DNA from: a virus
Direction: 5' to 3' (one strand)
Length of the DNA: 64,000 bases
IMG/VR virus record: IMGVR_UViG_3300029319_007985
Span: 96,001-160,000 of that record
Shown here: positions 1 through 64,000 of the stretch, one piece after another
Layout: every line of letters starts with the position of its first letter
Position numbering within the stretch: the stretch's first letter is position 1
The notes under the pieces: generated by a model
What the model saw: the letters and a program-made list of their open reading frames with translations, nothing else
What the model was told of the DNA's origin: nothing
The model's database searches: none
Made by a program: the position numbers and the translations under genes

Positions 1-2
1 GT

Positions 3-485
3 CAAGGCTTCCATATCGAGACCATTGACAAGAATGAATTTACCGCAAGAGTGGCTACGATATTGATTGAAGAGAAGGTTGAGCAGGACATCGATACATT
101 AGACACTTATGTAAAAGCAACTTATCCAGATCTTAGAAAATGTATAAACATGGTGCAGATGAACACACGTGATGGCAAACTAGTCCCGCCAGCAAAAGGT
201 GACTCTCATCAGCAAGACTACAGATTAAAAATGGTCGAACTCTTCAAAGCAGGAAAAATTAATGAAGCAAGAAAACTGGTATGTGCCCAGGCAAGACCAG
301 AAGAGTGCGAAGAGATATACAGATGGTTGTATGATAATCTTGATATAATTTCAACGGACGAAGACTCTCAAGACAAAGCAATACTAATAATCAAACAAGG
401 ACTAGTTGATCATTCATTTGTTGCAGATCCAGAAATAAATCTAGCAAGTGTTATGATTAAACTGGCCAGACTGCAAAGTGCATGA
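3..485 (+). CDS. Clamp loader ATPase subunit (gp44/RFC small subunit-like), 5'-truncated by window
   Basis: Frame is open from base 3 (QGFHIETIDKNEFTARVATIL). It has sensor-2-like YPDLRKCINMVQ and a C-terminal ADPEINL collar motif. Confidence 0.8.
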   Translation, partial: QGFHIETIDKNEFTARVATILIEEKVEQDIDTLDTYVKATYPDLRKCINMVQMNTRDGKLVPPAKGDSHQQDYRLKMVELFKAGKINEARKLVCAQARPEECEEIYRWLYDNLDIISTDEDSQDKAILIIKQGLVDHSFVADPEINLASVMIKLARLQSA

Positions 486-592
486 TAAAAAAATTAATTA
501 GATTCCTGGACAATTTACCTTTAATAAAAGCACCGGCATACTTTTTAGCCGCGGTTGGCGTTGTACTTGTAATCTTGACAATGGTGTTATGA
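482..592 (+). CDS. Small hydrophobic protein, 36 aa (not in ORF track)
   Basis: MIKKLIRFLDNLPLIKAPAYFLAAVGVVLVILTMVL; ATGA overlaps at both ends. Confidence 0.55.
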   Translation: MIKKLIRFLDNLPLIKAPAYFLAAVGVVLVILTMVL

Positions 593-843
593 AGATACGA
601 TACTACAAAAACATAGATGGATGGAGATGGCTGGGTTTCCTTTTGGCCATGATCGGTGCATTCATATTATCAAACGCCAATGTTGATACACAATGGATGG
701 GTTGGGCCATAGCAACATGCAGTTGTTCAATTTGGATATACATGGGGATCAAAGATAAAGACACGCCGAGGGCGTTGATGGAACTAATGTATCTGTTATT
801 GGCAGTGCGGGCAATTTGGAATTGGTTGGGCAATGGGTACTAA
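589..843 (+). CDS. Small membrane protein (about 3 TM)
   Basis: Hydrophobic helices; overlaps neighbouring genes. Confidence 0.7.
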   Translation: MKIRYYKNIDGWRWLGFLLAMIGAFILSNANVDTQWMGWAIATCSCSIWIYMGIKDKDTPRALMELMYLLLAVRAIWNWLGNGY

Positions 844-1099
844 ACACAATAAAAAAAGATATCTAGTTGTAAAATATAAGGCTAAACCGGATAAAAAATT
901 TGACGAATTAGTTGAGATGTCTAAGAAAAAAATTGGCGCAGGAAAAATGGCCGAAGCCGCAATAGTTTTAGATTTACAAAATCAAAAAGTGTTAAAGTGC
1001 AACCTACCTGGGGTAGATGAAAATATAGAATACGGAAAAGTTTATGCGCATTTCCAAAAATATTATGGAGATGCTATTTCTGAATTCATGAAGAGTTAG
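833..1099 (+). CDS. Hypothetical protein
   Basis: ORF in operon context. Confidence 0.7.
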   Translation: MGTKHNKKRYLVVKYKAKPDKKFDELVEMSKKKIGAGKMAEAAIVLDLQNQKVLKCNLPGVDENIEYGKVYAHFQKYYGDAISEFMKS

Positions 1100-1101
1100 A
1101 T

Positions 1102-1329
1102 CTAAAAATAATTACTATACCTATATTTCAACATTGCCAATCTTTTTGCCTTCCATATTTTTGTCAACACTCTCCTTCTACGCCTATCTTTTTGTTTTCT
1201 TATTCTTAACCAATTTTCGTTCAACATATATAATCGGATCCTTTTGTCGTAGACCCTTTTTTTCTTCATCATTCTCCAAAGTTTCCTCTGAAACAATGGC
1301 CGCATTTGTAGGCTGTTATAAAATAGCAT
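1102..1329 (-). CDS. Small highly basic hypothetical protein
   Basis: Arg/Lys-rich; AAGGA SD-like sequence upstream and a TAAATA late-promoter-like site near 1392-1397 on the minus strand. Confidence 0.5.
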   Translation of the reverse strand: MLFYNSLQMRPLFQRKLWRMMKKKRVYDKRIRLYMLNENWLRIRKQKDRRRRRVLTKIWKAKRLAMLKYRYSNYF

Positions 1330-1461
1330 AAGATTTCCTTTGATTTTTTTGGTGATAATTTTTGTCTTTATTTCGAGACATTTGATAAAAGTATTTACAG
1401 GGCAACATGCGGAGTAATAATAGCATAATTGCCGCTAGGCATTTTTGAACTAAATATAATC

Positions 1462-1914
1462 ATGCATGATGTTTTAGACATAATCCGTAATGTACAGTCG
1501 TTATACGCAATATCGCCTAGTCTAGGAATATTAAAAGATTTCGAAAGAGTCATAGATGAACTGGACGTGTATGTTTTTAAAAATTGGGAAAATGGAGAAT
1601 TATTAGAAGGCCCTATAGATAGTAGACATTTTGTCACCTGTAGTTTCATGTGGCCTGAAGATCAAATGCCAGACCCTAGCGGTGGAAAAAGATTACTTGA
1701 TAGGGGTTGTAAAGTAACCTATAAAAAAGACATCCTATTCAAACCAAGACCTATAAAGAAGCCTGACGATTATAGACCAGGAACCGTAAAAGGTAAAATT
1801 GACGGACATGACATATGGGTAGTAGAAATACGTATGCCAAAAGAACTTATTGCCAATTTCAAGTACAGCACAAAAGGCCAAGAAGCCACCCAAGAAGAAA
1901 GTGAAGAAATCTAG
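1462..1914 (+). CDS. Hypothetical phage protein (start likely ATG 1462)
   Basis: TAAATA at 1451-1456, 5 nt before the ATG. Confidence 0.7.
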   Translation: MHDVLDIIRNVQSLYAISPSLGILKDFERVIDELDVYVFKNWENGELLEGPIDSRHFVTCSFMWPEDQMPDPSGGKRLLDRGCKVTYKKDILFKPRPIKKPDDYRPGTVKGKIDGHDIWVVEIRMPKELIANFKYSTKGQEATQEESEEI

Positions 1915-2652
1915 ATGAATATACAAGAAGGATTGAAAGCAGGTGATCTAGAAGGGATAGTTGAAAAACAATTTACAGTAGATCAATTTAAAAGCAAAAT
2001 GGGAGAAGACAAAGATGTTTGTGTTTTATCTTTTACTTGCAACAGTCAAAATGGAGCAAAAGATTTAGAGTCGTTTGCGGAAAAAGGATACAAAACAATA
2101 CTAGATGCTGACGCTACTCCAGGCACAATGGAGGACGGAAAATATAAAGTTTTTATAGAATTTCCTAGAGATGAAAAATTGGCCCCTGCTATAACAGAAT
2201 TTTTGAATGATCTCAAAAAATTAACAAACATAGAAAATTTTACGTATACCTATCATAAAGGATCTGTGCCAGTCGATGCTATAGGAGAAAATTTAATGGC
2301 ATTGCCTAATTCTGCTGATTCTTATACACAAAAAATACAGGGTCTAAGAATGGGCGAAACAAGAAAATTTTTTGATAAATTTGACATGATGGAAATGAAA
2401 CTGGAAGAAAACATCATGAGCATCAAAAAAAATGGGCAACATGAAACTTTGAAATTTGAAATACACAATTTTGGGTCAACAGATTCAATAATAAAAGAGA
2501 CCAAGTCATTCATGATTGATTCCAATTCAATGGCCGAAGTCATGCATCTTACCAAATACTTTGGACCTTACGATATTACCAAGACAAATGAAAACAAATT
2601 CATTTTCAGCAACGCTGGGGAGTCTGCGGTATTAAGTAAGTACAAATGGTAA
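1915..2652 (+). CDS. Hypothetical phage protein
   Basis: 245 aa ORF abutting its neighbours. Confidence 0.75.
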   Translation: MNIQEGLKAGDLEGIVEKQFTVDQFKSKMGEDKDVCVLSFTCNSQNGAKDLESFAEKGYKTILDADATPGTMEDGKYKVFIEFPRDEKLAPAITEFLNDLKKLTNIENFTYTYHKGSVPVDAIGENLMALPNSADSYTQKIQGLRMGETRKFFDKFDMMEMKLEENIMSIKKNGQHETLKFEIHNFGSTDSIIKETKSFMIDSNSMAEVMHLTKYFGPYDITKTNENKFIFSNAGESAVLSKYKW

Positions 2653-3110
2653 GATTATCAAAGAACTTTACTTTACAAGAATTTACAAAAAGCCAAACAG
2701 CAATCAGGCAAGGCATAGACAATACTCCCGGTGATGTACATCTAAACAATGCAAAAGTGCTCTTTGAGAAAGTTGTGCAACCTGTAAGAAATAATTTTGG
2801 AGTCACTGTTATCAATTCAGGCTATAGAGGCCCTGCCTTGAATGAGGCGGTAGGTGGTTCAAGCAATTCACAACACTGCAAAGGTGAAGCAGTAGATATA
2901 GAATGTCCAGGAACTAGCAACTATGATGTGGCAAGTTGGATAGCAGAAAATTTAGATTTCGACCAACTGATATTAGAATTTTACACTCCAGGCATACCCG
3001 ATTCTGGCTGGGTACACGTTTCATACAAGGCAGAAGGAAATAGAAAATCTATACTTACAGCAATGAAAGAAAACGGAAAGACAGTATACAAGCCTGGTCT
3101 TATAGAATAA
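2646..3110 (+). CDS. Peptidase M15A family Zn peptidase, probable endolysin
   Basis: SGYR...N..VGG...SQH..G.AVDI and WVHVSY motifs; lies near the spanins. Confidence 0.85.
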   Translation: MVRLSKNFTLQEFTKSQTAIRQGIDNTPGDVHLNNAKVLFEKVVQPVRNNFGVTVINSGYRGPALNEAVGGSSNSQHCKGEAVDIECPGTSNYDVASWIAENLDFDQLILEFYTPGIPDSGWVHVSYKAEGNRKSILTAMKENGKTVYKPGLIE

Positions 3111-3978
3111 TTCTTTTATCCCATTTTCTAGCAAAACATAAACGATTAACTTTTGTGCCTCTTTCGTATTCAGGATATCTATTATTCTTATCAAGTCCAA
3201 ATATCACGCAAGACGACGTATCCAAGCCTAATTTTTTGCACTCATCCGATTGCATTTTTTTATATTTGTCATAAAGCCAATTATTTTTGAATTTCTTAAT
3301 GAGTTCGTGCCCAATGTGAATACTTTGTAAATTTATGTAATTGTTTTCATTGTATGCAAACAAAGTATCATCGTAAAAATTTTGTCTAAAACGAATGCCT
3401 ATTCTGTTATGTTCTACAGGAAACACCTTGCTTAACGATGTGCATATTACCTCAATACACTTATATTCCAAATTAAGTTCTTGTATATTTGATATGTTTA
3501 TGTAAGCCATATCCAGCATTACCGGAACCTGCAATGCCTCGCATCTGTCGAGTATTGAATAAAAATTTTCAGGTATATTGCCTGTGTTTGAGAATGGACA
3601 ACTCATTACTACAACATCTCCCTTGGCTATGTCATTATGATCAAGAACTAAAACATTGTTGAAATAATTGCGGGCCACAAGCCAATGAAAAAAATATTCA
3701 CCTTTCAATAATCTTAATCTTTTGTCTAAGTGGCCTAAATAAAAATGCATGAAAGTTTCTGTGGTACCAGCACTGAAATCAACGTGCTTATAATTTTCGA
3801 GGCCCGAAAATTTTTTTCCTTCTTGGATCCAGTCCTTATACTCTGTTAAAAACTTTCTACGATCCCCTTGCTTAGTGTGTATATTCTTTATAAAATTTAC
3901 AGATTCAATGTCATGAATACTCCATGCTCCACCGTACTTTTTATCACGTAATGGGGATAAAACTTTTTGTTGTTCCAT
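3100..3978 (-). CDS. PLP-dependent aminotransferase-like (fold I) protein
   Basis: LDMAY and SLSKVFP...RIGIR motifs; minus-strand TAAATA 6 nt before ATG 3978. Confidence 0.65.
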   Translation of the reverse strand: MEQQKVLSPLRDKKYGGAWSIHDIESVNFIKNIHTKQGDRRKFLTEYKDWIQEGKKFSGLENYKHVDFSAGTTETFMHFYLGHLDKRLRLLKGEYFFHWLVARNYFNNVLVLDHNDIAKGDVVVMSCPFSNTGNIPENFYSILDRCEALQVPVMLDMAYINISNIQELNLEYKCIEVICTSLSKVFPVEHNRIGIRFRQNFYDDTLFAYNENNYINLQSIHIGHELIKKFKNNWLYDKYKKMQSDECKKLGLDTSSCVIFGLDKNNRYPEYERGTKVNRLCFARKWDKRIIL

Positions 3979-4019
3979 GAACAATATTTAATTCATAATA
4001 TACGCCGATAAATATTATC

Positions 4020-4496
4020 ATGATATTTGGAAAAATTAAGATGCTAATAACAGTCCTTATGATTACTGGACTGGCAGGAGCAGGCATGTATGTGATGAAA
4101 CTAAGATCCGACAATGCTGTTTTGAAAGCAAATCAAGTAAAACTGGAAACTGCAATCTCAGAACAAACAAAAGTCCTTGAACAACAGAAAAAAGATTTTC
4201 AAGCAATAATGGAGAGCAATAAAAAACTTAATTTGCTAGTAGGCACATTCAAAAAAGACCTAGATGATCTTGATAAAAGATTTACTAAAAAGAATAGAGA
4301 CATAGGAAAACTTTCAATCAAAAGGACAGAGTCAATGGAAAGAATCATTAACAAAGGTGGCAAGAACGCGGCTAGATGTATTGAGTTGGCATCAGGTGCA
4401 GAACACACCGAAGAAGAATTGAAGGCCACCCTGAAGTCACAAATTAATCCTGAGTGCCCTGCACTTGCAAATCCAAACTTTGTACACTATGAATAA
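4020..4496 (+). CDS. Putative inner-membrane spanin (Rz-like)
   Basis: N-terminal TM, long coiled coil, C-terminal Cys residues; followed by a lipoprotein gene. Confidence 0.65.
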   Translation: MIFGKIKMLITVLMITGLAGAGMYVMKLRSDNAVLKANQVKLETAISEQTKVLEQQKKDFQAIMESNKKLNLLVGTFKKDLDDLDKRFTKKNRDIGKLSIKRTESMERIINKGGKNAARCIELASGAEHTEEELKATLKSQINPECPALANPNFVHYE

Positions 4497-4851
4497 AATT
4501 TTAGCAATATTATCTATACTTTTACTGACCGGTTGTAGCATCGGTGGGGAGAAAAAGATTAAGATATTCTCAGTTGAAAAGCCGAGAGAAAAATTAGACT
4601 ACCCTATGCCTACTCCTCTGCAGATGGAACAGATAAAATGGATCATAATAACAAGTGAAAATGCCGAAGAAGTATTCAAGAAACTTGAAGAGGCCGGAAT
4701 AGATCCTGTGCTGTTTGGCATCACTGACAAAGACTTCCAAGTGTTAGCAAGAAATTTCGCTCAGATTAGACAAAAATTACAAGAGACGAATAATCTATTG
4801 CAGGAATATAAAAAATACTATGAAGGAGAAAATGGCAACAAGAGTAATTGA
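4489..4851 (+). CDS. Putative outer-membrane spanin lipoprotein (Rz1-like)
   Basis: Signal peptide MNKILAILSILLLTG-C (lipobox) from ATG 4489, then a Pro-containing segment. Confidence 0.65.
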   Translation: MNKILAILSILLLTGCSIGGEKKIKIFSVEKPREKLDYPMPTPLQMEQIKWIIITSENAEEVFKKLEEAGIDPVLFGITDKDFQVLARNFAQIRQKLQETNNLLQEYKKYYEGENGNKSN

Positions 4852-5578
4852 TGATGTCATTTCTTCAAGCCAAAGACAACAAATCTGCAACTGGCTAGAC
4901 CAAAAAGACCAATATCTTGACGTTAGACCAGATGTCACCTCAAAGACGCCAAAGTTTGATGACAAAGACTGGCCACGGGCCACTATCAAAAATGCATTGG
5001 ACCATGTGCTAGACAAAGCATATAAAGTCGAAGAAGTAATATTTTTTAAGGCAAAGGGTGCGTTTAGATTACACGTGGACAGTGCCAACGGTGAAGACAA
5101 CCTTTACAAGGTCATAATATTTCCCTTAAAAATTTCAGGCCCATCATCTACTGTTATTTTTGACAACCACTGGTATGGTCCCAGCGGTAAGTTTAGCAAG
5201 AAAGAAATTCCACAATATGAGTATACATTGAACCTTGGAACAGAAAAAATATATATTCCCGATATGAGAGAATACAAAACCAATGATTCAAAAATTAGGG
5301 CATTGCTGGACGAACTTATAGAAAAAAGAAAAAAGGTAGACGGAAGACACTACGATTACAGTAAGATAAAAAACCTTAATAATAAACCATTCGATAAAAA
5401 TATACACAAAAAATACATGGATCACATTCCATATGAAAACCTTCACGGTCTCACTGTTGAAAAAATAGTGGATTGGCAGGAAGGTTCTGCCTTTACTTTT
5501 GACCGAACACAGATACACTGCGGCACCAACACCCATAATGAAAAGGTGTTTTGTACCGTGTTTACTTTTTTAGCATAG
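4820..5578 (+). CDS. 2OG-Fe(II) oxygenase-like (DSBH) protein
   Basis: HxD motif (LHVDS) and a distal His (FDRTQIHC). Confidence 0.55.
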   Translation: MKEKMATRVIDDVISSSQRQQICNWLDQKDQYLDVRPDVTSKTPKFDDKDWPRATIKNALDHVLDKAYKVEEVIFFKAKGAFRLHVDSANGEDNLYKVIIFPLKISGPSSTVIFDNHWYGPSGKFSKKEIPQYEYTLNLGTEKIYIPDMREYKTNDSKIRALLDELIEKRKKVDGRHYDYSKIKNLNNKPFDKNIHKKYMDHIPYENLHGLTVEKIVDWQEGSAFTFDRTQIHCGTNTHNEKVFCTVFTFLA

Positions 5579-5614
5579 TATATTTGCTAAATACTCCTAT
5601 ATAATAAGGAACTT

Positions 5615-6205
5615 ATGGAATTTATAGTAGCACTAGCAACAAAATTTTGGCAATGGACCGTACTGATAGCAGTTGTAATAATTGGCGCAATTATCAACTT
5701 CACAGACAAAAGAAAGAAAACAAAACTTAAATTTTCTTACACAGAACTGCCACATTTGAAACCAATAAAAATTGCTACCAAGGGCAAAGGTTTTTGGAAA
5801 GGTATAGTGATGTGGTTGCTATCAACACGTAATTGGCAAATTACAAAAGACTGGCACTACACAATAGACGGGATAGATTATGTGATTCCAGCAGGATTTA
5901 CTTTTGATGGTGCAAGTATTCCTAAATTTTTAAGAACATTCTTTTCTCCGGTTGGTGTTTTACTTGTCGGCGGACTTGTGCATGATTATGCATACAAGTA
6001 TCAAACACTTTTATGTAAAAACAAAAAATCTACAATGGGTATTATAAGCCAAGCAAGAGCAGATCAAATATTCAGAGATATAAACATTAATGTAAATGGA
6101 TTTTATGTTATGAATTATCTATCATACTATTCACTAAGGATAGGTGGCTTTGTGGCATGGAATGGTCACAGAAAAAGAAATAGCAAGATAGAAGGCGTAG
6201 AATAA
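5615..6205 (+). CDS. DUF1353-like protein with N-terminal TM
   Basis: IPAGFTFDGASIP...VHDYAY...ADQIF motifs. Confidence 0.75.
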   Translation: MEFIVALATKFWQWTVLIAVVIIGAIINFTDKRKKTKLKFSYTELPHLKPIKIATKGKGFWKGIVMWLLSTRNWQITKDWHYTIDGIDYVIPAGFTFDGASIPKFLRTFFSPVGVLLVGGLVHDYAYKYQTLLCKNKKSTMGIISQARADQIFRDININVNGFYVMNYLSYYSLRIGGFVAWNGHRKRNSKIEGVE

Positions 6206-6540
6206 TGGCCGAGTTGAAAGAAGATAAATTAGTAGTTCCAGCAGACAAAAACCAAGCAAGTAAAAAAGTAAAACTTGAACTAGAAGTAGACTCAAGTGCA
6301 AAAGATCTTGGTCCTAATCCATATGCAAAACTTATACATCTGGCAAGAGCCGTTGATGCTTGGAGAATATTTCCAAGATTATTCTTAACAGTTTACATAG
6401 TTCTACTATACAAGTGTGTCATTTGGTACATGAACTTACCAAGTCCTACAATGGAACAATCAGGATTAATTAGTATTGTGGTAGGTGCCGGGGCGGCATG
6501 GTTCGGATTGTACACTGGATCTAGCAAAAAAATCAAATAA
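6205..6540 (+). CDS. Two-TM membrane protein, possible holin
   Basis: Two hydrophobic helices, basic C-terminus, lysis-gene neighbourhood. Confidence 0.45.
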   Translation: MAELKEDKLVVPADKNQASKKVKLELEVDSSAKDLGPNPYAKLIHLARAVDAWRIFPRLFLTVYIVLLYKCVIWYMNLPSPTMEQSGLISIVVGAGAAWFGLYTGSSKKIK

Positions 6541-6542
6541 CA

Positions 6543-6570
6543 TTGACAGATTTCCAATCTGTAGTAAAAT
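6543..6570 (+). promoter_or_regulatory. Sigma70-like promoter upstream of dnaJ
   Basis: TTGACA-N16-TAAAAT; ATG 6 nt downstream. Confidence 0.6.
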
Positions 6571-6576
6571 AAATTA

Positions 6577-7428
6577 ATGAAAGACTATTATAAAATTCTT
6601 GGGGTATCCGAGGATGCATCTGCGGATGAAATAAAAAAAGCATTTAGGAAACTGGCCGTAAAGCATCACCCTGACCGAGGTGGAAATGAATTAAAATTTA
6701 AAGAGGCCAACGAAGCATACGATACCCTTAAAAACAAAAGTAAAAGACAAGAATACGATACACTGAGAAAGTATGGTAGTAACTTTGGCGGACAAGGTTC
6801 TGGTTTCCGATTCACATCAGGAAACTTTGATGAATTTTTTGGAGGTGATTTCTTTGAAGAATTTATGAGTGGCATGGGTGGAATGGGACGTAGACCTAAT
6901 TACAGGGCAAGGCCAAGAAACAATAAAGATGTTTCAATAAGGATTAATCTTAGTATTAAAGAAGTGATGCAAAGTGTTAAAAGAACAATAAGTGTAAAAC
7001 TGCCTAGTGGTCGAGATGAGATAGTAGATGTGAAGATAGGAGCAGGAGTGCAAAGTGGAGTTGTGTTCAAATATGCTGGACTGGGTGATGACACTGATAA
7101 AAATTTGCCAAGAGGAAATTTATTGATCCGAGTAACAGTGTTAGATTCTGATGGCTTTACACGAAAAGGAAATGATTTATGGACGGACAAAAGGATAGAT
7201 GCTTTTCAGGCCATGAGAGGTTGTGAATTTACTATACGTGATTTACAGGACAATGTTGTAAAGGTACATGTGCCTGCTGGTACTCAACCAGGAAGTGTTT
7301 TACAATTAAAAAGCAAAGGAATGCCGGTCCATGAGACTTTGTCGATACGTGGTAACATGTATATCAAAATACATGTCACTATACCTAAACTTAATGAATC
7401 AGAATTAAATAAAATAAAAGACTTATGA
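6577..7428 (+). CDS. dnaJ: DnaJ-class co-chaperone (J domain plus C-terminal domain, no Zn finger)
   Basis: DYYKILGV...HHPDRGG...[10 protein letters not shown]-rich linker, DnaJ_C motifs. Confidence 0.92.
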
Positions 7429-8039
7429 AAACTCCAGTAAACTTTTCAGATAAAGTGGCATATAGAATTACAATGTTCTTAAGGTGGACAGCAGACACCT
7501 TTTTCAAGAAGAGGTATGGACACAGAGCAGTTGTATTAGAGACCATTGCTGGTGTGCCTGGTATGGTCGCAGGTATGTGGAATCATTTAAGAAGTTTACG
7601 TAAAATGAAGCCAGATGACCGAGGGTGGATCAAAACTTTATTAGCAGAAGCAGAAAATGAACGTATGCATCTAATGATTTTTATTAGAATTGCAAAACCT
7701 AATTGGTTTGAACGTTGGATGATTATCACAGCGCAATTTATTTTCTGGCACTTCTATATGTTCTTATACATATTTTTTCCGCAATGCGCCCATAGGATGG
7801 TAGGTTATTTTGAAGAACAAGCCTGTATAAGTTACACAGAATATCTTAAAGAAATAGATGAAGGTAGGACAGAAAATATAAAGGCACCCAAAATTGCTAT
7901 TGATTATTACAACCTAAGTCAAGATGCAACATTACGTGATGTTGTCATAGCAGTACGAAAGGATGAAGAAGGACACAGAGATGTAAATCACGACATGGCA
8001 GATCAAATAAGAAGGAATAGGCACGGACTTATACATTAA
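7425..8039 (+). CDS. aox: Alternative oxidase (ubiquinol oxidase, di-iron)
   Basis: [28 protein letters not shown] and [10 protein letters not shown] motifs. Confidence 0.92.
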
Positions 8040-8053
8040 TGTTTAAATAGATT

Positions 8054-8557
8054 ATGATGCAAATTTTTATAAATCCATATCACACTCTTAACACTGTCAG
8101 CACTGATGTGGATCTTGAACAAGGTATTCAAGGTTATAGCGACATAGAAAGATTTGAAAAAGATATGATCAATCTTATGGTTGCATCCAAAGGTATTGGA
8201 TTGGCCGCAAACCAACTAGGCATTACCAAGCGATTTTTCTGTATTGGCTATGAATCATTTGACGTTTTTAAAAAACCTGTTATACTATGGAATCCATTGA
8301 TAGTTAGAAGTTCTGAAGAAACTGTCGAGGATGTTGAAGGTTGTTTAAGTTTTCCAGGCGTATGGTTAAAAGTTAGACGACCAAAAAAAGTCACTGTAAG
8401 ATGGCAGAATGTTAAAGGAGAAATTTGTATGCAACATTTAGATAATTTGGAAAGTAAATGTTTTCAGCATGAACTAGACCATATAGATGGCATAACATTT
8501 GACAAACGGGTCTCAAAATTAAAATGGGACATGGCTAAGAAGAAAGCAAAAAAATGA
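8054..8557 (+). CDS. def: Peptide deformylase
   Basis: GIGLAANQ, EGCLS and QHELDH motifs. Confidence 0.95.
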   Translation: MMQIFINPYHTLNTVSTDVDLEQGIQGYSDIERFEKDMINLMVASKGIGLAANQLGITKRFFCIGYESFDVFKKPVILWNPLIVRSSEETVEDVEGCLSFPGVWLKVRRPKKVTVRWQNVKGEICMQHLDNLESKCFQHELDHIDGITFDKRVSKLKWDMAKKKAKK

Positions 8558-10860
8558 TTGAATCAACAGACGACCTAGAACACATATTCGAACAAGCAGT
8601 AAAAGAGGCCGAGTCAAGAAGGCACGAATACGTTACTATAGAACATTTGTTACTTGCTTTAGTAAAAGATAAAAACATAGGTACAATTTTAGTAGACTTT
8701 AAAGTAAATGTTGGAGCATTGATAAAGGATCTAGAAAACTATCTTGATGACGAAGTTAAAGACATCATTGTAAAAGATAAATCAAAACCCGTTAATCCAA
8801 GAAAAACTGCTTCATTAGAAAGACTTATGAATAGAGCCTTTACTCAAGCACTATTTCAAGGAAGACAAGATCTTAAGCCAATTGATATACTGTTGAGTAT
8901 TTTTGCAGAAAAAAGAAGTTACAGTGCATTTTTATTGAAAAAGTTTAATGTTAACAAAGATGATATTACAGATATGGTCTCAGCAGAAAACATTATTGAT
9001 GAATCTGCTTTTGGTGGCTCTGGTCCTGAACAAAAATTAAGACCAGATCAAGCCGATAAGATATTAAGAAATTATACGGAGAATTTGAATCAAAAGTATT
9101 TTGATAAAAAAATTGATCCTGTTATCGGTAGAGAAGAAGAACTTCTTACTATTAAACAAACTCTTGCAAGAAGAAATAAAAATAATGTTTTATTAGTTGG
9201 TGACCCAGGAGTGGGTAAGACTGCCGTGGTCGAAGGATTGGCAAGACGCATAGCAAAAAACAAAGAGGATGTGCCGGAATACTTGAAGGATCATATAGTT
9301 TATAGTCTTGATGTATCTGGAATGATTGCTGGATCAAAGTTTAGAGGAGATTTTGAAGAAAGGTTAAAACTAATTTTGAATGCGCTTGAGAAGAAAGGCA
9401 AAACTATACTTTTCGTTGACGAGGCCCATATGATGGTTGGTGCAGGTTCAACAGGACAAGGAGGAGTGGATCTAGCACAGATGATCAAGCCGGTATTGAC
9501 CAAAGGGTCAATAAAAGTAATCGCTTCAACAACATGGGAAGAATTTAGGAAATTTTTTGACAAAGATCGTGCTCTGATGAGAAGATTTCAAAGGGTACAA
9601 ATAGGAGAGCCGACAAACGAAACTTGTAACAAGATCATCAAAGGTGTAAAACAATATTATGAAAAGTTCCATGGTTGCACTATCACGGACGAAGCATGTG
9701 AAGACGCTGTAGAATATTCAAGTAAATTTATCGCTGATAAAAAATTACCAGACAAGGCAATAGACCTAATGGACTCTGCATGTGCCAGACTAAGATTAAA
9801 AGGCATCAAAAATGGAAAAATTGATCATGACGAAATCATACATGAGGTAAGCAAAGTCACAGGTATTTCAATTGAACAACTATCACAAAAACAAGCAACT
9901 AATTTAAAAACATTAGAAGAAAAAATGAAACTGCAGGTATTTGGACAGGACGAGGCAATCAACACTATCACTGATAAAATTTTAGTTGCTAGGGCAGGCC
10001 TTAAAAGTTTAAACAAACCTGTTGGTAGTTTCTTGTTTTTAGGTCCTACAGGGTGCGGAAAAACTGAGACTGCAAGGCAACTTGCTAAAACACTAGGAGT
10101 TGAATTGCTAAGGTTCGACATGTCTGAGTATCAAGAAAAGCATTCAATTGCCAAATTAATTGGATCACCGCCAGGATACGTTGGCTACGAGGATAGTAAC
10201 ATGGGTGGTGGTATGTTTATCAATGAAGTAGAAAAGAATCCACACGCAGTTGTGCTGTTTGACGAAGTTGAAAAAGCACACAGAGATGTTTCGAACATGC
10301 TTTTACAAGTAATGGACTACGGTACAGTTACTGGCTCTAATGGTAAAAAGGCAGACTGCAGAAATATAACCTTGATCCTGACCTCAAACTTGGGTGCCGA
10401 GGAAATGGAAAAAGCAACATTAGGATTTGGTGACACACAGAGAACTGAAGATGATGATGCAATGAAAAGATTCTTCCCTCCAGAATTTAGAAATAGACTG
10501 GATGCTGTGATCAAGTTCAGTAAATTAGGCAAGGATACAATGAAGAAGATTGTTGGTAAGTTTTTACAAGAACTTAACACAATGACTATTGAAAAAGGTG
10601 TAGAAGTAAATGCCTCGGATGATGCAGTGGACTATCTGATTGACAAAGGTTTTGATGCAAAACTAGGAGCAAGGCCATTAAGCAGAATTATCGATGACGA
10701 GATTAAGAATCCGTTATCAAAAATGATACTGTTTGGTGAACTACAAGAAGGTGGCAGAGTAGAAGTAGCAATCAAAGATGATAAAATAAAAATTGACTAT
10801 AAAAAACCTGTGTCAAAAGACAAACCTAAGACAGTAAAGGCCAATGCGAAAACATCATAA
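8554..10860 (+). CDS. clpA: ClpA-type AAA+ chaperone (Clp protease ATPase subunit)
   Basis: Clp N domain (RHEYVTIEHLLLAL), two Walker A motifs (GDPGVGKT, GPTGCGKT), LGF ClpP-docking loop, no ClpB M-domain. Confidence 0.92.
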   Translation: MIESTDDLEHIFEQAVKEAESRRHEYVTIEHLLLALVKDKNIGTILVDFKVNVGALIKDLENYLDDEVKDIIVKDKSKPVNPRKTASLERLMNRAFTQALFQGRQDLKPIDILLSIFAEKRSYSAFLLKKFNVNKDDITDMVSAENIIDESAFGGSGPEQKLRPDQADKILRNYTENLNQKYFDKKIDPVIGREEELLTIKQTLARRNKNNVLLVGDPGVGKTAVVEGLARRIAKNKEDVPEYLKDHIVYSLDVSGMIAGSKFRGDFEERLKLILNALEKKGKTILFVDEAHMMVGAGSTGQGGVDLAQMIKPVLTKGSIKVIASTTWEEFRKFFDKDRALMRRFQRVQIGEPTNETCNKIIKGVKQYYEKFHGCTITDEACEDAVEYSSKFIADKKLPDKAIDLMDSACARLRLKGIKNGKIDHDEIIHEVSKVTGISIEQLSQKQATNLKTLEEKMKLQVFGQDEAINTITDKILVARAGLKSLNKPVGSFLFLGPTGCGKTETARQLAKTLGVELLRFDMSEYQEKHSIAKLIGSPPGYVGYEDSNMGGGMFINEVEKNPHAVVLFDEVEKAHRDVSNMLLQVMDYGTVTGSNGKKADCRNITLILTSNLGAEEMEKATLGFGDTQRTEDDDAMKRFFPPEFRNRLDAVIKFSKLGKDTMKKIVGKFLQELNTMTIEKGVEVNASDDAVDYLIDKGFDAKLGARPLSRIIDDEIKNPLSKMILFGELQEGGRVEVAIKDDKIKIDYKKPVSKDKPKTVKANAKTS

Positions 10861-11461
10861 TAGATTGTATTTTGGCAAGTATTCACACAAAGCAACTTTT
10901 AGATTACCAGGACTTAACATTTTGTACCCAACAAGCGACTATTATATTTCTAGAGCAATAAGATATAAGGATCAAAGTTCAGATATTGTAAGATTTGCAA
11001 AATATTTAATGGAACACAGATCACAGATGAAATTCAGACTACAAAACAGAAGTTGTATTTTTTATAGCAGTAAAAAAATAATTTTAGAATCCATCAGCAA
11101 ATTTTGGGACTTTTGGGTGGACATAACATCAACTGATCCAAAACTTTCAATTTCTACAAATGATGTGGTGGTCTGTAAAAGATTGCCGTTAGGCAAATAC
11201 AATTATCAAGTCCATACAAAAAGAAAAATGTATACAAGGTTAAGTGACGCACAAAGGAGACTGCTAAGGTCATATCTGACACAAAATGACGATAACGCCA
11301 CTGTAACAAATAAAAATCTGAAGGCATATCTTAGTCTTAATGGCTTTTGGAGTGCTGACGTTAATTCTTATTTTTATGTAAAAGATGAAAAGGCCCTTAC
11401 GCCAATCTACATGATATCTAAAGATATTGTCGACAGAGTAATTAAATTTGTGAAAGTATAA
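10844..11461 (+). CDS. Hypothetical protein
   Basis: 205 aa ORF. Confidence 0.7.
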   Translation: MRKHHNRLYFGKYSHKATFRLPGLNILYPTSDYYISRAIRYKDQSSDIVRFAKYLMEHRSQMKFRLQNRSCIFYSSKKIILESISKFWDFWVDITSTDPKLSISTNDVVVCKRLPLGKYNYQVHTKRKMYTRLSDAQRRLLRSYLTQNDDNATVTNKNLKAYLSLNGFWSADVNSYFYVKDEKALTPIYMISKDIVDRVIKFVKV

Positions 11462-11767
11462 ATGATAGACATAATAACTAAATTAAAAGATAAAAAAATT
11501 TTTAAAGTGGACAGTCTAATAGAAGCAGAAGTAACAAAGACGTTTATGGGATCACCGGTTAATAAAAAAATTACCCTAAGGGTAAAACATTTATTTGACA
11601 ACTATTGTTTGGCGGACGAGGAAAAGTCTTTAGACTACAAAGTGCCCATGAGAAAAATCAAATATGAAAAAATAAAATTAATTGATGGTATGTTACCCGT
11701 AGAGTTAGCGGCTGTGTATGGACTTGCTCCTAAAACCGAAAGATTCAAGACCCGCAAAGAACAATAA
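11462..11767 (+). CDS. Hypothetical protein
   Basis: ORF abutting the upstream gene. Confidence 0.7.
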   Translation: MIDIITKLKDKKIFKVDSLIEAEVTKTFMGSPVNKKITLRVKHLFDNYCLADEEKSLDYKVPMRKIKYEKIKLIDGMLPVELAAVYGLAPKTERFKTRKEQ

Positions 11768-11777
11768 ATAACAGCAT

Positions 11778-12359
11778 ATGGCACAAACAAGTTTAACGAT
11801 ATCTGGACAAAAAACTTTCAAGTCAGCAATAACAGTGACTGAAGGTTGCACATTTACAAGCACCAGTGGCACAAACAAGATTGCGGCCGCTTCAACTAGC
11901 CTAGCCGCTCTTTCAGTTAGGGATTTAATCACAATCACAGGCACCACAAGTAACAATGCCACGTTTACTGTGAAAAGTGTAGATAGCAATGGTACATTTA
12001 TTACAGTTGAAGAAACTGTGACAGCAGAAACATCAGATGGATCCACAGACACAGTTTTAACTTATTCAGGATTTGTCACTGACAAATTCAAAGGAGATGG
12101 TTACTACTCCCAGACAGATGGAAACCATACCGTTGCTTATCATGTCACCACCAGTTGCACCGGTTCAATCAAAATGCAAGGTTCACTGGCAACAACTCCT
12201 ACAGAAGATGACTACTTTGATATTGACGGCACGACATTTACAACGGATCAAAGCACCACAATAAGTTCTGTAAACTTTACAGGAAACTTTGTTTGGGTAA
12301 GAGCAAAATGCACCGATAATACTGCCGGCGCAGTAAGTAAAATCCTATATAATAATTAA
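11778..12359 (+). CDS. Thr/Ser-rich beta-type protein, probable virion structural protein
   Basis: Amino-acid composition; TAAATA late-promoter-like site at 11765-11770. Confidence 0.55.
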   Translation: MAQTSLTISGQKTFKSAITVTEGCTFTSTSGTNKIAAASTSLAALSVRDLITITGTTSNNATFTVKSVDSNGTFITVEETVTAETSDGSTDTVLTYSGFVTDKFKGDGYYSQTDGNHTVAYHVTTSCTGSIKMQGSLATTPTEDDYFDIDGTTFTTDQSTTISSVNFTGNFVWVRAKCTDNTAGAVSKILYNN

Positions 12360-12363
12360 TCAA

Positions 12364-12391
12364 TTGACAATCTGCCATTATAGTATACAAT
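12364..12391 (+). promoter_or_regulatory. Sigma70-like promoter
   Basis: TTGACA-N16-TACAAT. Confidence 0.55.
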
Positions 12392-12401
12392 TATACTAAG
12401 C

Positions 12402-12590
12402 ATGGAACAGATAACAATAACTTGCACAGACAACGGAAAAACTAAAACTGCTGATGTTTTATCCAAATCGGACAAGTATCTAAAGGTAGTTGTGGAAGGA
12501 ACCACGATGACAATAGAACTGTCAAGATCGGATGTAAATAAACCGTATATCGGTACTAAAGCAGGTTTAGAATTTACGTATGGCGTCTGA
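12402..12590 (+). CDS. Hypothetical protein
   Basis: 62 aa ORF downstream of a promoter. Confidence 0.65.
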   Translation: MEQITITCTDNGKTKTADVLSKSDKYLKVVVEGTTMTIELSRSDVNKPYIGTKAGLEFTYGV

Positions 12591-13062
12591 AAAACTAAAA
12601 TTTAAAATAGAATTATATAGCACACATTGGGATAAGGCTCCAGGTGCTGAGATATTCGTAAACAATAAATCATTTTACAAAGATAAAATTACAGGCACAG
12701 AAAAAAATCCTACCTTAATTGAATTTGAAGAACAATTAGAAGAAGGACAAAAATACAATTTCACTATCAAACGTACAGGAAAAGATCCCACCCAAACAAT
12801 TCTAGATAATGATAACAAAATTATAAAAGATCAATTGTTACACATTAAAAGCATAGAAATTGACGAAATCAATATAGGTTCATTAGTTTATGAAGGAGTT
12901 TATGCTCCAGAATATCCCGAACCATGGTACTCACAACAGGTCCAAAAAGGACAAACTCCAGACAAATCAATAAAAAATGTCACTGCTATGGGGCATAACG
13001 GCACCTGGACATTGGTTTTTGAATCACCTTTTTACATGTGGTTGCTAGAGAACCTGTATTAA
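12580..13062 (+). CDS. Hypothetical protein (NGTWTL beta-domain family)
   Basis: Shares the NGT[W/L]T motif with N-terminal domains of ORFs 15429 and 43267. Confidence 0.7.
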   Translation: MASEKLKFKIELYSTHWDKAPGAEIFVNNKSFYKDKITGTEKNPTLIEFEEQLEEGQKYNFTIKRTGKDPTQTILDNDNKIIKDQLLHIKSIEIDEINIGSLVYEGVYAPEYPEPWYSQQVQKGQTPDKSIKNVTAMGHNGTWTLVFESPFYMWLLENLY

Positions 13063-13074
13063 TAAATACTGCAT

Positions 13075-13512
13075 ATGAACACCTACGAAGACATTAAAAC
13101 ACTTATATCACGTTTAGACAGCATAGCCAAAGCACCGGAGTATCAACCATTCCCAGAAGCAGATGAATTCAATATCGAAGAAGATGAAGATTTTGAAGAA
13201 GTGTTAGGAGTGTTAGGTTTTCCAGAGGATGAAATATGGGAAGCGGAATATAGAGGTAGAAAAGTCAAACTAAACAAGCCTATGAGAGGCGATGTAAAAA
13301 AATTCAAAGTATTTGTAAAAGATCCAAAATCAGGCAACGTAAAAAAAGTTAACTTTGGTCACGGTGGAACTTCTGCCAAAAAATTAGGACAAAAAACAAT
13401 GCGTATCAGAAAGTCCGATCCAGCAAGACGTAGAAGTTTCAGAGCAAGACACAACTGTGCTAATCCAGGTCCAAAAACAAAGGCAAGATACTGGAGTTGC
13501 AGAAAATGGTAA
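13075..13512 (+). CDS. Putative internal head protein: acidic leader plus basic C-terminal module
   Basis: Late promoter at 13063; acidic N-half ends at IWE, followed by a basic RRSFRARHNC...YWSCRKW module. Confidence 0.55.
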   Translation: MNTYEDIKTLISRLDSIAKAPEYQPFPEADEFNIEEDEDFEEVLGVLGFPEDEIWEAEYRGRKVKLNKPMRGDVKKFKVFVKDPKSGNVKKVNFGHGGTSAKKLGQKTMRIRKSDPARRRSFRARHNCANPGPKTKARYWSCRKW

Positions 13513-13865
13513 GGGCAGTCCAATTTATTAAAGAAGCCGTAGACTCTGATGCAATGAACGAGTTGAAGTTGTTCATCAACAATGATGAAGATCTATACAG
13601 AAAAAAGTTCATGCCAATTATAGCAAATATTAAAAGAAAAATAAAAAGAGGAGTTTACAATCATGAGATGGCTCCTAAATTATGGATGTATCTCGTTGAC
13701 GAAGCGGCAAGAAAATATGTAAAAGAATTTGGTTCTCCTGATCAAGACGTTGCTGATATGTTTCCAAAAGAATTACGCCAACAAATTGCAAAAGACATGG
13801 CTGACGAAGAACAAGAAAAAATAGAGGCAGGAGAATACGATGTTGTTAAAGGAACTATTTCTTAA
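13506..13865 (+). CDS. Hypothetical late protein
   Basis: N-terminus MVRAVQFIKE from ATG 13506. Confidence 0.65.
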   Translation: MVRAVQFIKEAVDSDAMNELKLFINNDEDLYRKKFMPIIANIKRKIKRGVYNHEMAPKLWMYLVDEAARKYVKEFGSPDQDVADMFPKELRQQIAKDMADEEQEKIEAGEYDVVKGTIS

Positions 13866-15015
13866 CGAAGACGAAGGCAACATAGCCGTATTTGCTTTTG
13901 GAAGATTTAACCCACCCACAGTTGCACACCAAAAACTTATAAAACAAGTGCAGGATCTTGCCACAAAATTGAATGGCAGACCTTTTATTTTTTTAAGTCA
14001 TACACAAAACAATGCCACTGATCCTTTAAGTTTTCAAGAGAAGTTAGATTACATTGAAGGCGTGTATGGCAAAGACAAAGTTGTATTTGGAGATGCTGGC
14101 GTAAAGACAATAGTGCAAGTTCTACAAAAACTACAGGATGAAGGCAGAACAAAAGTTGTAATGGTTGCTGGCAGTGATCGGGTACAAAATTTCACAAAAC
14201 TGCTTGACCAATACAACAACAAACCTGACAAGTCAGGCAACATTCTTTACAACTTTGACAGCATAAGTGTGGTAAGTGCCGGACAGCGTGATCCTGATGC
14301 TGAAGGTATGTCGGGTGTGAGTGCCAGCAAGGCAAGAGAGTACGCCCAGGCAGATGATTTTGAAAATTTTAGTAAAATTGTAATGGGTGGTAAAGTTAGT
14401 GCCAAACTTTTCATGAAGATCAAGTCCAAGATGGGACAAAAGGTTGCAGTCAACAACGAAAAGTTGTATAATGAAGATATGGATGGTAAACCTACAGTGT
14501 ATCTTGACATGGATGGAGTACTGGCTGATTTCTTTGGCGGGGTCGAAAAACTGTATGGTGTGAGTCATTGGAAGGAACTTACATCTGATAAAACAAAAGA
14601 TCTCAAAGCAGAAGTGATCAACAGGATAACAGGTACTGATTTCTTTGCAACATTGCCTAAATTTAAATCCGCAGATGACCTAATACAACTTGTAAAGAAA
14701 TTCACTGGTGGAAAATTTTCAATAAACACATCACCACTTAGAGGTGACAATGAGAACTCCGGCAAGTATAAAAAAATATGGATCTCAAATAACATCGAAA
14801 AGCCAGACGAGATAGTGGTTACCGGTAGGAAAGAAACCTACGCCAAAGACAAGGCCTCCGGGACACCAAACATCCTCATAGATGATAGACCAGTCAACAT
14901 TGAACGTTGGGAGAATGCTGGCGGTCATGGAATTTTATATCAGGCCAATCGAGATCCGCTAACTAAAGTAGAGAAGGGATTACAAGATTATGGCAAGATA
15001 CGAGGGAATCAATAG
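13840..15015 (+). CDS. Fusion of a cytidylyltransferase-like (HxGH-type) domain and a HAD 5'(3')-nucleotidase-like domain
   Basis: FGRFNPPTVAH, VAGSDR and SASKAR motifs; then YLDMDGVLADF and ILIDDRPVN. Confidence 0.8.
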   Translation: MLLKELFLNEDEGNIAVFAFGRFNPPTVAHQKLIKQVQDLATKLNGRPFIFLSHTQNNATDPLSFQEKLDYIEGVYGKDKVVFGDAGVKTIVQVLQKLQDEGRTKVVMVAGSDRVQNFTKLLDQYNNKPDKSGNILYNFDSISVVSAGQRDPDAEGMSGVSASKAREYAQADDFENFSKIVMGGKVSAKLFMKIKSKMGQKVAVNNEKLYNEDMDGKPTVYLDMDGVLADFFGGVEKLYGVSHWKELTSDKTKDLKAEVINRITGTDFFATLPKFKSADDLIQLVKKFTGGKFSINTSPLRGDNENSGKYKKIWISNNIEKPDEIVVTGRKETYAKDKASGTPNILIDDRPVNIERWENAGGHGILYQANRDPLTKVEKGLQDYGKIRGNQ

Positions 15016-15238
15016 AAACTACGAAGCAGGTATTTGGAACAAAGAAGAAGGACCGTCTCCGGAACAAAAGAAGGCCGAAAGAGAAAGATTGATGAAAGAG
15101 TTCTTGGCCAAAGGCGGAAAGGTAGAAAAACTTGCTCCAGGCAACGCCAAAGTATATGGCTCATTGAACAAAGGTGGAAAACCTCCTTTCACTGACGCAC
15201 AGTTGAAAGCAAAATGGAGAGAGGAAAATGGATCTTGA
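14990..15238 (+). CDS. SutA-like RNA polymerase-binding small protein
   Basis: ERERLMKEFLAKGGKVEKL resembles the SutA core (EEFLSRGGKVQEI). Confidence 0.5.
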   Translation: MARYEGINRNYEAGIWNKEEGPSPEQKKAERERLMKEFLAKGGKVEKLAPGNAKVYGSLNKGGKPPFTDAQLKAKWREENGS

Positions 15239-15428
15239 TACCCTCAAAAGGCTGGCCGGCGTAGGGCACTCCACTAATATAAAAGAAAATCCTTCTATCA
15301 CAGGCACGGAGAAAGCAAAATATCAAAGAAAGCATAACATCGAACCTGGTTCCCAAGAATGGTTCAAACTTTGGTTCAGCCGTCCAAAAATGACTGGCGA
15401 GAACCCAATGCCAAAATCTAAAAAATAA
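15228..15428 (+). CDS. Small hypothetical late protein
   Basis: LKRLAGV motif; PGSQEWFKLWF. Confidence 0.65.
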   Translation: MDLDTLKRLAGVGHSTNIKENPSITGTEKAKYQRKHNIEPGSQEWFKLWFSRPKMTGENPMPKSKK

Positions 15429-16409
15429 TTGATGAACTTTTTAGAAATATCGCTGAAAACAGAACACACTTCTGTTCCTGCCCACCTAAAAATATATTGC
15501 AGTGATGAATTAGTATTTGATGATCTTATCGATAAAAATTTGGTTATAAAGAAACAATTTGAAACGCCAAAAGTATTCGAACTAAAAATAATCAAAACTG
15601 GAAAAAACATAGATTTAGTAAAAAAAGATCACATACAAAAAGTACAGATAGAAAAAGTAAGTGTAAATGGTATCAATTTGAAAATAAATGAATTTGGCAA
15701 CTTTCAAGTGCATGATAATCCTTACGTTGATGATCACACTCTACAAACAGTTGATTTGAATCTTAACGGCACGTGGACACTGCAACTACAGGAACAAAAG
15801 TTGATCGGACAATTTGAACCAGCAAAAGCAAAGTTCAGAGATGCCATACAAGACTGTGATATCGCATGTTTTGGTTGTAGTCAAACGTATGGAGTTTTTT
15901 TAGACCATAACGAAACTTGGCCATATTTTTTAGGCAAAGAACTAGGACTCAACGTGAAGAATTTTGGAATACCAGGATCAAACTACAATGAGATGACTGC
16001 ATTCATGGAATACTATGTAAAAAATTACAAAGCCAAAACAATTTTGGCGCTATTCCCACATTCGTTCAGAAGACAATCTATTGATAATGGAAAGATTGAA
16101 CACATAGGTGCTGTGGATGAACGCAACAAACATTTAATTTTCCACGGAGAAGAACATTCCATTGTGAATCTGTCGATGTGTTTTCCTGCCTGGCTAGAAA
16201 GTGTTCATGATAATATTATGGTCAGTACCTATCAACGCAGTGAACACAATTTAATGATGCTTACAAATATTAAAAAGCACATGCTACCATACTTTGATTC
16301 AGATCCTTACCCTAAAGCAAGTGATGGGAAGCATTTTGGTGTAGAACATAACCTAAGTTACGCAAAAGCACTTGCAAAGCACATCAATCAGCAAACTACA
16401 TTCCAATAA
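15429..16409 (+). CDS. SGNH/GDSL hydrolase-like protein with N-terminal beta domain
   Basis: FGCSQTYG (block I), NFGIPGS and DGKHFG (block V). Confidence 0.65.
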   Translation: MMNFLEISLKTEHTSVPAHLKIYCSDELVFDDLIDKNLVIKKQFETPKVFELKIIKTGKNIDLVKKDHIQKVQIEKVSVNGINLKINEFGNFQVHDNPYVDDHTLQTVDLNLNGTWTLQLQEQKLIGQFEPAKAKFRDAIQDCDIACFGCSQTYGVFLDHNETWPYFLGKELGLNVKNFGIPGSNYNEMTAFMEYYVKNYKAKTILALFPHSFRRQSIDNGKIEHIGAVDERNKHLIFHGEEHSIVNLSMCFPAWLESVHDNIMVSTYQRSEHNLMMLTNIKKHMLPYFDSDPYPKASDGKHFGVEHNLSYAKALAKHINQQTTFQ

Positions 16410-16417
16410 ATACCTTT

Positions 16418-16546
16418 ATGAAAACATGGGAAATCACAGAAGGTACTAGATGCTGGAAAGGATATGAACGTAAAGGATTCAAAATACATCCTTTCTCAAA
16501 GAAACGTGTGCCCAACTGTGTGAAAAGAAAAGCCAAAAGAAAATAA
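16418..16546 (+). CDS. 42-aa basic protein with CWKGY...VPNCV module (not in ORF track)
   Basis: MKTWEITEGTRCWKGYERKGFKIHPFSKKRVPNCVKRKAKRK; TAAATA 5 nt upstream. Confidence 0.75.
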   Translation: MKTWEITEGTRCWKGYERKGFKIHPFSKKRVPNCVKRKAKRK

Positions 16547-16547
16547 A

Positions 16548-16805
16548 ATGAAAATTCGAGAGATCTTATACACCACAGATCGTAATTTGTTACAGCCTGA
16601 CATCAATAAAATAATAGACAAATATAGTAGCAGAGCAAAAAAGAGAAAATCAAACCTAGGATACCACAGCATGATGGCCTATCCGTTTAGAGTAGGAGAA
16701 GGTAAAAGTTGGAGTAAAAAATATAAGAAGTCTATCAACTGCAACAATCCAAAAGGCTTCTCACAGAAGGCCCACTGCGCAGGAAGAAAGAAAAAGAAAA
16801 AATGA
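16548..16805 (+). CDS. Basic modular late protein
   Basis: MKIREIL leader; WSKKYKKSINCNNPKGFSQKAHC module. Confidence 0.7.
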   Translation: MKIREILYTTDRNLLQPDINKIIDKYSSRAKKRKSNLGYHSMMAYPFRVGEGKSWSKKYKKSINCNNPKGFSQKAHCAGRKKKKK

Positions 16806-17497
16806 AAATTAAAGAGTTCATAATCATGCCATCTAGCATAGACACACTTGGCCTTGTCCACAAGCCAGGCCGTGGTCCAAACAACAGATTCGATTTCAAA
16901 AACAAAGCAAATAATAGAGCAAACGAAGTAGGTGAAACCAAGGAAGCACCACCAGGCACATATTTTACTAAAACAGGCAACTTAGTTAAAGGAAGATTGA
17001 CCAAGGCCGCGAAAGAAAGAGGAGCAAGAGAAACTGATCCAAAAGATGATCAAAGATCTAAAGTGCCGCCAGTCACACAAAGGAATGAAGCGAGAGGTAC
17101 CTGCTGGCATGGATATCAACAAAAAGGTTATAAGAAAAAAGGCAACAAAATGGTTCCTAATTGTGTTAAGGAAGAGGCCGCTGGTGTTGGCATAGTAACA
17201 AAACAAAACGCCACAAAAGACGTGCCTGTAGGTGGCGAATACATGAACGTAAAAAAATTAGGCCTAGGTAAAGGCAAGCCAAAAACAATAGGCGAAGAAT
17301 GGAAACAGTTCCAAGAAAATTTTGCCGACAAAAAAGTCAAAGGTAAAAGTAGGCCTGGGCGGGTCAAAAGGGCAGGAGCAAGTTGTAAAGGCTCAGTTAC
17401 AAGTTTAAGAGCAAAGGCAAAAAAATCAAGTGGTGAAAGAAGAAAGATGTATCACTGGTGTGCCAACATGAAATCCGGTAGGAAAAAATCCAGATAA
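16802..17497 (+). CDS. Basic multi-module late protein
   Basis: MKIKEF leader; several Glu-delimited modules including CWHGY...VPNCV. Confidence 0.7.
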   Translation: MKIKEFIIMPSSIDTLGLVHKPGRGPNNRFDFKNKANNRANEVGETKEAPPGTYFTKTGNLVKGRLTKAAKERGARETDPKDDQRSKVPPVTQRNEARGTCWHGYQQKGYKKKGNKMVPNCVKEEAAGVGIVTKQNATKDVPVGGEYMNVKKLGLGKGKPKTIGEEWKQFQENFADKKVKGKSRPGRVKRAGASCKGSVTSLRAKAKKSSGERRKMYHWCANMKSGRKKSR

Positions 17498-17506
17498 CTA
17501 CTGGAT

Positions 17507-18256
17507 ATGGACGTAATTTTAAGTTTAGGTTTTCTTTGTAACATTTTTAAAAAAGCACCAACAGTAAGGCTCTTTGCTGATGAATATTTTCTAGATGAAT
17601 TTACCTTAAAAAATACTGTTGATAAATCCACACTAAAAAGTTTATTATCAAACAAAGACAACTTTGATTTTATTTTTCCAAAAAAAGTCAGCAATTTACT
17701 AGACCCAAATGTGCAAATGGTTGACCCACAAATAGATGCTAATGTTGAATATAAATTCTATCGCATAAAAAAGTTTAATCTAAAGAAAAAAGATAAAGTC
17801 AAAGTAAAAATCGAATTTTATAATAGGGACTCTAATCATACAAACGGATTCATCACAAAAAGCACAATGGTGTGTGTTCCATACGTTTTAATTACTCCAA
17901 CCAAGATTATGAAAGACATAACAACATTTCATAAGAAGTGGTATCAAAAAGTTAAATTTGAACAGCAAAAACAAAACAAATTTAAATTTATAAAGAAATT
18001 TTACAAACACAGATCACGTCTTTTCAACTGCATAGAACATCGCAATTATTGGTTTAAGGATAGGCAGACTAAAAATTTATTATACACGTACTTCGCAGGT
18101 GGTGATGTAACGCTAGAAAGGACCTTTTATAAAAAACATAACTTGTACATCGGTGATCCAAATACCATTGGCTATGTGTTGTTTGGACACTACCAAAGGT
18201 TTAAAAAACTATCAGATAAATACCTTCAATATGAGAATCTGCGAAATAATCATTAG
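17507..18256 (+). CDS. Hypothetical protein (AT-rich, Lys/Phe-rich)
   Basis: 249 aa ORF. Confidence 0.65.
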   Translation: MDVILSLGFLCNIFKKAPTVRLFADEYFLDEFTLKNTVDKSTLKSLLSNKDNFDFIFPKKVSNLLDPNVQMVDPQIDANVEYKFYRIKKFNLKKKDKVKVKIEFYNRDSNHTNGFITKSTMVCVPYVLITPTKIMKDITTFHKKWYQKVKFEQQKQNKFKFIKKFYKHRSRLFNCIEHRNYWFKDRQTKNLLYTYFAGGDVTLERTFYKKHNLYIGDPNTIGYVLFGHYQRFKKLSDKYLQYENLRNNH

Positions 18257-18497
18257 AGAACAGGCCACTGCCGGCGCCACTTCTGCTGGCAATATTGCAT
18301 CTGTAGTCAGTCCACATATCGCAATAGGACCTGATAGGTTCAAGAAATCATATACAGGCACGCCTGGAAAATCAGGCACTAAGGCACCAAAGTTGCCTAA
18401 GATTGTTCAACCAAAAAAGAAAGATGGCACGGCAAAAGGCGCACATAATTTACCAGGAGTAAGTTTGTTTGGCGGGCCAGGATTTGTGAGAAGATGA
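18231..18497 (+). CDS. Hypothetical late protein (start likely ATG 18231)
   Basis: TAAATA at 18217-18222; MRICEIIIRE leader. Confidence 0.65.
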   Translation: MRICEIIIREQATAGATSAGNIASVVSPHIAIGPDRFKKSYTGTPGKSGTKAPKLPKIVQPKKKDGTAKGAHNLPGVSLFGGPGFVRR

Positions 18498-18652
18498 GTT
18501 ACTGTTTAAATTGTGGCAACGAGTGCCACGAAGGAAAAGTGTTAACAAGAACTGAAAAAACTTATGCAGTAGAAGGTGCGAAGGAATACGAAATAGAAGT
18601 CTGTAAATATTGCAGATGTGAAGACGAATTAATGGATGCTTTAGAAGAATGA
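18494..18652 (+). CDS. 52-aa Cys-rich putative Zn-binding protein (not in ORF track)
   Basis: MSYCLNCGNECH...VCKYCRCE; ATGA overlaps on both sides. Confidence 0.65.
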   Translation: MSYCLNCGNECHEGKVLTRTEKTYAVEGAKEYEIEVCKYCRCEDELMDALEE

Positions 18653-19551
18653 AATTTTTAATATTCAATGGTAGTTTAAAGGCAGATGCAGAATCAAATA
18701 CTTTTGCTGTTTGCAAAATGTTACAACTGGCCTTTGATAAACTTGGACATGAATGTGAGATAGTCACATTGAGAGATCTTGACTACGAAGGATCAACTGA
18801 TGATGTAAATGATGAACTTAAACCTTATATCATGAAGATGTTCGACATGGACGGAATAATTTTTGCTACTCCAATTTGGTGGGGCACACATAGTTGTCAT
18901 ATCCAGGCCATGTTGGAAAGACTTGACTTTATATACAGTTGGGCCAAAGACAACAAGTATCAACCATTTTATAACAAAGTATTTGGCACATTAGTGTCAG
19001 GTGGTGGAGATGGATTCCAACACATTCACGGAGTACTATATTCAGCGGCATCTAATTTTGGATTTACTATTCCGCCGCAGTGTAACATCGAATCCAAGGC
19101 ACAGGGCATAGAAGAAATCAAAAAAGACGAAGACACTTACAACCAAGTTAAAAACTGTGCGACTAACATGACAGTCTGGGGAGAACTGATGAGAGCCGGA
19201 AATCCTACACTGGCGGCAAGGCACGGTAGTGTCGACGTAAACGAAGCACTGGCTGAAGGAAAAAGAATACCACGTAAAAAAGGACAAAAGAGGAAAAGCA
19301 AAAAACATAGTGACCTTTACACAGATGAAGATCCAAAAGGCACTATCCACGGACTAGGATTCAAAGACGAGGCCACAGCAAGAGCCAGTGTAACAAAAAT
19401 CCGAAAGAGCGGTAGATCACACGCACACAAGATACAGGCCGCAGTGGCAATGGAACAGAGAGCGAGAGCGGCAGGCAAATCAGGACCAGCGGCGATCTAT
19501 AGAAAATATATCAACAGCATGAAGAAAAAAACAAAGGCTAAGAAAAAATAA
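18649..19551 (+). CDS. Flavodoxin-like NAD(P)H-dependent FMN reductase fused to a basic C-terminal module
   Basis: FNGSLK...SNT and DGIIFATPIWWG...ERLD motifs; basic tail after DVNEALAE. Confidence 0.8.
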   Translation: MKFLIFNGSLKADAESNTFAVCKMLQLAFDKLGHECEIVTLRDLDYEGSTDDVNDELKPYIMKMFDMDGIIFATPIWWGTHSCHIQAMLERLDFIYSWAKDNKYQPFYNKVFGTLVSGGGDGFQHIHGVLYSAASNFGFTIPPQCNIESKAQGIEEIKKDEDTYNQVKNCATNMTVWGELMRAGNPTLAARHGSVDVNEALAEGKRIPRKKGQKRKSKKHSDLYTDEDPKGTIHGLGFKDEATARASVTKIRKSGRSHAHKIQAAVAMEQRARAAGKSGPAAIYRKYINSMKKKTKAKKK

Positions 19552-19955
19552 TGAAAAGATTGGATATCAACGACAACACTAGTATCAGTATGCCAATAAG
19601 AAATATGATTGCAATTATAGGTGCAGTGGGCGTTGGCGTGTGGGCATACTTTGGAATCACAGAAAAATTGAATCAACATTCCACTTCGCTTACATTAATG
19701 AAAAAAGAGATGGAAGAAAACACAGAATTCAGGATAAAATATCCAAGAGGTGAATTGGGTCAGTCACAAAACGACCTTGAACAATTCATGCTTATTGAAG
19801 AACTTTACAAAACAGTTGACAAGATGGAAGGCGTGTTAGAAAACAACATGACCAATAAAGTTAATATTGAATTTTTAAGAAAACAAGTTGACAAAATGAT
19901 CGGCGATATTGAAGCACTGAAAGACGCTGATAGACAGATACAAAACGGACACTAA
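19551..19955 (+). CDS. Membrane-anchored coiled-coil hypothetical protein
   Basis: One TM followed by a coiled coil. Confidence 0.7.
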   Translation: MKRLDINDNTSISMPIRNMIAIIGAVGVGVWAYFGITEKLNQHSTSLTLMKKEMEENTEFRIKYPRGELGQSQNDLEQFMLIEELYKTVDKMEGVLENNMTNKVNIEFLRKQVDKMIGDIEALKDADRQIQNGH

Positions 19956-20170
19956 TGATTGAAACAGTTGTTGCTTTATTAATGATAGTACATGGTGAAA
20001 TCAAAGAACATCGTATTCAAGACTCTATGAGTGCATGTTTACGAGGTAAAAGAACAGCAGAGAGACAGTTTTCAGCAGGGGTCAAATACCAGTGTATCAA
20101 AAGCAAGGCTGAATTAGAAGAGAATGTAGACGGTTCAAGAGCAATCAAAAAAATAATATTGGCTGAATAA
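19955..20170 (+). CDS. Hypothetical protein
   Basis: ORF coupled to the upstream gene by TAATG. Confidence 0.7.
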   Translation: MIETVVALLMIVHGEIKEHRIQDSMSACLRGKRTAERQFSAGVKYQCIKSKAELEENVDGSRAIKKIILAE

Positions 20171-20178
20171 ATACACAT

Positions 20179-21681
20179 ATGCGTTTAAAAGAAATCAATC
20201 ATCCGGTACAAGCAGACACATACGAAGCAAGTATGGCCCTGAATCAGTTGCTAAAAATAGGGCAACACGCAATCAAACTACACAACCTACTTAAAGATGA
20301 ACAGGAAATGGAGTCTTGGGTGGCCAAGAAGATTGACCTAGCAGGTGACTATGTTAAAAAAGTACACGGTTACATGATGGGTGAAAAAGCAGGTTTGTAT
20401 GATGACGCAGGCGAAGGACACATGAGCAAAAGCACATTGTATCACACTGCCAAGTATGCAATACAACTTATGCAGATGATAGACAAAGGTGATGACCTAG
20501 AAGGTTGGGTGCAAAGCAAACTGAATAAGGCCGCTGATTATCTACAGGGTGCGTACAACTATGAAGAATATCAAAAACTATCTCCATACAGAGAAGACCT
20601 AGACGGATCAACATTTTCAAAACACAAAGAAATTATCAAAAAAAACATAGACGAGATATTGGCCAAAGAAACTGATCTAGATGACACAGACACAAAACCA
20701 GGCATGATGAGGATCCTTGGCAAAAGAGTTAATGACGTGGAAAAAGAAATGTCAAAAAAAATGCGTAAAGAACCGCCTGTGTTAGACAAAGACTTTGATG
20801 ACCAACCGAGATACAAAGGACAAAGAATAGATGTTGGTGAAAAACATGGTGGCGAACACAGCACATCAGGTAGAAGCATGACCAAGGGCGAAATGAACAA
20901 AAGAGAAAAAATTGTTAAAGCAATGAAGAAAGACAAAGCAGGATTCAAGAAAAGATATGGTAAAGATGCAGACGCAGTGATGTATGCCACAGCAACCAAA
21001 CAAGCAATGGGCGAGGACAAGTACGAATTCAGAGGCAATCCTTTTCCTATATTGGGCAAAGCAGAAAGTTATCTAAACTACGGTTCGGACATGGCAAAAG
21101 CCATCATGAACAACAGTGACAATTTGAAGGCCATGGCACAAACCTACTTGGACAGAGTACCTAGTTTCGTAAACACAGAGATGAAAGAAATATTTCCTAA
21201 AAACGAAAGCGGTATCATGTACAGAGCGGGTGTTAAAAAATACGGCAAAGCAGGTATGAAAGCCATACAAAGTGCCGCAGGCAAAGGTGCTAGTCATCAA
21301 GAAATAGGTAAAATTAAAGACAAGTATTTGAAAGACGATGAAATCGACGAAGGACTTAAAGACACACTTCAAAAATTGGCGGCCGCTGGAATAATTGTTG
21401 GTACAATGGCCGGTGCTGGATCTATGATTAATGCTTTAGATAATAGTGTGCCTGCAATGAAAGCCATGAATACTGCTTACAAAATGGCAACTGATGCAGG
21501 TAATGAAGAACTAGCACAAATGATTAAAAATGATATTTCAGCAGTAAAAGTAAGACTAAGTTCAGGCAAAGATTTAAACTTTGTGAAAGCAATGCAGGAC
21601 AAATATAGTAAATTCATGCCAACAGAAGGTTTAGCGTATGAGTCAAAACTCGCTGTACTGCTTAATCAACAACTTAAATAA
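20179..21681 (+). CDS. Multi-module late protein (putative head-internal polyprotein)
   Basis: MRLKEI leader; duplicated E.WV..K...A.DY module; several Glu-delimited segments. Confidence 0.6.
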   Translation: MRLKEINHPVQADTYEASMALNQLLKIGQHAIKLHNLLKDEQEMESWVAKKIDLAGDYVKKVHGYMMGEKAGLYDDAGEGHMSKSTLYHTAKYAIQLMQMIDKGDDLEGWVQSKLNKAADYLQGAYNYEEYQKLSPYREDLDGSTFSKHKEIIKKNIDEILAKETDLDDTDTKPGMMRILGKRVNDVEKEMSKKMRKEPPVLDKDFDDQPRYKGQRIDVGEKHGGEHSTSGRSMTKGEMNKREKIVKAMKKDKAGFKKRYGKDADAVMYATATKQAMGEDKYEFRGNPFPILGKAESYLNYGSDMAKAIMNNSDNLKAMAQTYLDRVPSFVNTEMKEIFPKNESGIMYRAGVKKYGKAGMKAIQSAAGKGASHQEIGKIKDKYLKDDEIDEGLKDTLQKLAAAGIIVGTMAGAGSMINALDNSVPAMKAMNTAYKMATDAGNEELAQMIKNDISAVKVRLSSGKDLNFVKAMQDKYSKFMPTEGLAYESKLAVLLNQQLK

Positions 21682-21707
21682 AACAGCAACACTACTAAAT
21701 AAATCAA

Positions 21708-22832
21708 ATGGCAAGTAAAAAACCCAAAAAAGAAAACAGTTTCGCAGACCTAGTCGCTCGTTTGAACGCAATGAGCAACATGACTAAGGAAGAAGAACGT
21801 GCATCTCTTATGGAAGCGGCTAGACAAGAGCCAAGAATATTAGATGACAAAGAAGTTTCACTGGCTGACATCGCAAAACTAGCCGGAATAAAAGAGTACC
21901 AAGAGGAACCAAAAGTTTCTGCTAAAGCAGAGAAGTTGGTTGAGTCGATCACAAAAGAATCAAGCGCAGAGTCTATAATAACAAAAGCCATAAAAGAATC
22001 AGATGCAGATGAATCAATTTCAACACAAATTAAAAAAGAGGTTACAGAAGAATCTAAAAGATTAGACAAAATTGCAGAATTGGAAGCGCAATTGGCAGAA
22101 TTAAAAGCACAGGAAAAAGAAGAAGCAACACTGGATTCAGATGCTTTCAAAGAAACATTTGTAAATGAAATAACAGAATACGTAAAAGAAGCAGAAGCAG
22201 ACAAACTTGCAGAACTATATAATGCTTTTTCAAATAACACAGTTGAAGTTAAGGAAGATTCATTTTTAATTAAAACACCAGAAACGCAAGAAGTTATAGC
22301 AGACGCAGAAAAGGCAGAAGCACCAGCAGAAGAAGAAGTTGTACAGGAAAAGGAACCAGAAGTAGACACTGAACAAGCAACTGACGAGGCTTCAGGATAC
22401 CAGGGTTCAGCAGAAGCAAGAAAACACGAAGTGACTTTAGCGGGTGATTTTACTCCAGAAGAGCCGGTGACAGAAAAAGATGCCGAATCAATTGAAAAAA
22501 TGTTACAGGACGCAGGTATTCCTGCAGAAGTAAGTCCTACCGATGAAAAATTTGATAGAGTTCAAGTACAAACAATGGCTGACAAAGATGCTATTTTAAA
22601 AGTTTTAGGTGACATGGTCGAAGAGAACATGGAAGTAGAATACACCGATGACTTATCAGAAGCAAAAAAGAAGCCTGTACCAACTTCTCCCGAAAAATGG
22701 TCCAGAGCAAAGGCCAAAGCAAGATCCAAATTTGATGTTTATCCATCTGCATATGCAAACGCATACGCCGCCAAAGAGTACAAAAAAATGGGTGGTGGTT
22801 GGAGAATGGGTAAGCCTAAGAAGAAAAAGTAA
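21708..22832 (+). CDS. Acidic coiled-coil, prohead core/scaffold-like protein with basic C-terminal module
   Basis: Very Glu-rich; IAKLAGIKE motif; basic PSAYANAYAAKEYKKMGGGWR tail after DLSE; late promoter. Confidence 0.5.
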   Translation: MASKKPKKENSFADLVARLNAMSNMTKEEERASLMEAARQEPRILDDKEVSLADIAKLAGIKEYQEEPKVSAKAEKLVESITKESSAESIITKAIKESDADESISTQIKKEVTEESKRLDKIAELEAQLAELKAQEKEEATLDSDAFKETFVNEITEYVKEAEADKLAELYNAFSNNTVEVKEDSFLIKTPETQEVIADAEKAEAPAEEEVVQEKEPEVDTEQATDEASGYQGSAEARKHEVTLAGDFTPEEPVTEKDAESIEKMLQDAGIPAEVSPTDEKFDRVQVQTMADKDAILKVLGDMVEENMEVEYTDDLSEAKKKPVPTSPEKWSRAKAKARSKFDVYPSAYANAYAAKEYKKMGGGWRMGKPKKKK

Positions 22833-22844
22833 TAAGTACGTGTG

Positions 22845-23495
22845 ATGAAAATCACATTAACCCAAAATAAATTTAATCCAAATCCATATTACGATCAACG
22901 AATAAAAGCAATTCTTTCTGACAACTTTGTTAAAAACTTACCAGGAACAATAGATACCTTTGACCAGAATGGTTTCGATCTTACTAATCTTGAAAGATTA
23001 TATGCCAAAAAAATGGACTACAAAATTAAAAAGGTTAGAACAAGCCACTGGGTGTTGAAAGAAGATTGGTTCACTTCCGAGCCAACAGACAGAGGTTGCC
23101 ATATAAATCACGCAGTGATTTTTGAAAGAAAAGGATTTACAGGTGCGGCAAAAGAACAAATGGAAGAATTTGCTGAGAAATGTCCTTTGGTTCATAAAGT
23201 CTTGCAAATAAGACCTAAATGGGGATTGGACTTTTCAATAGACTATGCAGATGCCGAGGGTAACGTGTTTGAAGTGTTACATTGGGAGTGGGACAGTTTT
23301 AATTTTGAAGAAATACAGGAAAAGAAAAAATACATGGATGATTTTTTACAGGCACAAGATTTTGATGAAATGGCTCTACGACTATTGGACAAAAAGTCAG
23401 AGTGGCACCATTTAGGCTTTTTTGAACAAAGTGATTACAAAACTAATTTTTTTGGTATAGAAAAAGAACGATTTAAGATGGTTCTCTGGAAATAA
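22845..23495 (+). CDS. Hypothetical protein
   Basis: About 216 aa ORF; TAAGTA promoter variant 6 nt upstream. Confidence 0.7.
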   Translation: MKITLTQNKFNPNPYYDQRIKAILSDNFVKNLPGTIDTFDQNGFDLTNLERLYAKKMDYKIKKVRTSHWVLKEDWFTSEPTDRGCHINHAVIFERKGFTGAAKEQMEEFAEKCPLVHKVLQIRPKWGLDFSIDYADAEGNVFEVLHWEWDSFNFEEIQEKKKYMDDFLQAQDFDEMALRLLDKKSEWHHLGFFEQSDYKTNFFGIEKERFKMVLWK

Positions 23496-23503
23496 ATATT
23501 GAT

Positions 23504-24358
23504 ATGACTATACCTTGGAATTTTAAACAATACTATCAGAACCTAGCGCATCTAAAACAAAGAGGACACGTAAGTTCGGGAGAACAGATTCAGTCTCCAG
23601 TATCAGCAGGTAGCCGAGGACTTGCCAACGTTGAACATTTTGCTGACAAGTCAGTGCAAATGATGGGATCACAAATAGATGAATCTGCTGATAGAGAATA
23701 CCAAAATTTAGACAAAGATACTATTGAAAAACTTAGAGAGAAATACCTACCTGATTGGGAATACAAAGATAACAGTTTACAAAAAAGATATAAGTTTGAA
23801 GATTACTTCCAGGTAGTGAAGTTTTTGATTGACACAATAAAGCCACAAGAAGAACTAGACCATCATGCAGACTTAGGAGTCTTCTACGATGAAGTTTTGG
23901 TAAAAATTTACACACACAGAACAAAAGATGTCACTGACTATGATTTTAAGGTCGCACTGCAAATGGATATGATTGCAAAAAAGAAACATGGTGCAATAAA
24001 ACCTGATTATGACTTATCAGCCTTAGTTGATGATTTTGATTTTTGTATAAACTGTGGCGACTTGATACTAAATGAAAGAAAGTACCAAGGTGGATTGCGT
24101 AAATGGTTCAAACAAAAATGGGTGAACATAGCCAAGAAAAAGAAAGGTGGAGGCCATCCTGAGTGTGGTACTTCAGGTTCTAAAAGAGGTTATGCAAAAT
24201 GTGTGCCGGCATCAAAGGCACGTTCAATGTCAAAAAAGCAGAAAAAGTCAGCAGTATCAAGAAAAAGAGCCGCACAGCGAAAAGCAGGTAGAGGTGGTAA
24301 AGATACAGGTGGCACTGGTAAAAAGCCAATTAGAGTTTCTACAAAGCCTAAAAAATAA
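23504..24358 (+). CDS. Pterin-4a-carbinolamine dehydratase (PCD)-like domain fused to a basic module
   Basis: LPDW...YKFEDY...DHHADL...YTH...DVTDYDFKVA; basic GGLRKWFKQKWV tail. Confidence 0.7.
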   Translation: MTIPWNFKQYYQNLAHLKQRGHVSSGEQIQSPVSAGSRGLANVEHFADKSVQMMGSQIDESADREYQNLDKDTIEKLREKYLPDWEYKDNSLQKRYKFEDYFQVVKFLIDTIKPQEELDHHADLGVFYDEVLVKIYTHRTKDVTDYDFKVALQMDMIAKKKHGAIKPDYDLSALVDDFDFCINCGDLILNERKYQGGLRKWFKQKWVNIAKKKKGGGHPECGTSGSKRGYAKCVPASKARSMSKKQKKSAVSRKRAAQRKAGRGGKDTGGTGKKPIRVSTKPKK

Positions 24359-24387
24359 TTGCTTTTACTCCAATCATAAAGTATAAT
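24359..24387 (+). promoter_or_regulatory. Sigma70-like promoter for the replication operon
   Basis: TTGCTT-N17-TATAAT, then AAGGAG SD. Confidence 0.6.
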
Positions 24388-24404
24388 AGTAAAAAGGAGA
24401 AAAA

Positions 24405-24656
24405 ATGCGAAATTTCAACGAAGCAGAAAAACAAAAACTAATACAAATTATAAACCAAGGTTCACAAGTTCTCGGAGAAGTCGACGATCTTAAATCAGGA
24501 TTGAAGGACACTGTAAGGGCACTTGCAGAAGAACTAGAACTTAAACCAGCACTCATCAACAAAGCCATATCGGTTGCACACAAAGACAACTACAAGGGTG
24601 TGTCAGACGACATGGATCAAGTAGAAGCGATACTAACAGCCGCGGGTAAAATTTAG
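24405..24656 (+). CDS. T4 DsbA/GapR-like small dsDNA-binding protein
   Basis: Helical, LKDTVRALAEELELKP..INK pattern; upstream of the polymerase. Confidence 0.55.
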   Translation: MRNFNEAEKQKLIQIINQGSQVLGEVDDLKSGLKDTVRALAEELELKPALINKAISVAHKDNYKGVSDDMDQVEAILTAAGKI

Positions 24657-24937
24657 TGTATAATTTACTCAAAGAATTTTGGGTAAACAGTTATAACACA
24701 GATAAGACAGCATTTTATCTTGAGATTATATCTGTGGCATTTACCATTGCAGGATCAGTGATATTGACTTTCACTTCTCCTTATCCTATAATGGAGTATG
24801 TGTTTCCTGTCTATCTGGTAGGATCTTGCACACTGGCCATTGCATGTTGGAGAAGAAGAATAATTTGGACACTGGTTTTGGCAAGTTGGTTTACTATAAT
24901 GAATGTGATTGGAAACATTAAAGTATTTTTATTATGA
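24656..24937 (+). CDS. Small membrane protein (3 TM)
   Basis: Hydrophobic helices. Confidence 0.7.
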   Translation: MYNLLKEFWVNSYNTDKTAFYLEIISVAFTIAGSVILTFTSPYPIMEYVFPVYLVGSCTLAIACWRRRIIWTLVLASWFTIMNVIGNIKVFLL

Positions 24938-27594
24938 GTTATATAGATGCATTCTATAAAAGAGATGAGGACAAAGTCCGTGTAGTTGAAAGAGACTCCA
25001 AAGGACAAAGAAAGTTTGTAGACTACGACGCAAGATATACATTTTACTATCCTGACAGCAGAGGAAAACACAGAAGTATATTTGGAGAACAACTGCAAAA
25101 AGTACAATGCTCCACTTTCAAGCAATTTATAAAAGAACAAAAAATAAGATCAAATAAAAAATTATACGAACAAGATATAAATCCAGTCTTTAGGTGCCTG
25201 GAAGAAAATTATCTCGGTAAGGAAACTCCAAAATTAAATGTTGTATTTTTCGATATTGAAGTTGACTTCGACCCACAGCGTGGATATTCTACTACAGATG
25301 ATCCATTTATGCCAATAACAGCAATAACTTGTTATCTAAGTTGGAGCGATCAATTAGTAACACTTGCGGTTCCGCCAAAGACACTAAACATGTCAGGAGC
25401 AAAAATGGCGACAGAACGTTTTGAAAACGTCATGTTGTTTGAAAAAGAAGCGGACATGTTAGACGCATTTTTAACACTGATAGATGATGCGGACATTTTG
25501 AGTGGATGGAACTCGGAAGGTTATGATATTCCATACACTGTTGGTAGGATACAAAAAACATTGAGTAGCGACGACACAAGAAGACTATGCTTCTGGGGTG
25601 AAAAGCCAAAGCGTAGGACATTTGAGAAATATGGCAGAGAGCAACTAAGTTATGACCTGATAGGAAGAGTGCATTTGGATCTGCTAGAACTTTACAGAAA
25701 ATACACATATGAAGAAAGACATTCGTACAGACTAGATGCAATAGGTGAACACGAACTTGGCGAAAAAAAGACAGTGTATGAAGGATCTTTGGACAACCTA
25801 TATAATAATGACTTTGGTTTGTTTATAGAATACAATAGACAAGACTGTGCTCTACTTGCCAAACTGGAAAAAAAATTAAAATTTATTGAACTTGCAAACG
25901 AAATAGCACACCAAAATACCGTGTTATTACAGACTACGATGGGGGCAGTCGCAGTGACTGAACAAGCAATCGTGAATGAAGCACACAGAAGAGGCATGAT
26001 TGTGCCTGGAAGAGTCAAACGTGCCGAAGGAGAATCTGTCACGGCGGCTGGTGCATACGTGGCCACGCCCAAGAAAGGTTTACATAATTGGATAGGTAGT
26101 TGCGATATCAACAGTCTATATCCAAGTGTAATTAGAGCATTGAACATGGGACCAGAATCAATTGTTGGACAGATACGCCCTGTTATCACGTCTGCGGAAA
26201 TAAATCGTGCAAGGCACCAGAAAAAGTCATTTGCGGCGGCTTGGGATAATCAATTTGGCACTTGGGAATATCAAGCAGTAATGAAACAAGATAAAGGCAC
26301 TGAAATAATAGTTGACTGGGAAGATGGCACAAGTGTGAAAATGAGTGCAGGGCAACTACACGAACTTGTGTTTGAGAGTAATAATCAATGGATGTTGAGT
26401 GCAAACGGAACTATTTTCACGTATGAATTTGAAGCAATCATCCCTGGACTACTTAAAAGATGGTATGCTGAAAGAAAAGAAATGCAACGTAAGATGCATG
26501 AGTGCGGTGATAATGAAATAGAAAAAGAGTTTTGGGACAAAAGGCAACTAGTCAAAAAAATTAATTTAAACAGTTTGTATGGAGCAATCTTAAATCCAGG
26601 TTGCAGATTCTTCGACATAAGGATTGGACAGTCAGTAACACTAACTGGTAGATGTATCACAAAACACATGGGCGCAAAAGTAAATGAAGTAATAACTGGC
26701 GACTATGATCATAAAGGTGATTCAGTAATTTACGGCGACACAGATTCAGTTTACTTTAGTGCTTACAAACCGCTACAGAATGAAATAACGTCTGGAAAAG
26801 TGCCATGGCAAAAAGAAAACATAATAAATTTATATGATAAAATTGCTGACGAAGTCAATAACTCCTTTACACAATACATGACCAAAGCATTTCACTGTCC
26901 AAAAACTAGAGGCGAGGTAATAAAAGCAGGACGTGAATTAGTTGCTAGTAAAGGATTGTTTATTACAAAGAAAAGATATGCAGTGTTGTACTTCGACAAG
27001 GAGGGAGAACGTCAAGATATAGCCGGCTCGCCAGGAAAAATGAAGGCAATGGGACTTGATCTTAAAAGATCTGACACTCCTGTTTTTGTACAAAACTTTC
27101 TAAGTGAGTTGTTGATGATGGTTTTGACTAACAAAACTGAAGAAGAAGTCCTAAAAAGAATATCTGAATTTAGGTCAGAGTTCAAAGCAAGGCCAGGTTG
27201 GGAAAAAGGATCACCAAAAAGAGCAAACAACGTTACAGAATATCTTGCAAAAGAAACTAAACAAGGGAGAGCCAACATGCCAGGGCACGTAAGAGCAAGT
27301 ATAAACTGGAATAGATGTAGAGAAATGTACAGCGACAAATATTCTCTTCCTATAACGGATGGAGCAAAAGTGATTGTGTGTAAATTGAAAAACAATCCAT
27401 TAGGCTACACTTCAATAGCCTATCCAGTTGACGAGATGAGAATACCCGACTGGTTCAAAGAAATGCCATTTGATGCTGAAGCAATGGAATCTACAATACT
27501 AGATCAAAAAATAGACAATCTTATCGGGGTGCTTAATTGGGACGTACAAAGCACAGAGACCACAAACACATTCAACAAACTATTCCAATTTTAA
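24934..27594 (+). CDS. Family B DNA polymerase (gp43-like) with 3'-5' exonuclease
   Basis: FFDIEV, GWNSEGYDIPY, DINSLYPS, KINLNSLYG, YGDTDS and KKRYA motifs. Confidence 0.97.
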   Translation: MSYIDAFYKRDEDKVRVVERDSKGQRKFVDYDARYTFYYPDSRGKHRSIFGEQLQKVQCSTFKQFIKEQKIRSNKKLYEQDINPVFRCLEENYLGKETPKLNVVFFDIEVDFDPQRGYSTTDDPFMPITAITCYLSWSDQLVTLAVPPKTLNMSGAKMATERFENVMLFEKEADMLDAFLTLIDDADILSGWNSEGYDIPYTVGRIQKTLSSDDTRRLCFWGEKPKRRTFEKYGREQLSYDLIGRVHLDLLELYRKYTYEERHSYRLDAIGEHELGEKKTVYEGSLDNLYNNDFGLFIEYNRQDCALLAKLEKKLKFIELANEIAHQNTVLLQTTMGAVAVTEQAIVNEAHRRGMIVPGRVKRAEGESVTAAGAYVATPKKGLHNWIGSCDINSLYPSVIRALNMGPESIVGQIRPVITSAEINRARHQKKSFAAAWDNQFGTWEYQAVMKQDKGTEIIVDWEDGTSVKMSAGQLHELVFESNNQWMLSANGTIFTYEFEAIIPGLLKRWYAERKEMQRKMHECGDNEIEKEFWDKRQLVKKINLNSLYGAILNPGCRFFDIRIGQSVTLTGRCITKHMGAKVNEVITGDYDHKGDSVIYGDTDSVYFSAYKPLQNEITSGKVPWQKENIINLYDKIADEVNNSFTQYMTKAFHCPKTRGEVIKAGRELVASKGLFITKKRYAVLYFDKEGERQDIAGSPGKMKAMGLDLKRSDTPVFVQNFLSELLMMVLTNKTEEEVLKRISEFRSEFKARPGWEKGSPKRANNVTEYLAKETKQGRANMPGHVRASINWNRCREMYSDKYSLPITDGAKVIVCKLKNNPLGYTSIAYPVDEMRIPDWFKEMPFDAEAMESTILDQKIDNLIGVLNWDVQSTETTNTFNKLFQF

Positions 27595-27601
27595 ATACAA
27601 G

Positions 27602-28429
27602 ATGCTTAGTATAGAAGAGATAAAACTAACAATATCTGCTCTCAAAAAATTACGAGATACAAAAAATTGGGAAGATTGCATTGACAGTTACTTAAAAAAA
27701 TTAGAAGAACTGGCCAGACGTGTTGACGCATACAACGACGATCAAATCCAACAATTGGATAAGACAAAAGATTGGTATCAGCAAGAGTTAGATTGGACAC
27801 ATAATAGAAAAAAACACTTGTACGACGAGTTGCTTGACAAGATGATCGAATCAAAAATATTTCAGTTTGCGAAAGCAGGCAAAACAGCCAACATGCAAAA
27901 CTCTTTGGAAATAGGACCAGGGTATGGTAGGTACAGTAAAATGTTTTTGTCTTGGAGGCTGAACTATTTTCTAGACTTATTGCCAACATGTGAAACTAAA
28001 ATTAAGAAAAAATTTCACCCACCTCATCACAAATATATTAAATTTTATACGACACTACGTTGTGACTGTTCTCCAATACCAACCAACAGTTGTAATTTTG
28101 TTTTTTCCTGGAACACCTTTACTTTCTTTACACAAAAACACATCAATGAATACCTAGGAGACATGAAAAGGGTAATGTTACCAGGCGGATATGCTCTTAT
28201 ACATTATGCCAACTGTGAATATGATAAAGACTTGCACGAGGCAAAGCGTGGTTATTGGAACTTCAATACTAAAACAGACATGCACAAAATGATCCAATCA
28301 CATGGTTATGACATCATAGAAAGCGATCAATTTAAACAAGGCGCCAATTATGTTATCTTCAAAAAACTTGGTAATCTAAATCCTGTGCTTTATCAAGTTT
28401 TAGAAATGCCGCTAGATAAAGAAAAATAA
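27602..28429 (+). CDS. Class I SAM-dependent methyltransferase
   Basis: LEIGPGYGR motif I; FVFSWNTF; RVMLPGG. Confidence 0.8.
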   Translation: MLSIEEIKLTISALKKLRDTKNWEDCIDSYLKKLEELARRVDAYNDDQIQQLDKTKDWYQQELDWTHNRKKHLYDELLDKMIESKIFQFAKAGKTANMQNSLEIGPGYGRYSKMFLSWRLNYFLDLLPTCETKIKKKFHPPHHKYIKFYTTLRCDCSPIPTNSCNFVFSWNTFTFFTQKHINEYLGDMKRVMLPGGYALIHYANCEYDKDLHEAKRGYWNFNTKTDMHKMIQSHGYDIIESDQFKQGANYVIFKKLGNLNPVLYQVLEMPLDKEK

Positions 28430-28437
28430 TTTAACAG

Positions 28438-28466
28438 TTGATTCTGATCTAAATATTTTATATAAT
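28438..28466 (+). promoter_or_regulatory. Sigma70-like promoter upstream of clamp-dpdA
   Basis: TTGATT-N17-TATAAT; also contains TAAATA. Confidence 0.55.
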
Positions 28467-28475
28467 AATTGTATT

Positions 28476-29213
28476 ATGATAGATATCTTGAAAGACATTG
28501 TCAAGCACACGCATGGACTTGGATTCCTCGATCTTGTTAAAATTACTGGTACCAGTGATTCAACTGCTATTGATTCAATGGCAGAGGACAGATCAGTTAT
28601 CCTGCAAGGATCTTTTCACAAACCACAATCAGGTATGATAGGAACTTTTGGTATGCCTCAGTTGAATAAACTAGATATACATTTAAAATGTCCGGAATAC
28701 AAAGATAAGGCAAACATATCCGTAATGACTGGAACCAGAAATGGTGCAGAAACACCAACAGGTATACACTTTGAAAATGAAAAAGGTGATTTCAAGAATG
28801 ATTATAGATTTATGAATGCCGAGATTATTAACGAAAAACTTAAAACTGTAAAATTTAAAGGTGTTAAGTGGGACGTTGAGATCGAGCCTACAGTGGCAAG
28901 TGTACAAAGATTCAACTTTCAATCAGTAGCAAACACAGAACACAATTCTTTTGTTGTAAGAACAGAGGATGGTAACCTGATATTCACTTTTGGTGATCAA
29001 TCATCACATGGTGGTGAATTTGTATTTGCAAAAGACGTGAAAGGAACTCTTAATAAAGGATGGAGTTGGCCGGTAGCACAGGTATTACAGATATTGAAAC
29101 TTTCTGATTCTGCAAAAGTAACACTACATTTTTCCAATGAAGGAGCAATGCAGGTTACAGTAGACTCAGGACTAGGCAAATATCAGTATATTATTCCAGC
29201 GCAGGCGCAGTAA
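28476..29213 (+). CDS. Sliding clamp (gp45/PCNA-like)
   Basis: 245 aa, clamp-like alpha/beta pattern, C-terminal YQYIIPA, next to the polymerase. Confidence 0.65.
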   Translation: MIDILKDIVKHTHGLGFLDLVKITGTSDSTAIDSMAEDRSVILQGSFHKPQSGMIGTFGMPQLNKLDIHLKCPEYKDKANISVMTGTRNGAETPTGIHFENEKGDFKNDYRFMNAEIINEKLKTVKFKGVKWDVEIEPTVASVQRFNFQSVANTEHNSFVVRTEDGNLIFTFGDQSSHGGEFVFAKDVKGTLNKGWSWPVAQVLQILKLSDSAKVTLHFSNEGAMQVTVDSGLGKYQYIIPAQAQ

Positions 29214-30655
29214 TGACAGATAAAAGGCAAGAACATTTAGGAGAGTACAGCAGAGACTTTGCGGTGTTCTTGCCTGCTATTTCAAACTTTTACAATACTT
29301 TCATTAGCAAACAAAGGGTTACTGAGGGCACCCACATACCAGCAGAAAGAATACCAAAAGGATTGGACAGAGGAGTCGAAGGATTAAACTTTATCAATCC
29401 TGAACAAGGATATTTCACATATCCAACAGCATTATATTCGGCAGGACACGCCTGTTTAGATATGGATAAAACAGCAGACAGAGATTCAATGTGTGTCAAT
29501 CGAGACAGAAAGTTTTCAACGATTATTGGTGACTCAGGTGGATATCAGATAGGAAAAGGTGTTATTAAATTTGATTGGAAAGATTTTGAAGGAAATAAAG
29601 CAAACAAAGTAAGGTCAGATATTTTAAATTGGTTGGAACTTACAAGCGATTGGGCAATGACCTTAGACGTGCCAACTTGGGCGGCAGACGATTTGAATTC
29701 ACCAAAAACAGGACTAAAAAGTTTTCAAGATACATTGGACGGCACAATTTACAATAATAAGTTTTTCCAAAAAAATAGACTAGGACAGACCAAGTTATTA
29801 AACGTGTTACAAGGTGATGATTGGGAAACAGCACAAATTTGGTATGACAAAGTAAAAGATTTTGAATTTGAAGGTTGGGCAATGGGCGGAATCAACATGT
29901 GTGACATGGAGGTTATGTTAAAAAGGCTAATCATAATGAGAGATGAAAAGAAACTGGATGGTAAAGACTGGATGCACGTACTAGGCACGTCACAACTTGA
30001 TTGGGCATGTTTCTTAACACAGGTACAAAGACAGGTTCGAAAGAATATCAATGACAAATTTACTATTAGTTTTGATAGTGCGTCAGCATTTTTATCAACC
30101 GCAAATGGACTTGTGTACACGCACAACTTGTTTACTCCAAAAAGATGGAGTTACATAATGGAGAAGGCACCAGATGACAAGAGACTAAAAGGATCAACTA
30201 TTCCGTTTCCTTTCAAGTCAGCAATAGGAGAAAGACTAATACTTGGAGATGTTTGTGCTTATGGTGAAGGGGATCTAAACAAAAACAATAAAGAGGGCAA
30301 AACAAGTTGGGATAGTTTTAGTTACTGCTTGATGATGGCCCATAATGTTTACAACCATATAAGAGCGGTGCAAATTGCAAATGACTTGAATGACATTGAG
30401 ATGATCAAACATAAACCACAGGTAAAACACTGGAGAAAGACTAAGGATTCGGACAACACAGATGAACCAAGTGACTTTGTTCCACGAAATATTTTATATT
30501 TCAACACACTTGTGGAAGAAGTGTTCACAAGTGAAAAGCCAATGGATGTAATAAACAATGCCAGTAGTTTCCTTGCTGACATACGTGGCACTAGATGGGC
30601 AAGGGCCACAGGCGGTGGAAAAGGCAAAAACAACTTTAGCAGTCTATTCGAATAG
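29213..30655 (+). CDS. dpdA: TGT-fold 7-deazaguanine DNA transglycosylase (DpdA-like)
   Basis: DSGGYQ, MTLDVP, NVLQG, GWAMGG, HVLG, FDSAS and HNV motifs; no TGT Zn site; folE and queE nearby. Confidence 0.8.
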   Translation: MTDKRQEHLGEYSRDFAVFLPAISNFYNTFISKQRVTEGTHIPAERIPKGLDRGVEGLNFINPEQGYFTYPTALYSAGHACLDMDKTADRDSMCVNRDRKFSTIIGDSGGYQIGKGVIKFDWKDFEGNKANKVRSDILNWLELTSDWAMTLDVPTWAADDLNSPKTGLKSFQDTLDGTIYNNKFFQKNRLGQTKLLNVLQGDDWETAQIWYDKVKDFEFEGWAMGGINMCDMEVMLKRLIIMRDEKKLDGKDWMHVLGTSQLDWACFLTQVQRQVRKNINDKFTISFDSASAFLSTANGLVYTHNLFTPKRWSYIMEKAPDDKRLKGSTIPFPFKSAIGERLILGDVCAYGEGDLNKNNKEGKTSWDSFSYCLMMAHNVYNHIRAVQIANDLNDIEMIKHKPQVKHWRKTKDSDNTDEPSDFVPRNILYFNTLVEEVFTSEKPMDVINNASSFLADIRGTRWARATGGGKGKNNFSSLFE

Positions 30656-30664
30656 GAGGATAAA

Positions 30665-30877
30665 ATGGTAAAAGTTAAAAACAAGAAACTAAAAAAATTA
30701 TTGTATGAAAAGAATTGGTTAGATAAAAAAGTTGCCGAACTAACCAAAGATCGGAAAAAAGATAGAAGTTGGGACGCCAAAGCAACTTTGGTAAGATTAA
30801 AAAAACAAAAACTGAGATTGAAGGAAGAAATAACAAGACTAGCAAACAAATTGGGCAGTTTAACAAAACTAAAGTAA
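30665..30877 (+). CDS. Small basic coiled-coil protein (DUF465-like)
   Basis: RLKKQKLRLKEEI motif; AGGAGG SD. Confidence 0.6.
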   Translation: MVKVKNKKLKKLLYEKNWLDKKVAELTKDRKKDRSWDAKATLVRLKKQKLRLKEEITRLANKLGSLTKLK

Positions 30878-30878
30878 A

Positions 30879-30906
30879 TTGACAAAATGTTTTTCTATGT
30901 TATAAT
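30879..30906 (+). promoter_or_regulatory. Sigma70-like promoter with extended -10
   Basis: TTGACA-N16-TATAAT with TGn; ATG 6 nt downstream. Confidence 0.7.
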
Positions 30907-30912
30907 AGGCTT

Positions 30913-31458
30913 ATGTTAAGAGATTATTCTACAGGCTTCAAAGAAGATGTGAATGTTTTTTCAGGTATTGAAATAGAACACACTCCGGCATATGGTAAAC
31001 AAACACTTTTCCTTGCACGTAACGATCTTACTTTTGATCAAATACAAAGTTTGGCCGTGGCCGCTGATGCAGAAGCAATATACTATGGAGCAAATAGGTC
31101 CTATATGCACAGTCACGCGATGCAGTTGGCTCAAATACATCAATTGTTAGACAGAGGATACTGGGTAACTGTTGATTACCCATTTGAATTACATCAATTG
31201 GTTGCCAAGAAGTTTAGCACGTGCTGGAGAAAGGAAAGATTTATTCCATTCTGCTCTATCATATTTCCACACACAGAAGAAGATGACAATTTGTGTTTCA
31301 AAGTAGACGATGTAGATTTTAACAAAACAAATCCTGGTGTTTGGAGCATGACTATGAAAGATTTCAAAGACAAAGCAGGATTTACTAAATGGGAAGAATA
31401 CAAACAAGATGAACCAATAACAGAGGACAAAATATGGCCAGCACCACAGAAAGCGTAA
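30913..31458 (+). CDS. Hypothetical protein in the deazaguanine cluster
   Basis: 181 aa ORF overlapping the dpdL-like gene. Confidence 0.75.
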   Translation: MLRDYSTGFKEDVNVFSGIEIEHTPAYGKQTLFLARNDLTFDQIQSLAVAADAEAIYYGANRSYMHSHAMQLAQIHQLLDRGYWVTVDYPFELHQLVAKKFSTCWRKERFIPFCSIIFPHTEEDDNLCFKVDDVDFNKTNPGVWSMTMKDFKDKAGFTKWEEYKQDEPITEDKIWPAPQKA

Positions 31459-31898
31459 TTGATCAGATGTATAACATACCTGAGCAACAACAAGAACAAG
31501 CATTGAAAGAAAAAGCCGGAAAGGCGGCAAAAATGATATGGGTGACCTTTCAAAAAGAAGGTATGCACAAATACCCTGCGGCACTAGATGATCCAAAATT
31601 AAAGACAGGAGATGAGTACGATGTTAGTTTCTTAGGATATCCACACAGACACATATTTCATTTCAAAGTGGCAATAGAAGTATTCCACGATGACAGAGAC
31701 ATTGAATTTATACAGTTTAAAAGATGGCTCCTTAATTTGTACAAGGACGGCACTATACAAAGCGACTTTAAAAGTTGTGAAATGATGAGTGATGACCTAT
31801 ACATTGCAATCACAAAAAAATATCCAGGTAGACGCATAGAAATAGATGTATCAGAAGATGGTGAAAACGGATCACACGCAGTATATGAAAGAACTTAA
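31434..31898 (+). CDS. QueD-paralogous T-fold protein, DpdL-like
   Basis: LGYPHRHIF matches LxxxHRHxF instead of QueD CxxxHGH; SCEM and VSEDGENG T-fold motifs. Confidence 0.65.
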   Translation: MASTTESVIDQMYNIPEQQQEQALKEKAGKAAKMIWVTFQKEGMHKYPAALDDPKLKTGDEYDVSFLGYPHRHIFHFKVAIEVFHDDRDIEFIQFKRWLLNLYKDGTIQSDFKSCEMMSDDLYIAITKKYPGRRIEIDVSEDGENGSHAVYERT

Positions 31899-32205
31899 GA
31901 TAAAAGAAAAGAGAGCAACTACTAGGAAAGGATATCTACCGATAGGTGGTGGTGGACTAAATGCCAGTTACACATTTGTAGATGCAGTAGCCAACGTATG
32001 TTCCACAATGGGTAACATGGGTCTTGTGTACGGCAAGGATTATTTCTGGGCGTATCACGGCTACGACGATGACATGGATGATTGTATTACTCTTATGGTG
32101 AAGAATGAAAAATACTCAACTGCCTTGCATCTTAAATTAAGAAACGATCATAAAATAAAACACACTAAAGATGGTGATGTAAAACTTGTAAAGGAGACAG
32201 TGTAA
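31885..32205 (+). CDS. Hypothetical protein
   Basis: ORF; start uncertain (31846 or 31885). Confidence 0.65.
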   Translation: MKELKIKEKRATTRKGYLPIGGGGLNASYTFVDAVANVCSTMGNMGLVYGKDYFWAYHGYDDDMDDCITLMVKNEKYSTALHLKLRNDHKIKHTKDGDVKLVKETV

Positions 32206-32516
32206 TGAACATACGTGTGATGTTTGAACCTAAACCAGGAGTTAAGTGCAACGTAGATAAAATGTTTCAATACTATGGTGAAAACTATCTAAGTGACTTT
32301 CCTGAATTCAAATTTGGTGGATACATTATGTTGAACACACTAGAACACAAGTTCAATGACGCCATCTCCGGAGAGCCGTTTTATCAATTCGTTGCTAGTG
32401 ACGTTTCAAAGCACACTTTGGATAAAATTACGCATTATGTAAAAGGCAATCCCATGGAGGGATATCATGCCCATGTACATTATTCAGAAAATGGTGAAAA
32501 CGAAAAGGCCTACTAA
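32205..32516 (+). CDS. Hypothetical protein
   Basis: TAATG coupling to the upstream gene, with SD. Confidence 0.7.
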   Translation: MNIRVMFEPKPGVKCNVDKMFQYYGENYLSDFPEFKFGGYIMLNTLEHKFNDAISGEPFYQFVASDVSKHTLDKITHYVKGNPMEGYHAHVHYSENGENEKAY

Positions 32517-32559
32517 AACATATAATTTTGTAGTCCTGTAGATTTTATCTAAATACCGT

Positions 32560-33708
32560 ATGTCAAAAAGACTCCTAGATAAAAACTTTTGTGTTATACC
32601 ATGGACAGGCTTTGAATTAGAGCCTAATGGGCATGTAAGGAACTGTATTATCAGTAAGGACAAAATAGGCAATATCTACAGAAACAACATCCAAGATATT
32701 TTACAAAGTAATACAAAAATAAAAGAAGAAATGCTGAATGGAAAATATCCTTCTAGTTGTGATGGATGTTTTCTACAAGAAAAACACAGGGCAAAAGATT
32801 TTGAATCGATTAGCAGTCGTTTGTATTATGCGAAAGAGATAGGACCGTCTATATCAACAACACTATTTGATAGCAAAAACAATTTTGATTTGAAACACGT
32901 TGATCTACGTTGGTCCAATGCGTGTAACCAAGCATGTGTTTACTGTCATCCTGACTACAGTAGCAAATGGGCCACTGAACTTAATAAAAAAATTCCACAT
33001 GATCAAGAACAAATCCAGCAGGTAAAAGAATATGTTTTTAAAAATGTAAAAAATTTAAAAAACGTTTACCTAGCAGGAGGTGAGCCAATGTTAATGAAAC
33101 CTAATCAAGAGTTTCTTGAACTTCTTTATAAAGAAAATCCAAACGTAAACTTAAGGATCAACACCAACCTCAGCAAAACAAATACTAGAATTTTTGAACA
33201 ATTGTGTAAGTTTGAAAACGTGCATTGGACCGTTAGTATAGAAACTATAGAAGAAGAATATGAATATGTCAGGTATCATGGAGACTGGACAGCATTTTTA
33301 GAAAATTTGAAAGTGATAAAAAAATTACCACATAAAATAAGTTTCAATATGCTTTACTTCATTTTGAATTACAGAAGTCTCTTTGGTTGCGTAAATTACC
33401 TACAGAATTTAGGATTTCATAACAACAGTTTTGTGATTGGTCCATTGTTTACTCCGCCGCATTTGAATATTTTGAATTTACCTAAACAAATTTTAAACCA
33501 ACTTAGAGAATTACTCAAAGAGAAAATTAATGAAAAACCAGGCTTCCTACTTGAAAACAGTTACCAAAATCTACTTCAATATTTGACTGAAACCAAGTTC
33601 TATGCTAATATAGATGTAACAAAGAGAGAATTAGAAAAAATGGATAGAAGAAGAAATTTGGACAGCAAAAAAGTGTTTCCTAAACTGTATCAAGAGGTGC
33701 TTAATTAA
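32560..33708 (+). CDS. Radical SAM protein with N-terminal SPASM/twitch-like Cys cluster
   Basis: CNQACVYC, AGGEP and N-terminal FCVIPW...NC...CDGC motifs. Confidence 0.88.
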   Translation: MSKRLLDKNFCVIPWTGFELEPNGHVRNCIISKDKIGNIYRNNIQDILQSNTKIKEEMLNGKYPSSCDGCFLQEKHRAKDFESISSRLYYAKEIGPSISTTLFDSKNNFDLKHVDLRWSNACNQACVYCHPDYSSKWATELNKKIPHDQEQIQQVKEYVFKNVKNLKNVYLAGGEPMLMKPNQEFLELLYKENPNVNLRINTNLSKTNTRIFEQLCKFENVHWTVSIETIEEEYEYVRYHGDWTAFLENLKVIKKLPHKISFNMLYFILNYRSLFGCVNYLQNLGFHNNSFVIGPLFTPPHLNILNLPKQILNQLRELLKEKINEKPGFLLENSYQNLLQYLTETKFYANIDVTKRELEKMDRRRNLDSKKVFPKLYQEVLN

Positions 33709-34874
33709 TGAAAATATTCTACATGGGCCTTGAACCATACGAAGGCCGATATACTCTGCAGTTGACAGATTGGACTGAACGTGCTTTTAAAAAAGCAGGC
33801 GTAGAATATGTGATAGTGCCTGGCACAACAATAGATGATAGTAAAGCAATAGTTACAGGACAAGTTTTAGATGCACATGGTAGAAGTTATTTTGGAATGA
33901 GCCAAATGATGAATTTGGTTCAAATGATGAAAGCAGGAGAAGTCACGTCCAAGGACATAATATTTTTTGAAGACATGTTTCAGCCTGGAATGGAGGCTCT
34001 GCCTTATATACTTCAGCAAAGTCCAGAAAAATATAGACCTGCAATATACCTAAGATGTTTAGCACAATCAATTGACCCAGATGATTTTGTGCATGTATGG
34101 GGTATGAGCAAATGGATGAGTCTCTATGAAGAGATGTGCAACGAGATTCCAAATGTCAATATACTTGCCAGTAACGAAGAGATGGTTGCCAATATGAGAA
34201 TAGCCAATTGGAAGGCACCTATATACAATATTTCAGGACTAAGTTTTGGAAAAGAAGAAGTGCAATCAAGAGTAGAACAAAAACCATTCATTGAAAGGAA
34301 ACAAAGAGTCGTATTTGGAGCAAGATGGGATCAAGAAAAACAGCCACAATTTTTTATGGACTTGGTGCAGGCATATAAAAAGAAACATCCAGACACAGAA
34401 TTTGCAATATGTTCAGGTGGTCCATTAAGGTCCAATAACAAATACTATGTTGATGAAGCAAGATACCTTGCTAAAGAAGGCATACTAACAATACATGAAA
34501 ACTTGAAAAAAGATGAGTACTATAGCATACTTGCTGACTCAAGAGTTTTATTCAATTGCGCTTTACAGGATTGGACTTCTAACACAGTGAGTGAAGCGGA
34601 TGCCTTAGGCGCGAATGTATTGTTTCCGGCATACAGGTCTTTCCCGGAAGTTTTTGCAAATGACGAAACAAGAATGTACATACCATGGTCACAAAAGGAC
34701 GCAATTAAAAAACTAGAAACACTAATGAGCAAACCATCCCCTAGTATGGGTCAAATATCAGATTGGACAGATGGCACAATCGATAGAATGTTAGACATCA
34801 TGACAGGCAAGGGCGAACAATGGAGAAGAGATGGATCACACTACAGAACACCAGTATCCGAAAAAAAATATTAA
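33708..34874 (+). CDS. GT-B (family 4-like) glycosyltransferase
   Basis: RWDQEKQP, LQDWTSNTVSEADALG and PAYRSFPE donor-binding motifs. Confidence 0.8.
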   Translation: MKIFYMGLEPYEGRYTLQLTDWTERAFKKAGVEYVIVPGTTIDDSKAIVTGQVLDAHGRSYFGMSQMMNLVQMMKAGEVTSKDIIFFEDMFQPGMEALPYILQQSPEKYRPAIYLRCLAQSIDPDDFVHVWGMSKWMSLYEEMCNEIPNVNILASNEEMVANMRIANWKAPIYNISGLSFGKEEVQSRVEQKPFIERKQRVVFGARWDQEKQPQFFMDLVQAYKKKHPDTEFAICSGGPLRSNNKYYVDEARYLAKEGILTIHENLKKDEYYSILADSRVLFNCALQDWTSNTVSEADALGANVLFPAYRSFPEVFANDETRMYIPWSQKDAIKKLETLMSKPSPSMGQISDWTDGTIDRMLDIMTGKGEQWRRDGSHYRTPVSEKKY

Positions 34875-35868
34875 CAACATAAACAAAGCAGTTCTTGTTG
34901 TTGGTGGAGCAGGTTATATTGGATCACATATTAGCAAACATCTTGCAAAAAATGGATATACCCCGGTCATACTCGACAGAAATGTAAAAGATAATTTTAT
35001 CTCACAAAAATTTAGTGATGTGTATGAAATCAATTTGCCCAGAGACATACATCTGCTTGACGATATTATCAAAAGATACAATATAGATTGCTGTATACAT
35101 ACGGCGGCGTACACGTCCGTAGGCAAATCCGTAAAACAGCCTGATTCATATTATCAAAACAATGTTGTAATGACTCTACAACTTTTAAACAAACTGAAAG
35201 AATTAGATGTAAAAAAGTTTATCTTTAGTTCAAGTGCCGCAGTTTATGGAGTGCCCAAGGATGGTGTGTGTTTTGACACTGAAAAAAACTTGGATCCAAT
35301 CAATCCTTACGGAACAACAAAATTAATCGTTGAGAAAATGCTGAGAGAATACAATACTGCTTATGGTATATCAAGCATTAGTTTTAGATACTTCAATGCC
35401 GCCGGCGCTGATAGGGATGGAGACATTGGAGAAATGCATGATCCAGAAACGCACATTATTCCAATTATAATCAAGGCAGGATTTCAGGCGAAAGAATTCA
35501 ACATGTTTGGCACTGACCATGATACACCAGATGGAACCTGCGTCAGAGATTATATCCATGTTGATGACATCGCAGAAGCACACATAAAAGCAATGGCATT
35601 ACTCGACAGCAATATTTGTGAAGCAATAAATCTAGGATCCGGGACAGGCTTCAGCAATAAACAAATTGTAGATGAAGTGGCAAAGCACACAGGGGCAATA
35701 AAAGTCATTGATGCTCCGAGACGTGCTGGAGATCCACCACAACTTATTGCAGATATAACAAGATCAAAGGAACTATTAAATTGGAAACCAATTCACAGTA
35801 GCATTGACAACGTGGTTCGAACTGCTGTACAATGGTATAAGACTATCAATAAAAAGGAAATAAACTAA
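34831..35868 (+). CDS. galE: UDP-glucose 4-epimerase
   Basis: GGAGYIGSH, FSSSAAVYG, PYGTTK, RYFNAAGA and DGTCVRDYIHV motifs. Confidence 0.92.
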   Translation: MDHTTEHQYPKKNINNINKAVLVVGGAGYIGSHISKHLAKNGYTPVILDRNVKDNFISQKFSDVYEINLPRDIHLLDDIIKRYNIDCCIHTAAYTSVGKSVKQPDSYYQNNVVMTLQLLNKLKELDVKKFIFSSSAAVYGVPKDGVCFDTEKNLDPINPYGTTKLIVEKMLREYNTAYGISSISFRYFNAAGADRDGDIGEMHDPETHIIPIIIKAGFQAKEFNMFGTDHDTPDGTCVRDYIHVDDIAEAHIKAMALLDSNICEAINLGSGTGFSNKQIVDEVAKHTGAIKVIDAPRRAGDPPQLIADITRSKELLNWKPIHSSIDNVVRTAVQWYKTINKKEIN

Positions 35869-36578
35869 TGGACGAATTAAAAGACAGTTGGGCACCAGTA
35901 GGACCGGTAAGCGAAAAAATCAAAAAAAGAATAAAAGAAGCAAAAGCAAGATATCATGCCAATGACAATATTTCCGAATTTATAAAAGAAGGCGAACTTG
36001 AACAACTGCAAAATGAGGTCCAAGACAAAATGAAATCATTGCTGAGCAGTCTTGTTATTGACACTGAAAATGATCATAACACACAAGACACTGCAAAACG
36101 TGTTGCCAAGATGTGGATAAAGGAAGTATTCGGGGGAAGATATAATCCATTCCCGAGAGTTACAAGTTTTCCAAACATGGGATACAAAAGCATGTACACC
36201 TCTGGACCAATATCTATTCGGTCAACATGTGCCCACCACTTCCAAAATATTGTTGGAAATGCTTGGATAGGGATTATTCCAAACGGTGAGGTAATTGGTT
36301 TGAGTAAGTTCAATAGAATAGTGCACCATATAGCAGAACGTCCACAGATTCAAGAAGAAATGACAACTCAGATTGCAGAGGCACTCCAAGAGTATGCACA
36401 TACAAAAAACATAGCGGTGGTTGTAAAAGCAGAACATCACTGTATGACACACAGAGGCGTGAGAGAGCATGAAAGCGACATGACAACAGCAATAATGTTA
36501 GGCGCTTTCAAAGAAGACCCTGCAACCAGAGATGAATTTTACAAGATTTGCATGAGCATGAAAGGTCATGGTGGATAA
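35868..36578 (+). CDS. folE: GTP cyclohydrolase I
   Basis: TAKRVAKMW, STCAHHF, IGLSKFNR, PQIQEE and HHCMTHRGV motifs. Confidence 0.95.
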   Translation: MDELKDSWAPVGPVSEKIKKRIKEAKARYHANDNISEFIKEGELEQLQNEVQDKMKSLLSSLVIDTENDHNTQDTAKRVAKMWIKEVFGGRYNPFPRVTSFPNMGYKSMYTSGPISIRSTCAHHFQNIVGNAWIGIIPNGEVIGLSKFNRIVHHIAERPQIQEEMTTQIAEALQEYAHTKNIAVVVKAEHHCMTHRGVREHESDMTTAIMLGAFKEDPATRDEFYKICMSMKGHGG

Positions 36579-36789
36579 AAAAACAAAAGAAAATTGGGAA
36601 ACTTTTGAAAGTTGGATTCCAAGTGACTCATACATGTATGGTGGTATGACAGAATCGGTTACGGTACAAGGTGAACTATTTGATCCAGACCAAGAACTTA
36701 AAGAAAAATATCCAGCATTGAAGAAAGCCTGGAAACAATATCAAATTATAAAAAAATTATGTGAGGCAAAAGAAAATGAGACTAGATAG
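36568..36789 (+). CDS. Hypothetical protein
   Basis: 73 aa ORF; EKYPALKKAW. Confidence 0.65.
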   Translation: MVDKKTKENWETFESWIPSDSYMYGGMTESVTVQGELFDPDQELKEKYPALKKAWKQYQIIKKLCEAKENETR

Positions 36790-37825
36790 TGAACCTAAAC
36801 TTAATTTTGAAGACGTGTTGTTGAAACCTAAACGTTCTACTCTTTCAAGCAGGAAGGATGTAGATATGACAAGAAAATTTACTTTTAGAAATTCAGGAAA
36901 GGTTATGGACTTCCTTCCTATTTTTGCAAGTAACATGGATGGTGTAGGTACTTTTAGCATGGCTAAAGAAATGCAAAAACACAAAATGATGACGGTAATA
37001 ACAAAGACAACAACAACTGAACAATGGAAAGAAGCAGTGGGTACTGGTTTAAGATTACAAAGTGTGTCAGTATGCACAGGCACAAACAAAATGTTTGATA
37101 AAGAAGCGTCCGATTACAGAAACATGCAAGAGGTACTCAAAATGTTTCCTGATGTAAAGATGATTACCATAGACGTGGCAAACGCATATCATCAAAATTT
37201 TGTTGACTTTACAAAAATGGTCAGAGAGGAATATCCAGAAAAAGTAATTGTTGCCGGAAACGTTGTCACTCCAGAAATGGTCGAGGAGTTAATTATTAAT
37301 GGAGCAGACGTAGTAAAAATTGGAATAGGACCTGGATCTGTTTGCACGACTAGAACAATGACAGGGGTAGGGGTTCCACAATTCAGTGCTATCGTGGAGT
37401 GTTCAGATGCCGCAAACGGAGTTGGTGGTCATATCATGGCAGACGGTGGTTGTGTTTATCCAGGAGACATAGCAAAAGCATTTGGCGGAGGCGCTCATAT
37501 GGTAATGATCGGAGGAATGTTAGCAGGTCATGATGAATCTGAACAACCAGTGGTAGATGGTAAGATAGAATTTTATGGAATGAGTTCAGACCGTGCAAGA
37601 GAAGTCCATGGAAAAAGGAAAGATGGATATAGAGGAAATGAAGGTAGGTTAATAAGTTTACCATACAGAGGACCTGTCAACAACACATTAGAAGATATTC
37701 TGGGTGGAGTTAGAAGTGCCTGTACATATATAGGTGCAAGAAGATTAAAAGATATGGCAAAATGTGCAAGTTTTGTTCAAACTAACAATGTGATTAACAA
37801 AGTTTATGAGCAGTACACCAAATAA
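36776..37825 (+). CDS. guaC: GMP reductase
   Basis: LNFEDVLLKPKRSTL.SR, SNMDGVGTF, GIGPGSVCTTR and FYGMSS motifs. Confidence 0.93.
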   Translation: MRLDSEPKLNFEDVLLKPKRSTLSSRKDVDMTRKFTFRNSGKVMDFLPIFASNMDGVGTFSMAKEMQKHKMMTVITKTTTTEQWKEAVGTGLRLQSVSVCTGTNKMFDKEASDYRNMQEVLKMFPDVKMITIDVANAYHQNFVDFTKMVREEYPEKVIVAGNVVTPEMVEELIINGADVVKIGIGPGSVCTTRTMTGVGVPQFSAIVECSDAANGVGGHIMADGGCVYPGDIAKAFGGGAHMVMIGGMLAGHDESEQPVVDGKIEFYGMSSDRAREVHGKRKDGYRGNEGRLISLPYRGPVNNTLEDILGGVRSACTYIGARRLKDMAKCASFVQTNNVINKVYEQYTK

Positions 37826-38267
37826 AAGTTATTTCTCAAATTTACAGATGCGAAACGCATTAGTGCAGATCGAAGATCAAATGGTGCACTCCAATTGGAT
37901 GCCTGACCTAATAATGGGCATAAATCGAGGTGGATGCATTCCTGGTGTTTATCTCAGCCATAGACTAAAGAAAGAACACTTGGTATTAGATATCAGATTA
38001 CGAGATCATAAAGCGACTCCGGATCTGTCAGTGTTAACAAAGCAGTACGCTTTCCAAAGAAAAATTTTGATCATAGATGACATCAATGATACCGGTGCCA
38101 CTTTCAAATACATAGAAGAGAATTTTGGTAGACCTGACAGAGTTAAATTTGCCGCATTAATTAATAACCAACCAAGCGAAGTAACAGTTGATTACCATGG
38201 ATACCAAATAGATAAATCAAAAGATCCTGCCTGGATTGTTTTTCCATGGGAAGAGTGGCAAAAGTAA
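37806..38267 (+). CDS. Type I phosphoribosyltransferase (xanthine/guanine PRTase-like)
   Basis: GINRGG, LIIDDINDTGAT and WIVFPWE motifs. Confidence 0.85.
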   Translation: MSSTPNKSYFSNLQMRNALVQIEDQMVHSNWMPDLIMGINRGGCIPGVYLSHRLKKEHLVLDIRLRDHKATPDLSVLTKQYAFQRKILIIDDINDTGATFKYIEENFGRPDRVKFAALINNQPSEVTVDYHGYQIDKSKDPAWIVFPWEEWQK

Positions 38268-38280
38268 ACTAAAGAGTGTA

Positions 38281-38309
38281 TAGACACTTATCCATTATTA
38301 TTGTATAAT
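38281..38309 (+). promoter_or_regulatory. Sigma70-like promoter for the NCS2 permease
   Basis: TAGACA-N17-TATAAT, then AAGGAG SD. Confidence 0.65.
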
Positions 38310-38335
38310 TTTTAGATGTTAACAAAGGAGATAAC

Positions 38336-39625
38336 ATGTTAGAAAAACTCTTTGGTTTGACAAAAGCCGGGACTTCAGTGAAAACTGAAATCATGGCCGG
38401 AGTCGCCACTTTCCTAACAATGGCTTATATCACGGTAGTAAATCCTGCAATCTTAAGTACTGAAGGTTCGGGAATGGATTTTGGCGCTGTATTCACAGCG
38501 ACAATTATTGCCGCTGTAATAGGAACATTGATAATGGGACTATGGGCCAATTGGCCGATAGCACTTGCACCAGGTATGGGACTAAATGCGTTCTTTACAT
38601 TTGGTGTAATATTTGGAATGGGTTATACATTTTCTCAGGCCTTGGCCGCTGTATTTGTGGCAGGGGTAGTGTTTATCGTTTTGTCGGTGACACCAGCGAG
38701 AAAATATATTATCAACTCTATTCCAAAAAGTATGAAACTAGGCGTTGGAGCCGGTATAGGATTATTCCTTGCCATCATAGGTTTTAAGAACGCTGGTATT
38801 GTAGTGGATCATCCTGCTACATTAGTTGGACTTGGTGATATTTCAAGTTGGCCTGTTTTATTAGCAGGCGCAGGTTTTGCCACAATGGCAATACTTGATA
38901 GAAGAAAGATCCCAGGTGCAATAATAATTGGAATCTTAGCAGTCTCAGTGATTGCTTGGGTCTTTGGTATATCTGATCTAAAAGGTGTAGCCGGTGCTAT
39001 TCCAAGTCCTGCACATGCGTTCAGTTTAGACTTTAGTCTAATTGCTACTGCAGGTTTCATTGGTACTGCGTTTGCATTCTTGTTTGTGGACTTTATGGAC
39101 ACAGCAGGAACTTTGACTTCAGTTGCTAACCTTACTGGTAAAGTAAACAAAAGCGGCGAAGTGGAAGGCATTGACAGAGCATTGCTATCTGATTCGGTAG
39201 CAACAACTGTTGGAGCACTTGCAGGTACTTCTAACACTACTTCTTACATAGAAAGTGGTGCTGGAGTAAAAGAAGGCGGTAGAACAGGTTTGACAGCGGT
39301 AACAGTGGCGGTGCTATTTTTAGCCTGCTTATTCTTTGCCCCGCTGGCACAGAGTATACCTAAGTTCGCCACTGCACCAGCACTTATATTCATTGCAACC
39401 TACTTCTTGAGAAACCTCAAGGACATCGATTGGGATGATGTGAGTGAGTATGCACCTGCCGTATTAGCGGCGGTGATCATGCCATTAACTTTCAGTATTG
39501 CCTATGGTATTGCGATAGGTTTTATTGCTTATGTTGTAATCAAAGCATTAAGCGGTAAACAATCACAATTGAACAAAGGTAGTATTGCAATAGCGGCAGT
39601 AAGTTTAGTTTACTTCGCTGTATAA
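38336..39625 (+). CDS. NCS2/AzgA-family purine (guanine/hypoxanthine/adenine) permease
   Basis: EIMAGVATFLTMAYI, APGMGLNAFF, DFMDTAGT and YIESGAGV.EGGRTG motifs; many TMs. Confidence 0.93.
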   Translation: MLEKLFGLTKAGTSVKTEIMAGVATFLTMAYITVVNPAILSTEGSGMDFGAVFTATIIAAVIGTLIMGLWANWPIALAPGMGLNAFFTFGVIFGMGYTFSQALAAVFVAGVVFIVLSVTPARKYIINSIPKSMKLGVGAGIGLFLAIIGFKNAGIVVDHPATLVGLGDISSWPVLLAGAGFATMAILDRRKIPGAIIIGILAVSVIAWVFGISDLKGVAGAIPSPAHAFSLDFSLIATAGFIGTAFAFLFVDFMDTAGTLTSVANLTGKVNKSGEVEGIDRALLSDSVATTVGALAGTSNTTSYIESGAGVKEGGRTGLTAVTVAVLFLACLFFAPLAQSIPKFATAPALIFIATYFLRNLKDIDWDDVSEYAPAVLAAVIMPLTFSIAYGIAIGFIAYVVIKALSGKQSQLNKGSIAIAAVSLVYFAV

Positions 39626-39631
39626 TCATTA

Positions 39632-39650
39632 GGGGGACTTTTTGTCCCCC
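39632..39650 (+). terminator. GC-rich hairpin after the permease gene
   Basis: GGGGGAC-TTTTT-GTCCCCC; no clear U-tract follows. Confidence 0.5.
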
Positions 39651-39677
39651 CATTGACAAATCTTCTAAATACTTCAT

Positions 39678-40610
39678 ATGCATTACCTAATATTGACTCC
39701 GGATGGTGTTGGATCAACAATACTACAAAGATTACTGACTGTAAGTTTACATTTACAAAATAAAAAAGTAGTAAACACACACGAACTAACTAACGGATTG
39801 GAACTTACAAAAAGCCTTGTGAGGAAAAACCCTAGCATAGGTTATAAACAATCTTTAAAAGAGATTGAAAGTCTTTTGCAAAAAAATGATGAAGAAACAA
39901 GACTTGTTAGCAGATTAGCAAAATATCATATAGATAAAAGACAAGACAACTCTGCTGATCAATATGAATTTTATAATTTTTTGAACAATTTTTTCCACAC
40001 GAAAATTATGTGTGTGAGGAAAAATATTTTCGAATATGCAATGAGTTGGAGTATTAGGAAAAAATCAGGTGTACTCAATGTATATAATAAAAAAGACAAG
40101 GAAAAAGTTTTACAAGTTACAGATGTAGATGAAGAATATTTTTTAAAAAAATGTATGGATTACGTAAACTATGTTAAATGGATTGAAAAGTATTTTAAAA
40201 ATGTCAAGGTAATTTCCTATGAAGACATGCTAATCGAAAGTGATAAGGTTATTGCGGAACTTACTAATAACAACAAAACTTTTGAAAGCAATTTTGGAGT
40301 AACATGCAGTAATATCATTAAAAAAGAATATGAACTTTTCAATTTTCTATCTAACAAAAATTTAAAACACAATATTAGCAGGAAAGAGCAAAAAGCAATA
40401 CTATTATATAAAAAAGTTGGTAATGAATTAATTAAAAAAAATATCATACATTCGTTACCAATTAAGAACACAACATTGACTGATAAACAGAAACAGATAA
40501 AAAATTTTCAAACATGTCTAAACAAATTTTACAAATTTGCTAAAAACCATAACTGGATAGATCAAAGCAATGCAACTTATGATTTTTGGAATAAAACGCA
40601 CATATGCTGA
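39678..40610 (+). CDS. Sulfotransferase-like P-loop protein
   Basis: LTPDGVGSTILQR, VRKNIFEYAMSW and ISYEDM pattern. Confidence 0.5.
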   Translation: MHYLILTPDGVGSTILQRLLTVSLHLQNKKVVNTHELTNGLELTKSLVRKNPSIGYKQSLKEIESLLQKNDEETRLVSRLAKYHIDKRQDNSADQYEFYNFLNNFFHTKIMCVRKNIFEYAMSWSIRKKSGVLNVYNKKDKEKVLQVTDVDEEYFLKKCMDYVNYVKWIEKYFKNVKVISYEDMLIESDKVIAELTNNNKTFESNFGVTCSNIIKKEYELFNFLSNKNLKHNISRKEQKAILLYKKVGNELIKKNIIHSLPIKNTTLTDKQKQIKNFQTCLNKFYKFAKNHNWIDQSNATYDFWNKTHIC

Positions 40611-41290
40611 AAATACAGAATAAAATAAACTTAAATCAAAAAACAAGCGGTATGGACACTTACAAATGGTGCCGTAATAAAAATTATTTCAAAAACTATA
40701 AAAAAGAAATTTCATACTCGTATAACAGTAAAGGTTTCAGAGATAAAGAATGGCCTAAAGATTTATCAGAGGCGATTTGGTGTGTTGGAGATAGTTTCAC
40801 AGTGGGTATGGGACAGCCTTTCAATGAAACTTGGCCACAGTTATTGGAAAGAGCCACTGGTAAGAGATGTATAAATGTTGCTGAAGATGGATGTAGTAAT
40901 GATGTTATATCCAAAAGGATCAAAAAAATCCATCAACTTTACAAGCCTAAATGGATTGTGGTAATGTGGTCTTACCTGCACAGAAGACAGGACAAACATT
41001 ATGACAAAACAGATTTTGGTTTAAAAGAAGACTTAAAAAATTTTAAAAAAAATTATGACATCGCACAATTATGCAACTCAAATATCATACATCTTTTAAT
41101 TCCAGATGCTATTATTGAAAACACCAAAAGACAAAAATATTTTTTTAAGAAACACGGTGTAAAAAACATACATTGTTTTAGTCAAATAGATTACGGAAGA
41201 GATTACCAGCATTTTGGTTTAAAAACAAGTAAAAAAATATGTTCTTTAATTGTAAAAAAAATAAAAGACTTTGACAAAAGACCTAAATAA
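40604..41290 (+). CDS. SGNH hydrolase-like protein
   Basis: NSKGFRD, VGDSFTVG and DYQHFG motifs. Confidence 0.7.
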   Translation: MLKIQNKINLNQKTSGMDTYKWCRNKNYFKNYKKEISYSYNSKGFRDKEWPKDLSEAIWCVGDSFTVGMGQPFNETWPQLLERATGKRCINVAEDGCSNDVISKRIKKIHQLYKPKWIVVMWSYLHRRQDKHYDKTDFGLKEDLKNFKKNYDIAQLCNSNIIHLLIPDAIIENTKRQKYFFKKHGVKNIHCFSQIDYGRDYQHFGLKTSKKICSLIVKKIKDFDKRPK

Positions 41291-41299
41291 TAATATAAT
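41271..41299 (+). promoter_or_regulatory. Sigma70-like promoter
   Basis: TTGACA-N17-TATAAT; ATG 6 nt downstream. Confidence 0.7.
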
Positions 41300-41305
41300 A
41301 ATACT

Positions 41306-41497
41306 ATGGCAAAAAAACAAGCAAAAGGATTATCACTTAGGATTTCACTCGATGAATACGAGGCCTTGCGAGAACAAGCAAAAATAAATGACAAGGTAAT
41401 AACAGATCCAGATTTAATAAACACGATTGATAAAATCGAAGAACTAGTAGCAAAATTAAGAAAGCGTATTGTTAGAAAGGATATCTACGAAGCATGA
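41306..41497 (+). CDS. Small hypothetical protein (RHH-like N-terminus)
   Basis: LSLRISLDEYEALREQA. Confidence 0.6.
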   Translation: MAKKQAKGLSLRISLDEYEALREQAKINDKVITDPDLINTIDKIEELVAKLRKRIVRKDIYEA

Positions 41498-41886
41498 GTA
41501 ATATAGCAGGAAAAATTTGGGGCCAAACAGAATTAATACACAAAAATGGTGTTCTAGAATTCCACAGGATAGACTATAAAGCAGGATACAAATGTTCTGA
41601 ACACGAACACAAATATAAATGGAATGGATTCTTTGTTGAATCAGGGAAAATGCTTGTAAGAGTATGGCAAGACGATCAAGGTCTTGTAGATGAAACAATT
41701 TTGAATGCAGGAGACTTCACACAGGTTAAGCCAGGTAAAGTGCATCAGTTTGAAGGACTTGAAGATGGTGTTGCTTTTGAACTGTATTGGGCAGAGTTCA
41801 ACCACGATGACATTGTGAGAAGGACTTCAGGCACAGTTGTTGATAACAAGGTTGTTAGACTAGATACAAAAAAATCTAAGAAATAA
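41494..41886 (+). CDS. Cupin-fold protein
   Basis: SEHEH...FFVESG and VKPGKVHQF motifs. Confidence 0.75.
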   Translation: MSNIAGKIWGQTELIHKNGVLEFHRIDYKAGYKCSEHEHKYKWNGFFVESGKMLVRVWQDDQGLVDETILNAGDFTQVKPGKVHQFEGLEDGVAFELYWAEFNHDDIVRRTSGTVVDNKVVRLDTKKSKK

Positions 41887-42038
41887 TGACCGAAGAAGAG
41901 TACTTGCAAACTTTTGTTCGAGAATACAAAGAAGAAATCGAATCAGAAAAAGAAAAAGCACGTCAAGAAAAAATAAGGCAAGGTAAATTTACCATTGAAG
42001 AAATACTACAAGCGATAGATGAAATTTATAGTTCTTAA
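41886..42038 (+). CDS. 50-aa acidic protein (not in ORF track)
   Basis: MTEEEYLQTFVREYKEE...; TAATG coupling. Confidence 0.55.
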   Translation: MTEEEYLQTFVREYKEEIESEKEKARQEKIRQGKFTIEEILQAIDEIYSS

Positions 42039-42067
42039 TAGACAAAATTTACATAATCGTGTATAAT
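42039..42067 (+). promoter_or_regulatory. Sigma70-like promoter for queE
   Basis: TAGACA-N17-TATAAT; ATG 7 nt downstream. Confidence 0.65.
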
Positions 42068-42074
42068 AGTACAA

Positions 42075-42962
42075 ATGGACAAACTAAGATATTCGGAAAT
42101 ATTTTATAGTGTGCAAGGAGAAGGGCGTTTTGTTGGTGTGCCCAGTGTGTTCTTTAGGGTGTTTGGCTGTAACTTCAACTGCCATGGTTTTGGACAAGGC
42201 AGAGATGAATCAAAGTGGTTAAAGCCGGAAGAGATGCCATACATGACACAAGACTTGTCACACGTGAATCATGTGAGAGATTTGCCTGTGGTGGAGATAG
42301 GTTGTGATGCAAGTGCCAGTTGGAGTTCGAGATACAAACACTTGGTTGCTTGGGAATCGATCGACGACATCGCGAAAAAAATTACTGCGTACACGCCGAA
42401 CAAAAAATGGACAAATGACAACGGCACAGACATACACTTTATCATCACTGGCGGTGAGCCAATGTTGTGGCAAAGAGAAACGCAGATACTTCTAAGACAA
42501 AAAGAATTCAACAGTTTAAAAAACTTGACTATAGAAACAAACTGCACACAACCGTTCAAAGCAGGTTTCGATAAATTTTTACAAGGACTAGTAGCAGGAG
42601 ATTATACCAAAGAACCAGTACACATCACTTGGTCAACTTCGCCAAAATTATCAATATCGGGAGAAGACTGGGATAAAGCAATAAAGCCTGAGGTTGCCAA
42701 ACAATATTTTGATATACCCAACAGTCATTTGTATTTCAAGTTCGTAGTCCAGGATGAACAGGATCTAGCAGAGGTTGATAAGGCACGAGAAGAGTATAGC
42801 AAAGCAGGAGTTGATGCAGACATCTACTTAATGGCTGTAGGAGCAACTCAAGAAGGGCAGGCAAAAACAGCAAAGCAGGTGGCAGATGTGGCAATGAAGA
42901 ATGGATACAAGTATTCTCCAAGACTGCATGTTGATTTATTTGGTAATAAGTGGGGCACATAA
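42075..42962 (+). CDS. queE: 7-carboxy-7-deazaguanine synthase (radical SAM)
   Basis: EIFYSVQGEG, RVFGCNFNC...CD, ITGGEP, IETN, SPKL and SPRLH motifs. Confidence 0.88.
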   Translation: MDKLRYSEIFYSVQGEGRFVGVPSVFFRVFGCNFNCHGFGQGRDESKWLKPEEMPYMTQDLSHVNHVRDLPVVEIGCDASASWSSRYKHLVAWESIDDIAKKITAYTPNKKWTNDNGTDIHFIITGGEPMLWQRETQILLRQKEFNSLKNLTIETNCTQPFKAGFDKFLQGLVAGDYTKEPVHITWSTSPKLSISGEDWDKAIKPEVAKQYFDIPNSHLYFKFVVQDEQDLAEVDKAREEYSKAGVDADIYLMAVGATQEGQAKTAKQVADVAMKNGYKYSPRLHVDLFGNKWGT

Positions 42963-43001
42963 AAACTTGAACATTGCTTTAAAATAAGATATAATACTAT
43001 T

Positions 43002-43322
43002 ATGAAAGTTAAAAAAACAAAAAACACAAAAGCAAAGGCTAAGACCAAAGGAAAGAAAAGCGAAGATCCAATGGTCAAGGTTATCAAACTTCATGTGCAA
43101 CCAGAAAATCCAAGGAATGGATTTTTTGAACTTGACTGGAATGATGAATTTGTTAACATGCTAAGACAGAGTGGTTATCAGGGAGAGTCACAGGAAGAAG
43201 TTGTTGATCGTTGGTTTCAAACACTTTGCAGAACAGTTGGCAACGAACAAGGACTAGATGTGACTGGTGCTGGATATGTACAAATCAATAGAAGAGACGA
43301 CGGCAAAACTGAAGTCTCTTAA
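43002..43322 (+). CDS. Hypothetical phage protein
   Basis: GFFELDWNDEFV; TATAAT upstream. Confidence 0.7.
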   Translation: MKVKKTKNTKAKAKTKGKKSEDPMVKVIKLHVQPENPRNGFFELDWNDEFVNMLRQSGYQGESQEEVVDRWFQTLCRTVGNEQGLDVTGAGYVQINRRDDGKTEVS

Positions 43323-44295
43323 TTTTGTTTTAATTTTTGAAAGTAAAAAAACTAAAAACAAAATAAACATTCAATTCAATAACAAGACTATTTCAAGTCG
43401 CACAGACATAAGCATCACAGACATAGGGCAAAAAGTTAATCTCAAATTCAGTGGATTCGTGCCTAATGATCCAGAACAAAAAATTTTATGTTTTTTGTTA
43501 TACCAGAATAGAATTTTATCCATCAAAAACATAGCAAATTTTTCGGTACAAGGTAATCAGTATGTTGAAGATAAAATACTTTATGACTGTGACCAAATAA
43601 ATTTTAACGGAACCTTAACAATTACTTTCACAAAGCACTGGATAGAACACAATATTTTAAATGGCGCATATCTTGAAAATTTTGTAAATTGGGAATATCC
43701 TAAATTTACAGATGAAAAAGTCTTTTGCTTTGGAGACAGTTGGACAGCAGGACACGGAGTTGGAGCAGATGAGACATGGCCAAGCATACTTGATGCAAAG
43801 TCTTTTAATTTTGGATCAAAGGGACTAAGCCATGATGGGATATGTAAAAATGTTGCCTACGTACTGAAGAAAAGCAGACACGTTGACACAGTAATATGTT
43901 TATTTCCAGGTGCCACCAGGAAATTGTTAACATTTGAATGCCTTGACAAAAAAGGACATATACCTATCGGTATGCAGACCCCATGGGAACTGCCAACTGA
44001 ATATCGTGATTATGTAGCGGAGGCAAGGAAATTGATTATGGATAAAGAATATATTACAAATGACTGGATAGAATCTGTAGAAAAAGTTTCAGAGATGTGC
44101 AAAGACCAAAATGTGAAATGTTGGATATCGACTTGGTCAGATGAGTTACATAACTTTATTCCTGCTGAAAATAAATTACCAAGTTTTCCAAGTTTAGATA
44201 CTTTCATGGATAGGGCAAAAGATGGTAAACATCCACACAAAAAACACTACGATCTGTTTGTAAAACTTATAAAACCATACATAGACAAAAATTAA
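43267..44295 (+). CDS. SGNH hydrolase-like protein with N-terminal beta domain (start uncertain)
   Basis: FGDSWTAG, NFGSKG and DGKHPH motifs. Confidence 0.65.
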   Translation: MLDMYKSIEETTAKLKSLNFVLIFESKKTKNKINIQFNNKTISSRTDISITDIGQKVNLKFSGFVPNDPEQKILCFLLYQNRILSIKNIANFSVQGNQYVEDKILYDCDQINFNGTLTITFTKHWIEHNILNGAYLENFVNWEYPKFTDEKVFCFGDSWTAGHGVGADETWPSILDAKSFNFGSKGLSHDGICKNVAYVLKKSRHVDTVICLFPGATRKLLTFECLDKKGHIPIGMQTPWELPTEYRDYVAEARKLIMDKEYITNDWIESVEKVSEMCKDQNVKCWISTWSDELHNFIPAENKLPSFPSLDTFMDRAKDGKHPHKKHYDLFVKLIKPYIDKN

Positions 44296-44310
44296 GACCT
44301 ATGTTATAAT
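44282..44310 (+). promoter_or_regulatory. Sigma70-like promoter for rnh
   Basis: TAGACA-N17-TATAAT with TGn; ATG 5 nt downstream. Confidence 0.65.
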
Positions 44311-44315
44311 ATGGT

Positions 44316-45299
44316 ATGACACACATACTTGTAGATACGGCTAATACTTTTTTCAGAGCAAGACACGTTATCAGAGGTGATACATCGGAAAAAATTGGTA
44401 TGGCCATTCATATCACCATGAACTCAATTAAGAAAGCGTGGGCAGACTTTGATGGTACACATTTAGTTTTTTGTTTGGAGGGGAGATCTTGGCGTAAGGA
44501 TCATTATGCTCCTTACAAAAGAAATAGGAAGGACGCCATTGAAGCAATGAGTCCGCTAGAAAAAGAAGAAAATGAAGTGTTTTGGGAGTGCTATGATGAC
44601 TTTGTAAAATTTCTAAAAGAAAAGACAAACGCAACAGTTTTACAAAATCCCCGAGCAGAAGCAGATGATTTGATAGCAAGATGGATTGATAGACATCCTG
44701 AACAAAAACACGTAATATTGAGCACAGATAAGGATCTAAACCAGTTAGTAAATTCAAGAGTGAAGCAATATAATGGTGTTACAGAACAAACAATCACCCA
44801 TGAGGGATGGTTCGACAAAAAAGGAAATCCTGTCATAGATAAAAAAACTAAGGAAGTCAAGAAAGCACCTGACCCTGAATGGATTTTATTTGAAAAATCT
44901 ATGAGAGGTGATCCAAGTGATAATATTTTTAGTGCATATCCAGGTGTGCGAACAAAGGGCACAAAAAATAAAATTGGCTTACTAGAAGCATTTGCTGACA
45001 GGAATGCAAAAGGCTACACGTGGAATAACCTCATGTTAAGTAAATGGGTAGATGCTGAAGGAAAAGAACATAGGGTACTCGACGACTACGAACGAAACAA
45101 ACTTTTAGTAGATCTACATGCCCAGCCTACGCCGATAATAGAAGAACTTGACCAAACTATCGATCAGGCAAAGGCAGAAAACAAAAATATAAGCCAAGTA
45201 GGAATAAGATTTATGAAATTTTGTGGCAAGTATGATCTACAAAGAATATCTGAACAAGCACAGTTATACGTAGAACCATTTAATGCGAGACTAATATGA
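44316..45299 (+). CDS. rnh: T4 RNase H-like 5'-3' exonuclease (FEN family)
   Basis: ILVD, SWRK..Y.PYKRNR, EADDLI, STDKDLNQL and GDPSDNI motifs. Confidence 0.88.
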   Translation: MTHILVDTANTFFRARHVIRGDTSEKIGMAIHITMNSIKKAWADFDGTHLVFCLEGRSWRKDHYAPYKRNRKDAIEAMSPLEKEENEVFWECYDDFVKFLKEKTNATVLQNPRAEADDLIARWIDRHPEQKHVILSTDKDLNQLVNSRVKQYNGVTEQTITHEGWFDKKGNPVIDKKTKEVKKAPDPEWILFEKSMRGDPSDNIFSAYPGVRTKGTKNKIGLLEAFADRNAKGYTWNNLMLSKWVDAEGKEHRVLDDYERNKLLVDLHAQPTPIIEELDQTIDQAKAENKNISQVGIRFMKFCGKYDLQRISEQAQLYVEPFNARLI

Positions 45300-46084
45300 A
45301 TGTAGGTTTCATAGGGTTGGGCACAGTTGGCGCCTGCATAGCCAAGGCATTACTTAGACGTGGATACGAATTAACAGTTTTTAATAGGACAGTTTCAAAA
45401 GCAAAAAAATTTGCTAAGAAACATTACTGCAATTTCGTCTACACTATCGAAGAACTTTGCTGTGCAGAGAAAATTATTTTTATATGTGTTGATACTGAGG
45501 AGTCTGTAAAACAAATTTCTTCTGAATTAAAAAAGCATCTTAAACCAAAATCTATAGTTATAGATCATAGCACAATTAATTTTGAGATTTCAAAACGATT
45601 ACACGCCGACTTTAAAAAGCATAAAATTAGTTTTTTAGATGCTCCTGTGACTGGCGGAGAAGAAGGCGCTGGAAAACAGATTGGCGGAGTAATGGTTGGT
45701 GGGGACAGAAAAACATTTAAAGCAGTTGAGGAAATGATTAGATCCTATTCTAAGACCGTTGAATATATGGGACCATCTGGACAAGGACAATTAACCAAGA
45801 TTGCAAATCAGATATGTAGTTTTAACACAAAACAAGGAATATTTGAAGCATTGGACTTTGCAAATAGATGTAAGTTGGATAGGCAGAAACTTATAAAAAT
45901 ATTGCTAAGTGGCTCAGCACAAAGCCTGCAATTACGTAAAAATAAAAAATTCATTCAAAAGAAAGTTTTTGAAAAATTAAGGCCACACGCACGAAAAGAA
46001 ATTGGTATTACAATAAAAAATGCAAATAAGAAAAAAATACGGTTGCTATGCACAGAACAAATTGCTAAAATAATAAAAACATGA
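45296..46084 (+). CDS. Beta-hydroxyacid dehydrogenase family NAD(P)-dependent oxidoreductase
   Basis: GFIGLGTVG, IDHST, LDAPVTGG and GQLTKIANQ motifs. Confidence 0.85.
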   Translation: MNVGFIGLGTVGACIAKALLRRGYELTVFNRTVSKAKKFAKKHYCNFVYTIEELCCAEKIIFICVDTEESVKQISSELKKHLKPKSIVIDHSTINFEISKRLHADFKKHKISFLDAPVTGGEEGAGKQIGGVMVGGDRKTFKAVEEMIRSYSKTVEYMGPSGQGQLTKIANQICSFNTKQGIFEALDFANRCKLDRQKLIKILLSGSAQSLQLRKNKKFIQKKVFEKLRPHARKEIGITIKNANKKKIRLLCTEQIAKIIKT

Positions 46085-46587
46085 CAATAAATGCAAAAAC
46101 ATTAGTAAAAGATAAATTTTGGATACTTGAGGAGAATGGTAGTAAACTTGGCACTCTACAGAAAAAAGATGGTAATGGATGGATCTTTTTAAGTAAGCAA
46201 GACCAAAGGCAAGTTTTCCATACGCCGGAGAGCCTTAGAGAAAAATTTGGTATTGATATCTTTACAGTAGAACCAAAAATTGAAGAACCAGTTGAGCAAG
46301 AACAAAACTTGTTTGTACATGGTTATCCAGTTTCACAGAAGCCTTTCAATCCAATGTTCGATGTGCAGAAACAATTGCCAATTTATTCAAAGACACAAAA
46401 AAGTAAAAGTTTGTTTTGCGCAGGATACTACATCATTTGCTTTGAAAAAGGCTGGAGGAAGGCCTACTGTCCGAAACTAATTACTTTACAACGTTATCCT
46501 TATAAAGGACCTATGAAAACAAAACTAGAAATGCAACAAATATTAAACAATGCAATCAAAGAACAAAATACAAACACGTCCAATTGA
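46081..46587 (+). CDS. Hypothetical phage protein
   Basis: SKSLFCAGYYII...CPKLITL. Confidence 0.75.
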   Translation: MTINAKTLVKDKFWILEENGSKLGTLQKKDGNGWIFLSKQDQRQVFHTPESLREKFGIDIFTVEPKIEEPVEQEQNLFVHGYPVSQKPFNPMFDVQKQLPIYSKTQKSKSLFCAGYYIICFEKGWRKAYCPKLITLQRYPYKGPMKTKLEMQQILNNAIKEQNTNTSN

Positions 46588-46804
46588 AGATTTTATTGGA
46601 CAAGTGAGAACTGCTAAAAGCGGACAACAGAAACAAATCACTTTGCCTATTAAAGAAGCAGAAAAACTTGCTGACAGTCTTGCCCAGACAATGACTAGAC
46701 TAGCAGGAATCCAAGAAGAAATAATTGAAGCATATAAATCTGTCCAGCAGACACAGAACGTCAACGTCGAAATGGATGGTGGCAATTTTAAAAGTGAAAA
46801 ATAA
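46550..46804 (+). CDS. Hypothetical protein
   Basis: Helical ORF ending MDGGNF. Confidence 0.65.
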   Translation: MQSKNKIQTRPIEDFIGQVRTAKSGQQKQITLPIKEAEKLADSLAQTMTRLAGIQEEIIEAYKSVQQTQNVNVEMDGGNFKSEK

Positions 46805-47315
46805 TATCCAAATCGTATTACACAAAGGTGGTTTTGCAGGAGATTTAGTCACTGCATTGTACGACCAAACTGCCCTACTTAATTTAAACAGCACTGGAAA
46901 AATTAGTCTACGTCCTGAAAGAACACTGTTGCAACAAGAAAATCAATTGTCACTAGATGAAAAAAACAGTTTACTTGAACAACAAAAAGTTCTAAGTGTG
47001 TGTGATCCTGAGTTCAGTTTGTTACATCAGAAAGGCACATTGTTTTTGTACAGCAGTGATAAGAAAATGACAGATTTCTTTTGCCATAGGTTTGCAAAAC
47101 ACAATCCAGAATACTTTAAATCAGTCACAATAAGTGAATACTCAGACGAACATGACAAATGGAGAGACTTCTGGATTAATAAGTTTACCCACAAGTTGGA
47201 TATGTCTAAGATTTTTGAAGATTATTTTCTAGATAATATGCCCTTTATGTCAAAAGATGACACCAAAGTTACTTTATTTGAAAATTGGAAAAAGTTAAAC
47301 AGCATTCTCCAGTAA
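46725..47315 (+). CDS. Hypothetical protein (start uncertain)
   Basis: GGFAGD motif near the N-terminus. Confidence 0.6.
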   Translation: MKHINLSSRHRTSTSKWMVAILKVKNNIQIVLHKGGFAGDLVTALYDQTALLNLNSTGKISLRPERTLLQQENQLSLDEKNSLLEQQKVLSVCDPEFSLLHQKGTLFLYSSDKKMTDFFCHRFAKHNPEYFKSVTISEYSDEHDKWRDFWINKFTHKLDMSKIFEDYFLDNMPFMSKDDTKVTLFENWKKLNSILQ

Positions 47316-48125
47316 TTTTTTTACTCCAAAAAGTTCTGCCCTATCAATGCTAAATGCGGCATGTATTATATTACTAGGCCTTAATTTCAACTCCTTGCAA
47401 ATTGTATCATACTTAGATTTGAATTTAGTAATTAAATGGTCAAGTTCAAAATTATCTAGATAAAGACAACCTATTTGGTATGAAATTTTTGGGATCATAC
47501 CAGATTTATTCATAATTGATATACTGTCTTTGTTATCAGTCTGCTTACTCCACCTTACTCCGATCCTGTTCCAACCCATGCAATATGCTTTACTAAGGCT
47601 CATTGCTATTGACTTTATACAATCATATGACACGTTGTAAGTCACATTGAATGAAGCAGGAAGCCATGAACCATCTAAATGAACTTCTACTCCTAGTGCT
47701 TGACACTTGTTCATAATTTCAGCAAATTGCTTGTGTGGACCCAGGTGACCAGGAAATGGCATGGCCATTAAAAGTGGCTTGTCTGCACTAAGGGTATCAA
47801 TGTTTGTATACGTTATATCAGGTTTAAGCCTTTTGTAGTAGTTGTAGTCGTGTTCAAATATCTGTAAATTTTCTATGTTATACTTTAACAACAGGTTATC
47901 GATAAAATGATGACATCCAATAATTAGATCTTTATGATCAAACTTGTCAAGTCCTTGTATTTCCACAGATTTGTATTGCTTGATTCTCGCTTGAAATTTT
48001 TCTATAAAGTCATTCTTGGTATAATGTCCTATTTGTTTATGAGATATCTGCTTCGCAAGTTCATCAAACTCTTTACAGTTTAAATTAGGTAAATGAAATG
48101 GTGTTAGTAAATCTTTATTCAACAT
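47295..48125 (-). CDS. PLP-dependent aminotransferase-like protein, paralogue of 3100-3978
   Basis: HLDGSW and SLSKAY...NRIGVRW motifs. Confidence 0.65.
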   Translation of the reverse strand: MLNKDLLTPFHLPNLNCKEFDELAKQISHKQIGHYTKNDFIEKFQARIKQYKSVEIQGLDKFDHKDLIIGCHHFIDNLLLKYNIENLQIFEHDYNYYKRLKPDITYTNIDTLSADKPLLMAMPFPGHLGPHKQFAEIMNKCQALGVEVHLDGSWLPASFNVTYNVSYDCIKSIAMSLSKAYCMGWNRIGVRWSKQTDNKDSISIMNKSGMIPKISYQIGCLYLDNFELDHLITKFKSKYDTICKELKLRPSNIIHAAFSIDRAELFGVKKLLENAV

Positions 48126-48696
48126 AGGTATGGATTACGAAACATTCTTTCGTTTTAAAATTGTTAAAATGACTACTACAATGGTCCAGTTCGCTTTTCC
48201 ACCATATCATATCTAGCGGACTCCAATTAATAATTTCATCAATTTGCTTGTTTTCGAGTTGGACTGGCTGGCAATGACTTAGATGCTTCTTCCTATCTTG
48301 TTCAGAAACACTACTTGTGTCACTTCTAAAAAATACTGTAGATGCTAGGCTACAATTTTCAGGCCTGTTATCTACCGAAACAGGTATCAAACAACTTACA
48401 AAAGGTCTTCCTGTGGCATTGTTGGGCAAAGGTTTTAGGTCCGTGTGTATTGCGAAGGGTTTGGTAAAACTAGAATAGAAAGCAAAGATAAGTTTCATAT
48501 CCTCCTCAAAATAAGTTTGTATCTTTGAAAAGAAAAATTTTTTGAACCAAAGGTACGATGCTGTGTTGTTTATATCAATACCATAGCACTTGTCACCAAG
48601 GTTACTCAATGTCGGTGTGTTTTTTAAAAAAATGTTTTTGAAATCATCTGCTTCTTTTTTGGTTAGAACATTTTTGATTTTGTTGAAATTTTGCAT
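48115..48696 (-). CDS. 2OG-Fe(II) oxygenase-like protein
   Basis: IHTD (HxD) and a distal DHCS; resembles ORF 4820. Confidence 0.5.
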   Translation of the reverse strand: MQNFNKIKNVLTKKEADDFKNIFLKNTPTLSNLGDKCYGIDINNTASYLWFKKFFFSKIQTYFEEDMKLIFAFYSSFTKPFAIHTDLKPLPNNATGRPFVSCLIPVSVDNRPENCSLASTVFFRSDTSSVSEQDRKKHLSHCQPVQLENKQIDEIINWSPLDMIWWKSELDHCSSHFNNFKTKECFVIHTYVE

Positions 48697-48776
48697 ACTT
48701 GTATGTCTAATTATACACTAAAAACTGCCCAGCCAAAATATATTGCATACAATTTTTGGTAAATACTGTCACAATT

Positions 48777-49064
48777 ATGAGCAGACCAAAACCCACAGTG
48801 CTGTTGTCAGTCAGCAATAAAGATACCTACAAGCAGGAAGAAGTTCTAGCGGCAGAAGGCATATGGGCAGTTTTCTATGACGGCAAGCCAATTAATCTTA
48901 AATCAAGCAGTTTGGTCTCTAACTATCCTGGCCCAAAATATAAGAAAGTATCTTTCAGTAATCCAGGACACGCTGAAAACTTAGCAAAAAAACTAAACAC
49001 ACAACACAAGACAGACAAGTTCGCTGTATTCCTTTTAAAATCAGGCACCAAATTTACAAGATAA
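48777..49064 (+). CDS. Hypothetical phage protein
   Basis: MSRPKPTVLL...PKYKKVSFSNPGHA; TAAATA upstream. Confidence 0.75.
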   Translation: MSRPKPTVLLSVSNKDTYKQEEVLAAEGIWAVFYDGKPINLKSSSLVSNYPGPKYKKVSFSNPGHAENLAKKLNTQHKTDKFAVFLLKSGTKFTR

Positions 49065-49072
49065 TTAAGTGT

Positions 49073-49468
49073 ATGGACACTAAAACTGCCTACACTCGCA
49101 CCTTTATGGGCCTATTGGAACAGCCGATCCATGATGAAAGCGTCAAGACGAACTATTACACTTGGTGGCAAAATGTTCGTGAAAGTTACCAGGCGAGAAG
49201 TCTTAGACTTACTAAAATTGGACTAGAAACAGTAGTAAAACTTGATATAAAAACTTACGAAATAAAGTTTCCAGATAAGATTATATTCACGCCACAAACA
49301 TACCTTTGGTTGGATGAATTTGTGGATTGTCCTTATTTTGTAGACAAAAAGAAGATAATAGTCACAATGGAAAAAATGGCATTGCAACTAATGATGTTTG
49401 CTGGAGATGTAACAAAATATGGCCTTGCACGAGCCATGAGTAAAATAGATGAACAAAAAAATCACTAA
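49073..49468 (+). CDS. Hypothetical phage protein
   Basis: 131 aa ORF. Confidence 0.75.
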   Translation: MDTKTAYTRTFMGLLEQPIHDESVKTNYYTWWQNVRESYQARSLRLTKIGLETVVKLDIKTYEIKFPDKIIFTPQTYLWLDEFVDCPYFVDKKKIIVTMEKMALQLMMFAGDVTKYGLARAMSKIDEQKNH

Positions 49469-49477
49469 TTTGTTATA

Positions 49478-51376
49478 ATGCACAATATAGTTTTAGTACA
49501 GACACACGACTTGATTGTAAATCGCTACTTGCCACTTGCTGTAAGCAATATTTGGCTCTATGCTCAAAAGAGTGAAAAAGTAAAACAGAATTATTGTGTC
49601 CGTGATGTGGTTATTGATAAAGTGGATACAGAAAAATATGTCGCAGACATGGAGTTTACACCAGATATATTTGCATTCAGCGTGTATGTTTGGAACTGGA
49701 AACACACAAAAGAATTTGCGCAGTCAATAAAGAAACGTTTTCCCGCCTGTAAAATAATAGTGGGAGGACCGCAGATTCCAAAAAACGATAAAGATTTTTT
49801 TAAAGTTAATCATTTCTTTGATATTGCAGTGCTTGGCGAAGGTGAGATAGCATTCAGGCATATATTAGAAAATCACTGCGAACCTTTAGAGCATCCAAAT
49901 GTTTTCTATAAAGGCATGCCATTGCCAAACAGCATAGACAGGGTAGAGAAACTAGATGACATTCCATCTCCTATACTTTCTGGATTCTATGATGGCATAA
50001 TTGAAAAATATAATAAGAAATATAAAGATGTAAAATGGGGTGTGATTTATGAAACTATGCGAGGCTGTCCGTACCATTGTGCGTTTTGTGATATTGGTGA
50101 TTCATACTACAACAAAGCCAAGCAGTTTCACATTTCAAGAGTTTACAAAGAAATAGACTGGATGAGTAAAAACAAGATAGAGTACGTTTCAGTGGCAGAC
50201 TCGAACTGGGGCATATTTGAACGCGACCTTGATATATCCAAATATGTGATATACAATAAATTGACTCATGGTTACCCCAAGCATTGGGACGTCTCATTTG
50301 CCAAGAACAATTACGAAAGAGTATTCAAGATAGCACTCCACGACAAACTGAAGGACAGTAAAATTTTCAAGGGTGTAACATTTGCATATCAGAGCACCGA
50401 CGTTGATGTGTTGAAGGCTATTGACCGATTCAACATAGATGCCAAAAAATCCAAAGAGATGATGGACAAGTTTGCTAAAAATGAGATAGCCATGTATTCT
50501 GAACTTGTGTTCCCACTACCAATGGATACAATAGACACGTTGAAAAACAGCATAGAAGATGTGATCAAGTACGGACAGAAAGGTTTCCTAATGGTCCACC
50601 CCACAGCAGTAACACCAAACGCCAGTTTAAACAATAAAGAAACTAAAGAAAAACATGGGATAAATGTTAGGACCATAGGGGTAGACACATTTGGTATAAT
50701 CAGTGACAATGGAAAAGACTATGATGATAATCATGAAATGATAGTGTCAACAAACACTCTATCGGAATCCGAACATGTTGTCGCGTACTGTTTTGCATGG
50801 GCGATGATAACCATGTACTACTACGGTTGGGCACATCATATAATCGAATATCTGGTGAAGAAGACACAAAAAAAATATACGGAAATTGTGCAAGATATCA
50901 TAGACCATGCGTTGAAAGACAAAAACAATATCTTCTACAAAGAATATATGGAGACAAAAAAACACATTACAAAAGTTTTGAAAAATAAAACCGGATGGAA
51001 TAGAGATACATTTAAGGATGGCAATCTAATGCTAGAGCCAAAGGCCGCTAGTTCATCAATTTTTCTAAGTGAAAAACAAGATCTCTTCAACTTTCTTGAG
51101 TCATTCCTTATAGATTTTGGTATTCCTGAAACAACCACTAAACAATTAATAACTTTTAGTGAAAATGCTTGTTTTGATTTTAGGAAAACTTACCCAATAA
51201 AACAAAAATTTGAAAGTCAGTTGTTAAAAGATCTGTGTGGTTTACAAACAGATGTTGTTATATTTGACCATTATGATATGGAGACAGAATTTACCATGGA
51301 AGAATTTTGTAGAAAAGCATATCATTGGCAGAGAAAAAACACATATTGGAAGTGTGCCATCACAAAAAGTCAATAA
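49478..51376 (+). CDS. B12-binding radical SAM protein (class B methyltransferase-like)
   Basis: FSVYVWN, VGGP, GEGE, ETMRGCPYHCAFC and DSNWG motifs. Confidence 0.88.
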   Translation: MHNIVLVQTHDLIVNRYLPLAVSNIWLYAQKSEKVKQNYCVRDVVIDKVDTEKYVADMEFTPDIFAFSVYVWNWKHTKEFAQSIKKRFPACKIIVGGPQIPKNDKDFFKVNHFFDIAVLGEGEIAFRHILENHCEPLEHPNVFYKGMPLPNSIDRVEKLDDIPSPILSGFYDGIIEKYNKKYKDVKWGVIYETMRGCPYHCAFCDIGDSYYNKAKQFHISRVYKEIDWMSKNKIEYVSVADSNWGIFERDLDISKYVIYNKLTHGYPKHWDVSFAKNNYERVFKIALHDKLKDSKIFKGVTFAYQSTDVDVLKAIDRFNIDAKKSKEMMDKFAKNEIAMYSELVFPLPMDTIDTLKNSIEDVIKYGQKGFLMVHPTAVTPNASLNNKETKEKHGINVRTIGVDTFGIISDNGKDYDDNHEMIVSTNTLSESEHVVAYCFAWAMITMYYYGWAHHIIEYLVKKTQKKYTEIVQDIIDHALKDKNNIFYKEYMETKKHITKVLKNKTGWNRDTFKDGNLMLEPKAASSSIFLSEKQDLFNFLESFLIDFGIPETTTKQLITFSENACFDFRKTYPIKQKFESQLLKDLCGLQTDVVIFDHYDMETEFTMEEFCRKAYHWQRKNTYWKCAITKSQ

Positions 51377-51406
51377 AATAGCGATTTTTTATCCACAATT
51401 ACCAGG

Positions 51407-51434
51407 TTGACGTATAACACATTTCTGCTATAAT
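51407..51434 (+). promoter_or_regulatory. Sigma70-like early promoter
   Basis: TTGACG-N16-TATAAT with TGn; AGGAG SD downstream. Confidence 0.7.
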
Positions 51435-51467
51435 GGTATTATAAACATTTTAACAGGAGTGTACAAA

Positions 51468-52574
51468 ATGCCAAGAAACAAAAAAAATACAGAACAAGCA
51501 GTTGGTTCTCAAAATAGAACTGTTACGCCAAACGAGGCTAAAAATGCATTAACACATTGTATTCAATTACAAAGACCAATAATGATGTGGGGAGCACCAG
51601 GTATTGGTAAATCAGACATTGTTAAACAGATTGCAGAAACACAAAACCGAGAAGTTATTGATATAAGACTTCCGCTATGGGAACCCACTGACATCAAGGG
51701 TATTCCTTACTATAATTCAAAAGACAACAACATGGTTTGGGCAAGTCCGGCCGAACTACCTACTGATGAGAAATCTACAGCGATAGTATTCTTAGACGAA
51801 TTAAATTCGGCGGCACCTGCGGTACAGGCGGCGGCATATCAGTTAATACTAAACAGAAGAGTAGGACAATATGTACTTCCGGCCGGGGTAGCAATAGTTG
51901 CCGCTGGTAATAGAGAAAGTGACAAAGGAGTCACTTACAGAATGCCTGCTCCGCTGGCAAACAGATTTGTACACATTGAACTTAGAGTAGATTATGAGGA
52001 CTGGTTGCAATGGGCAACTAATCATAAAATTCATGCAGATGTAGTAGGATATTGCACATTTGCAAAACAGGATCTATACGACTTTGACCCAAGAGGATCA
52101 AGTAGATCTTTTGCGACTCCAAGATCATGGAGTTTTGTTTCTCAACTTCTATCAGATGACCTGCCAGAAAGTACGCTCACTGACCTCGTAGCAGGTTGCG
52201 TAGGAGAGGGATTGGCCGTTAAGTTTATGAATCATCGTAAAATTAGCGGTCAACTTCCAAACCCATCTGACATACTGAGCGGTAAAGTTAAAGACCTAAA
52301 GACGAAAGAAATATCAGCAATGTATTCTTTGACTGTTTCTCTGTGCTACGAACTACAACAGGCACACGAAAAGAAAACAAAGAATTGGAACGAACAGGCA
52401 GATAGATTCTTCCACTACATGATGGACAACTTTGAAACTGAGTTGGTTGTTATGGGTGCGAAGATAGCCTTAACAAATTACAAACTTCCGTTCGATCCTA
52501 GCAAGTTAAAATCATTTGATAGGTTCCATAAGAAGTTTGGCAAATATGTCATAACTGCTATGGAGTCTAAATAA
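51468..52574 (+). CDS. MoxR-type AAA+ ATPase
   Basis: WGAPGIGKS, FLDELN, AAGN, PLANRF and TPRSW motifs. Confidence 0.9.
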   Translation: MPRNKKNTEQAVGSQNRTVTPNEAKNALTHCIQLQRPIMMWGAPGIGKSDIVKQIAETQNREVIDIRLPLWEPTDIKGIPYYNSKDNNMVWASPAELPTDEKSTAIVFLDELNSAAPAVQAAAYQLILNRRVGQYVLPAGVAIVAAGNRESDKGVTYRMPAPLANRFVHIELRVDYEDWLQWATNHKIHADVVGYCTFAKQDLYDFDPRGSSRSFATPRSWSFVSQLLSDDLPESTLTDLVAGCVGEGLAVKFMNHRKISGQLPNPSDILSGKVKDLKTKEISAMYSLTVSLCYELQQAHEKKTKNWNEQADRFFHYMMDNFETELVVMGAKIALTNYKLPFDPSKLKSFDRFHKKFGKYVITAMESK

Positions 52575-53800
52575 TGTCTGATCAACCAATCATAGACAAA
52601 TTAGTCACAGCAAGGATAGGTCTACTACTAAAACATCCTTTTTTTGGCAACCTTGCAACTAGGTTAAAATTAGTCAATGCTGACGACTGGTGTCCTACAG
52701 CGGCCACTGATGGTAGACACTTCTTTTACAACACAAAGTTTATTGATTCACTTACTCCAAAAGAATCAGAATTTTTATTTGGACACGAAGTCCTACACAA
52801 TGTTTTTGAACATATGCTTTTAAGGATCGGGGACAGAGATCCAATGCTATGGAACATTGCGGCCGATTATGCAGTAAATCAAATTTTAGTTGATGGACAA
52901 ATTGGTGAGATGCCAAAGGACGGAAAAGGCAAAGATAAAGGATTTCAGGACGACAAATATAAGGATTGGAACGCCGAAAGAATTTATGACGACATTTATA
53001 AGCAGGCCAAAAAGAACGGAAAAAAAATGTTAGACAAAATGGGAGAACTTATTGACGATCACCAGGAATGGGGCAAAGATGGAGCCAACGGTAATGAAAA
53101 ACAAAAAGGAAAGAAAGCGACTGGTAGACCTGTTTACAGCAAAGAAGAGTTGAAAAAAATTAAGGACGAAATAAAAGAAGCAATGGTAAGTGCGGCACAG
53201 TCAACTGGTGCTGGTAGTCTTCCTGGTGCGATTCAGAGAATGATAAAGGATCTCCTAGAGCCTAAAATGGACTGGAGAGAAATATTACAACAACAGATAA
53301 TGAGCACGATCAAGAGCGACTACACTTGGATGAGGCCAAGTAGAAAGAGTTGGCATACTTCTGCTGTACTACCAGGACAAAACAACGATGAAATGATTGA
53401 TATTTGTTTAGCCTTAGACGCCTCTGGATCAATAACTGATCATCAATGTAAGATATTTTTATCAGAAGTCAAAAGCATAATGGACCAGTACAAAGACTTT
53501 AGAATACACCTTTGGAGTTTTGATACCGATGTATTCAATGCAAAAATATTTACTCCAGACAATGCCGATGAATTACTTGAATACAAACTTGGCAATGGAG
53601 GAGGAACCGAATTTGAATGCAATTGGGAGTATATGAAGAACAATGGCATAGAGCCTAAAAAATTTGTGATGTTCACAGACGGTTGGCCTTTCGATAGTTG
53701 GGGCGACCCGCACTATTGCGATACAATATTCCTAATAAACAATCCGTATGAAAGAAACATAAAAGCACCGTTTGGAATGACAGTCACATATGAGGATTAA
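52574..53800 (+). CDS. DUF2201-type metallopeptidase-like plus VWA domain protein
   Basis: TAATDG, HEVLH, WNIAADY and LDASGSI (MIDAS) motifs. Confidence 0.85.
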   Translation: MSDQPIIDKLVTARIGLLLKHPFFGNLATRLKLVNADDWCPTAATDGRHFFYNTKFIDSLTPKESEFLFGHEVLHNVFEHMLLRIGDRDPMLWNIAADYAVNQILVDGQIGEMPKDGKGKDKGFQDDKYKDWNAERIYDDIYKQAKKNGKKMLDKMGELIDDHQEWGKDGANGNEKQKGKKATGRPVYSKEELKKIKDEIKEAMVSAAQSTGAGSLPGAIQRMIKDLLEPKMDWREILQQQIMSTIKSDYTWMRPSRKSWHTSAVLPGQNNDEMIDICLALDASGSITDHQCKIFLSEVKSIMDQYKDFRIHLWSFDTDVFNAKIFTPDNADELLEYKLGNGGGTEFECNWEYMKNNGIEPKKFVMFTDGWPFDSWGDPHYCDTIFLINNPYERNIKAPFGMTVTYED

Positions 53801-54050
53801 TAGTAAAAACTTTTTCGACAGGAAACTTGAAAATGTGCCACCGCACTTTACCAAATTTTCCAAATGGTTTAGTGATTATGAATTACTAAATGTTGATCGT
53901 TGGATACATGAAAATTGTGCTGGGAGATACTGTTTGGTCAAAACGGTAGAATGGGATAGGAATGCCTGGAGGGCCATGACAACAGTTGGTTTCGAGGAAC
54001 CTGGCGACATGACATTGTTCGCATTAAGCGGTCTAGCAACTAAAAAATAA
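53790..54050 (+). CDS. Hypothetical protein
   Basis: ORF overlapping the upstream gene. Confidence 0.7.
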   Translation: MRINSKNFFDRKLENVPPHFTKFSKWFSDYELLNVDRWIHENCAGRYCLVKTVEWDRNAWRAMTTVGFEEPGDMTLFALSGLATKK

Positions 54051-54086
54051 TTACCAAATTACATCCACTTATTGTCTACCAAAAGA

Positions 54087-54115
54087 TTGACTCTGCTAAT
54101 TAAGTTTAGTATAAT
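54087..54115 (+). promoter_or_regulatory. Sigma70-like promoter
   Basis: TTGACT-N17-TATAAT, then AAGGAG SD. Confidence 0.65.
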
Positions 54116-54138
54116 TGTTTATAAGGAGAACAAATTTA

Positions 54139-54420
54139 ATGAATACTAAAACTAAAAAAGAAGCAGATGTAAAAATGGAACAACCTACTACATCGGCACC
54201 ACAGCAACCGGCAGGAAATGACTTGTCTATTGCTGACCTAAAAAACTTAGCAACAATTATAGATGTAGCATCAACTCGTGGAGCATTTAGAGCCAACGAA
54301 ATGGCAACAGTTGGAGCCATGTATAATAAACTTCAAGCATTCTTGGTTAAGGTGACACCACCTCAAGCGCCTGCTGGAGACTTAACATCAGCGGCCGCAC
54401 CAGCGACTGCTAAAAAATAA
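54139..54420 (+). CDS. Hypothetical phage protein
   Basis: IIDVASTRGAFRANEM motif; SD before ATG 54139. Confidence 0.75.
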   Translation: MNTKTKKEADVKMEQPTTSAPQQPAGNDLSIADLKNLATIIDVASTRGAFRANEMATVGAMYNKLQAFLVKVTPPQAPAGDLTSAAAPATAKK

Positions 54421-54429
54421 GGAGAACAC

Positions 54430-54936
54430 ATGGTACAACAAATGATGCCAATGGACATAGAAGGATCAAATAAAGTAGTAGAAGGCAATAGGAAAAAATT
54501 TAAACACATAGGTAGACTAAAAGACAGTGGCGCCAATGTGGCAATTATTTTTAGAACAGTGCCTGATGAACCTAATCATTGTTTAGTAATAGGTCCAAAA
54601 TTTTTAGATGATACTAATCATAATGCTTTCATGAAAGCACTTGAATCTCAAGAAGGACAAGCATCGTTTGAATTAGGTACCTATCTAAATAGAACTGTTT
54701 TTCCTGATGGCACAAACATGTTAGCCTTTTTACACCAAGGAAACTATATCAAAAAAATGCTTACAAAAAATGTTGTTGTGACAATGGGGTCAGGCAACGA
54801 TGGTGAAGTTTCACTTGATGAGTTGAATAAACTTATTGCAAAAGAACGTGGTGTAAAAGTTTCAGAATTAGCAGTGCAAGATCCAACACCTAACCAGACT
54901 GCTGATGCCACAAAAAAGAAAACAACCAAAAAATAA
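54430..54936 (+). CDS. Hypothetical phage protein
   Basis: AGGAG SD; KHIGR motif. Confidence 0.75.
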   Translation: MVQQMMPMDIEGSNKVVEGNRKKFKHIGRLKDSGANVAIIFRTVPDEPNHCLVIGPKFLDDTNHNAFMKALESQEGQASFELGTYLNRTVFPDGTNMLAFLHQGNYIKKMLTKNVVVTMGSGNDGEVSLDELNKLIAKERGVKVSELAVQDPTPNQTADATKKKTTKK

Positions 54937-55252
54937 ACAAAGTTGGGTACAACTAGCACAAAATTTTGTTGATCAATGGCCCGAAGTGCTTGAAGGCATT
55001 GAACTAACCAACATGCCTATCCACTACGTGGATAGTGTGGCCATTATTTTAAAAAACCACATAACAATTACTGTAGATATTAAATCTTGCTTGAAAAAAA
55101 TGGGCAAGAAACAAACGGCCGCTATGTTAAAAACTTACATTACGAAACATTATAGTAAAATTAAAAACGTTGATCTTAAATTTAATGTAGGAAGATTGAA
55201 AACTGACATGACAAGTAAAACTGCATCAATATTGAACAAAACTTTTAAATGA
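54905..55252 (+). CDS. Hypothetical phage protein
   Basis: QWPEVLEGI motif. Confidence 0.7.
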   Translation: MPQKRKQPKNKQSWVQLAQNFVDQWPEVLEGIELTNMPIHYVDSVAIILKNHITITVDIKSCLKKMGKKQTAAMLKTYITKHYSKIKNVDLKFNVGRLKTDMTSKTASILNKTFK

Positions 55253-55890
55253 TAGATTTCACACAAAAATTTTTAATTTTGACAGCACATCCAGATGACT
55301 TGGAAATGTCTTGCGCAGGTACCGTCAAAAAAATCCATGCGAAAGGCGGCAGTGTAACCAACCTAATAATGGTTAGGCCAAATGTTGATGTGAGACCAAA
55401 TCGAAGTAAGGACAAAGTTTTAGACGAACTAAAGAATAGTTCAAAAATATTAGGACAAAAAGTAGATATCCATGATACACAAATATTTGAAAATGGGCGG
55501 CCTAACCTACAACTTACCAACAACTTGATTACCAAACTAGAAAATAAATTTAAAAACTTTGACGTTATTATTAGTCACTGGCACGAAGACTATCATCAAG
55601 ATCACAAAACTTGTTTTAACATAGCACAGATTTTGGCAAGGAAAAACTTCAAACAGTTTTTATGTTTTGATCAACCTACTTACAACCGTTTCTATAGTAA
55701 TTTTAACAAAAACATGTATGTAGATATTACTGACTACGTAGATGATAAAAGACAGGCACTAATGTGTTACGATACCTATTTTACAGATGCCGATATTGAT
55801 GCCATACTAGCATACAACAAATATAACGGATCATTTTTAGGACCTAATAAATTTGCAGAAACTTTTAATATGAGGTACTCGAAAATATGA
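55249..55890 (+). CDS. PIG-L/LmbE family N-acetylhexosamine deacetylase
   Basis: AHPDDLE and HQDH motifs. Confidence 0.88.
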   Translation: MIDFTQKFLILTAHPDDLEMSCAGTVKKIHAKGGSVTNLIMVRPNVDVRPNRSKDKVLDELKNSSKILGQKVDIHDTQIFENGRPNLQLTNNLITKLENKFKNFDVIISHWHEDYHQDHKTCFNIAQILARKNFKQFLCFDQPTYNRFYSNFNKNMYVDITDYVDDKRQALMCYDTYFTDADIDAILAYNKYNGSFLGPNKFAETFNMRYSKI

Positions 55891-56888
55891 AGATTTTAAT
55901 TTTAGGCGGTTACGGATTTATTGGCAGTGCTATAAGCAGTCAATTAATTAAGCAAGGACACCAAGTTGGTGTAGTTGACTGTTTTCATCAGTATTATACT
56001 TTTCCAAATTGGGAATATGGACCTGTGTTGGCGCAGAGAAAAGCCATGGCAAATCCAACCAAAGATTACATTGGTAAGATTGAAGATGTTAGTTTTATGG
56101 AAAATGTTTTTGATGATTTTAAGCCACAGAGAGTTATACACGTTGCCACGTATCCAAATGCCAAAATGATACCGAGGAATGTTACAGATGCTACAACAAA
56201 CATGGTTACTGCAACCGCTTATGTGTTAGACCTTTGTGTAAAACATAAAGTTGAAAAGATAGTTTTTGCAAGTAGTAGCATGGTGTATGGTGAATTCAAT
56301 AATCAAGTTCCAGACGAAACTGTAACCCCAAATCCAAATACTTTATATGGATCATATAAAAAACAAGGTGAAATGATGTGTAAAATTTGGCATCGAGAAA
56401 AAGGACTTAACTACGTAATTCTTAGGCCAAGTGCGGTATATGGAACAGTGGACATGATCACACGGGTAGTGTCACAACTTACTAAAAGCAATCTCACAAC
56501 AGGAAAAATGATCGTGCAAGGTCCGGAAAATAAACTTGATTTTAGTAACGTGAAAGATGTGGCAACTTATTTTTGTCGAGCCACAACCAGTGAAGTAATT
56601 AATCAAACATTTAACATAACCAGAGGCAACGGCAGAAAACTTATCGAAGCCGCTGAAATAATCAAAGAAAGATTAGGATATGGCGAAATAGTGCTGAAGC
56701 CACATGATTCTTTCTATCCTAACAGGGACACTTTAAACAGCGACAAGGCAAAAACAATTTTTAATTTTGCACCTATTATTGATATCGAGCAGGGAATTCC
56801 AGATTACATTGATTGGTTTCTTGACCAACCTTTCTATCATGACAATTTAAATATTAATAAAAAGTTTCTTCTGGATACAACGATTTAA
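55887..56888 (+). CDS. NAD-dependent epimerase/dehydratase
   Basis: GGYGFIG, ASSSMVYG and YGSYK (YxxxK) motifs. Confidence 0.88.
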   Translation: MKILILGGYGFIGSAISSQLIKQGHQVGVVDCFHQYYTFPNWEYGPVLAQRKAMANPTKDYIGKIEDVSFMENVFDDFKPQRVIHVATYPNAKMIPRNVTDATTNMVTATAYVLDLCVKHKVEKIVFASSSMVYGEFNNQVPDETVTPNPNTLYGSYKKQGEMMCKIWHREKGLNYVILRPSAVYGTVDMITRVVSQLTKSNLTTGKMIVQGPENKLDFSNVKDVATYFCRATTSEVINQTFNITRGNGRKLIEAAEIIKERLGYGEIVLKPHDSFYPNRDTLNSDKAKTIFNFAPIIDIEQGIPDYIDWFLDQPFYHDNLNINKKFLLDTTI

Positions 56889-58173
56889 ATTTTTTTCTAC
56901 AAAAGTCCCAGGAATATGTTTGTTGTAACTGATCATAATTAAAATTTATCTGTTTTAAAAACTGCTCTGCATCTTTGGCGCCTTTTGCCAGCCATTGGTT
57001 TCTAGTGCTCTTCCATTTGTTAATCCTGTGTGATGTTTCCACTGTTGGAGTCTTACTATTCCAATAAATTAGTTTTGACACCTCTCTGAAGGCATTTTTC
57101 CATCCAGTGTATGCATCCGGGCAAAGTAATGGCTCGTTTGTAATCATGGGAACAACCTCATGCTTACTGTTCAAAGTAAAATCTAGGACGTCATTTGGAG
57201 TGCTTATACACAATGTTCTATTGTAGAGGTTGATGTTAAATGTACCATACTCTAGATCAAGTTCTTTCAATCTAGCATGGAAAATATAATGCCTTTTATT
57301 TTTTCCTCTATCCACTGTAAAATTAAATTTAAAACTATCAACTGGCACTGATTTGGCAAACACGGCGTAAAAATATTCAGTTTGTGATTCTTCAGCGGCT
57401 TTTTTGTATGCCTGACTTCTTCCAGCAACATTTTTTATCCAATAGAGTCTGTTGCCTAGTTTGTTCTTAGTAAGATGCTGTTGTAATTTTTCGTAAACAT
57501 CGTTCTCAAATGGCTCGCCATTTGAAATGTACGCTATATCAAATTGGTCAATCTCCTTATTTTTTTCAACTTCTAAAATATTATTATAGTCATACACTTG
57601 ATCTTTTAAGTGCCTGAGTGCCACGTAAGGAATAAAAAAAGTTTTACCTTTTATATAAATTTTTTCATCCTCCCAATAACTTATGTAAAAGTTTTCTTTT
57701 TCTAATTTTTCACTATATTGAAAATATTTTCCGCTAGGTTTGACCTCGTGATTTAGATCAAAGTTGTTTGAAAGATTGTAATTTTTAAGGTCATATGGGT
57801 AATCATAATAGCATTCTGATGTATGATAGTTCACGTGTTTAAAGTCTCTCAAAAATTTTGTGTCCTGAAGTAATAAATTTTTGTGGGCCAAGAAAGTATC
57901 TCCTTCCTTTTGTCCTTTGACCGCCCATGTGTGTAATTGATATTTCTGATGCTGTTCCGGAATATAATCAAAATCAAAATTGCTGTAGTCAATTAGACTC
58001 GATAAGATCCATGTGTATTCAGTTTTACTTGCGCCTACAAAATGCTTTACCATTTGATTGTAACTTTTTACAAATGGAGTGATTTCAACATATGGAAATA
58101 TTTGTTTTATAGTTTCTATATGTTTTTTACTATTTGGATTTTTAAAATCTATGCAAATACAATCAAACGCCAT
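56854..58173 (-). CDS. Degenerate GT-A-like repeat protein
   Basis: Two related segments (SKTEYTWI.., SQTEYFYAV..); WKNAFRE motif. Confidence 0.45.
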   Translation of the reverse strand: MAFDCICIDFKNPNSKKHIETIKQIFPYVEITPFVKSYNQMVKHFVGASKTEYTWILSSLIDYSNFDFDYIPEQHQKYQLHTWAVKGQKEGDTFLAHKNLLLQDTKFLRDFKHVNYHTSECYYDYPYDLKNYNLSNNFDLNHEVKPSGKYFQYSEKLEKENFYISYWEDEKIYIKGKTFFIPYVALRHLKDQVYDYNNILEVEKNKEIDQFDIAYISNGEPFENDVYEKLQQHLTKNKLGNRLYWIKNVAGRSQAYKKAAEESQTEYFYAVFAKSVPVDSFKFNFTVDRGKNKRHYIFHARLKELDLEYGTFNINLYNRTLCISTPNDVLDFTLNSKHEVVPMITNEPLLCPDAYTGWKNAFREVSKLIYWNSKTPTVETSHRINKWKSTRNQWLAKGAKDAEQFLKQINFNYDQLQQTYSWDFCRKKFKSLYPEETFY

Positions 58174-59212
58174 AAAAATAATTTATCCTATCACAAATGT
58201 AGTCGACTTCTCTATCTTCTAAGAAAGGGTAAATTGGAAGGCTGACACATTGAGCCTGTATTAATTCTGCCATTGGATAGTGATTAGTCATGTTGCTGTC
58301 TAACAAATATGCGTAATGTGTTCCTGTTTCAATTCCAGCGTTTGATAGAAAAGTTCTTAACTTATCTCGCTGATTTGATAACAACACACATTTATGGAAA
58401 CTACTGAAAACACTACGTTCAACTTTGTGTAAAAATTGCAGTTTTGATAATCGTTTCTGATAACGTTTATATATTTTTTCACGCATTTTTTGGAACTTGT
58501 CAAACTTGTCTAATAAAAATAACATTTGGTTTGCATGGTCGTCACTTATAAAACTGTTATATCCATAGTCGAGATTGTCTCCTCCGTGTTTTCTAAGAGC
58601 AAGTACGTTTTCATAGATTTTAATACTGTCAGTCAGAACCATTCCGCCTGTGCCGAAGCAAGGCAAATTTTTTGATGGAGCAAAACTATAAACACTGACG
58701 TTACCCAATTTTCCACTGGGCACTCCATGATACCAGGCTCCTTGTGACTGCGCGGCATCTTCAATTAAAGGAATGTTTCTATCATCACAAAACTTTCTTA
58801 TACGATAGTAGTCAGCAGGATTGCCATATAGATGAACATAGATGACTGCATCGGCCTTAGTTATATTTTCCAATGATCCAATACTTCCAAATTTGTCAAC
58901 ATCTACATAAACTATATCTGCGCCTAATCTTTTGATTGCGCCTGATGTTGCCTTATAACTTAAAACTGGACACACCACTGTGCTTTTGCTATCAAGTCCT
59001 ATCGAACGCATAGCAAAATATAAGCCATCAGTAGCACTTGCGACGCCAACACCAAATTTCCTACTGGCCCTACGTGCTACTTCAACTTCAAATTTTTTTG
59101 AGTACTGTCCTTCGAGGACTTTACCTGTGGTCCAGGCCTGTCTTGCTCTGTATGTCAGTCTCCAATTGTAGGCGTCATATAGCCTATCGATACCGTTGAA
59201 TTTTATTTGCAT
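58163..59212 (-). CDS. DegT/DnrJ/EryC1/StrS sugar aminotransferase
   Basis: VHLYGNPAD, IEDAAQS, SFAPSKNL and VSLPIYP motifs. Confidence 0.9.
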   Translation of the reverse strand: MQIKFNGIDRLYDAYNWRLTYRARQAWTTGKVLEGQYSKKFEVEVARRASRKFGVGVASATDGLYFAMRSIGLDSKSTVVCPVLSYKATSGAIKRLGADIVYVDVDKFGSIGSLENITKADAVIYVHLYGNPADYYRIRKFCDDRNIPLIEDAAQSQGAWYHGVPSGKLGNVSVYSFAPSKNLPCFGTGGMVLTDSIKIYENVLALRKHGGDNLDYGYNSFISDDHANQMLFLLDKFDKFQKMREKIYKRYQKRLSKLQFLHKVERSVFSSFHKCVLLSNQRDKLRTFLSNAGIETGTHYAYLLDSNMTNHYPMAELIQAQCVSLPIYPFLEDREVDYICDRINYFYGV

Positions 59213-60702
59213 TAGAAAACTTTGACTCCATATTTTTGTTCAAATGCTTTACCATCTGCCTTGTCATTCACAATCGGTTGCCCTTTGATATTGAGGCTGG
59301 TGTTCAATAATATAGGACACCCTGTCTTCTTTTTCCAAGTTTTCAACAACTGATAAAAGCCAGGATTATCGGTCTTACGCACCGTTTGAACCCTTGATGT
59401 GCCGTCATGGTGTATTATAGCAGGAAAGTCTTTACCACGCACACACGCCGCTGTAAATTGCATGTAAGGGGTGTTTTTGACGTGTTTAGGTAGCCTAAAA
59501 TAGTCGTTTACATCCTCTTCTAAGATGGCAGGAGCAAATGGTCTAAACTTTTGTCTTCGCTTGATTTGATTTACCAAGTCCTTTACTTTTGGCCCTCTTG
59601 GGTCAGCAAGGAACGATCTATTACCAAGTGCCCGCGGTCCAAACTCTGCCCTACCGTTTGCAACTCCACACATCATATTTTGTTCTAATTCTTTGATGAT
59701 ACTATCTATAGGATACTCACCTTCTATGTTATGTCCGAGAAAAGGATGTTGCCAATTAAGGAACTGTTTCTCACTGGCGGCCACACAGCCAATACTTGAT
59801 CCGGCGTCTCCCGGGTTTGGCATAATCCATATGTTATCAAAAAGTCCTAGTCCTGCAAGTTTAGAATTGGCGGCACAGTTCAATGCTACACCTCCTCCAA
59901 ATACTAAATTGCGTTCTGCAAACATCAAACTTTTAGCAGGCAGATACGATGCCGCTCTGCTCCATAAATTTGCCAAAAGTTCTTCTGTTAAGGCTTGTAT
60001 TGATGCCGCGATGTCCATAGGATCAGCATCAGGCATCCAGTTGCCTATGCCTCTGTGTAAATTGTGCGTTAACTCAAATGGCATATTGCTTTTTATAAAC
60101 TCTCTTTGTATTTTGTCTTTGTATATAGGTTTGCCATAGGCGGCCATACCCATTAGGATATATTCTTCCTCAGCAGGTTTTAGTCCTACCCTCTGTGTGA
60201 AAGCACTGTACAACACTCCTATTGAGTGAGGATATTTTATTCTTTCCTTAAGTTCCATCTTTCCTTGTGAGCCTAACCAAATACTGATGGTATCCCATTC
60301 ACCAATCGCGTCAACTGTAAGGATCACACAGTCGTTGAAAGGACTAGTATAGTACCCTGTGGCGGCGTGTGATTCGTGATGTAGTACATATTGATCTATC
60401 CTATTGATTCCAAATTGCCTTAGATGTTGTAGAGGCATTTCTTTTGTATCAAAAGCAAGTCCATGCTGTCCTGCCCAAAACTGTCTAGTTTTTTTAAGTA
60501 ATGGCTTTTCATAATAAACTATTTTGTCAAAAGGTCCATAAGTCATTGCTTCATCAACTATTGCCTGATTCAAGAAATGATCATTTTTTATTTTACTATA
60601 TCGTTCGGCGTGGGCGGCCCAAAGTATATCACCACCACCTTGTATATCAATAACTGCCATGGCGGCATCATGATTCATACAATTTATTCCTAATATTCTC
60701 AT
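59212..60702 (-). CDS. NodU/CmcH-family carbamoyltransferase
   Basis: HDAA, HHESHAA, MGMAAYG, GGVALNC, EFGPRALGNRS, FRPFAP and NTSLN motifs. Confidence 0.93.
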   Translation of the reverse strand: MRILGINCMNHDAAMAVIDIQGGGDILWAAHAERYSKIKNDHFLNQAIVDEAMTYGPFDKIVYYEKPLLKKTRQFWAGQHGLAFDTKEMPLQHLRQFGINRIDQYVLHHESHAATGYYTSPFNDCVILTVDAIGEWDTISIWLGSQGKMELKERIKYPHSIGVLYSAFTQRVGLKPAEEEYILMGMAAYGKPIYKDKIQREFIKSNMPFELTHNLHRGIGNWMPDADPMDIAASIQALTEELLANLWSRAASYLPAKSLMFAERNLVFGGGVALNCAANSKLAGLGLFDNIWIMPNPGDAGSSIGCVAASEKQFLNWQHPFLGHNIEGEYPIDSIIKELEQNMMCGVANGRAEFGPRALGNRSFLADPRGPKVKDLVNQIKRRQKFRPFAPAILEEDVNDYFRLPKHVKNTPYMQFTAACVRGKDFPAIIHHDGTSRVQTVRKTDNPGFYQLLKTWKKKTGCPILLNTSLNIKGQPIVNDKADGKAFEQKYGVKVF

Positions 60703-61097
60703 AATGTCTCTATGTATTTTTTAAGTTCTTTGTCCTGAACATCTGAAGGTATTATATTTTTGTAAAATATTTTATAACTGTCACTTCCATATTTTCCTAT
60801 GCCATGTAGGTCACTTGCTTCTTTACCGTTCCAGGTTAAAAATTGTTTGCTCATTTTCCTTAACCTTTTTGTTCTTACGTGCCACATGCCCAAAGGCTTT
60901 AGTAAATTTTCCTGTGTTTTTTTCCTACCGCGGAGAAACGCTTTGGCATTTGGGTACTTTTTGAATAACTTTGGCAATATTTCTTTTACTTGTTTTCTAT
61001 AGGTCAAATTCAAACATATGACGCCAACCATGTGTTGCCATTTATTTTTTACTTGCTGTTGCACCATTAGATCTTCTCTCATTTTTTTATTACCCAT
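60699..61097 (-). CDS. MBD4-like HhH DNA glycosylase (catalytic domain only)
   Basis: ICLNLT, KYP, LLKPLG, LHGIGKYGSDSYKIF and QDKEL motifs. Confidence 0.75.
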   Translation of the reverse strand: MGNKKMREDLMVQQQVKNKWQHMVGVICLNLTYRKQVKEILPKLFKKYPNAKAFLRGRKKTQENLLKPLGMWHVRTKRLRKMSKQFLTWNGKEASDLHGIGKYGSDSYKIFYKNIIPSDVQDKELKKYIETL

Positions 61098-61255
61098 GCT
61101 CTATGATAAAAATTATCAACTTCCTTTTGTATTAATCCTTTTGCAAGTTTATTCGCTGATACTTCATCCATAGGCCCATATTCTTTTTTTGTTTTACTAT
61201 CCATAGTATCCATGTCATTTGGATCCTTGTGTATGCCCTCGATCACATAATACAT
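61079..61255 (-). CDS. 58-aa DUF4170-like protein (not in ORF track)
   Basis: MYYVIEG...EYGPM...VDNFYHRAWV. Confidence 0.45.
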   Translation of the reverse strand: MYYVIEGIHKDPNDMDTMDSKTKKEYGPMDEVSANKLAKGLIQKEVDNFYHRAWVIKK

Positions 61256-61359
61256 TATTTGTAAATAAACGGGTCTTTTTTCTTAAGTTCTTTAATTCTT
61301 TTTCTGTGTGCAATTTCTTGCTTAATTTTAGAAATTAAAGATTTAATCCATTTTATCAT
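61255..61359 (-). CDS. 34-aa protein ending KDPFIYK (not in ORF track)
   Basis: MIKWIKSLISKIKQEIAHRKRIKELKKKDPFIYK; AGGAG SD upstream. Confidence 0.65.
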   Translation of the reverse strand: MIKWIKSLISKIKQEIAHRKRIKELKKKDPFIYK

Positions 61360-62161
61360 AGTTTCTCCTGTTTTCATTTATTATCGAATTAAATTTGTCT
61401 TTCATTAATTTTACAGCATCTTTATGGGCAGAATCAAGTGGATGTGTGGTACCTCTTTCATATTCCTCCAACATTGCCCATTGGTTAAACCCCATCATCC
61501 TTTCGCCAAAACTAAACCATTTGGTAATATCTATTTCTTTATAAAGTGATTGCATCAATGCGTCACGATGACTATGAGGCGTGTAATGGTTATAAAATAA
61601 ACTATTGTCTGCTAGTGTAAACATAAAAGGAATATGATATTTTTCCAAAAAGTTTTGTAACCAAATAATTGACTTCCAACTGAGATAAATCTCATGGTAT
61701 TCATTAGCGGCGTATTTGTATAGACTGTTAGCAAACTCCTTGACTCCTGTTGTTGCAAGTTCTTCGCGTCTTTTCCTCCATATTTCTTGTTGCGGTTCTG
61801 ATCCACCTAACTCTCTAAAAACTTCACCCTGTTTATCATCAGTGTCCCATGGGGTTATTGACGCCCAACGGGTGTCTTCTAATAAAGAGGATCTCGGCAT
61901 CGCCCAATCATACCTTGATGGGAACGTCCACATCACTAGTACTGCATCGCAAATATTTTTACTAACATATGAAAATACCTTCCTTGCTATTGCAGAATTT
62001 CCAATGCCACCCTGTGCCACAGAAAAATAATTTGCTCCATGTAGATCTGAAAGTCCTTTTGCCCATGTCTTATTTGAAGGAGGGGCATGTGGCGTGTTAC
62101 AGTCACTTAATTCGTGTCCATACGTAAAACTACACCCACCTGATAAAATAATTTTATTCAT
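61343..62161 (-). CDS. SGNH hydrolase-like protein
   Basis: GGCSFTYG, GIGN and THPLDSAH motifs. Confidence 0.65.
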   Translation of the reverse strand: MNKIILSGGCSFTYGHELSDCNTPHAPPSNKTWAKGLSDLHGANYFSVAQGGIGNSAIARKVFSYVSKNICDAVLVMWTFPSRYDWAMPRSSLLEDTRWASITPWDTDDKQGEVFRELGGSEPQQEIWRKRREELATTGVKEFANSLYKYAANEYHEIYLSWKSIIWLQNFLEKYHIPFMFTLADNSLFYNHYTPHSHRDALMQSLYKEIDITKWFSFGERMMGFNQWAMLEEYERGTTHPLDSAHKDAVKLMKDKFNSIINENRRNYDKMD

Positions 62162-63320
62162 AAATTTGTAAAACTTTATTTAAAAGAGGAAATACATCTC
62201 CAAAATTTTCATGTCTGTAAGCATCTGTTGTTAAAATCCTGTCGAGACGTTGTTTACGAATTTCTGGAGTATCTCTGTCCACAGCATTCATAAAACTCAA
62301 TGTGGGTTTAAAATCTGTCAACATTCCGTATCTGGTGTTTACTATATCTTTTACATTTTTAGGAAGTGTTTGTATGTTGAAATAATCCGGATCGAACAGT
62401 GTGTTGACATAAAAAAACTTAGGTTGATATTGTGCCACCCAAAATGCTATTTTGGCAAGACTAAAAATATTGAATATGCTAACTGTGGTACAAATTTGGA
62501 ACTCCATATTTGGTGTTGATCTTTGTTTCCATTTGACTAGATTGGCTCCAACCTCTCTCCAATTGGCTGGGTGTCTTTGATATTCAAACTGTGGACCAAT
62601 GTCGTCTATACTAAATGCTACTTCTACTCTTTTAAAATAGTTCCAAAGATCAAATATCTCTGGAGGTGGTAGTTGTGTGCCATTCGTGTTGTAATGAACA
62701 TCTATATTTTTTGCAAATCCTTTTTCAACACAATACATTAATATTTTAAAGTGGTCTTTTATCATAAATGGCTCACCGCCTGAAAATTCGAAATATTCAA
62801 CATGTCTTAGATCTTCTTTCAAGTCCTCAAAAAATTGTGGATTACGTTTAGGCCATCCGCCCTCTTTTAAATTTTTTCTTGCTACAGGATTATCTCCATA
62901 GTCCAATTCTTCTTGTGCCCATTTACTTGAACTCCAAGATCCACATATTCTACATTTTAAGTTACAAACGTTACCCAATTTGAAATCAATAAATTTTAGA
63001 TTGGGTTTGCTGTCAGTGTTCCAATTAGATAAACTTTTTTTCATTTTATAGATGCTGTTCATTCTTTTAGATGTTTTTCCGGCTTCCTCTTCCTGCCAAC
63101 AACTTTGACATCCTTTAGGCCGCTTTCCATCTTTAAATTGTTGCCTCAATTGGTTCATGTATTCTGTGTTCTGTATGTCATGTAAACTATTTTCGTAAAC
63201 TTTTACATTTGGCACACTGCCTTTATATAAACAACAAGGCGATGCACCGCCATTTACATCAACCTCTAGATGCGTCCAAGGTAAAGGACATACATTTGTT
63301 TTTAGATACTTTTCCACCAT
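62154..63320 (-). CDS. Radical SAM protein with SPASM/twitch-like cluster
   Basis: CPLPW...PCC...CQSC, CNLKCRIC and SGGEP motifs. Confidence 0.88.
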   Translation of the reverse strand: MVEKYLKTNVCPLPWTHLEVDVNGGASPCCLYKGSVPNVKVYENSLHDIQNTEYMNQLRQQFKDGKRPKGCQSCWQEEEAGKTSKRMNSIYKMKKSLSNWNTDSKPNLKFIDFKLGNVCNLKCRICGSWSSSKWAQEELDYGDNPVARKNLKEGGWPKRNPQFFEDLKEDLRHVEYFEFSGGEPFMIKDHFKILMYCVEKGFAKNIDVHYNTNGTQLPPPEIFDLWNYFKRVEVAFSIDDIGPQFEYQRHPANWREVGANLVKWKQRSTPNMEFQICTTVSIFNIFSLAKIAFWVAQYQPKFFYVNTLFDPDYFNIQTLPKNVKDIVNTRYGMLTDFKPTLSFMNAVDRDTPEIRKQRLDRILTTDAYRHENFGDVFPLLNKVLQIYE

Positions 63321-64000
63321 TCTAATATCCTTTTGTCTTTTTGAAACACATCTTCTATGTTTGTGTTTCTTATCTCGTCTAATTTTTTAACTCTTTCTTT
63401 TCCACGTTTCAATCCTTGTTTATATTCATTTGGAAACATTTCTTCGTAAGTTGGTTTCTCTTTCAAATCTTTTAAAGCGGCATAAAAATAAACATGCTTT
63501 GATAATCGATGTTTATTTTGCTTTATAAAATCATCTACAGTATTATCTAGTATTTTCCTAGGCAGGCACATTGGCGACCATACGTTTTCCGAACTGAATC
63601 CAAAAACTCTTTTTGCTAAAAGTTCAACATCGAGACTTTCCGCGACATCAAGCATGTCTGATAGTCCAACAAGGCCTGGCAGTGTGATGGTCAAATCCAT
63701 ACGTAATTGTTTTCTATTCTTTACAAATTTTCTTCCGTGCTCCATATTTTTATACCATTGATCAAATTTTAGTCCTGTTCTTACATACTCGCCAACATCA
63801 TAAGCACCATCTATACTTGCTAAGATGTTCCAGTGTGGATATTTTGACAAAATATCATCGAACAAATTCATGCCAAAGTAATTGATCCTACTCATATTTG
63901 AATTATATCTAATAGACACTTTGTCCTGATATCCCAACTCAATAATCCTTTTCATTGATTCCCAATGTATTTTCCACATTAAAGGCTCTCCGCCACACCA
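63302..64000 (-). CDS. Radical SAM protein, 5'-truncated by window
   Basis: Open to the window edge (WCGGEPLM); RYNSN and SIDG motifs; paralogous to its neighbour. Confidence 0.8.
   Translation of the reverse strand, partial: WCGGEPLMWKIHWESMKRIIELGYQDKVSIRYNSNMSRINYFGMNLFDDILSKYPHWNILASIDGAYDVGEYVRTGLKFDQWYKNMEHGRKFVKNRKQLRMDLTITLPGLVGLSDMLDVAESLDVELLAKRVFGFSSENVWSPMCLPRKILDNTVDDFIKQNKHRLSKHVYFYAALKDLKEKPTYEEMFPNEYKQGLKRGKERVKKLDEIRNTNIEDVFQKDKRILEWWKSI

Follow-up and report, generated by a model that had tools for sequence, protein, structure and literature searches.

In phages T4 and RB69, the gp43 polymerase, gp33, gp55 and ligase bind the gp45 sliding clamp through an LDFLF-type motif, and T4 ligase provides a precedent for an internal clamp motif (PMC6212786). 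T4 alpha-glucosyltransferase (alpha-GT) also binds and co-purifies with gp45 (Sommer 2004, cited and confirmed in the available text of PMC13216743). However, the same text reports that the alpha-GT share of glucosylation is set by expression level, and that the gp45 interaction is not its main determinant.

Phage enzymes that modify guanine in DNA form another set of comparisons. DpdA2 of Vibrio phages nt-1 and VH7D, and also DpdA1, DpdA3 and DpdA4, have a tRNA-guanine transglycosylase (TGT) barrel, a DSGG motif and catalytic aspartates like the enzyme described below, and their genes are likewise clustered with FolE, QueD and QueE (PMC6884629, PMC10516641). Cellulophaga phage phiST replaces G completely through a dDG pathway comprising FolE, QueD, QueE, DpdL and DpdA3. 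A review notes deazaguanine systems in the jumbo phages Motura and PA5oct, and for this group it lists a system for deazaguanine synthesis and incorporation and a PCNA-type clamp; its available text does not link the transglycosylase to the clamp (PMC7824862). We found no account of coupling between DpdA and a clamp in the searchable literature, subscription papers aside. The preliminary description of the present locus had regarded such coupling as undescribed. Within those searches this holds for DpdA, but it does not extend to every phage DNA modifier, given that T4 alpha-GT binds gp45 (PMC13216743).

The window analysed here is a 64,000-nucleotide stretch (positions 96,001 to 160,000) of IMGVR_UViG_3300029319_007985, the record of a large uncultured phage: a 172-kb contig (G000) with 218 called genes and an estimated completeness of 47%. 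Features relevant to the proposal, all on the plus strand, are as follows.

1 to 485, plus strand: gene for the large subunit of the clamp loader, 3' portion (whole gene G000 95559-96485; phrog_168 clamp loader, E 1e-78).
24934 to 27594, plus strand: family B DNA polymerase, 886 amino acids (PF00136, E 3e-37; phrog_262, E 1e-195).
27562 to 27594, plus strand: C-terminal peptide of the polymerase, residues 877-886, a putative clamp-binding motif read from the sequence.
27602 to 28429, plus strand: class I SAM methyltransferase-like gene (PF08241, E 4e-6), lacking the clamp motif in a matrix scan.
28476 to 29213, plus strand: PCNA-fold sliding clamp of 245 amino acids and two domains, presumably a trimer (AF2, Foldseek).
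29213 to 30655, plus strand: TGT-fold, DpdA-like guanine transglycosylase, 480 amino acids, with no zinc knuckle (AF2, Foldseek, catalytic Asp).
30593 to 30625, plus strand: predicted disordered Gly/Lys linker, enzyme residues 461-471 (pLDDT < 50 for 461-478).
30626 to 30655, plus strand: transglycosylase peptide resembling that of the polymerase (enzyme residues 472-480), a candidate clamp-binding motif.
31434 to 31898, plus strand: DpdL-like T-fold protein, predicted CDG decarboxylase (LxxxHRHxF signature).
35868 to 36578, plus strand: FolE, GTP cyclohydrolase I (PF01227, E 5e-49).
42075 to 42962, plus strand: QueE-like radical SAM enzyme (QueE models on the N-terminus, E 2e-11).

As first reported, the stop codon of the clamp gene overlaps the start of the transglycosylase gene (TAATG, 29211-29215). 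Among cultured phages, the nearest kin are jumbo phages of the PA5oct/Paride type; the phage is not T4-like in the narrow sense. The order polymerase-clamp-enzyme is retained from marine relatives through Paride and Vibrio phage 2.275.O, and PA5oct has a 40%-identical enzyme homologue in unchanged gene order. The methyltransferase-like gene between polymerase and clamp is variably present and is absent from some close relatives. The enzyme family comprises 971 clusters at 50% identity, includes members from cultured phages Paride, PA5oct, Vibrio 2.275.O and Phosso, and carries no annotation in Pfam, PHROGs, NCBIfam or PADLOC.

Searched by sequence against PDB, Pfam, PHROGs, NCBIfam and PADLOC, neither the clamp gene nor the enzyme gene was assigned a function, and a search for clamp homologues returned near-identical matches alone; both proteins were identified by folding only. 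The AF2 model of the clamp (pLDDT 94) matches yeast PCNA in Foldseek (E 3e-12, TM 0.70), and aligns to the PCNA fold with Z 18.1 (rmsd 4.0, 229 residues) and to T4 gp45 with Z 15.8 (rmsd 3.4, 212 residues). This PCNA-like two-domain fold bears out the clamp assignment on which the initial proposal depended, and the predicted structure identifies the product as a PCNA/gp45-type clamp. Three copies modelled together reached pLDDT 91, and a trimeric ring is presumed. As in the gp45 system, the clamp has the PCNA/gp45 fold and the genome encodes its RFC-type loader, an AAA+ protein, although the phage clamp and gp45 share only ~11% identity.

The enzyme model (pLDDT 93) has TGTs as all of its top 50 Foldseek matches in PDB (best E 3e-8, TM 0.40/0.50). 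Residues D107, D152, Q200, G226-G227 and D288 align with the corresponding motifs in five bacterial TGTs, and D107, D152 and D288 are invariant in 95 homologues. In Z. mobilis TGT the catalytic and guanine-binding residues are D102, D156, Q203, G230 and D280. Neither PF01702 nor any other Pfam family matches the enzyme. A profile comparison links it to nt-1 DpdA2 (YP_008125322, 464 amino acids; probability 94%, E 9e-8), with ~13% structural identity. The match to phiST DpdA3 (CGPG_00065, 259 amino acids) covers 83 columns only, with a probability of 71%, and an HMM search with the enzyme family matched nothing in the nt-1 (E <= 1), CP220 or phiST genomes. Membership in DpdA3, the subfamily of phiST and the Campylobacter phage enzymes, was rejected on these grounds, that is, the short profile match and the lack of HMM matches in phiST and CP220. 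Among the characterised subfamilies the enzyme is nearest to DpdA2, and it does not clearly belong to either of the two compared (DpdA2 and DpdA3). Of the reference phages for DpdA1 and DpdA4, neither 9g (9g DpdA) nor HVTV1 (HVTV1_69) came up when 50,697 phage records were searched by tblastn. Fold, active site and the profile match to nt-1 DpdA2 thus sustain the initial TGT/DpdA-like identification.

That the substrate is instead tRNA or another non-DNA molecule, with adjacency to the clamp gene reflecting mere co-expression, seems to us very unlikely. The best solved structural matches are indeed tRNA-guanine transglycosylases, and no DpdA model matches the enzyme in sequence. However, the CxCxxC zinc site occurs in 0/95 homologues, nt-1 DpdA2 is closer to the enzyme than other characterised viral enzymes are, the neighbouring DpdL is known from DNA-modifying phages, and five hosts of bacterial-island copies already have their own canonical TGT.

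Clustered with the transglycosylase gene are those for FolE, QueD, a QueE-like protein and DpdL, resembling phiST, which also has FolE, QueD, QueE and a DpdL with the signature; the phiST transglycosylase, though, is the 259-amino-acid DpdA3, to which the 480-amino-acid enzyme here is only remotely similar. The LxxxHRHxF signature, defined for DpdL in PMC10516641, is present in 129 of 131 homologues of the DpdL-like protein, which is 32% identical to phiST CGPG_00067 (E 4e-15). The QueE-like match is under the curated cut-off and its models cover the N-terminus; the Paride counterpart is annotated QueE-like. QueC was not found in this contig (47% complete), and neither Paride nor a relative that is 99% complete yielded it. 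Because the neighbours are FolE, QueD, QueE and DpdL and QueC was not found, the inserted base is probably 7-deazaguanine itself. QueF and queuosine genes adjoin the Vibrio 2.275.O homologue. Unlike in phiST, a glycosyltransferase and GalE are encoded in the same block here. The searchable literature, subscription papers aside, holds no record of DNA modification in Paride, PA5oct or this phage.

The polymerase ends in TNTFNKLFQF and the transglycosylase in KNNFSSLFE. Sought anywhere in a protein, the common pattern N-x-F-x-x-L-F occurs in these two products only among the 218. On a scoring matrix for which polymerase tails were the sole input, the enzyme tail ranked first among C-terminal non-polymerase matches (16.7 bits) and second overall, behind an internal match in an 850-amino-acid protein. 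Hydrophobic-x-x-L-F is kept in 62 distinct polymerase tail variants. AF2 places enzyme residues 461-478 outside the well-predicted core (pLDDT < 50), in agreement with the proposed Gly/Lys linker beyond the barrel. As with gp45 clients, the replicative polymerase and another protein thus have in common a short, flexibly attached hydrophobic peptide, but the consensus here is N-x-F-x-x-L-F, not LDFLF, and the candidate client catalyses base exchange. The enzyme is unlikely to have acquired its tail by a recent DNA duplication from the polymerase, since by eye the 39-base gene ends differ at many positions, synonymous ones included.

The first 80 relatives are 80-90% identical, too close for conservation to be inferred. 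The motif is retained in enzyme homologues down to about 35-50% identity, including that of Paride, and this retention across lineages at 35-60% identity implies selection. F475 is conserved in 37/59 homologues, L478 in 45/59 and F479 in 52/59, whereas linker length and sequence vary. Within the last 60 residues, 73% of enzyme homologues (n=147) exceed 8 bits on the polymerase-only matrix, versus 0% in the nine further gene families scanned from the neighbourhood; the same scan found no motif in the tails of the glycosyltransferase, 5'-3' exonuclease, methyltransferase, FolE, QueE, GalE or DpdL. The motif is therefore conserved, as the preliminary description required, and is present in both proteins, but its position at the extreme C-terminus proved special to this clade: in most relatives it is internal and followed by a 30-40 residue acidic extension. 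In some clamp-encoding phages, such as L251, the enzyme shows no clear motif, and nt-1 DpdA2 has no polymerase-like tail, though nt-1 is T4-like.

Unusual variants are common to polymerase and enzyme of the same genome: NNTDLFDW and NNNDLFGW in Vibrio 2.275.O, KAMKLFNY and KAKSLFEF in L413, and FGKFF and FTKFF in L241. The co-variation is modest, with permutation p values of 0.001-0.006 at 85% clustering (n ~43) and 0.02-0.07 at 60% (n 11-13), and it is non-significant at 50% (0.10-0.27, n 7-9). In a core-segment control, 2/25 draws were nominally significant.

The peptide might serve the enzyme itself, by packing on the barrel or in dimerisation, or might bind another partner such as a helicase, SSB, or DpdL or other synthesis enzymes, its likeness to the polymerase tail being coincidental. 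TGTs are dimers (PMC6884629), and the pattern suits a short amphipathic helix. One other product in this genome (G000 15652-16143) ends in F-x-x-L-F, so that roughly one gene in 200 has the loose pattern by chance; this product was rejected as a clamp client, as its tail looks like the end of an amphipathic helix and the Leu is Thr in most homologues. Nonetheless, AF2 with a 95-sequence alignment leaves the peptide off the barrel, island homologues manage without it, and the unusual variants follow the polymerase tail of their own genome, such that we regard this explanation as distinctly improbable.

The suggested modelling of a clamp trimer with the tail (enzyme residues 449-480), scored by ipSAE against three controls, separated the tail (0.48) from the best control (0.01), but the score is in the weak range, was graded "weak support", and so also leaves room for another partner. 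In calibration, the mark was reached by 58/80 solved complexes and 2/110 mismatched pairs; marks at 0.60 or below came from only 7 of the 80 solved complexes, and from both mismatches. Between runs at least 41% of contacts agree, and partner pLDDT is at least 43. The score may owe something to solved clamp-peptide structures that the predictor has memorised.

Enzyme homologues in bacterial islands lack the polymerase-like peptide: when sequences are clustered at 60%, matrix scores above 0 are seen for 13/16 phage enzymes adjacent to a clamp gene and for 1/27 island enzymes, although p values for this contrast overstate independence because it is roughly one between two clades. Most tail-less island enzymes adjoin a ~560-amino-acid partner weakly similar to the clamp in sequence. 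Searches of PDB, Pfam and PADLOC and two Atlas searches with this partner were empty, and gave no evidence against a clamp fold.

Overall, we consider it likely that the enzyme is tethered to the phage clamp via its tail peptide, and the complete mechanism, in which a clamp-docked DpdA-like enzyme modifies new phage DNA, is probably correct. The phage loader would place the PCNA-like clamp on DNA at the replisome, where the C-terminal peptide of the polymerase would dock on it, by analogy with RB69/T4. The enzyme peptide, on its flexible linker, would fit the outer hydrophobic pocket that the polymerase uses, whether in a ring subunit that is still free or in clamps that the fork has left on the DNA as it moved on. 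The enzyme would then remove guanine from the freshly replicated phage DNA and insert, by the TGT mechanism, a 7-deazaguanine base supplied by FolE, QueD, QueE and DpdL. We infer that tethering would concentrate the enzyme locally and make it more processive, letting modification precede cutting by host restriction enzymes. T4 alpha-GT is similarly a post-replicative phage DNA modifier associated with a phage clamp, but its fold is unrelated, its chemistry is sugar transfer to hmC, and no polymerase-like tail is named for it in the available text of PMC13216743.

The alpha-GT example also raises the prospect that the tail binds the clamp but counts for little, with the enzyme modifying any DNA and the tether only localising it or tuning its timing. 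Our preferred explanation has the same binding step but gives it another functional weight. In E. coli, where no phage clamp is present, DpdA2 modifies plasmid DNA (PMC10516641), which favours a minor role, as does the dominance of expression level over gp45 binding for alpha-GT (PMC13216743, available text). However, selection on the motif across lineages and the dedicated partner of clamp-like sequence beside most tail-less island relatives argue for a larger one, and a minor role seems rather unlikely. The same plasmid experiments undercut the earlier suggestion that tethering confines the enzyme to phage DNA and thereby discriminates self from non-self: this would require an enzyme almost inactive off the clamp, and relatives are active alone (PMC10516641); nor was a nuclease that cuts unmodified DNA noticed. 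The phage clamp would be present only at forks served by the phage loader, and co-variation suggests a phage-specific match of tail and clamp, but we find such discrimination unlikely.

A tentative extension, which we rate as possible though doubtful, is that the whole transglycosylase family is clamp-dependent. Jumbo phages would borrow the replicative clamp with a polymerase-mimicking peptide, and island enzymes would have dropped the peptide and carry a clamp-fold partner; clamp processivity would permit replacement of most or all guanines by 7-deazaguanine once the DNA is replicated, and only where that clamp is loaded. DpdA3 and DpdL yielded no product in E. coli trials (PMC10516641), and a clamp tether points to a cofactor that trials of this kind may have lacked. 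Because the family is present in cultured phages, the claim is directly testable by small mutations. For the targeting of DpdA and complete guanine replacement after replication, a clamp tether would offer a concrete mechanism, and a clamp-dependent family, if true, would be a testable answer to how near-complete post-replicative base replacement is achieved.

The C-terminal peptide N-x-F-x-x-L-F shared by the polymerase and the DpdA-like enzyme is a real, conserved feature. The polymerase ends in TNTFNKLFQF and ORF 29213 in KNNFSSLFE, preceded by a Gly/Lys stretch in the sequence, and the stop codon of ORF 28476 overlaps the first codon of ORF 29213 within TAATG at 29211-29215, all as in the preliminary description, which proposed that DpdA rides the phage clamp. 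Relevant features (window coordinates) are as follows.

ends at 485: clamp-loader gene
24934-27594: family B DNA polymerase
28476-29213: ORF 28476, sliding-clamp-like
29213-30655: ORF 29213, TGT-fold DpdA-like enzyme, 480 aa
30913-31458: unannotated 181-aa gene without a family match, retained next to the enzyme gene in the majority of relatives
31434-31898: ORF 31434, DpdL homologue
33708-35868: GT4-like glycosyltransferase and GalE
36761-39625: GMP reductase, phosphoribosyltransferase and purine permease, after folE

Sequence searches gave no functional match for ORF 28476 or ORF 29213. The predicted model of ORF 28476 (pLDDT 94) aligns along its whole length with PCNA (E 3e-12; Z 18.1) and also matches T4 gp45 (Z 15.8), which bears out its proposed clamp-like nature. 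The model of ORF 29213 (pLDDT 93) matches tRNA-guanine transglycosylases (E 3e-8), and D107, D152 and D288, invariant in its homologues, align with TGT active-site motifs; the zinc knuckle is absent. Among named viral models it is closest to the Motura transglycosylase and to a 464-aa nt-1 protein, which has the same length as nt-1 DpdA2. Profile comparison links the family to nt-1 DpdA2 (probability 94%), and the family profile did not find DpdA2 or DpdA3 in nt-1, CP220 or phiST. Fold and active site thus suggest an enzyme that works like DpdA, at most a tentative member of a described subfamily.

Among the 218 called genes of the 172-kb viral contig containing the window (estimated completeness 47%), the motif occurs in the polymerase and ORF 29213 only, and the enzyme tail is the top C-terminal non-polymerase match to a matrix built from relatives' polymerase tails alone. 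Enzyme residues 461-478 are predicted to be disordered. A third gene with an F-x-x-L-F end was rejected as a clamp client, as its homologues mostly carry Thr for Leu and it resembles a helix end; it sets the empirical rate of such loose endings by chance at ~1 in 200 genes.

Within 59 homologues (37-85% identity), F475 is present in 37, L478 in 45 and F479 in 52, and the linker is variable. The polymerase-tail matrix scores 73% of 147 enzyme tails above 8 bits and none in nine neighbouring gene families, so the motif is specific. Not every enzyme carries it: in L251 and its kin, which encode polymerase and clamp, the enzyme has no clear motif. The extreme C-terminal position holds for the window's clade, but in most relatives the motif is internal, followed by 30-40 acidic residues. 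A clamp motif can be internal, as T4 ligase shows (PMC6212786). The acidic tail, lost in the window's clade, ends in a short amphipathic segment in most relatives with 45-62% identity, L086, L102, L137 and L164 among them, and might act as a DNA mimic or an additional docking site.

Among cultured phages, PA5oct/Paride (40% identity) come closest, together with Vibrio phage 2.275.O and Sinorhizobium phage Phosso, and the order polymerase, clamp, enzyme is retained in Paride and 2.275.O. In Phosso the enzyme gene sits just ahead of primase and helicase, ~175 kb away from the polymerase and clamp genes (L083:7968-9617, L084:3001-6039), and its product still ends in hydrophobic-x-x-L-F. The enzyme's remote homologues from jumbo phages of Xanthomonas and P. 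putida (L405:7578-9284, L406:7857-9227), in whose genomes no family B polymerase was detected, end instead in Lys/Arg-rich tails, perhaps for direct DNA tethering. Phage contigs with the polymerase-clamp-enzyme block are binned into bacterial and archaeal assemblies (L495, L501, L506, L507, L510, L513, L517), probably by contamination.

Unusual peptide variants recur in the polymerase and enzyme of the same genome. In a comparison for which no enzyme motif has to be chosen, cognate pairs scored higher than shuffled ones at 85% clustering (p 0.001-0.006), 75% (0.001-0.075) and 60% (0.02-0.07), but at 50%, with 7-9 lineages, p was 0.10-0.27; these statistics ignore the tree, and the control with core segments reached nominal significance in 2 of 25 draws. 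The tails thus appear to co-vary modestly. Three relatives (L089, L090, L245) combine unusually divergent clamps (27-30% identity to the window's, with the polymerase at 56%) with altered peptides in both proteins.

A model of the clamp trimer with enzyme residues 449-480 scored 0.48, against 0.01 for the best control, with agreement in at least 41% of contacts and a partner pLDDT of at least 43. Of 80 solved pairs, 58 reached the mark, as did 2 of 110 mismatched pairs; only 7 of the 80 did so with a score of 0.60 or below, but both mismatches did. Solved clamp-peptide structures may have shaped the prediction. The score lends weak support to docking and moves the odds a little.

The family has another branch, located in bacterial islands next to integrases, which provides a natural control. 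No polymerase lies near these enzymes, which end soon after the core without the motif. At 60% clustering it occurs in 1 of 27 island and 13 of 16 phage enzymes, a comparison of about two clades whose small p values overstate the difference. In 63 island loci the enzyme adjoins an unannotated partner of 520-600 aa, from two related families (for example L407:8232-11251, L409:8341-11371 and L443:3202-6170). In one comparison, the partner's C-terminal part gave a 120-column alignment to the phage clamp's second domain (E 2.6e-4; probability 42%, the best of seven families tried), a resemblance that is suggestive only. Island L411 also carries QueC, QueD and a radical SAM gene. Enzyme and partner may form an undescribed module for DNA modification or defence.

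FolE and a QueE-like gene lie inside the block, and QueD elsewhere on the contig. ORF 31434 has the DpdL signature, is 32% identical to phiST DpdL and is kept in nearly all relatives, including Paride. Searches for QueC found none in this contig, in Paride or in a relative that is 99% complete, and partial matches in one incomplete relative. A FolE/QueD/QueE/DpdL set is linked to 7-deazaguanine in phiST (PMC10516641), and since a DpdL homologue is present and QueC was not found, this phage group is predicted to have 7-deazaguanine in its DNA. The glycosyltransferase, retained in Paride, and GalE lie in the deazaguanine block as well and could take a further step, such as glycosylating the modified base, or have an unrelated role; the genes at 36761-39625 possibly recycle guanine freed by base exchange.

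Clamp-bound DNA modifiers are already known in T4, and a PA5oct deazaguanine system has been listed (PMC7824862). Our literature search found no link between a DpdA-type enzyme and a clamp, so the novelty claimed earlier holds for such enzymes but not for clamp-bound modifiers in general. We are less sure that the tether matters for modification. T4 alpha-glucosyltransferase binds gp45, yet its expression level explains its share (PMC13216743); nt-1 DpdA2 has no polymerase-like tail; and DpdA2 enzymes on their own modify plasmids in E. coli (PMC10516641). The further proposal that only newly made phage DNA is modified, giving self/non-self discrimination, finds no support here and seems unlikely. 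The simplest account, which we consider probable, is that the enzyme docks on the phage clamp through a polymerase-mimicking peptide, and this docking would couple base exchange to replication.

Follow-up and report, generated by a model that had tools for sequence, protein, structure and literature searches.

The closest described relative of the locus analysed here is the DNA modification system of Cellulophaga phage phiST, whose virion DNA carries plain dDG (Cui, Hutinet et al., NAR 2023, PMC10516641). In that work DpdL is defined as a QueD paralogue in which the motif LxxxHRHxF replaces CxxxHGH, and its role as a decarboxylase of 7-carboxy-7-deazaguanine (CDG) is a prediction; dDG was not reconstituted in E. 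coli, where dpdL and dpdA of phage ACP17 gave no dDG, and the authors proposed that further enzymes were missing (PMC10516641). Sugar transfer to a non-canonical phage base is known from the T4 alpha- and beta-glucosyltransferases, GT-B enzymes that place a hexose from its UDP form onto 5-hydroxymethylcytosine as an anti-restriction armour. In animals, the Q-tRNA mannosyl- and galactosyltransferases QTMAN and QTGAL place a hexose on a derivative of 7-deazaguanine that a TGT-family enzyme has put into nucleic acid; their substrate is tRNA queuosine, whose cyclopentenediol gives the hydroxyl acceptor (PMC12518689). The pteridine glycosyltransferase UDP-glucose:tetrahydrobiopterin alpha-glucosyltransferase (PDB 5ze7) is also a GT-B enzyme, and its substrate comes from the FolE/PTPS (T-fold) pathway; its system has no link to DpdA or QueE, and what it makes is a soluble pterin rather than a base in DNA.

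The window, a stretch of 64,000 nucleotides, comes from a large uncultured ocean phage that encodes known genes for exchanging guanine for 7-deazaguanine in DNA; the record analysed is 172 kb long and covers about 47% of the phage genome. Every gene named in an earlier note on this DNA (dpdA, an ORF without assignment, a T-fold LxxxHRHxF protein, a radical SAM enzyme, a GT-B glycosyltransferase (GT), galE, folE and queE) was found where that note had placed it, on the + strand (Table 1). The chaining of radical SAM gene, GT, galE and folE by overlapping ends, also reported there, holds as well, with a TAATG overlap at the first junction, 44 nt shared by GT and GalE and 1 nt by GalE and FolE. 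A second, separate sugar-tailoring cluster occupies 55249-63320 of the window.

Table 1. Genes of the deazaguanine module (window coordinates except for QueD).
Feature	Coordinates	Strand	Remarks
DpdA-like DNA guanine transglycosylase	29213..30655	+	480 aa, TGT superfamily, divergent
u181, conserved ORF, enzyme-like, function not assigned	30913..31458	+	recurrent in module
DpdL-type T-fold protein, QueD paralogue	31434..31898	+	LGYPHRHIF; phrog_17812, E 4e-33
Two small ORFs, u119 (119 aa) and u103 (103 aa)	31846..32516	+	variably present
N-twitch radical SAM enzyme	32560..33708	+	NF033640, 256.8 bits vs cut-off 170
GT4-type retaining GT-B glycosyltransferase (GT)	33708..34874	+	PF00534, 27.4 bits vs 26.4, marginal
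GalE, UDP-glucose 4-epimerase	34831..35868	+	TIGR01179, 336.9 bits vs cut-off 262.3
FolE, GTP cyclohydrolase I	35868..36578	+	PF01227, E 5e-49
GMP reductase, xanthine/guanine-type phosphoribosyltransferase, NCS2 permease (purine salvage trio)	36761..39625	+	
QueE, 7-carboxy-7-deazaguanine synthase	42075..42962	+	phrog_2076, E 2e-53, full length
Canonical QueD	G000:C1:71555-71953, 24 kb upstream of window		61 bits vs cut-off 22.4

With phiST the locus shares FolE, QueD, QueE, an LxxxHRHxF DpdL with its catalytic-looking residues, a divergent DpdA and the position of the genes next to a DNA polymerase; QueC, which phiST lacks, is likewise absent from the 172-kb record, about 47% of the genome here. 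However, phiST, which has DpdL and DpdA3, has no GT, GalE or u181; its DpdA3 is 259 aa long against 480 aa for DpdA in the window, and the two DpdL proteins (phiST CGPG_00067) are only 31% identical. Since phiST makes dDG without a GT, the GT would be an add-on to a dDG-type pathway.

By its sequence, the product of 29213-30655 is a divergent DpdA of the TGT superfamily. The TGT hallmark DSGGxQ (D107-Q112), QG, HxLG and D288 are invariant in its alignment, it is related to the annotated queuine tRNA-ribosyltransferase homologue of Xanthomonas phage X1 (hhalign 98.3%, E 2e-14), and the QTRT1 profile matches it weakly, at the DSGG motif; searches for Pfam and PDB sequence matches returned none. 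It is 40% identical to the GT-adjoining protein of the PA5oct family, and its likeness to phiST DpdA3 is marginal (hhalign probability 31%). Its C-terminus, NNFSSLFE, resembles the polB tail.

The DpdL motif is present in the window as LGYPHRHIF. This protein is 55% identical to its ACP17 homologue and 38-73% identical to other GT-linked DpdLs, and HRH, SCE and EDGENG are common to the window, phiST and ACP17 proteins in the alignment. The earlier note had linked DpdL to CDG decarboxylation; the link is correct, and the function has the status of a published proposal (PMC10516641). For the CDG pathway, FolE and QueE are encoded in the window and QueD elsewhere in the record. The best NCBIfam matches of FolE are FolE models, slightly below their cut-offs (NF006824, 186 bits vs 202; TIGR00063, 164.6 vs 181.6), and the N-terminal QueE signature matches several QueE NCBIfam models. 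That note had also found no queC, queF or canonical queD. Its statement on the first two extends to the whole 172-kb record, which likewise has no Pfam-TGT match; canonical QueD is encoded outside the window. As the record is about 47% complete, the absence of QueC applies to the record and not to the whole genome. Six complete GT-bearing cultured genomes contain no QueC above the cut-off (X1 has one sub-threshold match of 16 bits). A divergent QueC-like ORF (31-33 bits) does occur in two relatives with complete genomes of 363 kb, far from the module, so the precursor may differ between lineages.

We propose that the module is a DpdL-type 7-deazaguanine DNA modification system with a dedicated GT, which would add a hexose to a deazaguanine-derived base, a reading of the gene content to which we give an even chance. 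From the gene identities, the fold and motifs of the GT and its linkage to DpdL and DpdA, as observed, we infer acceptor, donor, order of steps and final base as follows. FolE and QueE, with the QueD encoded elsewhere in the genome, would by family membership convert GTP to CDG, which DpdL would then process, the published proposal being decarboxylation to 7-deazaguanine. The divergent DpdA would insert the deazapurine into phage DNA in place of guanine, probably acting at the replisome. The GT, given UDP-hexose by the phage GalE (UDP-galactose being the natural guess for the donor), would attach the sugar to the deazaguanine-derived base, either once that base is in DNA or while it is still free. 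The GMP reductase, phosphoribosyltransferase and permease may recycle or import purine to offset the drain on GTP. Plain 7-deazaguanine bears neither a hydroxyl nor an amine at C7 and so presents no obvious site for a sugar; an ester on the CDG carboxyl, a C-glycoside or attachment to the exocyclic N would each be unusual. QTMAN and QTGAL, likened here by function, offer a precedent for a glycosylated 7-deazaguanine derivative in nucleic acid (PMC12518689), although the phage pathway is without genes for the queuosine cyclopentenediol side chain.

The AF2 model of the GT is confident (pLDDT 93, pTM 0.91). Among solved structures, those closest to it are for the most part GT4 enzymes that act on small molecules; Foldseek matches include glycogen synthase 2bis, BshA 5d01, MshA 3c48 and PimA 2gej (E 1.5e-11 to 7e-11), and further neighbours are LmbT, SenB and 5ze7, the last a non-specific match at rank 45 (E 2e-9). 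The GT is nearer to GT4 retaining enzymes than to the T4 families; a cyanophage 'DNA alpha-GT' is among its BFVD structural matches (rank 30, E 3e-8), and what it shares with viral DNA GTs is no more than the general GT-B architecture. The family numbers 855 cluster representatives among 1.84 billion proteins. Among its members about 15 residues are invariant; R206 and K211 do not vary, D288 and E296 are kept in at least 90%, and R206-x4-K211 and D288-x7-E296 are conserved in members down to 30% identity. R-x4-K and E/D-x7-E are donor motifs of GT4 and GT5 enzymes. With these motifs and a confident GT-B model, the GT looks catalytically competent. The family is acidic (median pI 5.7, N-domain 4.8), as is the acceptor domain, which has conserved Asp, Glu and aromatic residues; together with the small-molecule neighbours, this acidity fits a free base or metabolite as acceptor at least as well as DNA.

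These features point to another possible role, in which the GT acts on a small molecule, either yielding a glycosylated pterin or deazapurine metabolite or adding the sugar as a transient handle or carrier by which the DpdA substrate is made or delivered, in which case the final base would be plain dDG. The acidic acceptor domain and the neighbours BshA, MshA, LmbT, SenB and 5ze7 agree with such a role, and cyanobacteria form a biopterin glucoside from the FolE/PTPS pathway. Moreover, ACP17 dpdL and dpdA alone made no dDG (PMC10516641), which makes an extra enzymatic step before insertion plausible. On the other hand, phiST forms dDG without a GT, 5ze7 does not stand out from dozens of other GT4 matches, it is DpdA and DpdL, and not FolE and QueD alone, to which the GT is strictly linked, and a phage-encoded GalE suggests bulk use of sugar. 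We regard a small-molecule role as unlikely.

Whether dpdA, dpdL and folE accompany this GT family was a check named in the earlier note, and the association is strong. In 135 non-redundant metagenomic loci, with evaluable loci as denominators, the GT has a DpdL gene no farther than 3.5 kb away in 132/132 and a DpdA gene within 6 kb in 123/125; FolE is found in 107/115 and QueE in 84/98. Because most of these loci belong to aquatic phages that are related to one another, they cannot be counted as independent events; the case for independence is carried by about ten different gene orders and lineages. The GT also stands inside the deazaguanine clusters of seven cultured phage groups with shuffled gene orders (PA5oct/Paride, ACP17, Xanthomonas X1/BUDD, Burkholderia BCSR5, Sinorhizobium Phosso and Synechococcus BUCT-ZZ01 are among the GT-bearing phages), and a pattern scan of cellular genomes added three MAG contigs with the same linkage. 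In ACP17 and in the PA5oct family its translation is coupled to that of DpdA. PA5oct, which has this GT module, carries a chemically undefined G modification, and its DNA resists cleavage at G-containing restriction sites. No GT away from DpdL was found in 160 viral loci, the seven cultured groups and the MAG contigs; independence of the family from dpdA, which the earlier note had held to count against its proposal, was not encountered, the GT never being seen without dpdL and dpdA.

This linkage bears on the reading that the DNA contains plain dDG as in phiST and that the GT and GalE are directed at something else (a different DNA base, a protein of the phage or of the host, or glycans of the host envelope), sharing no more than an early replication-gene neighbourhood. 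Auxiliary GTs are frequent in phages, the window itself holds the separate sugar cluster, dDG offers no obvious handle, and the shared ancestry of many loci inflates the counts. However, the adjacency of GT and DpdL persists through gene-order shuffling in unrelated phage groups, and no GT was found without a nearby DpdL. As for another base, T4 modifies a hydroxymethylated pyrimidine, whereas the partner pathway here makes a purine analogue. The earlier note saw no hydroxymethylase, and indeed no dCMP/dUMP hydroxymethylase of the PF00303 (ThyA) family turned up in the 172-kb record, which covers about 47% of the genome, the controls being positive; a ThyA-type supplier of a T4-type hydroxymethyl handle is thus absent from the record, and an ordinary ThyX is the only thymidylate-type gene found. 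A PF12851 (Tet/JBP) search of the record gave no matches, with its control silent too. An unrelated target is rather improbable.

Among the accessory genes, a GalE-type SDR is encoded no more than 3.5 kb from the GT in 97/121 loci and directly adjoins it in 77, where it forms one group of at least 45% identity; GalE beside the GT fits a stoichiometric need for UDP-sugar. The u181 gene is found within 4 kb of the GT in 93/112 evaluable loci, and it has homologues in ACP17 and in Phosso, with 'glycosylase' as annotation there. It has 24 invariant residues, including ExE, GAN, KxDD and NPGVW, and its AF2 model (pLDDT 88) gave no convincing fold match (Foldseek E at least 0.13, VIA Z at most 6.3). 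The radical SAM gene, which the earlier note had counted in the module, is present here and near the GT in only 18/95 evaluable loci; it is an optional accessory outside the core, and we know of no substrate for the NF033640 family. The small ORFs u119 (40/141 loci) and u103 (14/141) have no family matches. In the salvage trio, the GMP reductase (50/141 loci) matches NF003470 (455.7 bits vs 397), the phosphoribosyltransferase (70/141) is weakly XPRT-like and the permease matches PF00860. It is highly improbable that the GT-like protein has no catalytic activity and only assists DpdA, for example by binding DNA or base in a role like that of DpdB in bacterial Dpd systems: this would agree with the translational coupling to DpdA and the weak Pfam score of the GT, barely above cut-off, but the family keeps R-x4-K, D-x7-E and about 15 invariant residues, a dedicated GalE usually adjoins it, and phiST DpdA3 needs no such partner gene.

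The earlier proposal that GT and epimerase glycosylate a deazapurine thus stands in its gene linkage, and its chemistry is carried forward here as inference. Our literature search returned no published description of this GT-deazaguanine module or of the sugar-bearing purine proposed for it. Since the GT adjoins deazaguanine genes in every lineage checked, the DNA of this phage may carry such a purine.

The 172-kb source record, about 47% complete by CheckV, carries replication genes distantly related to those of the Pseudomonas jumbo phage PA5oct (46% identity in polB and 50% in RNase H, with 40% in the DpdA-like protein). Its deazaguanine cluster lies on the + strand and starts immediately behind polB and a clamp-like gene. 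Searches of the window by gene and family recovered the cluster genes that an earlier note had described from the sequence alone, and its overlapping gene ends proved real when checked. A megablast search with this region gave no match to related phage DNA. The conserved ORF u181 had no usable match in the ESM Atlas and nothing at E <0.1 by Foldseek against the PDB; the wide VIA-align search gave partial barrel-like matches with Z ≤6.3, including QueE, all below a meaningful level. The genes for GMP reductase, an XPRT-like phosphoribosyltransferase and an NCS2 purine permease look like a system for purine import and recycling that feeds GTP into the deazaguanine pathway; of 141 related loci, 70 have the phosphoribosyltransferase and 50 the GMP reductase. 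This salvage trio fits the logic of bulk modification, because GTP is the precursor and every base exchange frees one guanine.

Features of the window, with QueC-like ORFs of two metagenomic relatives (loci L175 and L176, own coordinates)
Feature	Position	Strand	Basis or content
DpdA-like protein, 480 aa	29213-30655	+	DSGGxQ and other motifs, profile comparison
u181, conserved unknown	30913-31458	+	
DpdL-type T-fold protein	31434-31898	+	LGYPHRHIF
Two small unknowns	between DpdL and radical SAM gene	+	
N-twitch radical SAM enzyme	32560-33708	+	
GT-B glycosyltransferase (GT)	33708-34874	+	Pfam Glycos_transf_1
GalE	34831-35868	+	
FolE	35868-36578	+	
GMP reductase, XPRT-like phosphoribosyltransferase, NCS2 purine permease	36761-39625	+	GMP reductase NF003470, 456 bits
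Four poorly characterised ORFs	between NCS2 permease and QueE	+	
QueE	42075-42962	+	
Second cluster	55249-63320		PIG-L deacetylase, SDR epimerase/dehydratase, DegT-type sugar aminotransferase, NodU/CmcH-type carbamoyltransferase, weak HhH-GPD-like ORF, second N-twitch radical SAM paralogue
QueC-like ORFs	L175:1042-1698, L176:1090-1698		PF06508, 33 and 31 bits, mainly C-terminal zinc region matched

The GT is linked to DpdL and DpdA well beyond this record. When 50,697 phage records were searched with the GT by tblastn, 7 records in 5 groups matched, and every match lies inside a deazaguanine cluster. The gene orders are DpdA-GT-DpdL...QueE in Paride, QueD-FolE-u181-DpdA-GT-DpdL-QueE in ACP17, FolE...GT-DpdA-DpdL-QueE in X1, QueD-DpdL...GT-446-aa ORF (putative DpdA)...QueE...FolE in BCSR5 and QueE-PRT-QueD-FolE-GT2-DpdA-like-DpdL-GT in BUCT-ZZ01. 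To these five groups Phosso adds the order u181-DpdL-GT-FolE...QueE. From IMG/VR, 80 loci close to the window GT and 80 found by a distant family member (30-39% identity to that query) were fetched and mapped with purpose-built family HMMs. The pairing with DpdA, DpdL and FolE from which the earlier note argued recurs throughout the 135 non-redundant loci. All 132 loci that could be evaluated have a DpdL gene no more than 3.5 kb from the GT; DpdA is no further than 6 kb away in 123 of 125 loci, and FolE no further than 8 kb away in 107 of 115. The loci are not independent events, since many share a single broad clade of phages from aquatic habitats. QueE (84/98, within 8 kb), u181 (93/112, within 4 kb) and a GalE-type SDR (97/121, within 3.5 kb, directly adjacent in 77) are also frequent neighbours, unlike the N-twitch radical SAM gene, which accompanies the GT in just 18 of 95 loci. 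The GT and DpdL are kept together in at least 10 different gene orders, which argues for selection on their linkage. Cellular genome contigs (596 Gb), scanned with a narrow degenerate DNA pattern that can detect only part of the GT family, yielded 3 true members, all on MAG contigs and all adjoining DpdL.

Some phages have DpdL and lack the GT: phiST with its relatives, Rhizobium phage RHph_I1_18, Aeromonas Ahp1, Vibrio D479 and Vibrio Bakedbeans. The GT is thus an add-on to a dDG-type pathway (dDG, the 7-deazaguanine deoxynucleoside), functionally tied to DpdL and DpdA. In contrast to the window module, phiST has DpdL and no GT, and its DNA contains plain dDG with dG completely replaced (PMC10516641). 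The GT-less Rhizobium phage RHph_I1_18 encodes an Appr-1-p (macro domain) protein behind DpdL, at a position that the GT takes in other phages (its locus L088:10402-11226). In 28 related loci the module is followed downstream by a gene for a YhhQ-family queuosine-precursor transporter (e.g. L070:16898-17680; TIGR00697, 94.7 bits, cut-off 50.95), which is absent from the window. Near the GT in 29 loci is a cytidylyl/adenylyltransferase-like domain fused to a mannose-6-phosphate-isomerase-type cupin (as at L120:8893-9837), which suggests other sugar-nucleotide supplies in some lineages.

The GT scores just above threshold against Pfam Glycos_transf_1 (27.4 bits, threshold 26.4). Its AF2 model, built from an alignment of 32 sequences with identities as low as 30%, has a pLDDT of 93 and a pTM of 0.91, and its best matches among solved structures are the retaining GT4 enzymes glycogen synthase, BshA, MshA and PimA (E ~1e-11). 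Conserved in the same alignment are R206-x4-K211 and D288-x7-E296, which we take to be the diphosphate-binding R/K pair and the E-x7-E motif of GT4/GT5 enzymes, respectively; R14, D89, D123, D126, W136 and E141 are invariant in the N-terminal acceptor domain. From alignment and model we read the GT as an NDP-sugar transferase that is probably catalytically competent and whose acceptor site is specific to the family. In a viral structure library its only close matches are ranks 1 and 2, an unnamed entry (E 8e-23) and the ACP17 protein (E 6e-16), all those beyond being generic GT-B proteins. The family comprises at least 7,973 close homologues, with 855 representatives at 50% clustering (1.84 billion proteins), and more than 580 IMG/VR loci. 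No GT fusions were found among longer proteins, and Pfam has no match for the additional C-terminal part of P0154, a member of 655 aa. BUCT-ZZ01, whose GT of this family is 68% identical to that of the window, also encodes a second GT-like protein of 447 aa between FolE and the DpdA-like gene (L004:9004-10347, on its own locus). The isoelectric point of the GT was dropped as a test for DNA binding, the DNA-binding DpdA family being equally acidic.

The DpdA-like protein has no Pfam, PHROG or NCBIfam match, and phmmer against the PDB was also empty; its profile gave only a sub-threshold match to QTRT1 in the PDB, at the DSGG motif. The TGT hallmark DSGGxQ is invariant among 25 homologues, as are QG, HxLG and an Asp further on, and hhalign matches the family to the annotated queuine tRNA-ribosyltransferase homologue of Xanthomonas phage X1 (98.3% probability, E 2e-14). 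These motifs and the hhalign match identify the 480-aa protein, at the sequence level, as a probable DpdA, to which we give no subfamily because its similarity to the short DpdA3 of phiST is marginal. In the T-fold protein, LGYPHRHIF exactly matches LxxxHRHxF, the signature defining DpdL (Cui et al. 2023, PMC10516641), and phiST DpdL and the homologue from ACP17 both align with the protein over its length. The decarboxylase activity of DpdL is a proposal, not a demonstration, and dpdL plus dpdA from phiST or ACP17 gave no dDG in E. coli, the authors suggesting that other enzymes may be needed (PMC10516641). The C-termini of DpdA (30600-30655, ...NNFSSLFE) and polB (27565-27594, ...TFNKLFQF) are alike. 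An F-x-x-[LIMF]-F tail ends 48 of 67 distinct polB tails, 15 of 82 DpdA tails (those of the window's clade) and none of 115 GT tails; in the window it sits, as F-x-x-L-F like that of polB, on DpdA and not on the GT. On DpdA it is a candidate sliding-clamp docking peptide. Prediction of a DpdA-GT complex (score 0.01) gave no answer and counts neither way.

No QueC, QueF, Pfam-TGT or ThyA-family gene was found in the whole 172-kb record (about 47% complete) by searches that were positive in control genomes; the absence of queC and queF noted earlier for the window therefore extends to the record, which has an ordinary ThyX. The parallel claim of no canonical queD holds for the window only, as a canonical QueD is encoded 24 kb upstream of it. 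None of the six complete cultured GT-bearing genomes (Paride, ACP17, BUCT-ZZ01, X1, BCSR5 and Phosso) has a QueC above cut-off, X1 giving one sub-threshold match of 16 bits. In two complete 363-kb metagenomic relatives with terminal repeats, a divergent PP-loop ORF resembling QueC lies over 100 kb away from the module; the window's record has no homologue of it.

The earlier proposal of a sugar-hypermodified purine is partly supported, the linkage of the GT with deazaguanine genes being shown and the chemistry still putative. We hold in even balance the proposition that the GT glycosylates a deazaguanine-derived base. Somewhat more tentatively, we propose that glycosylated 7-deazaguanine is present in virion DNA of this large group of aquatic phages, abundant worldwide, and of the cultured phages PA5oct, ACP17, X1, BCSR5, Phosso and BUCT-ZZ01, where a GT4 enzyme dedicated to the purpose would act together with DpdA and DpdL to make it. 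The true GalE that usually adjoins the GT points to bulk use of UDP-hexose, as base-by-base decoration of a genome of ~360 kb would require; some lineages may use tailored sugars. The second, separate sugar-tailoring cluster of the window could be the source of a tailored sugar for the GT or have an unrelated role. The weakest point of the glycosylated-base reading is its chemistry, as 7-deazaguanine has neither a hydroxyl nor an amine at C7. The linkage could be unusual, for example a C-glycoside at C7, with its nucleophilic pyrrole carbon, or an ester of CDG (7-carboxy-7-deazaguanine); the exocyclic nitrogen or a side chain from u181 or other unknowns would be further candidates. The sugar would be added either onto DNA or onto the free base. 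We lean towards a small acceptor because the acceptor domain is acidic and small-molecule GT4 enzymes are among the structural neighbours, but DpdA is just as acidic. The same two features would suit a small-molecule or transient-handle role of the GT, for which the acidity carries the same reservation and which we consider unlikely. An unrelated target, beside the constant company of DpdL, is less probable again, and a non-catalytic partner, beside the conserved GT4 motifs, very improbable.

All DNA sugar hypermodifications known to us are on hydroxymethyl- or hydroxy-pyrimidines, and we know of no phage purine replacement (deazaguanines, 2-aminoadenine) with a sugar. Our search of the accessible literature found no paper on glycosylated deazaguanine in DNA or on this GT. 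Cui et al. 2023 mention neither a glycosyltransferase nor a sugar (PMC10516641), and a 2025 preprint on vibriophage VP1 reports full dDG substitution and does not refer to a GT. The PA5oct study inferred that G is modified in GA and/or GG motifs, and noted QueE- and PTPS-like genes, the chemical identity not being given. The nearest functional precedent is QTMAN and QTGAL, which glycosylate queuosine in animal tRNA (PMC12518689).

As several GT carriers are cultured phages, the question is directly testable. The linked GT, DpdL and DpdA could produce a new class of natural DNA base, which, if real, would be the first purine analogue with a sugar to be known from any DNA. Such a base would explain the failed dDG reconstitution from ACP17 genes alone, establish what modifies G in the therapeutic jumbo phage PA5oct, so far undefined, and offer a new substrate for restriction, CRISPR and glycosylase-defence studies. 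The modification could also bias sequencing of the phages that carry it and, given the large size of the GT family, would be common in marine and freshwater viromes.
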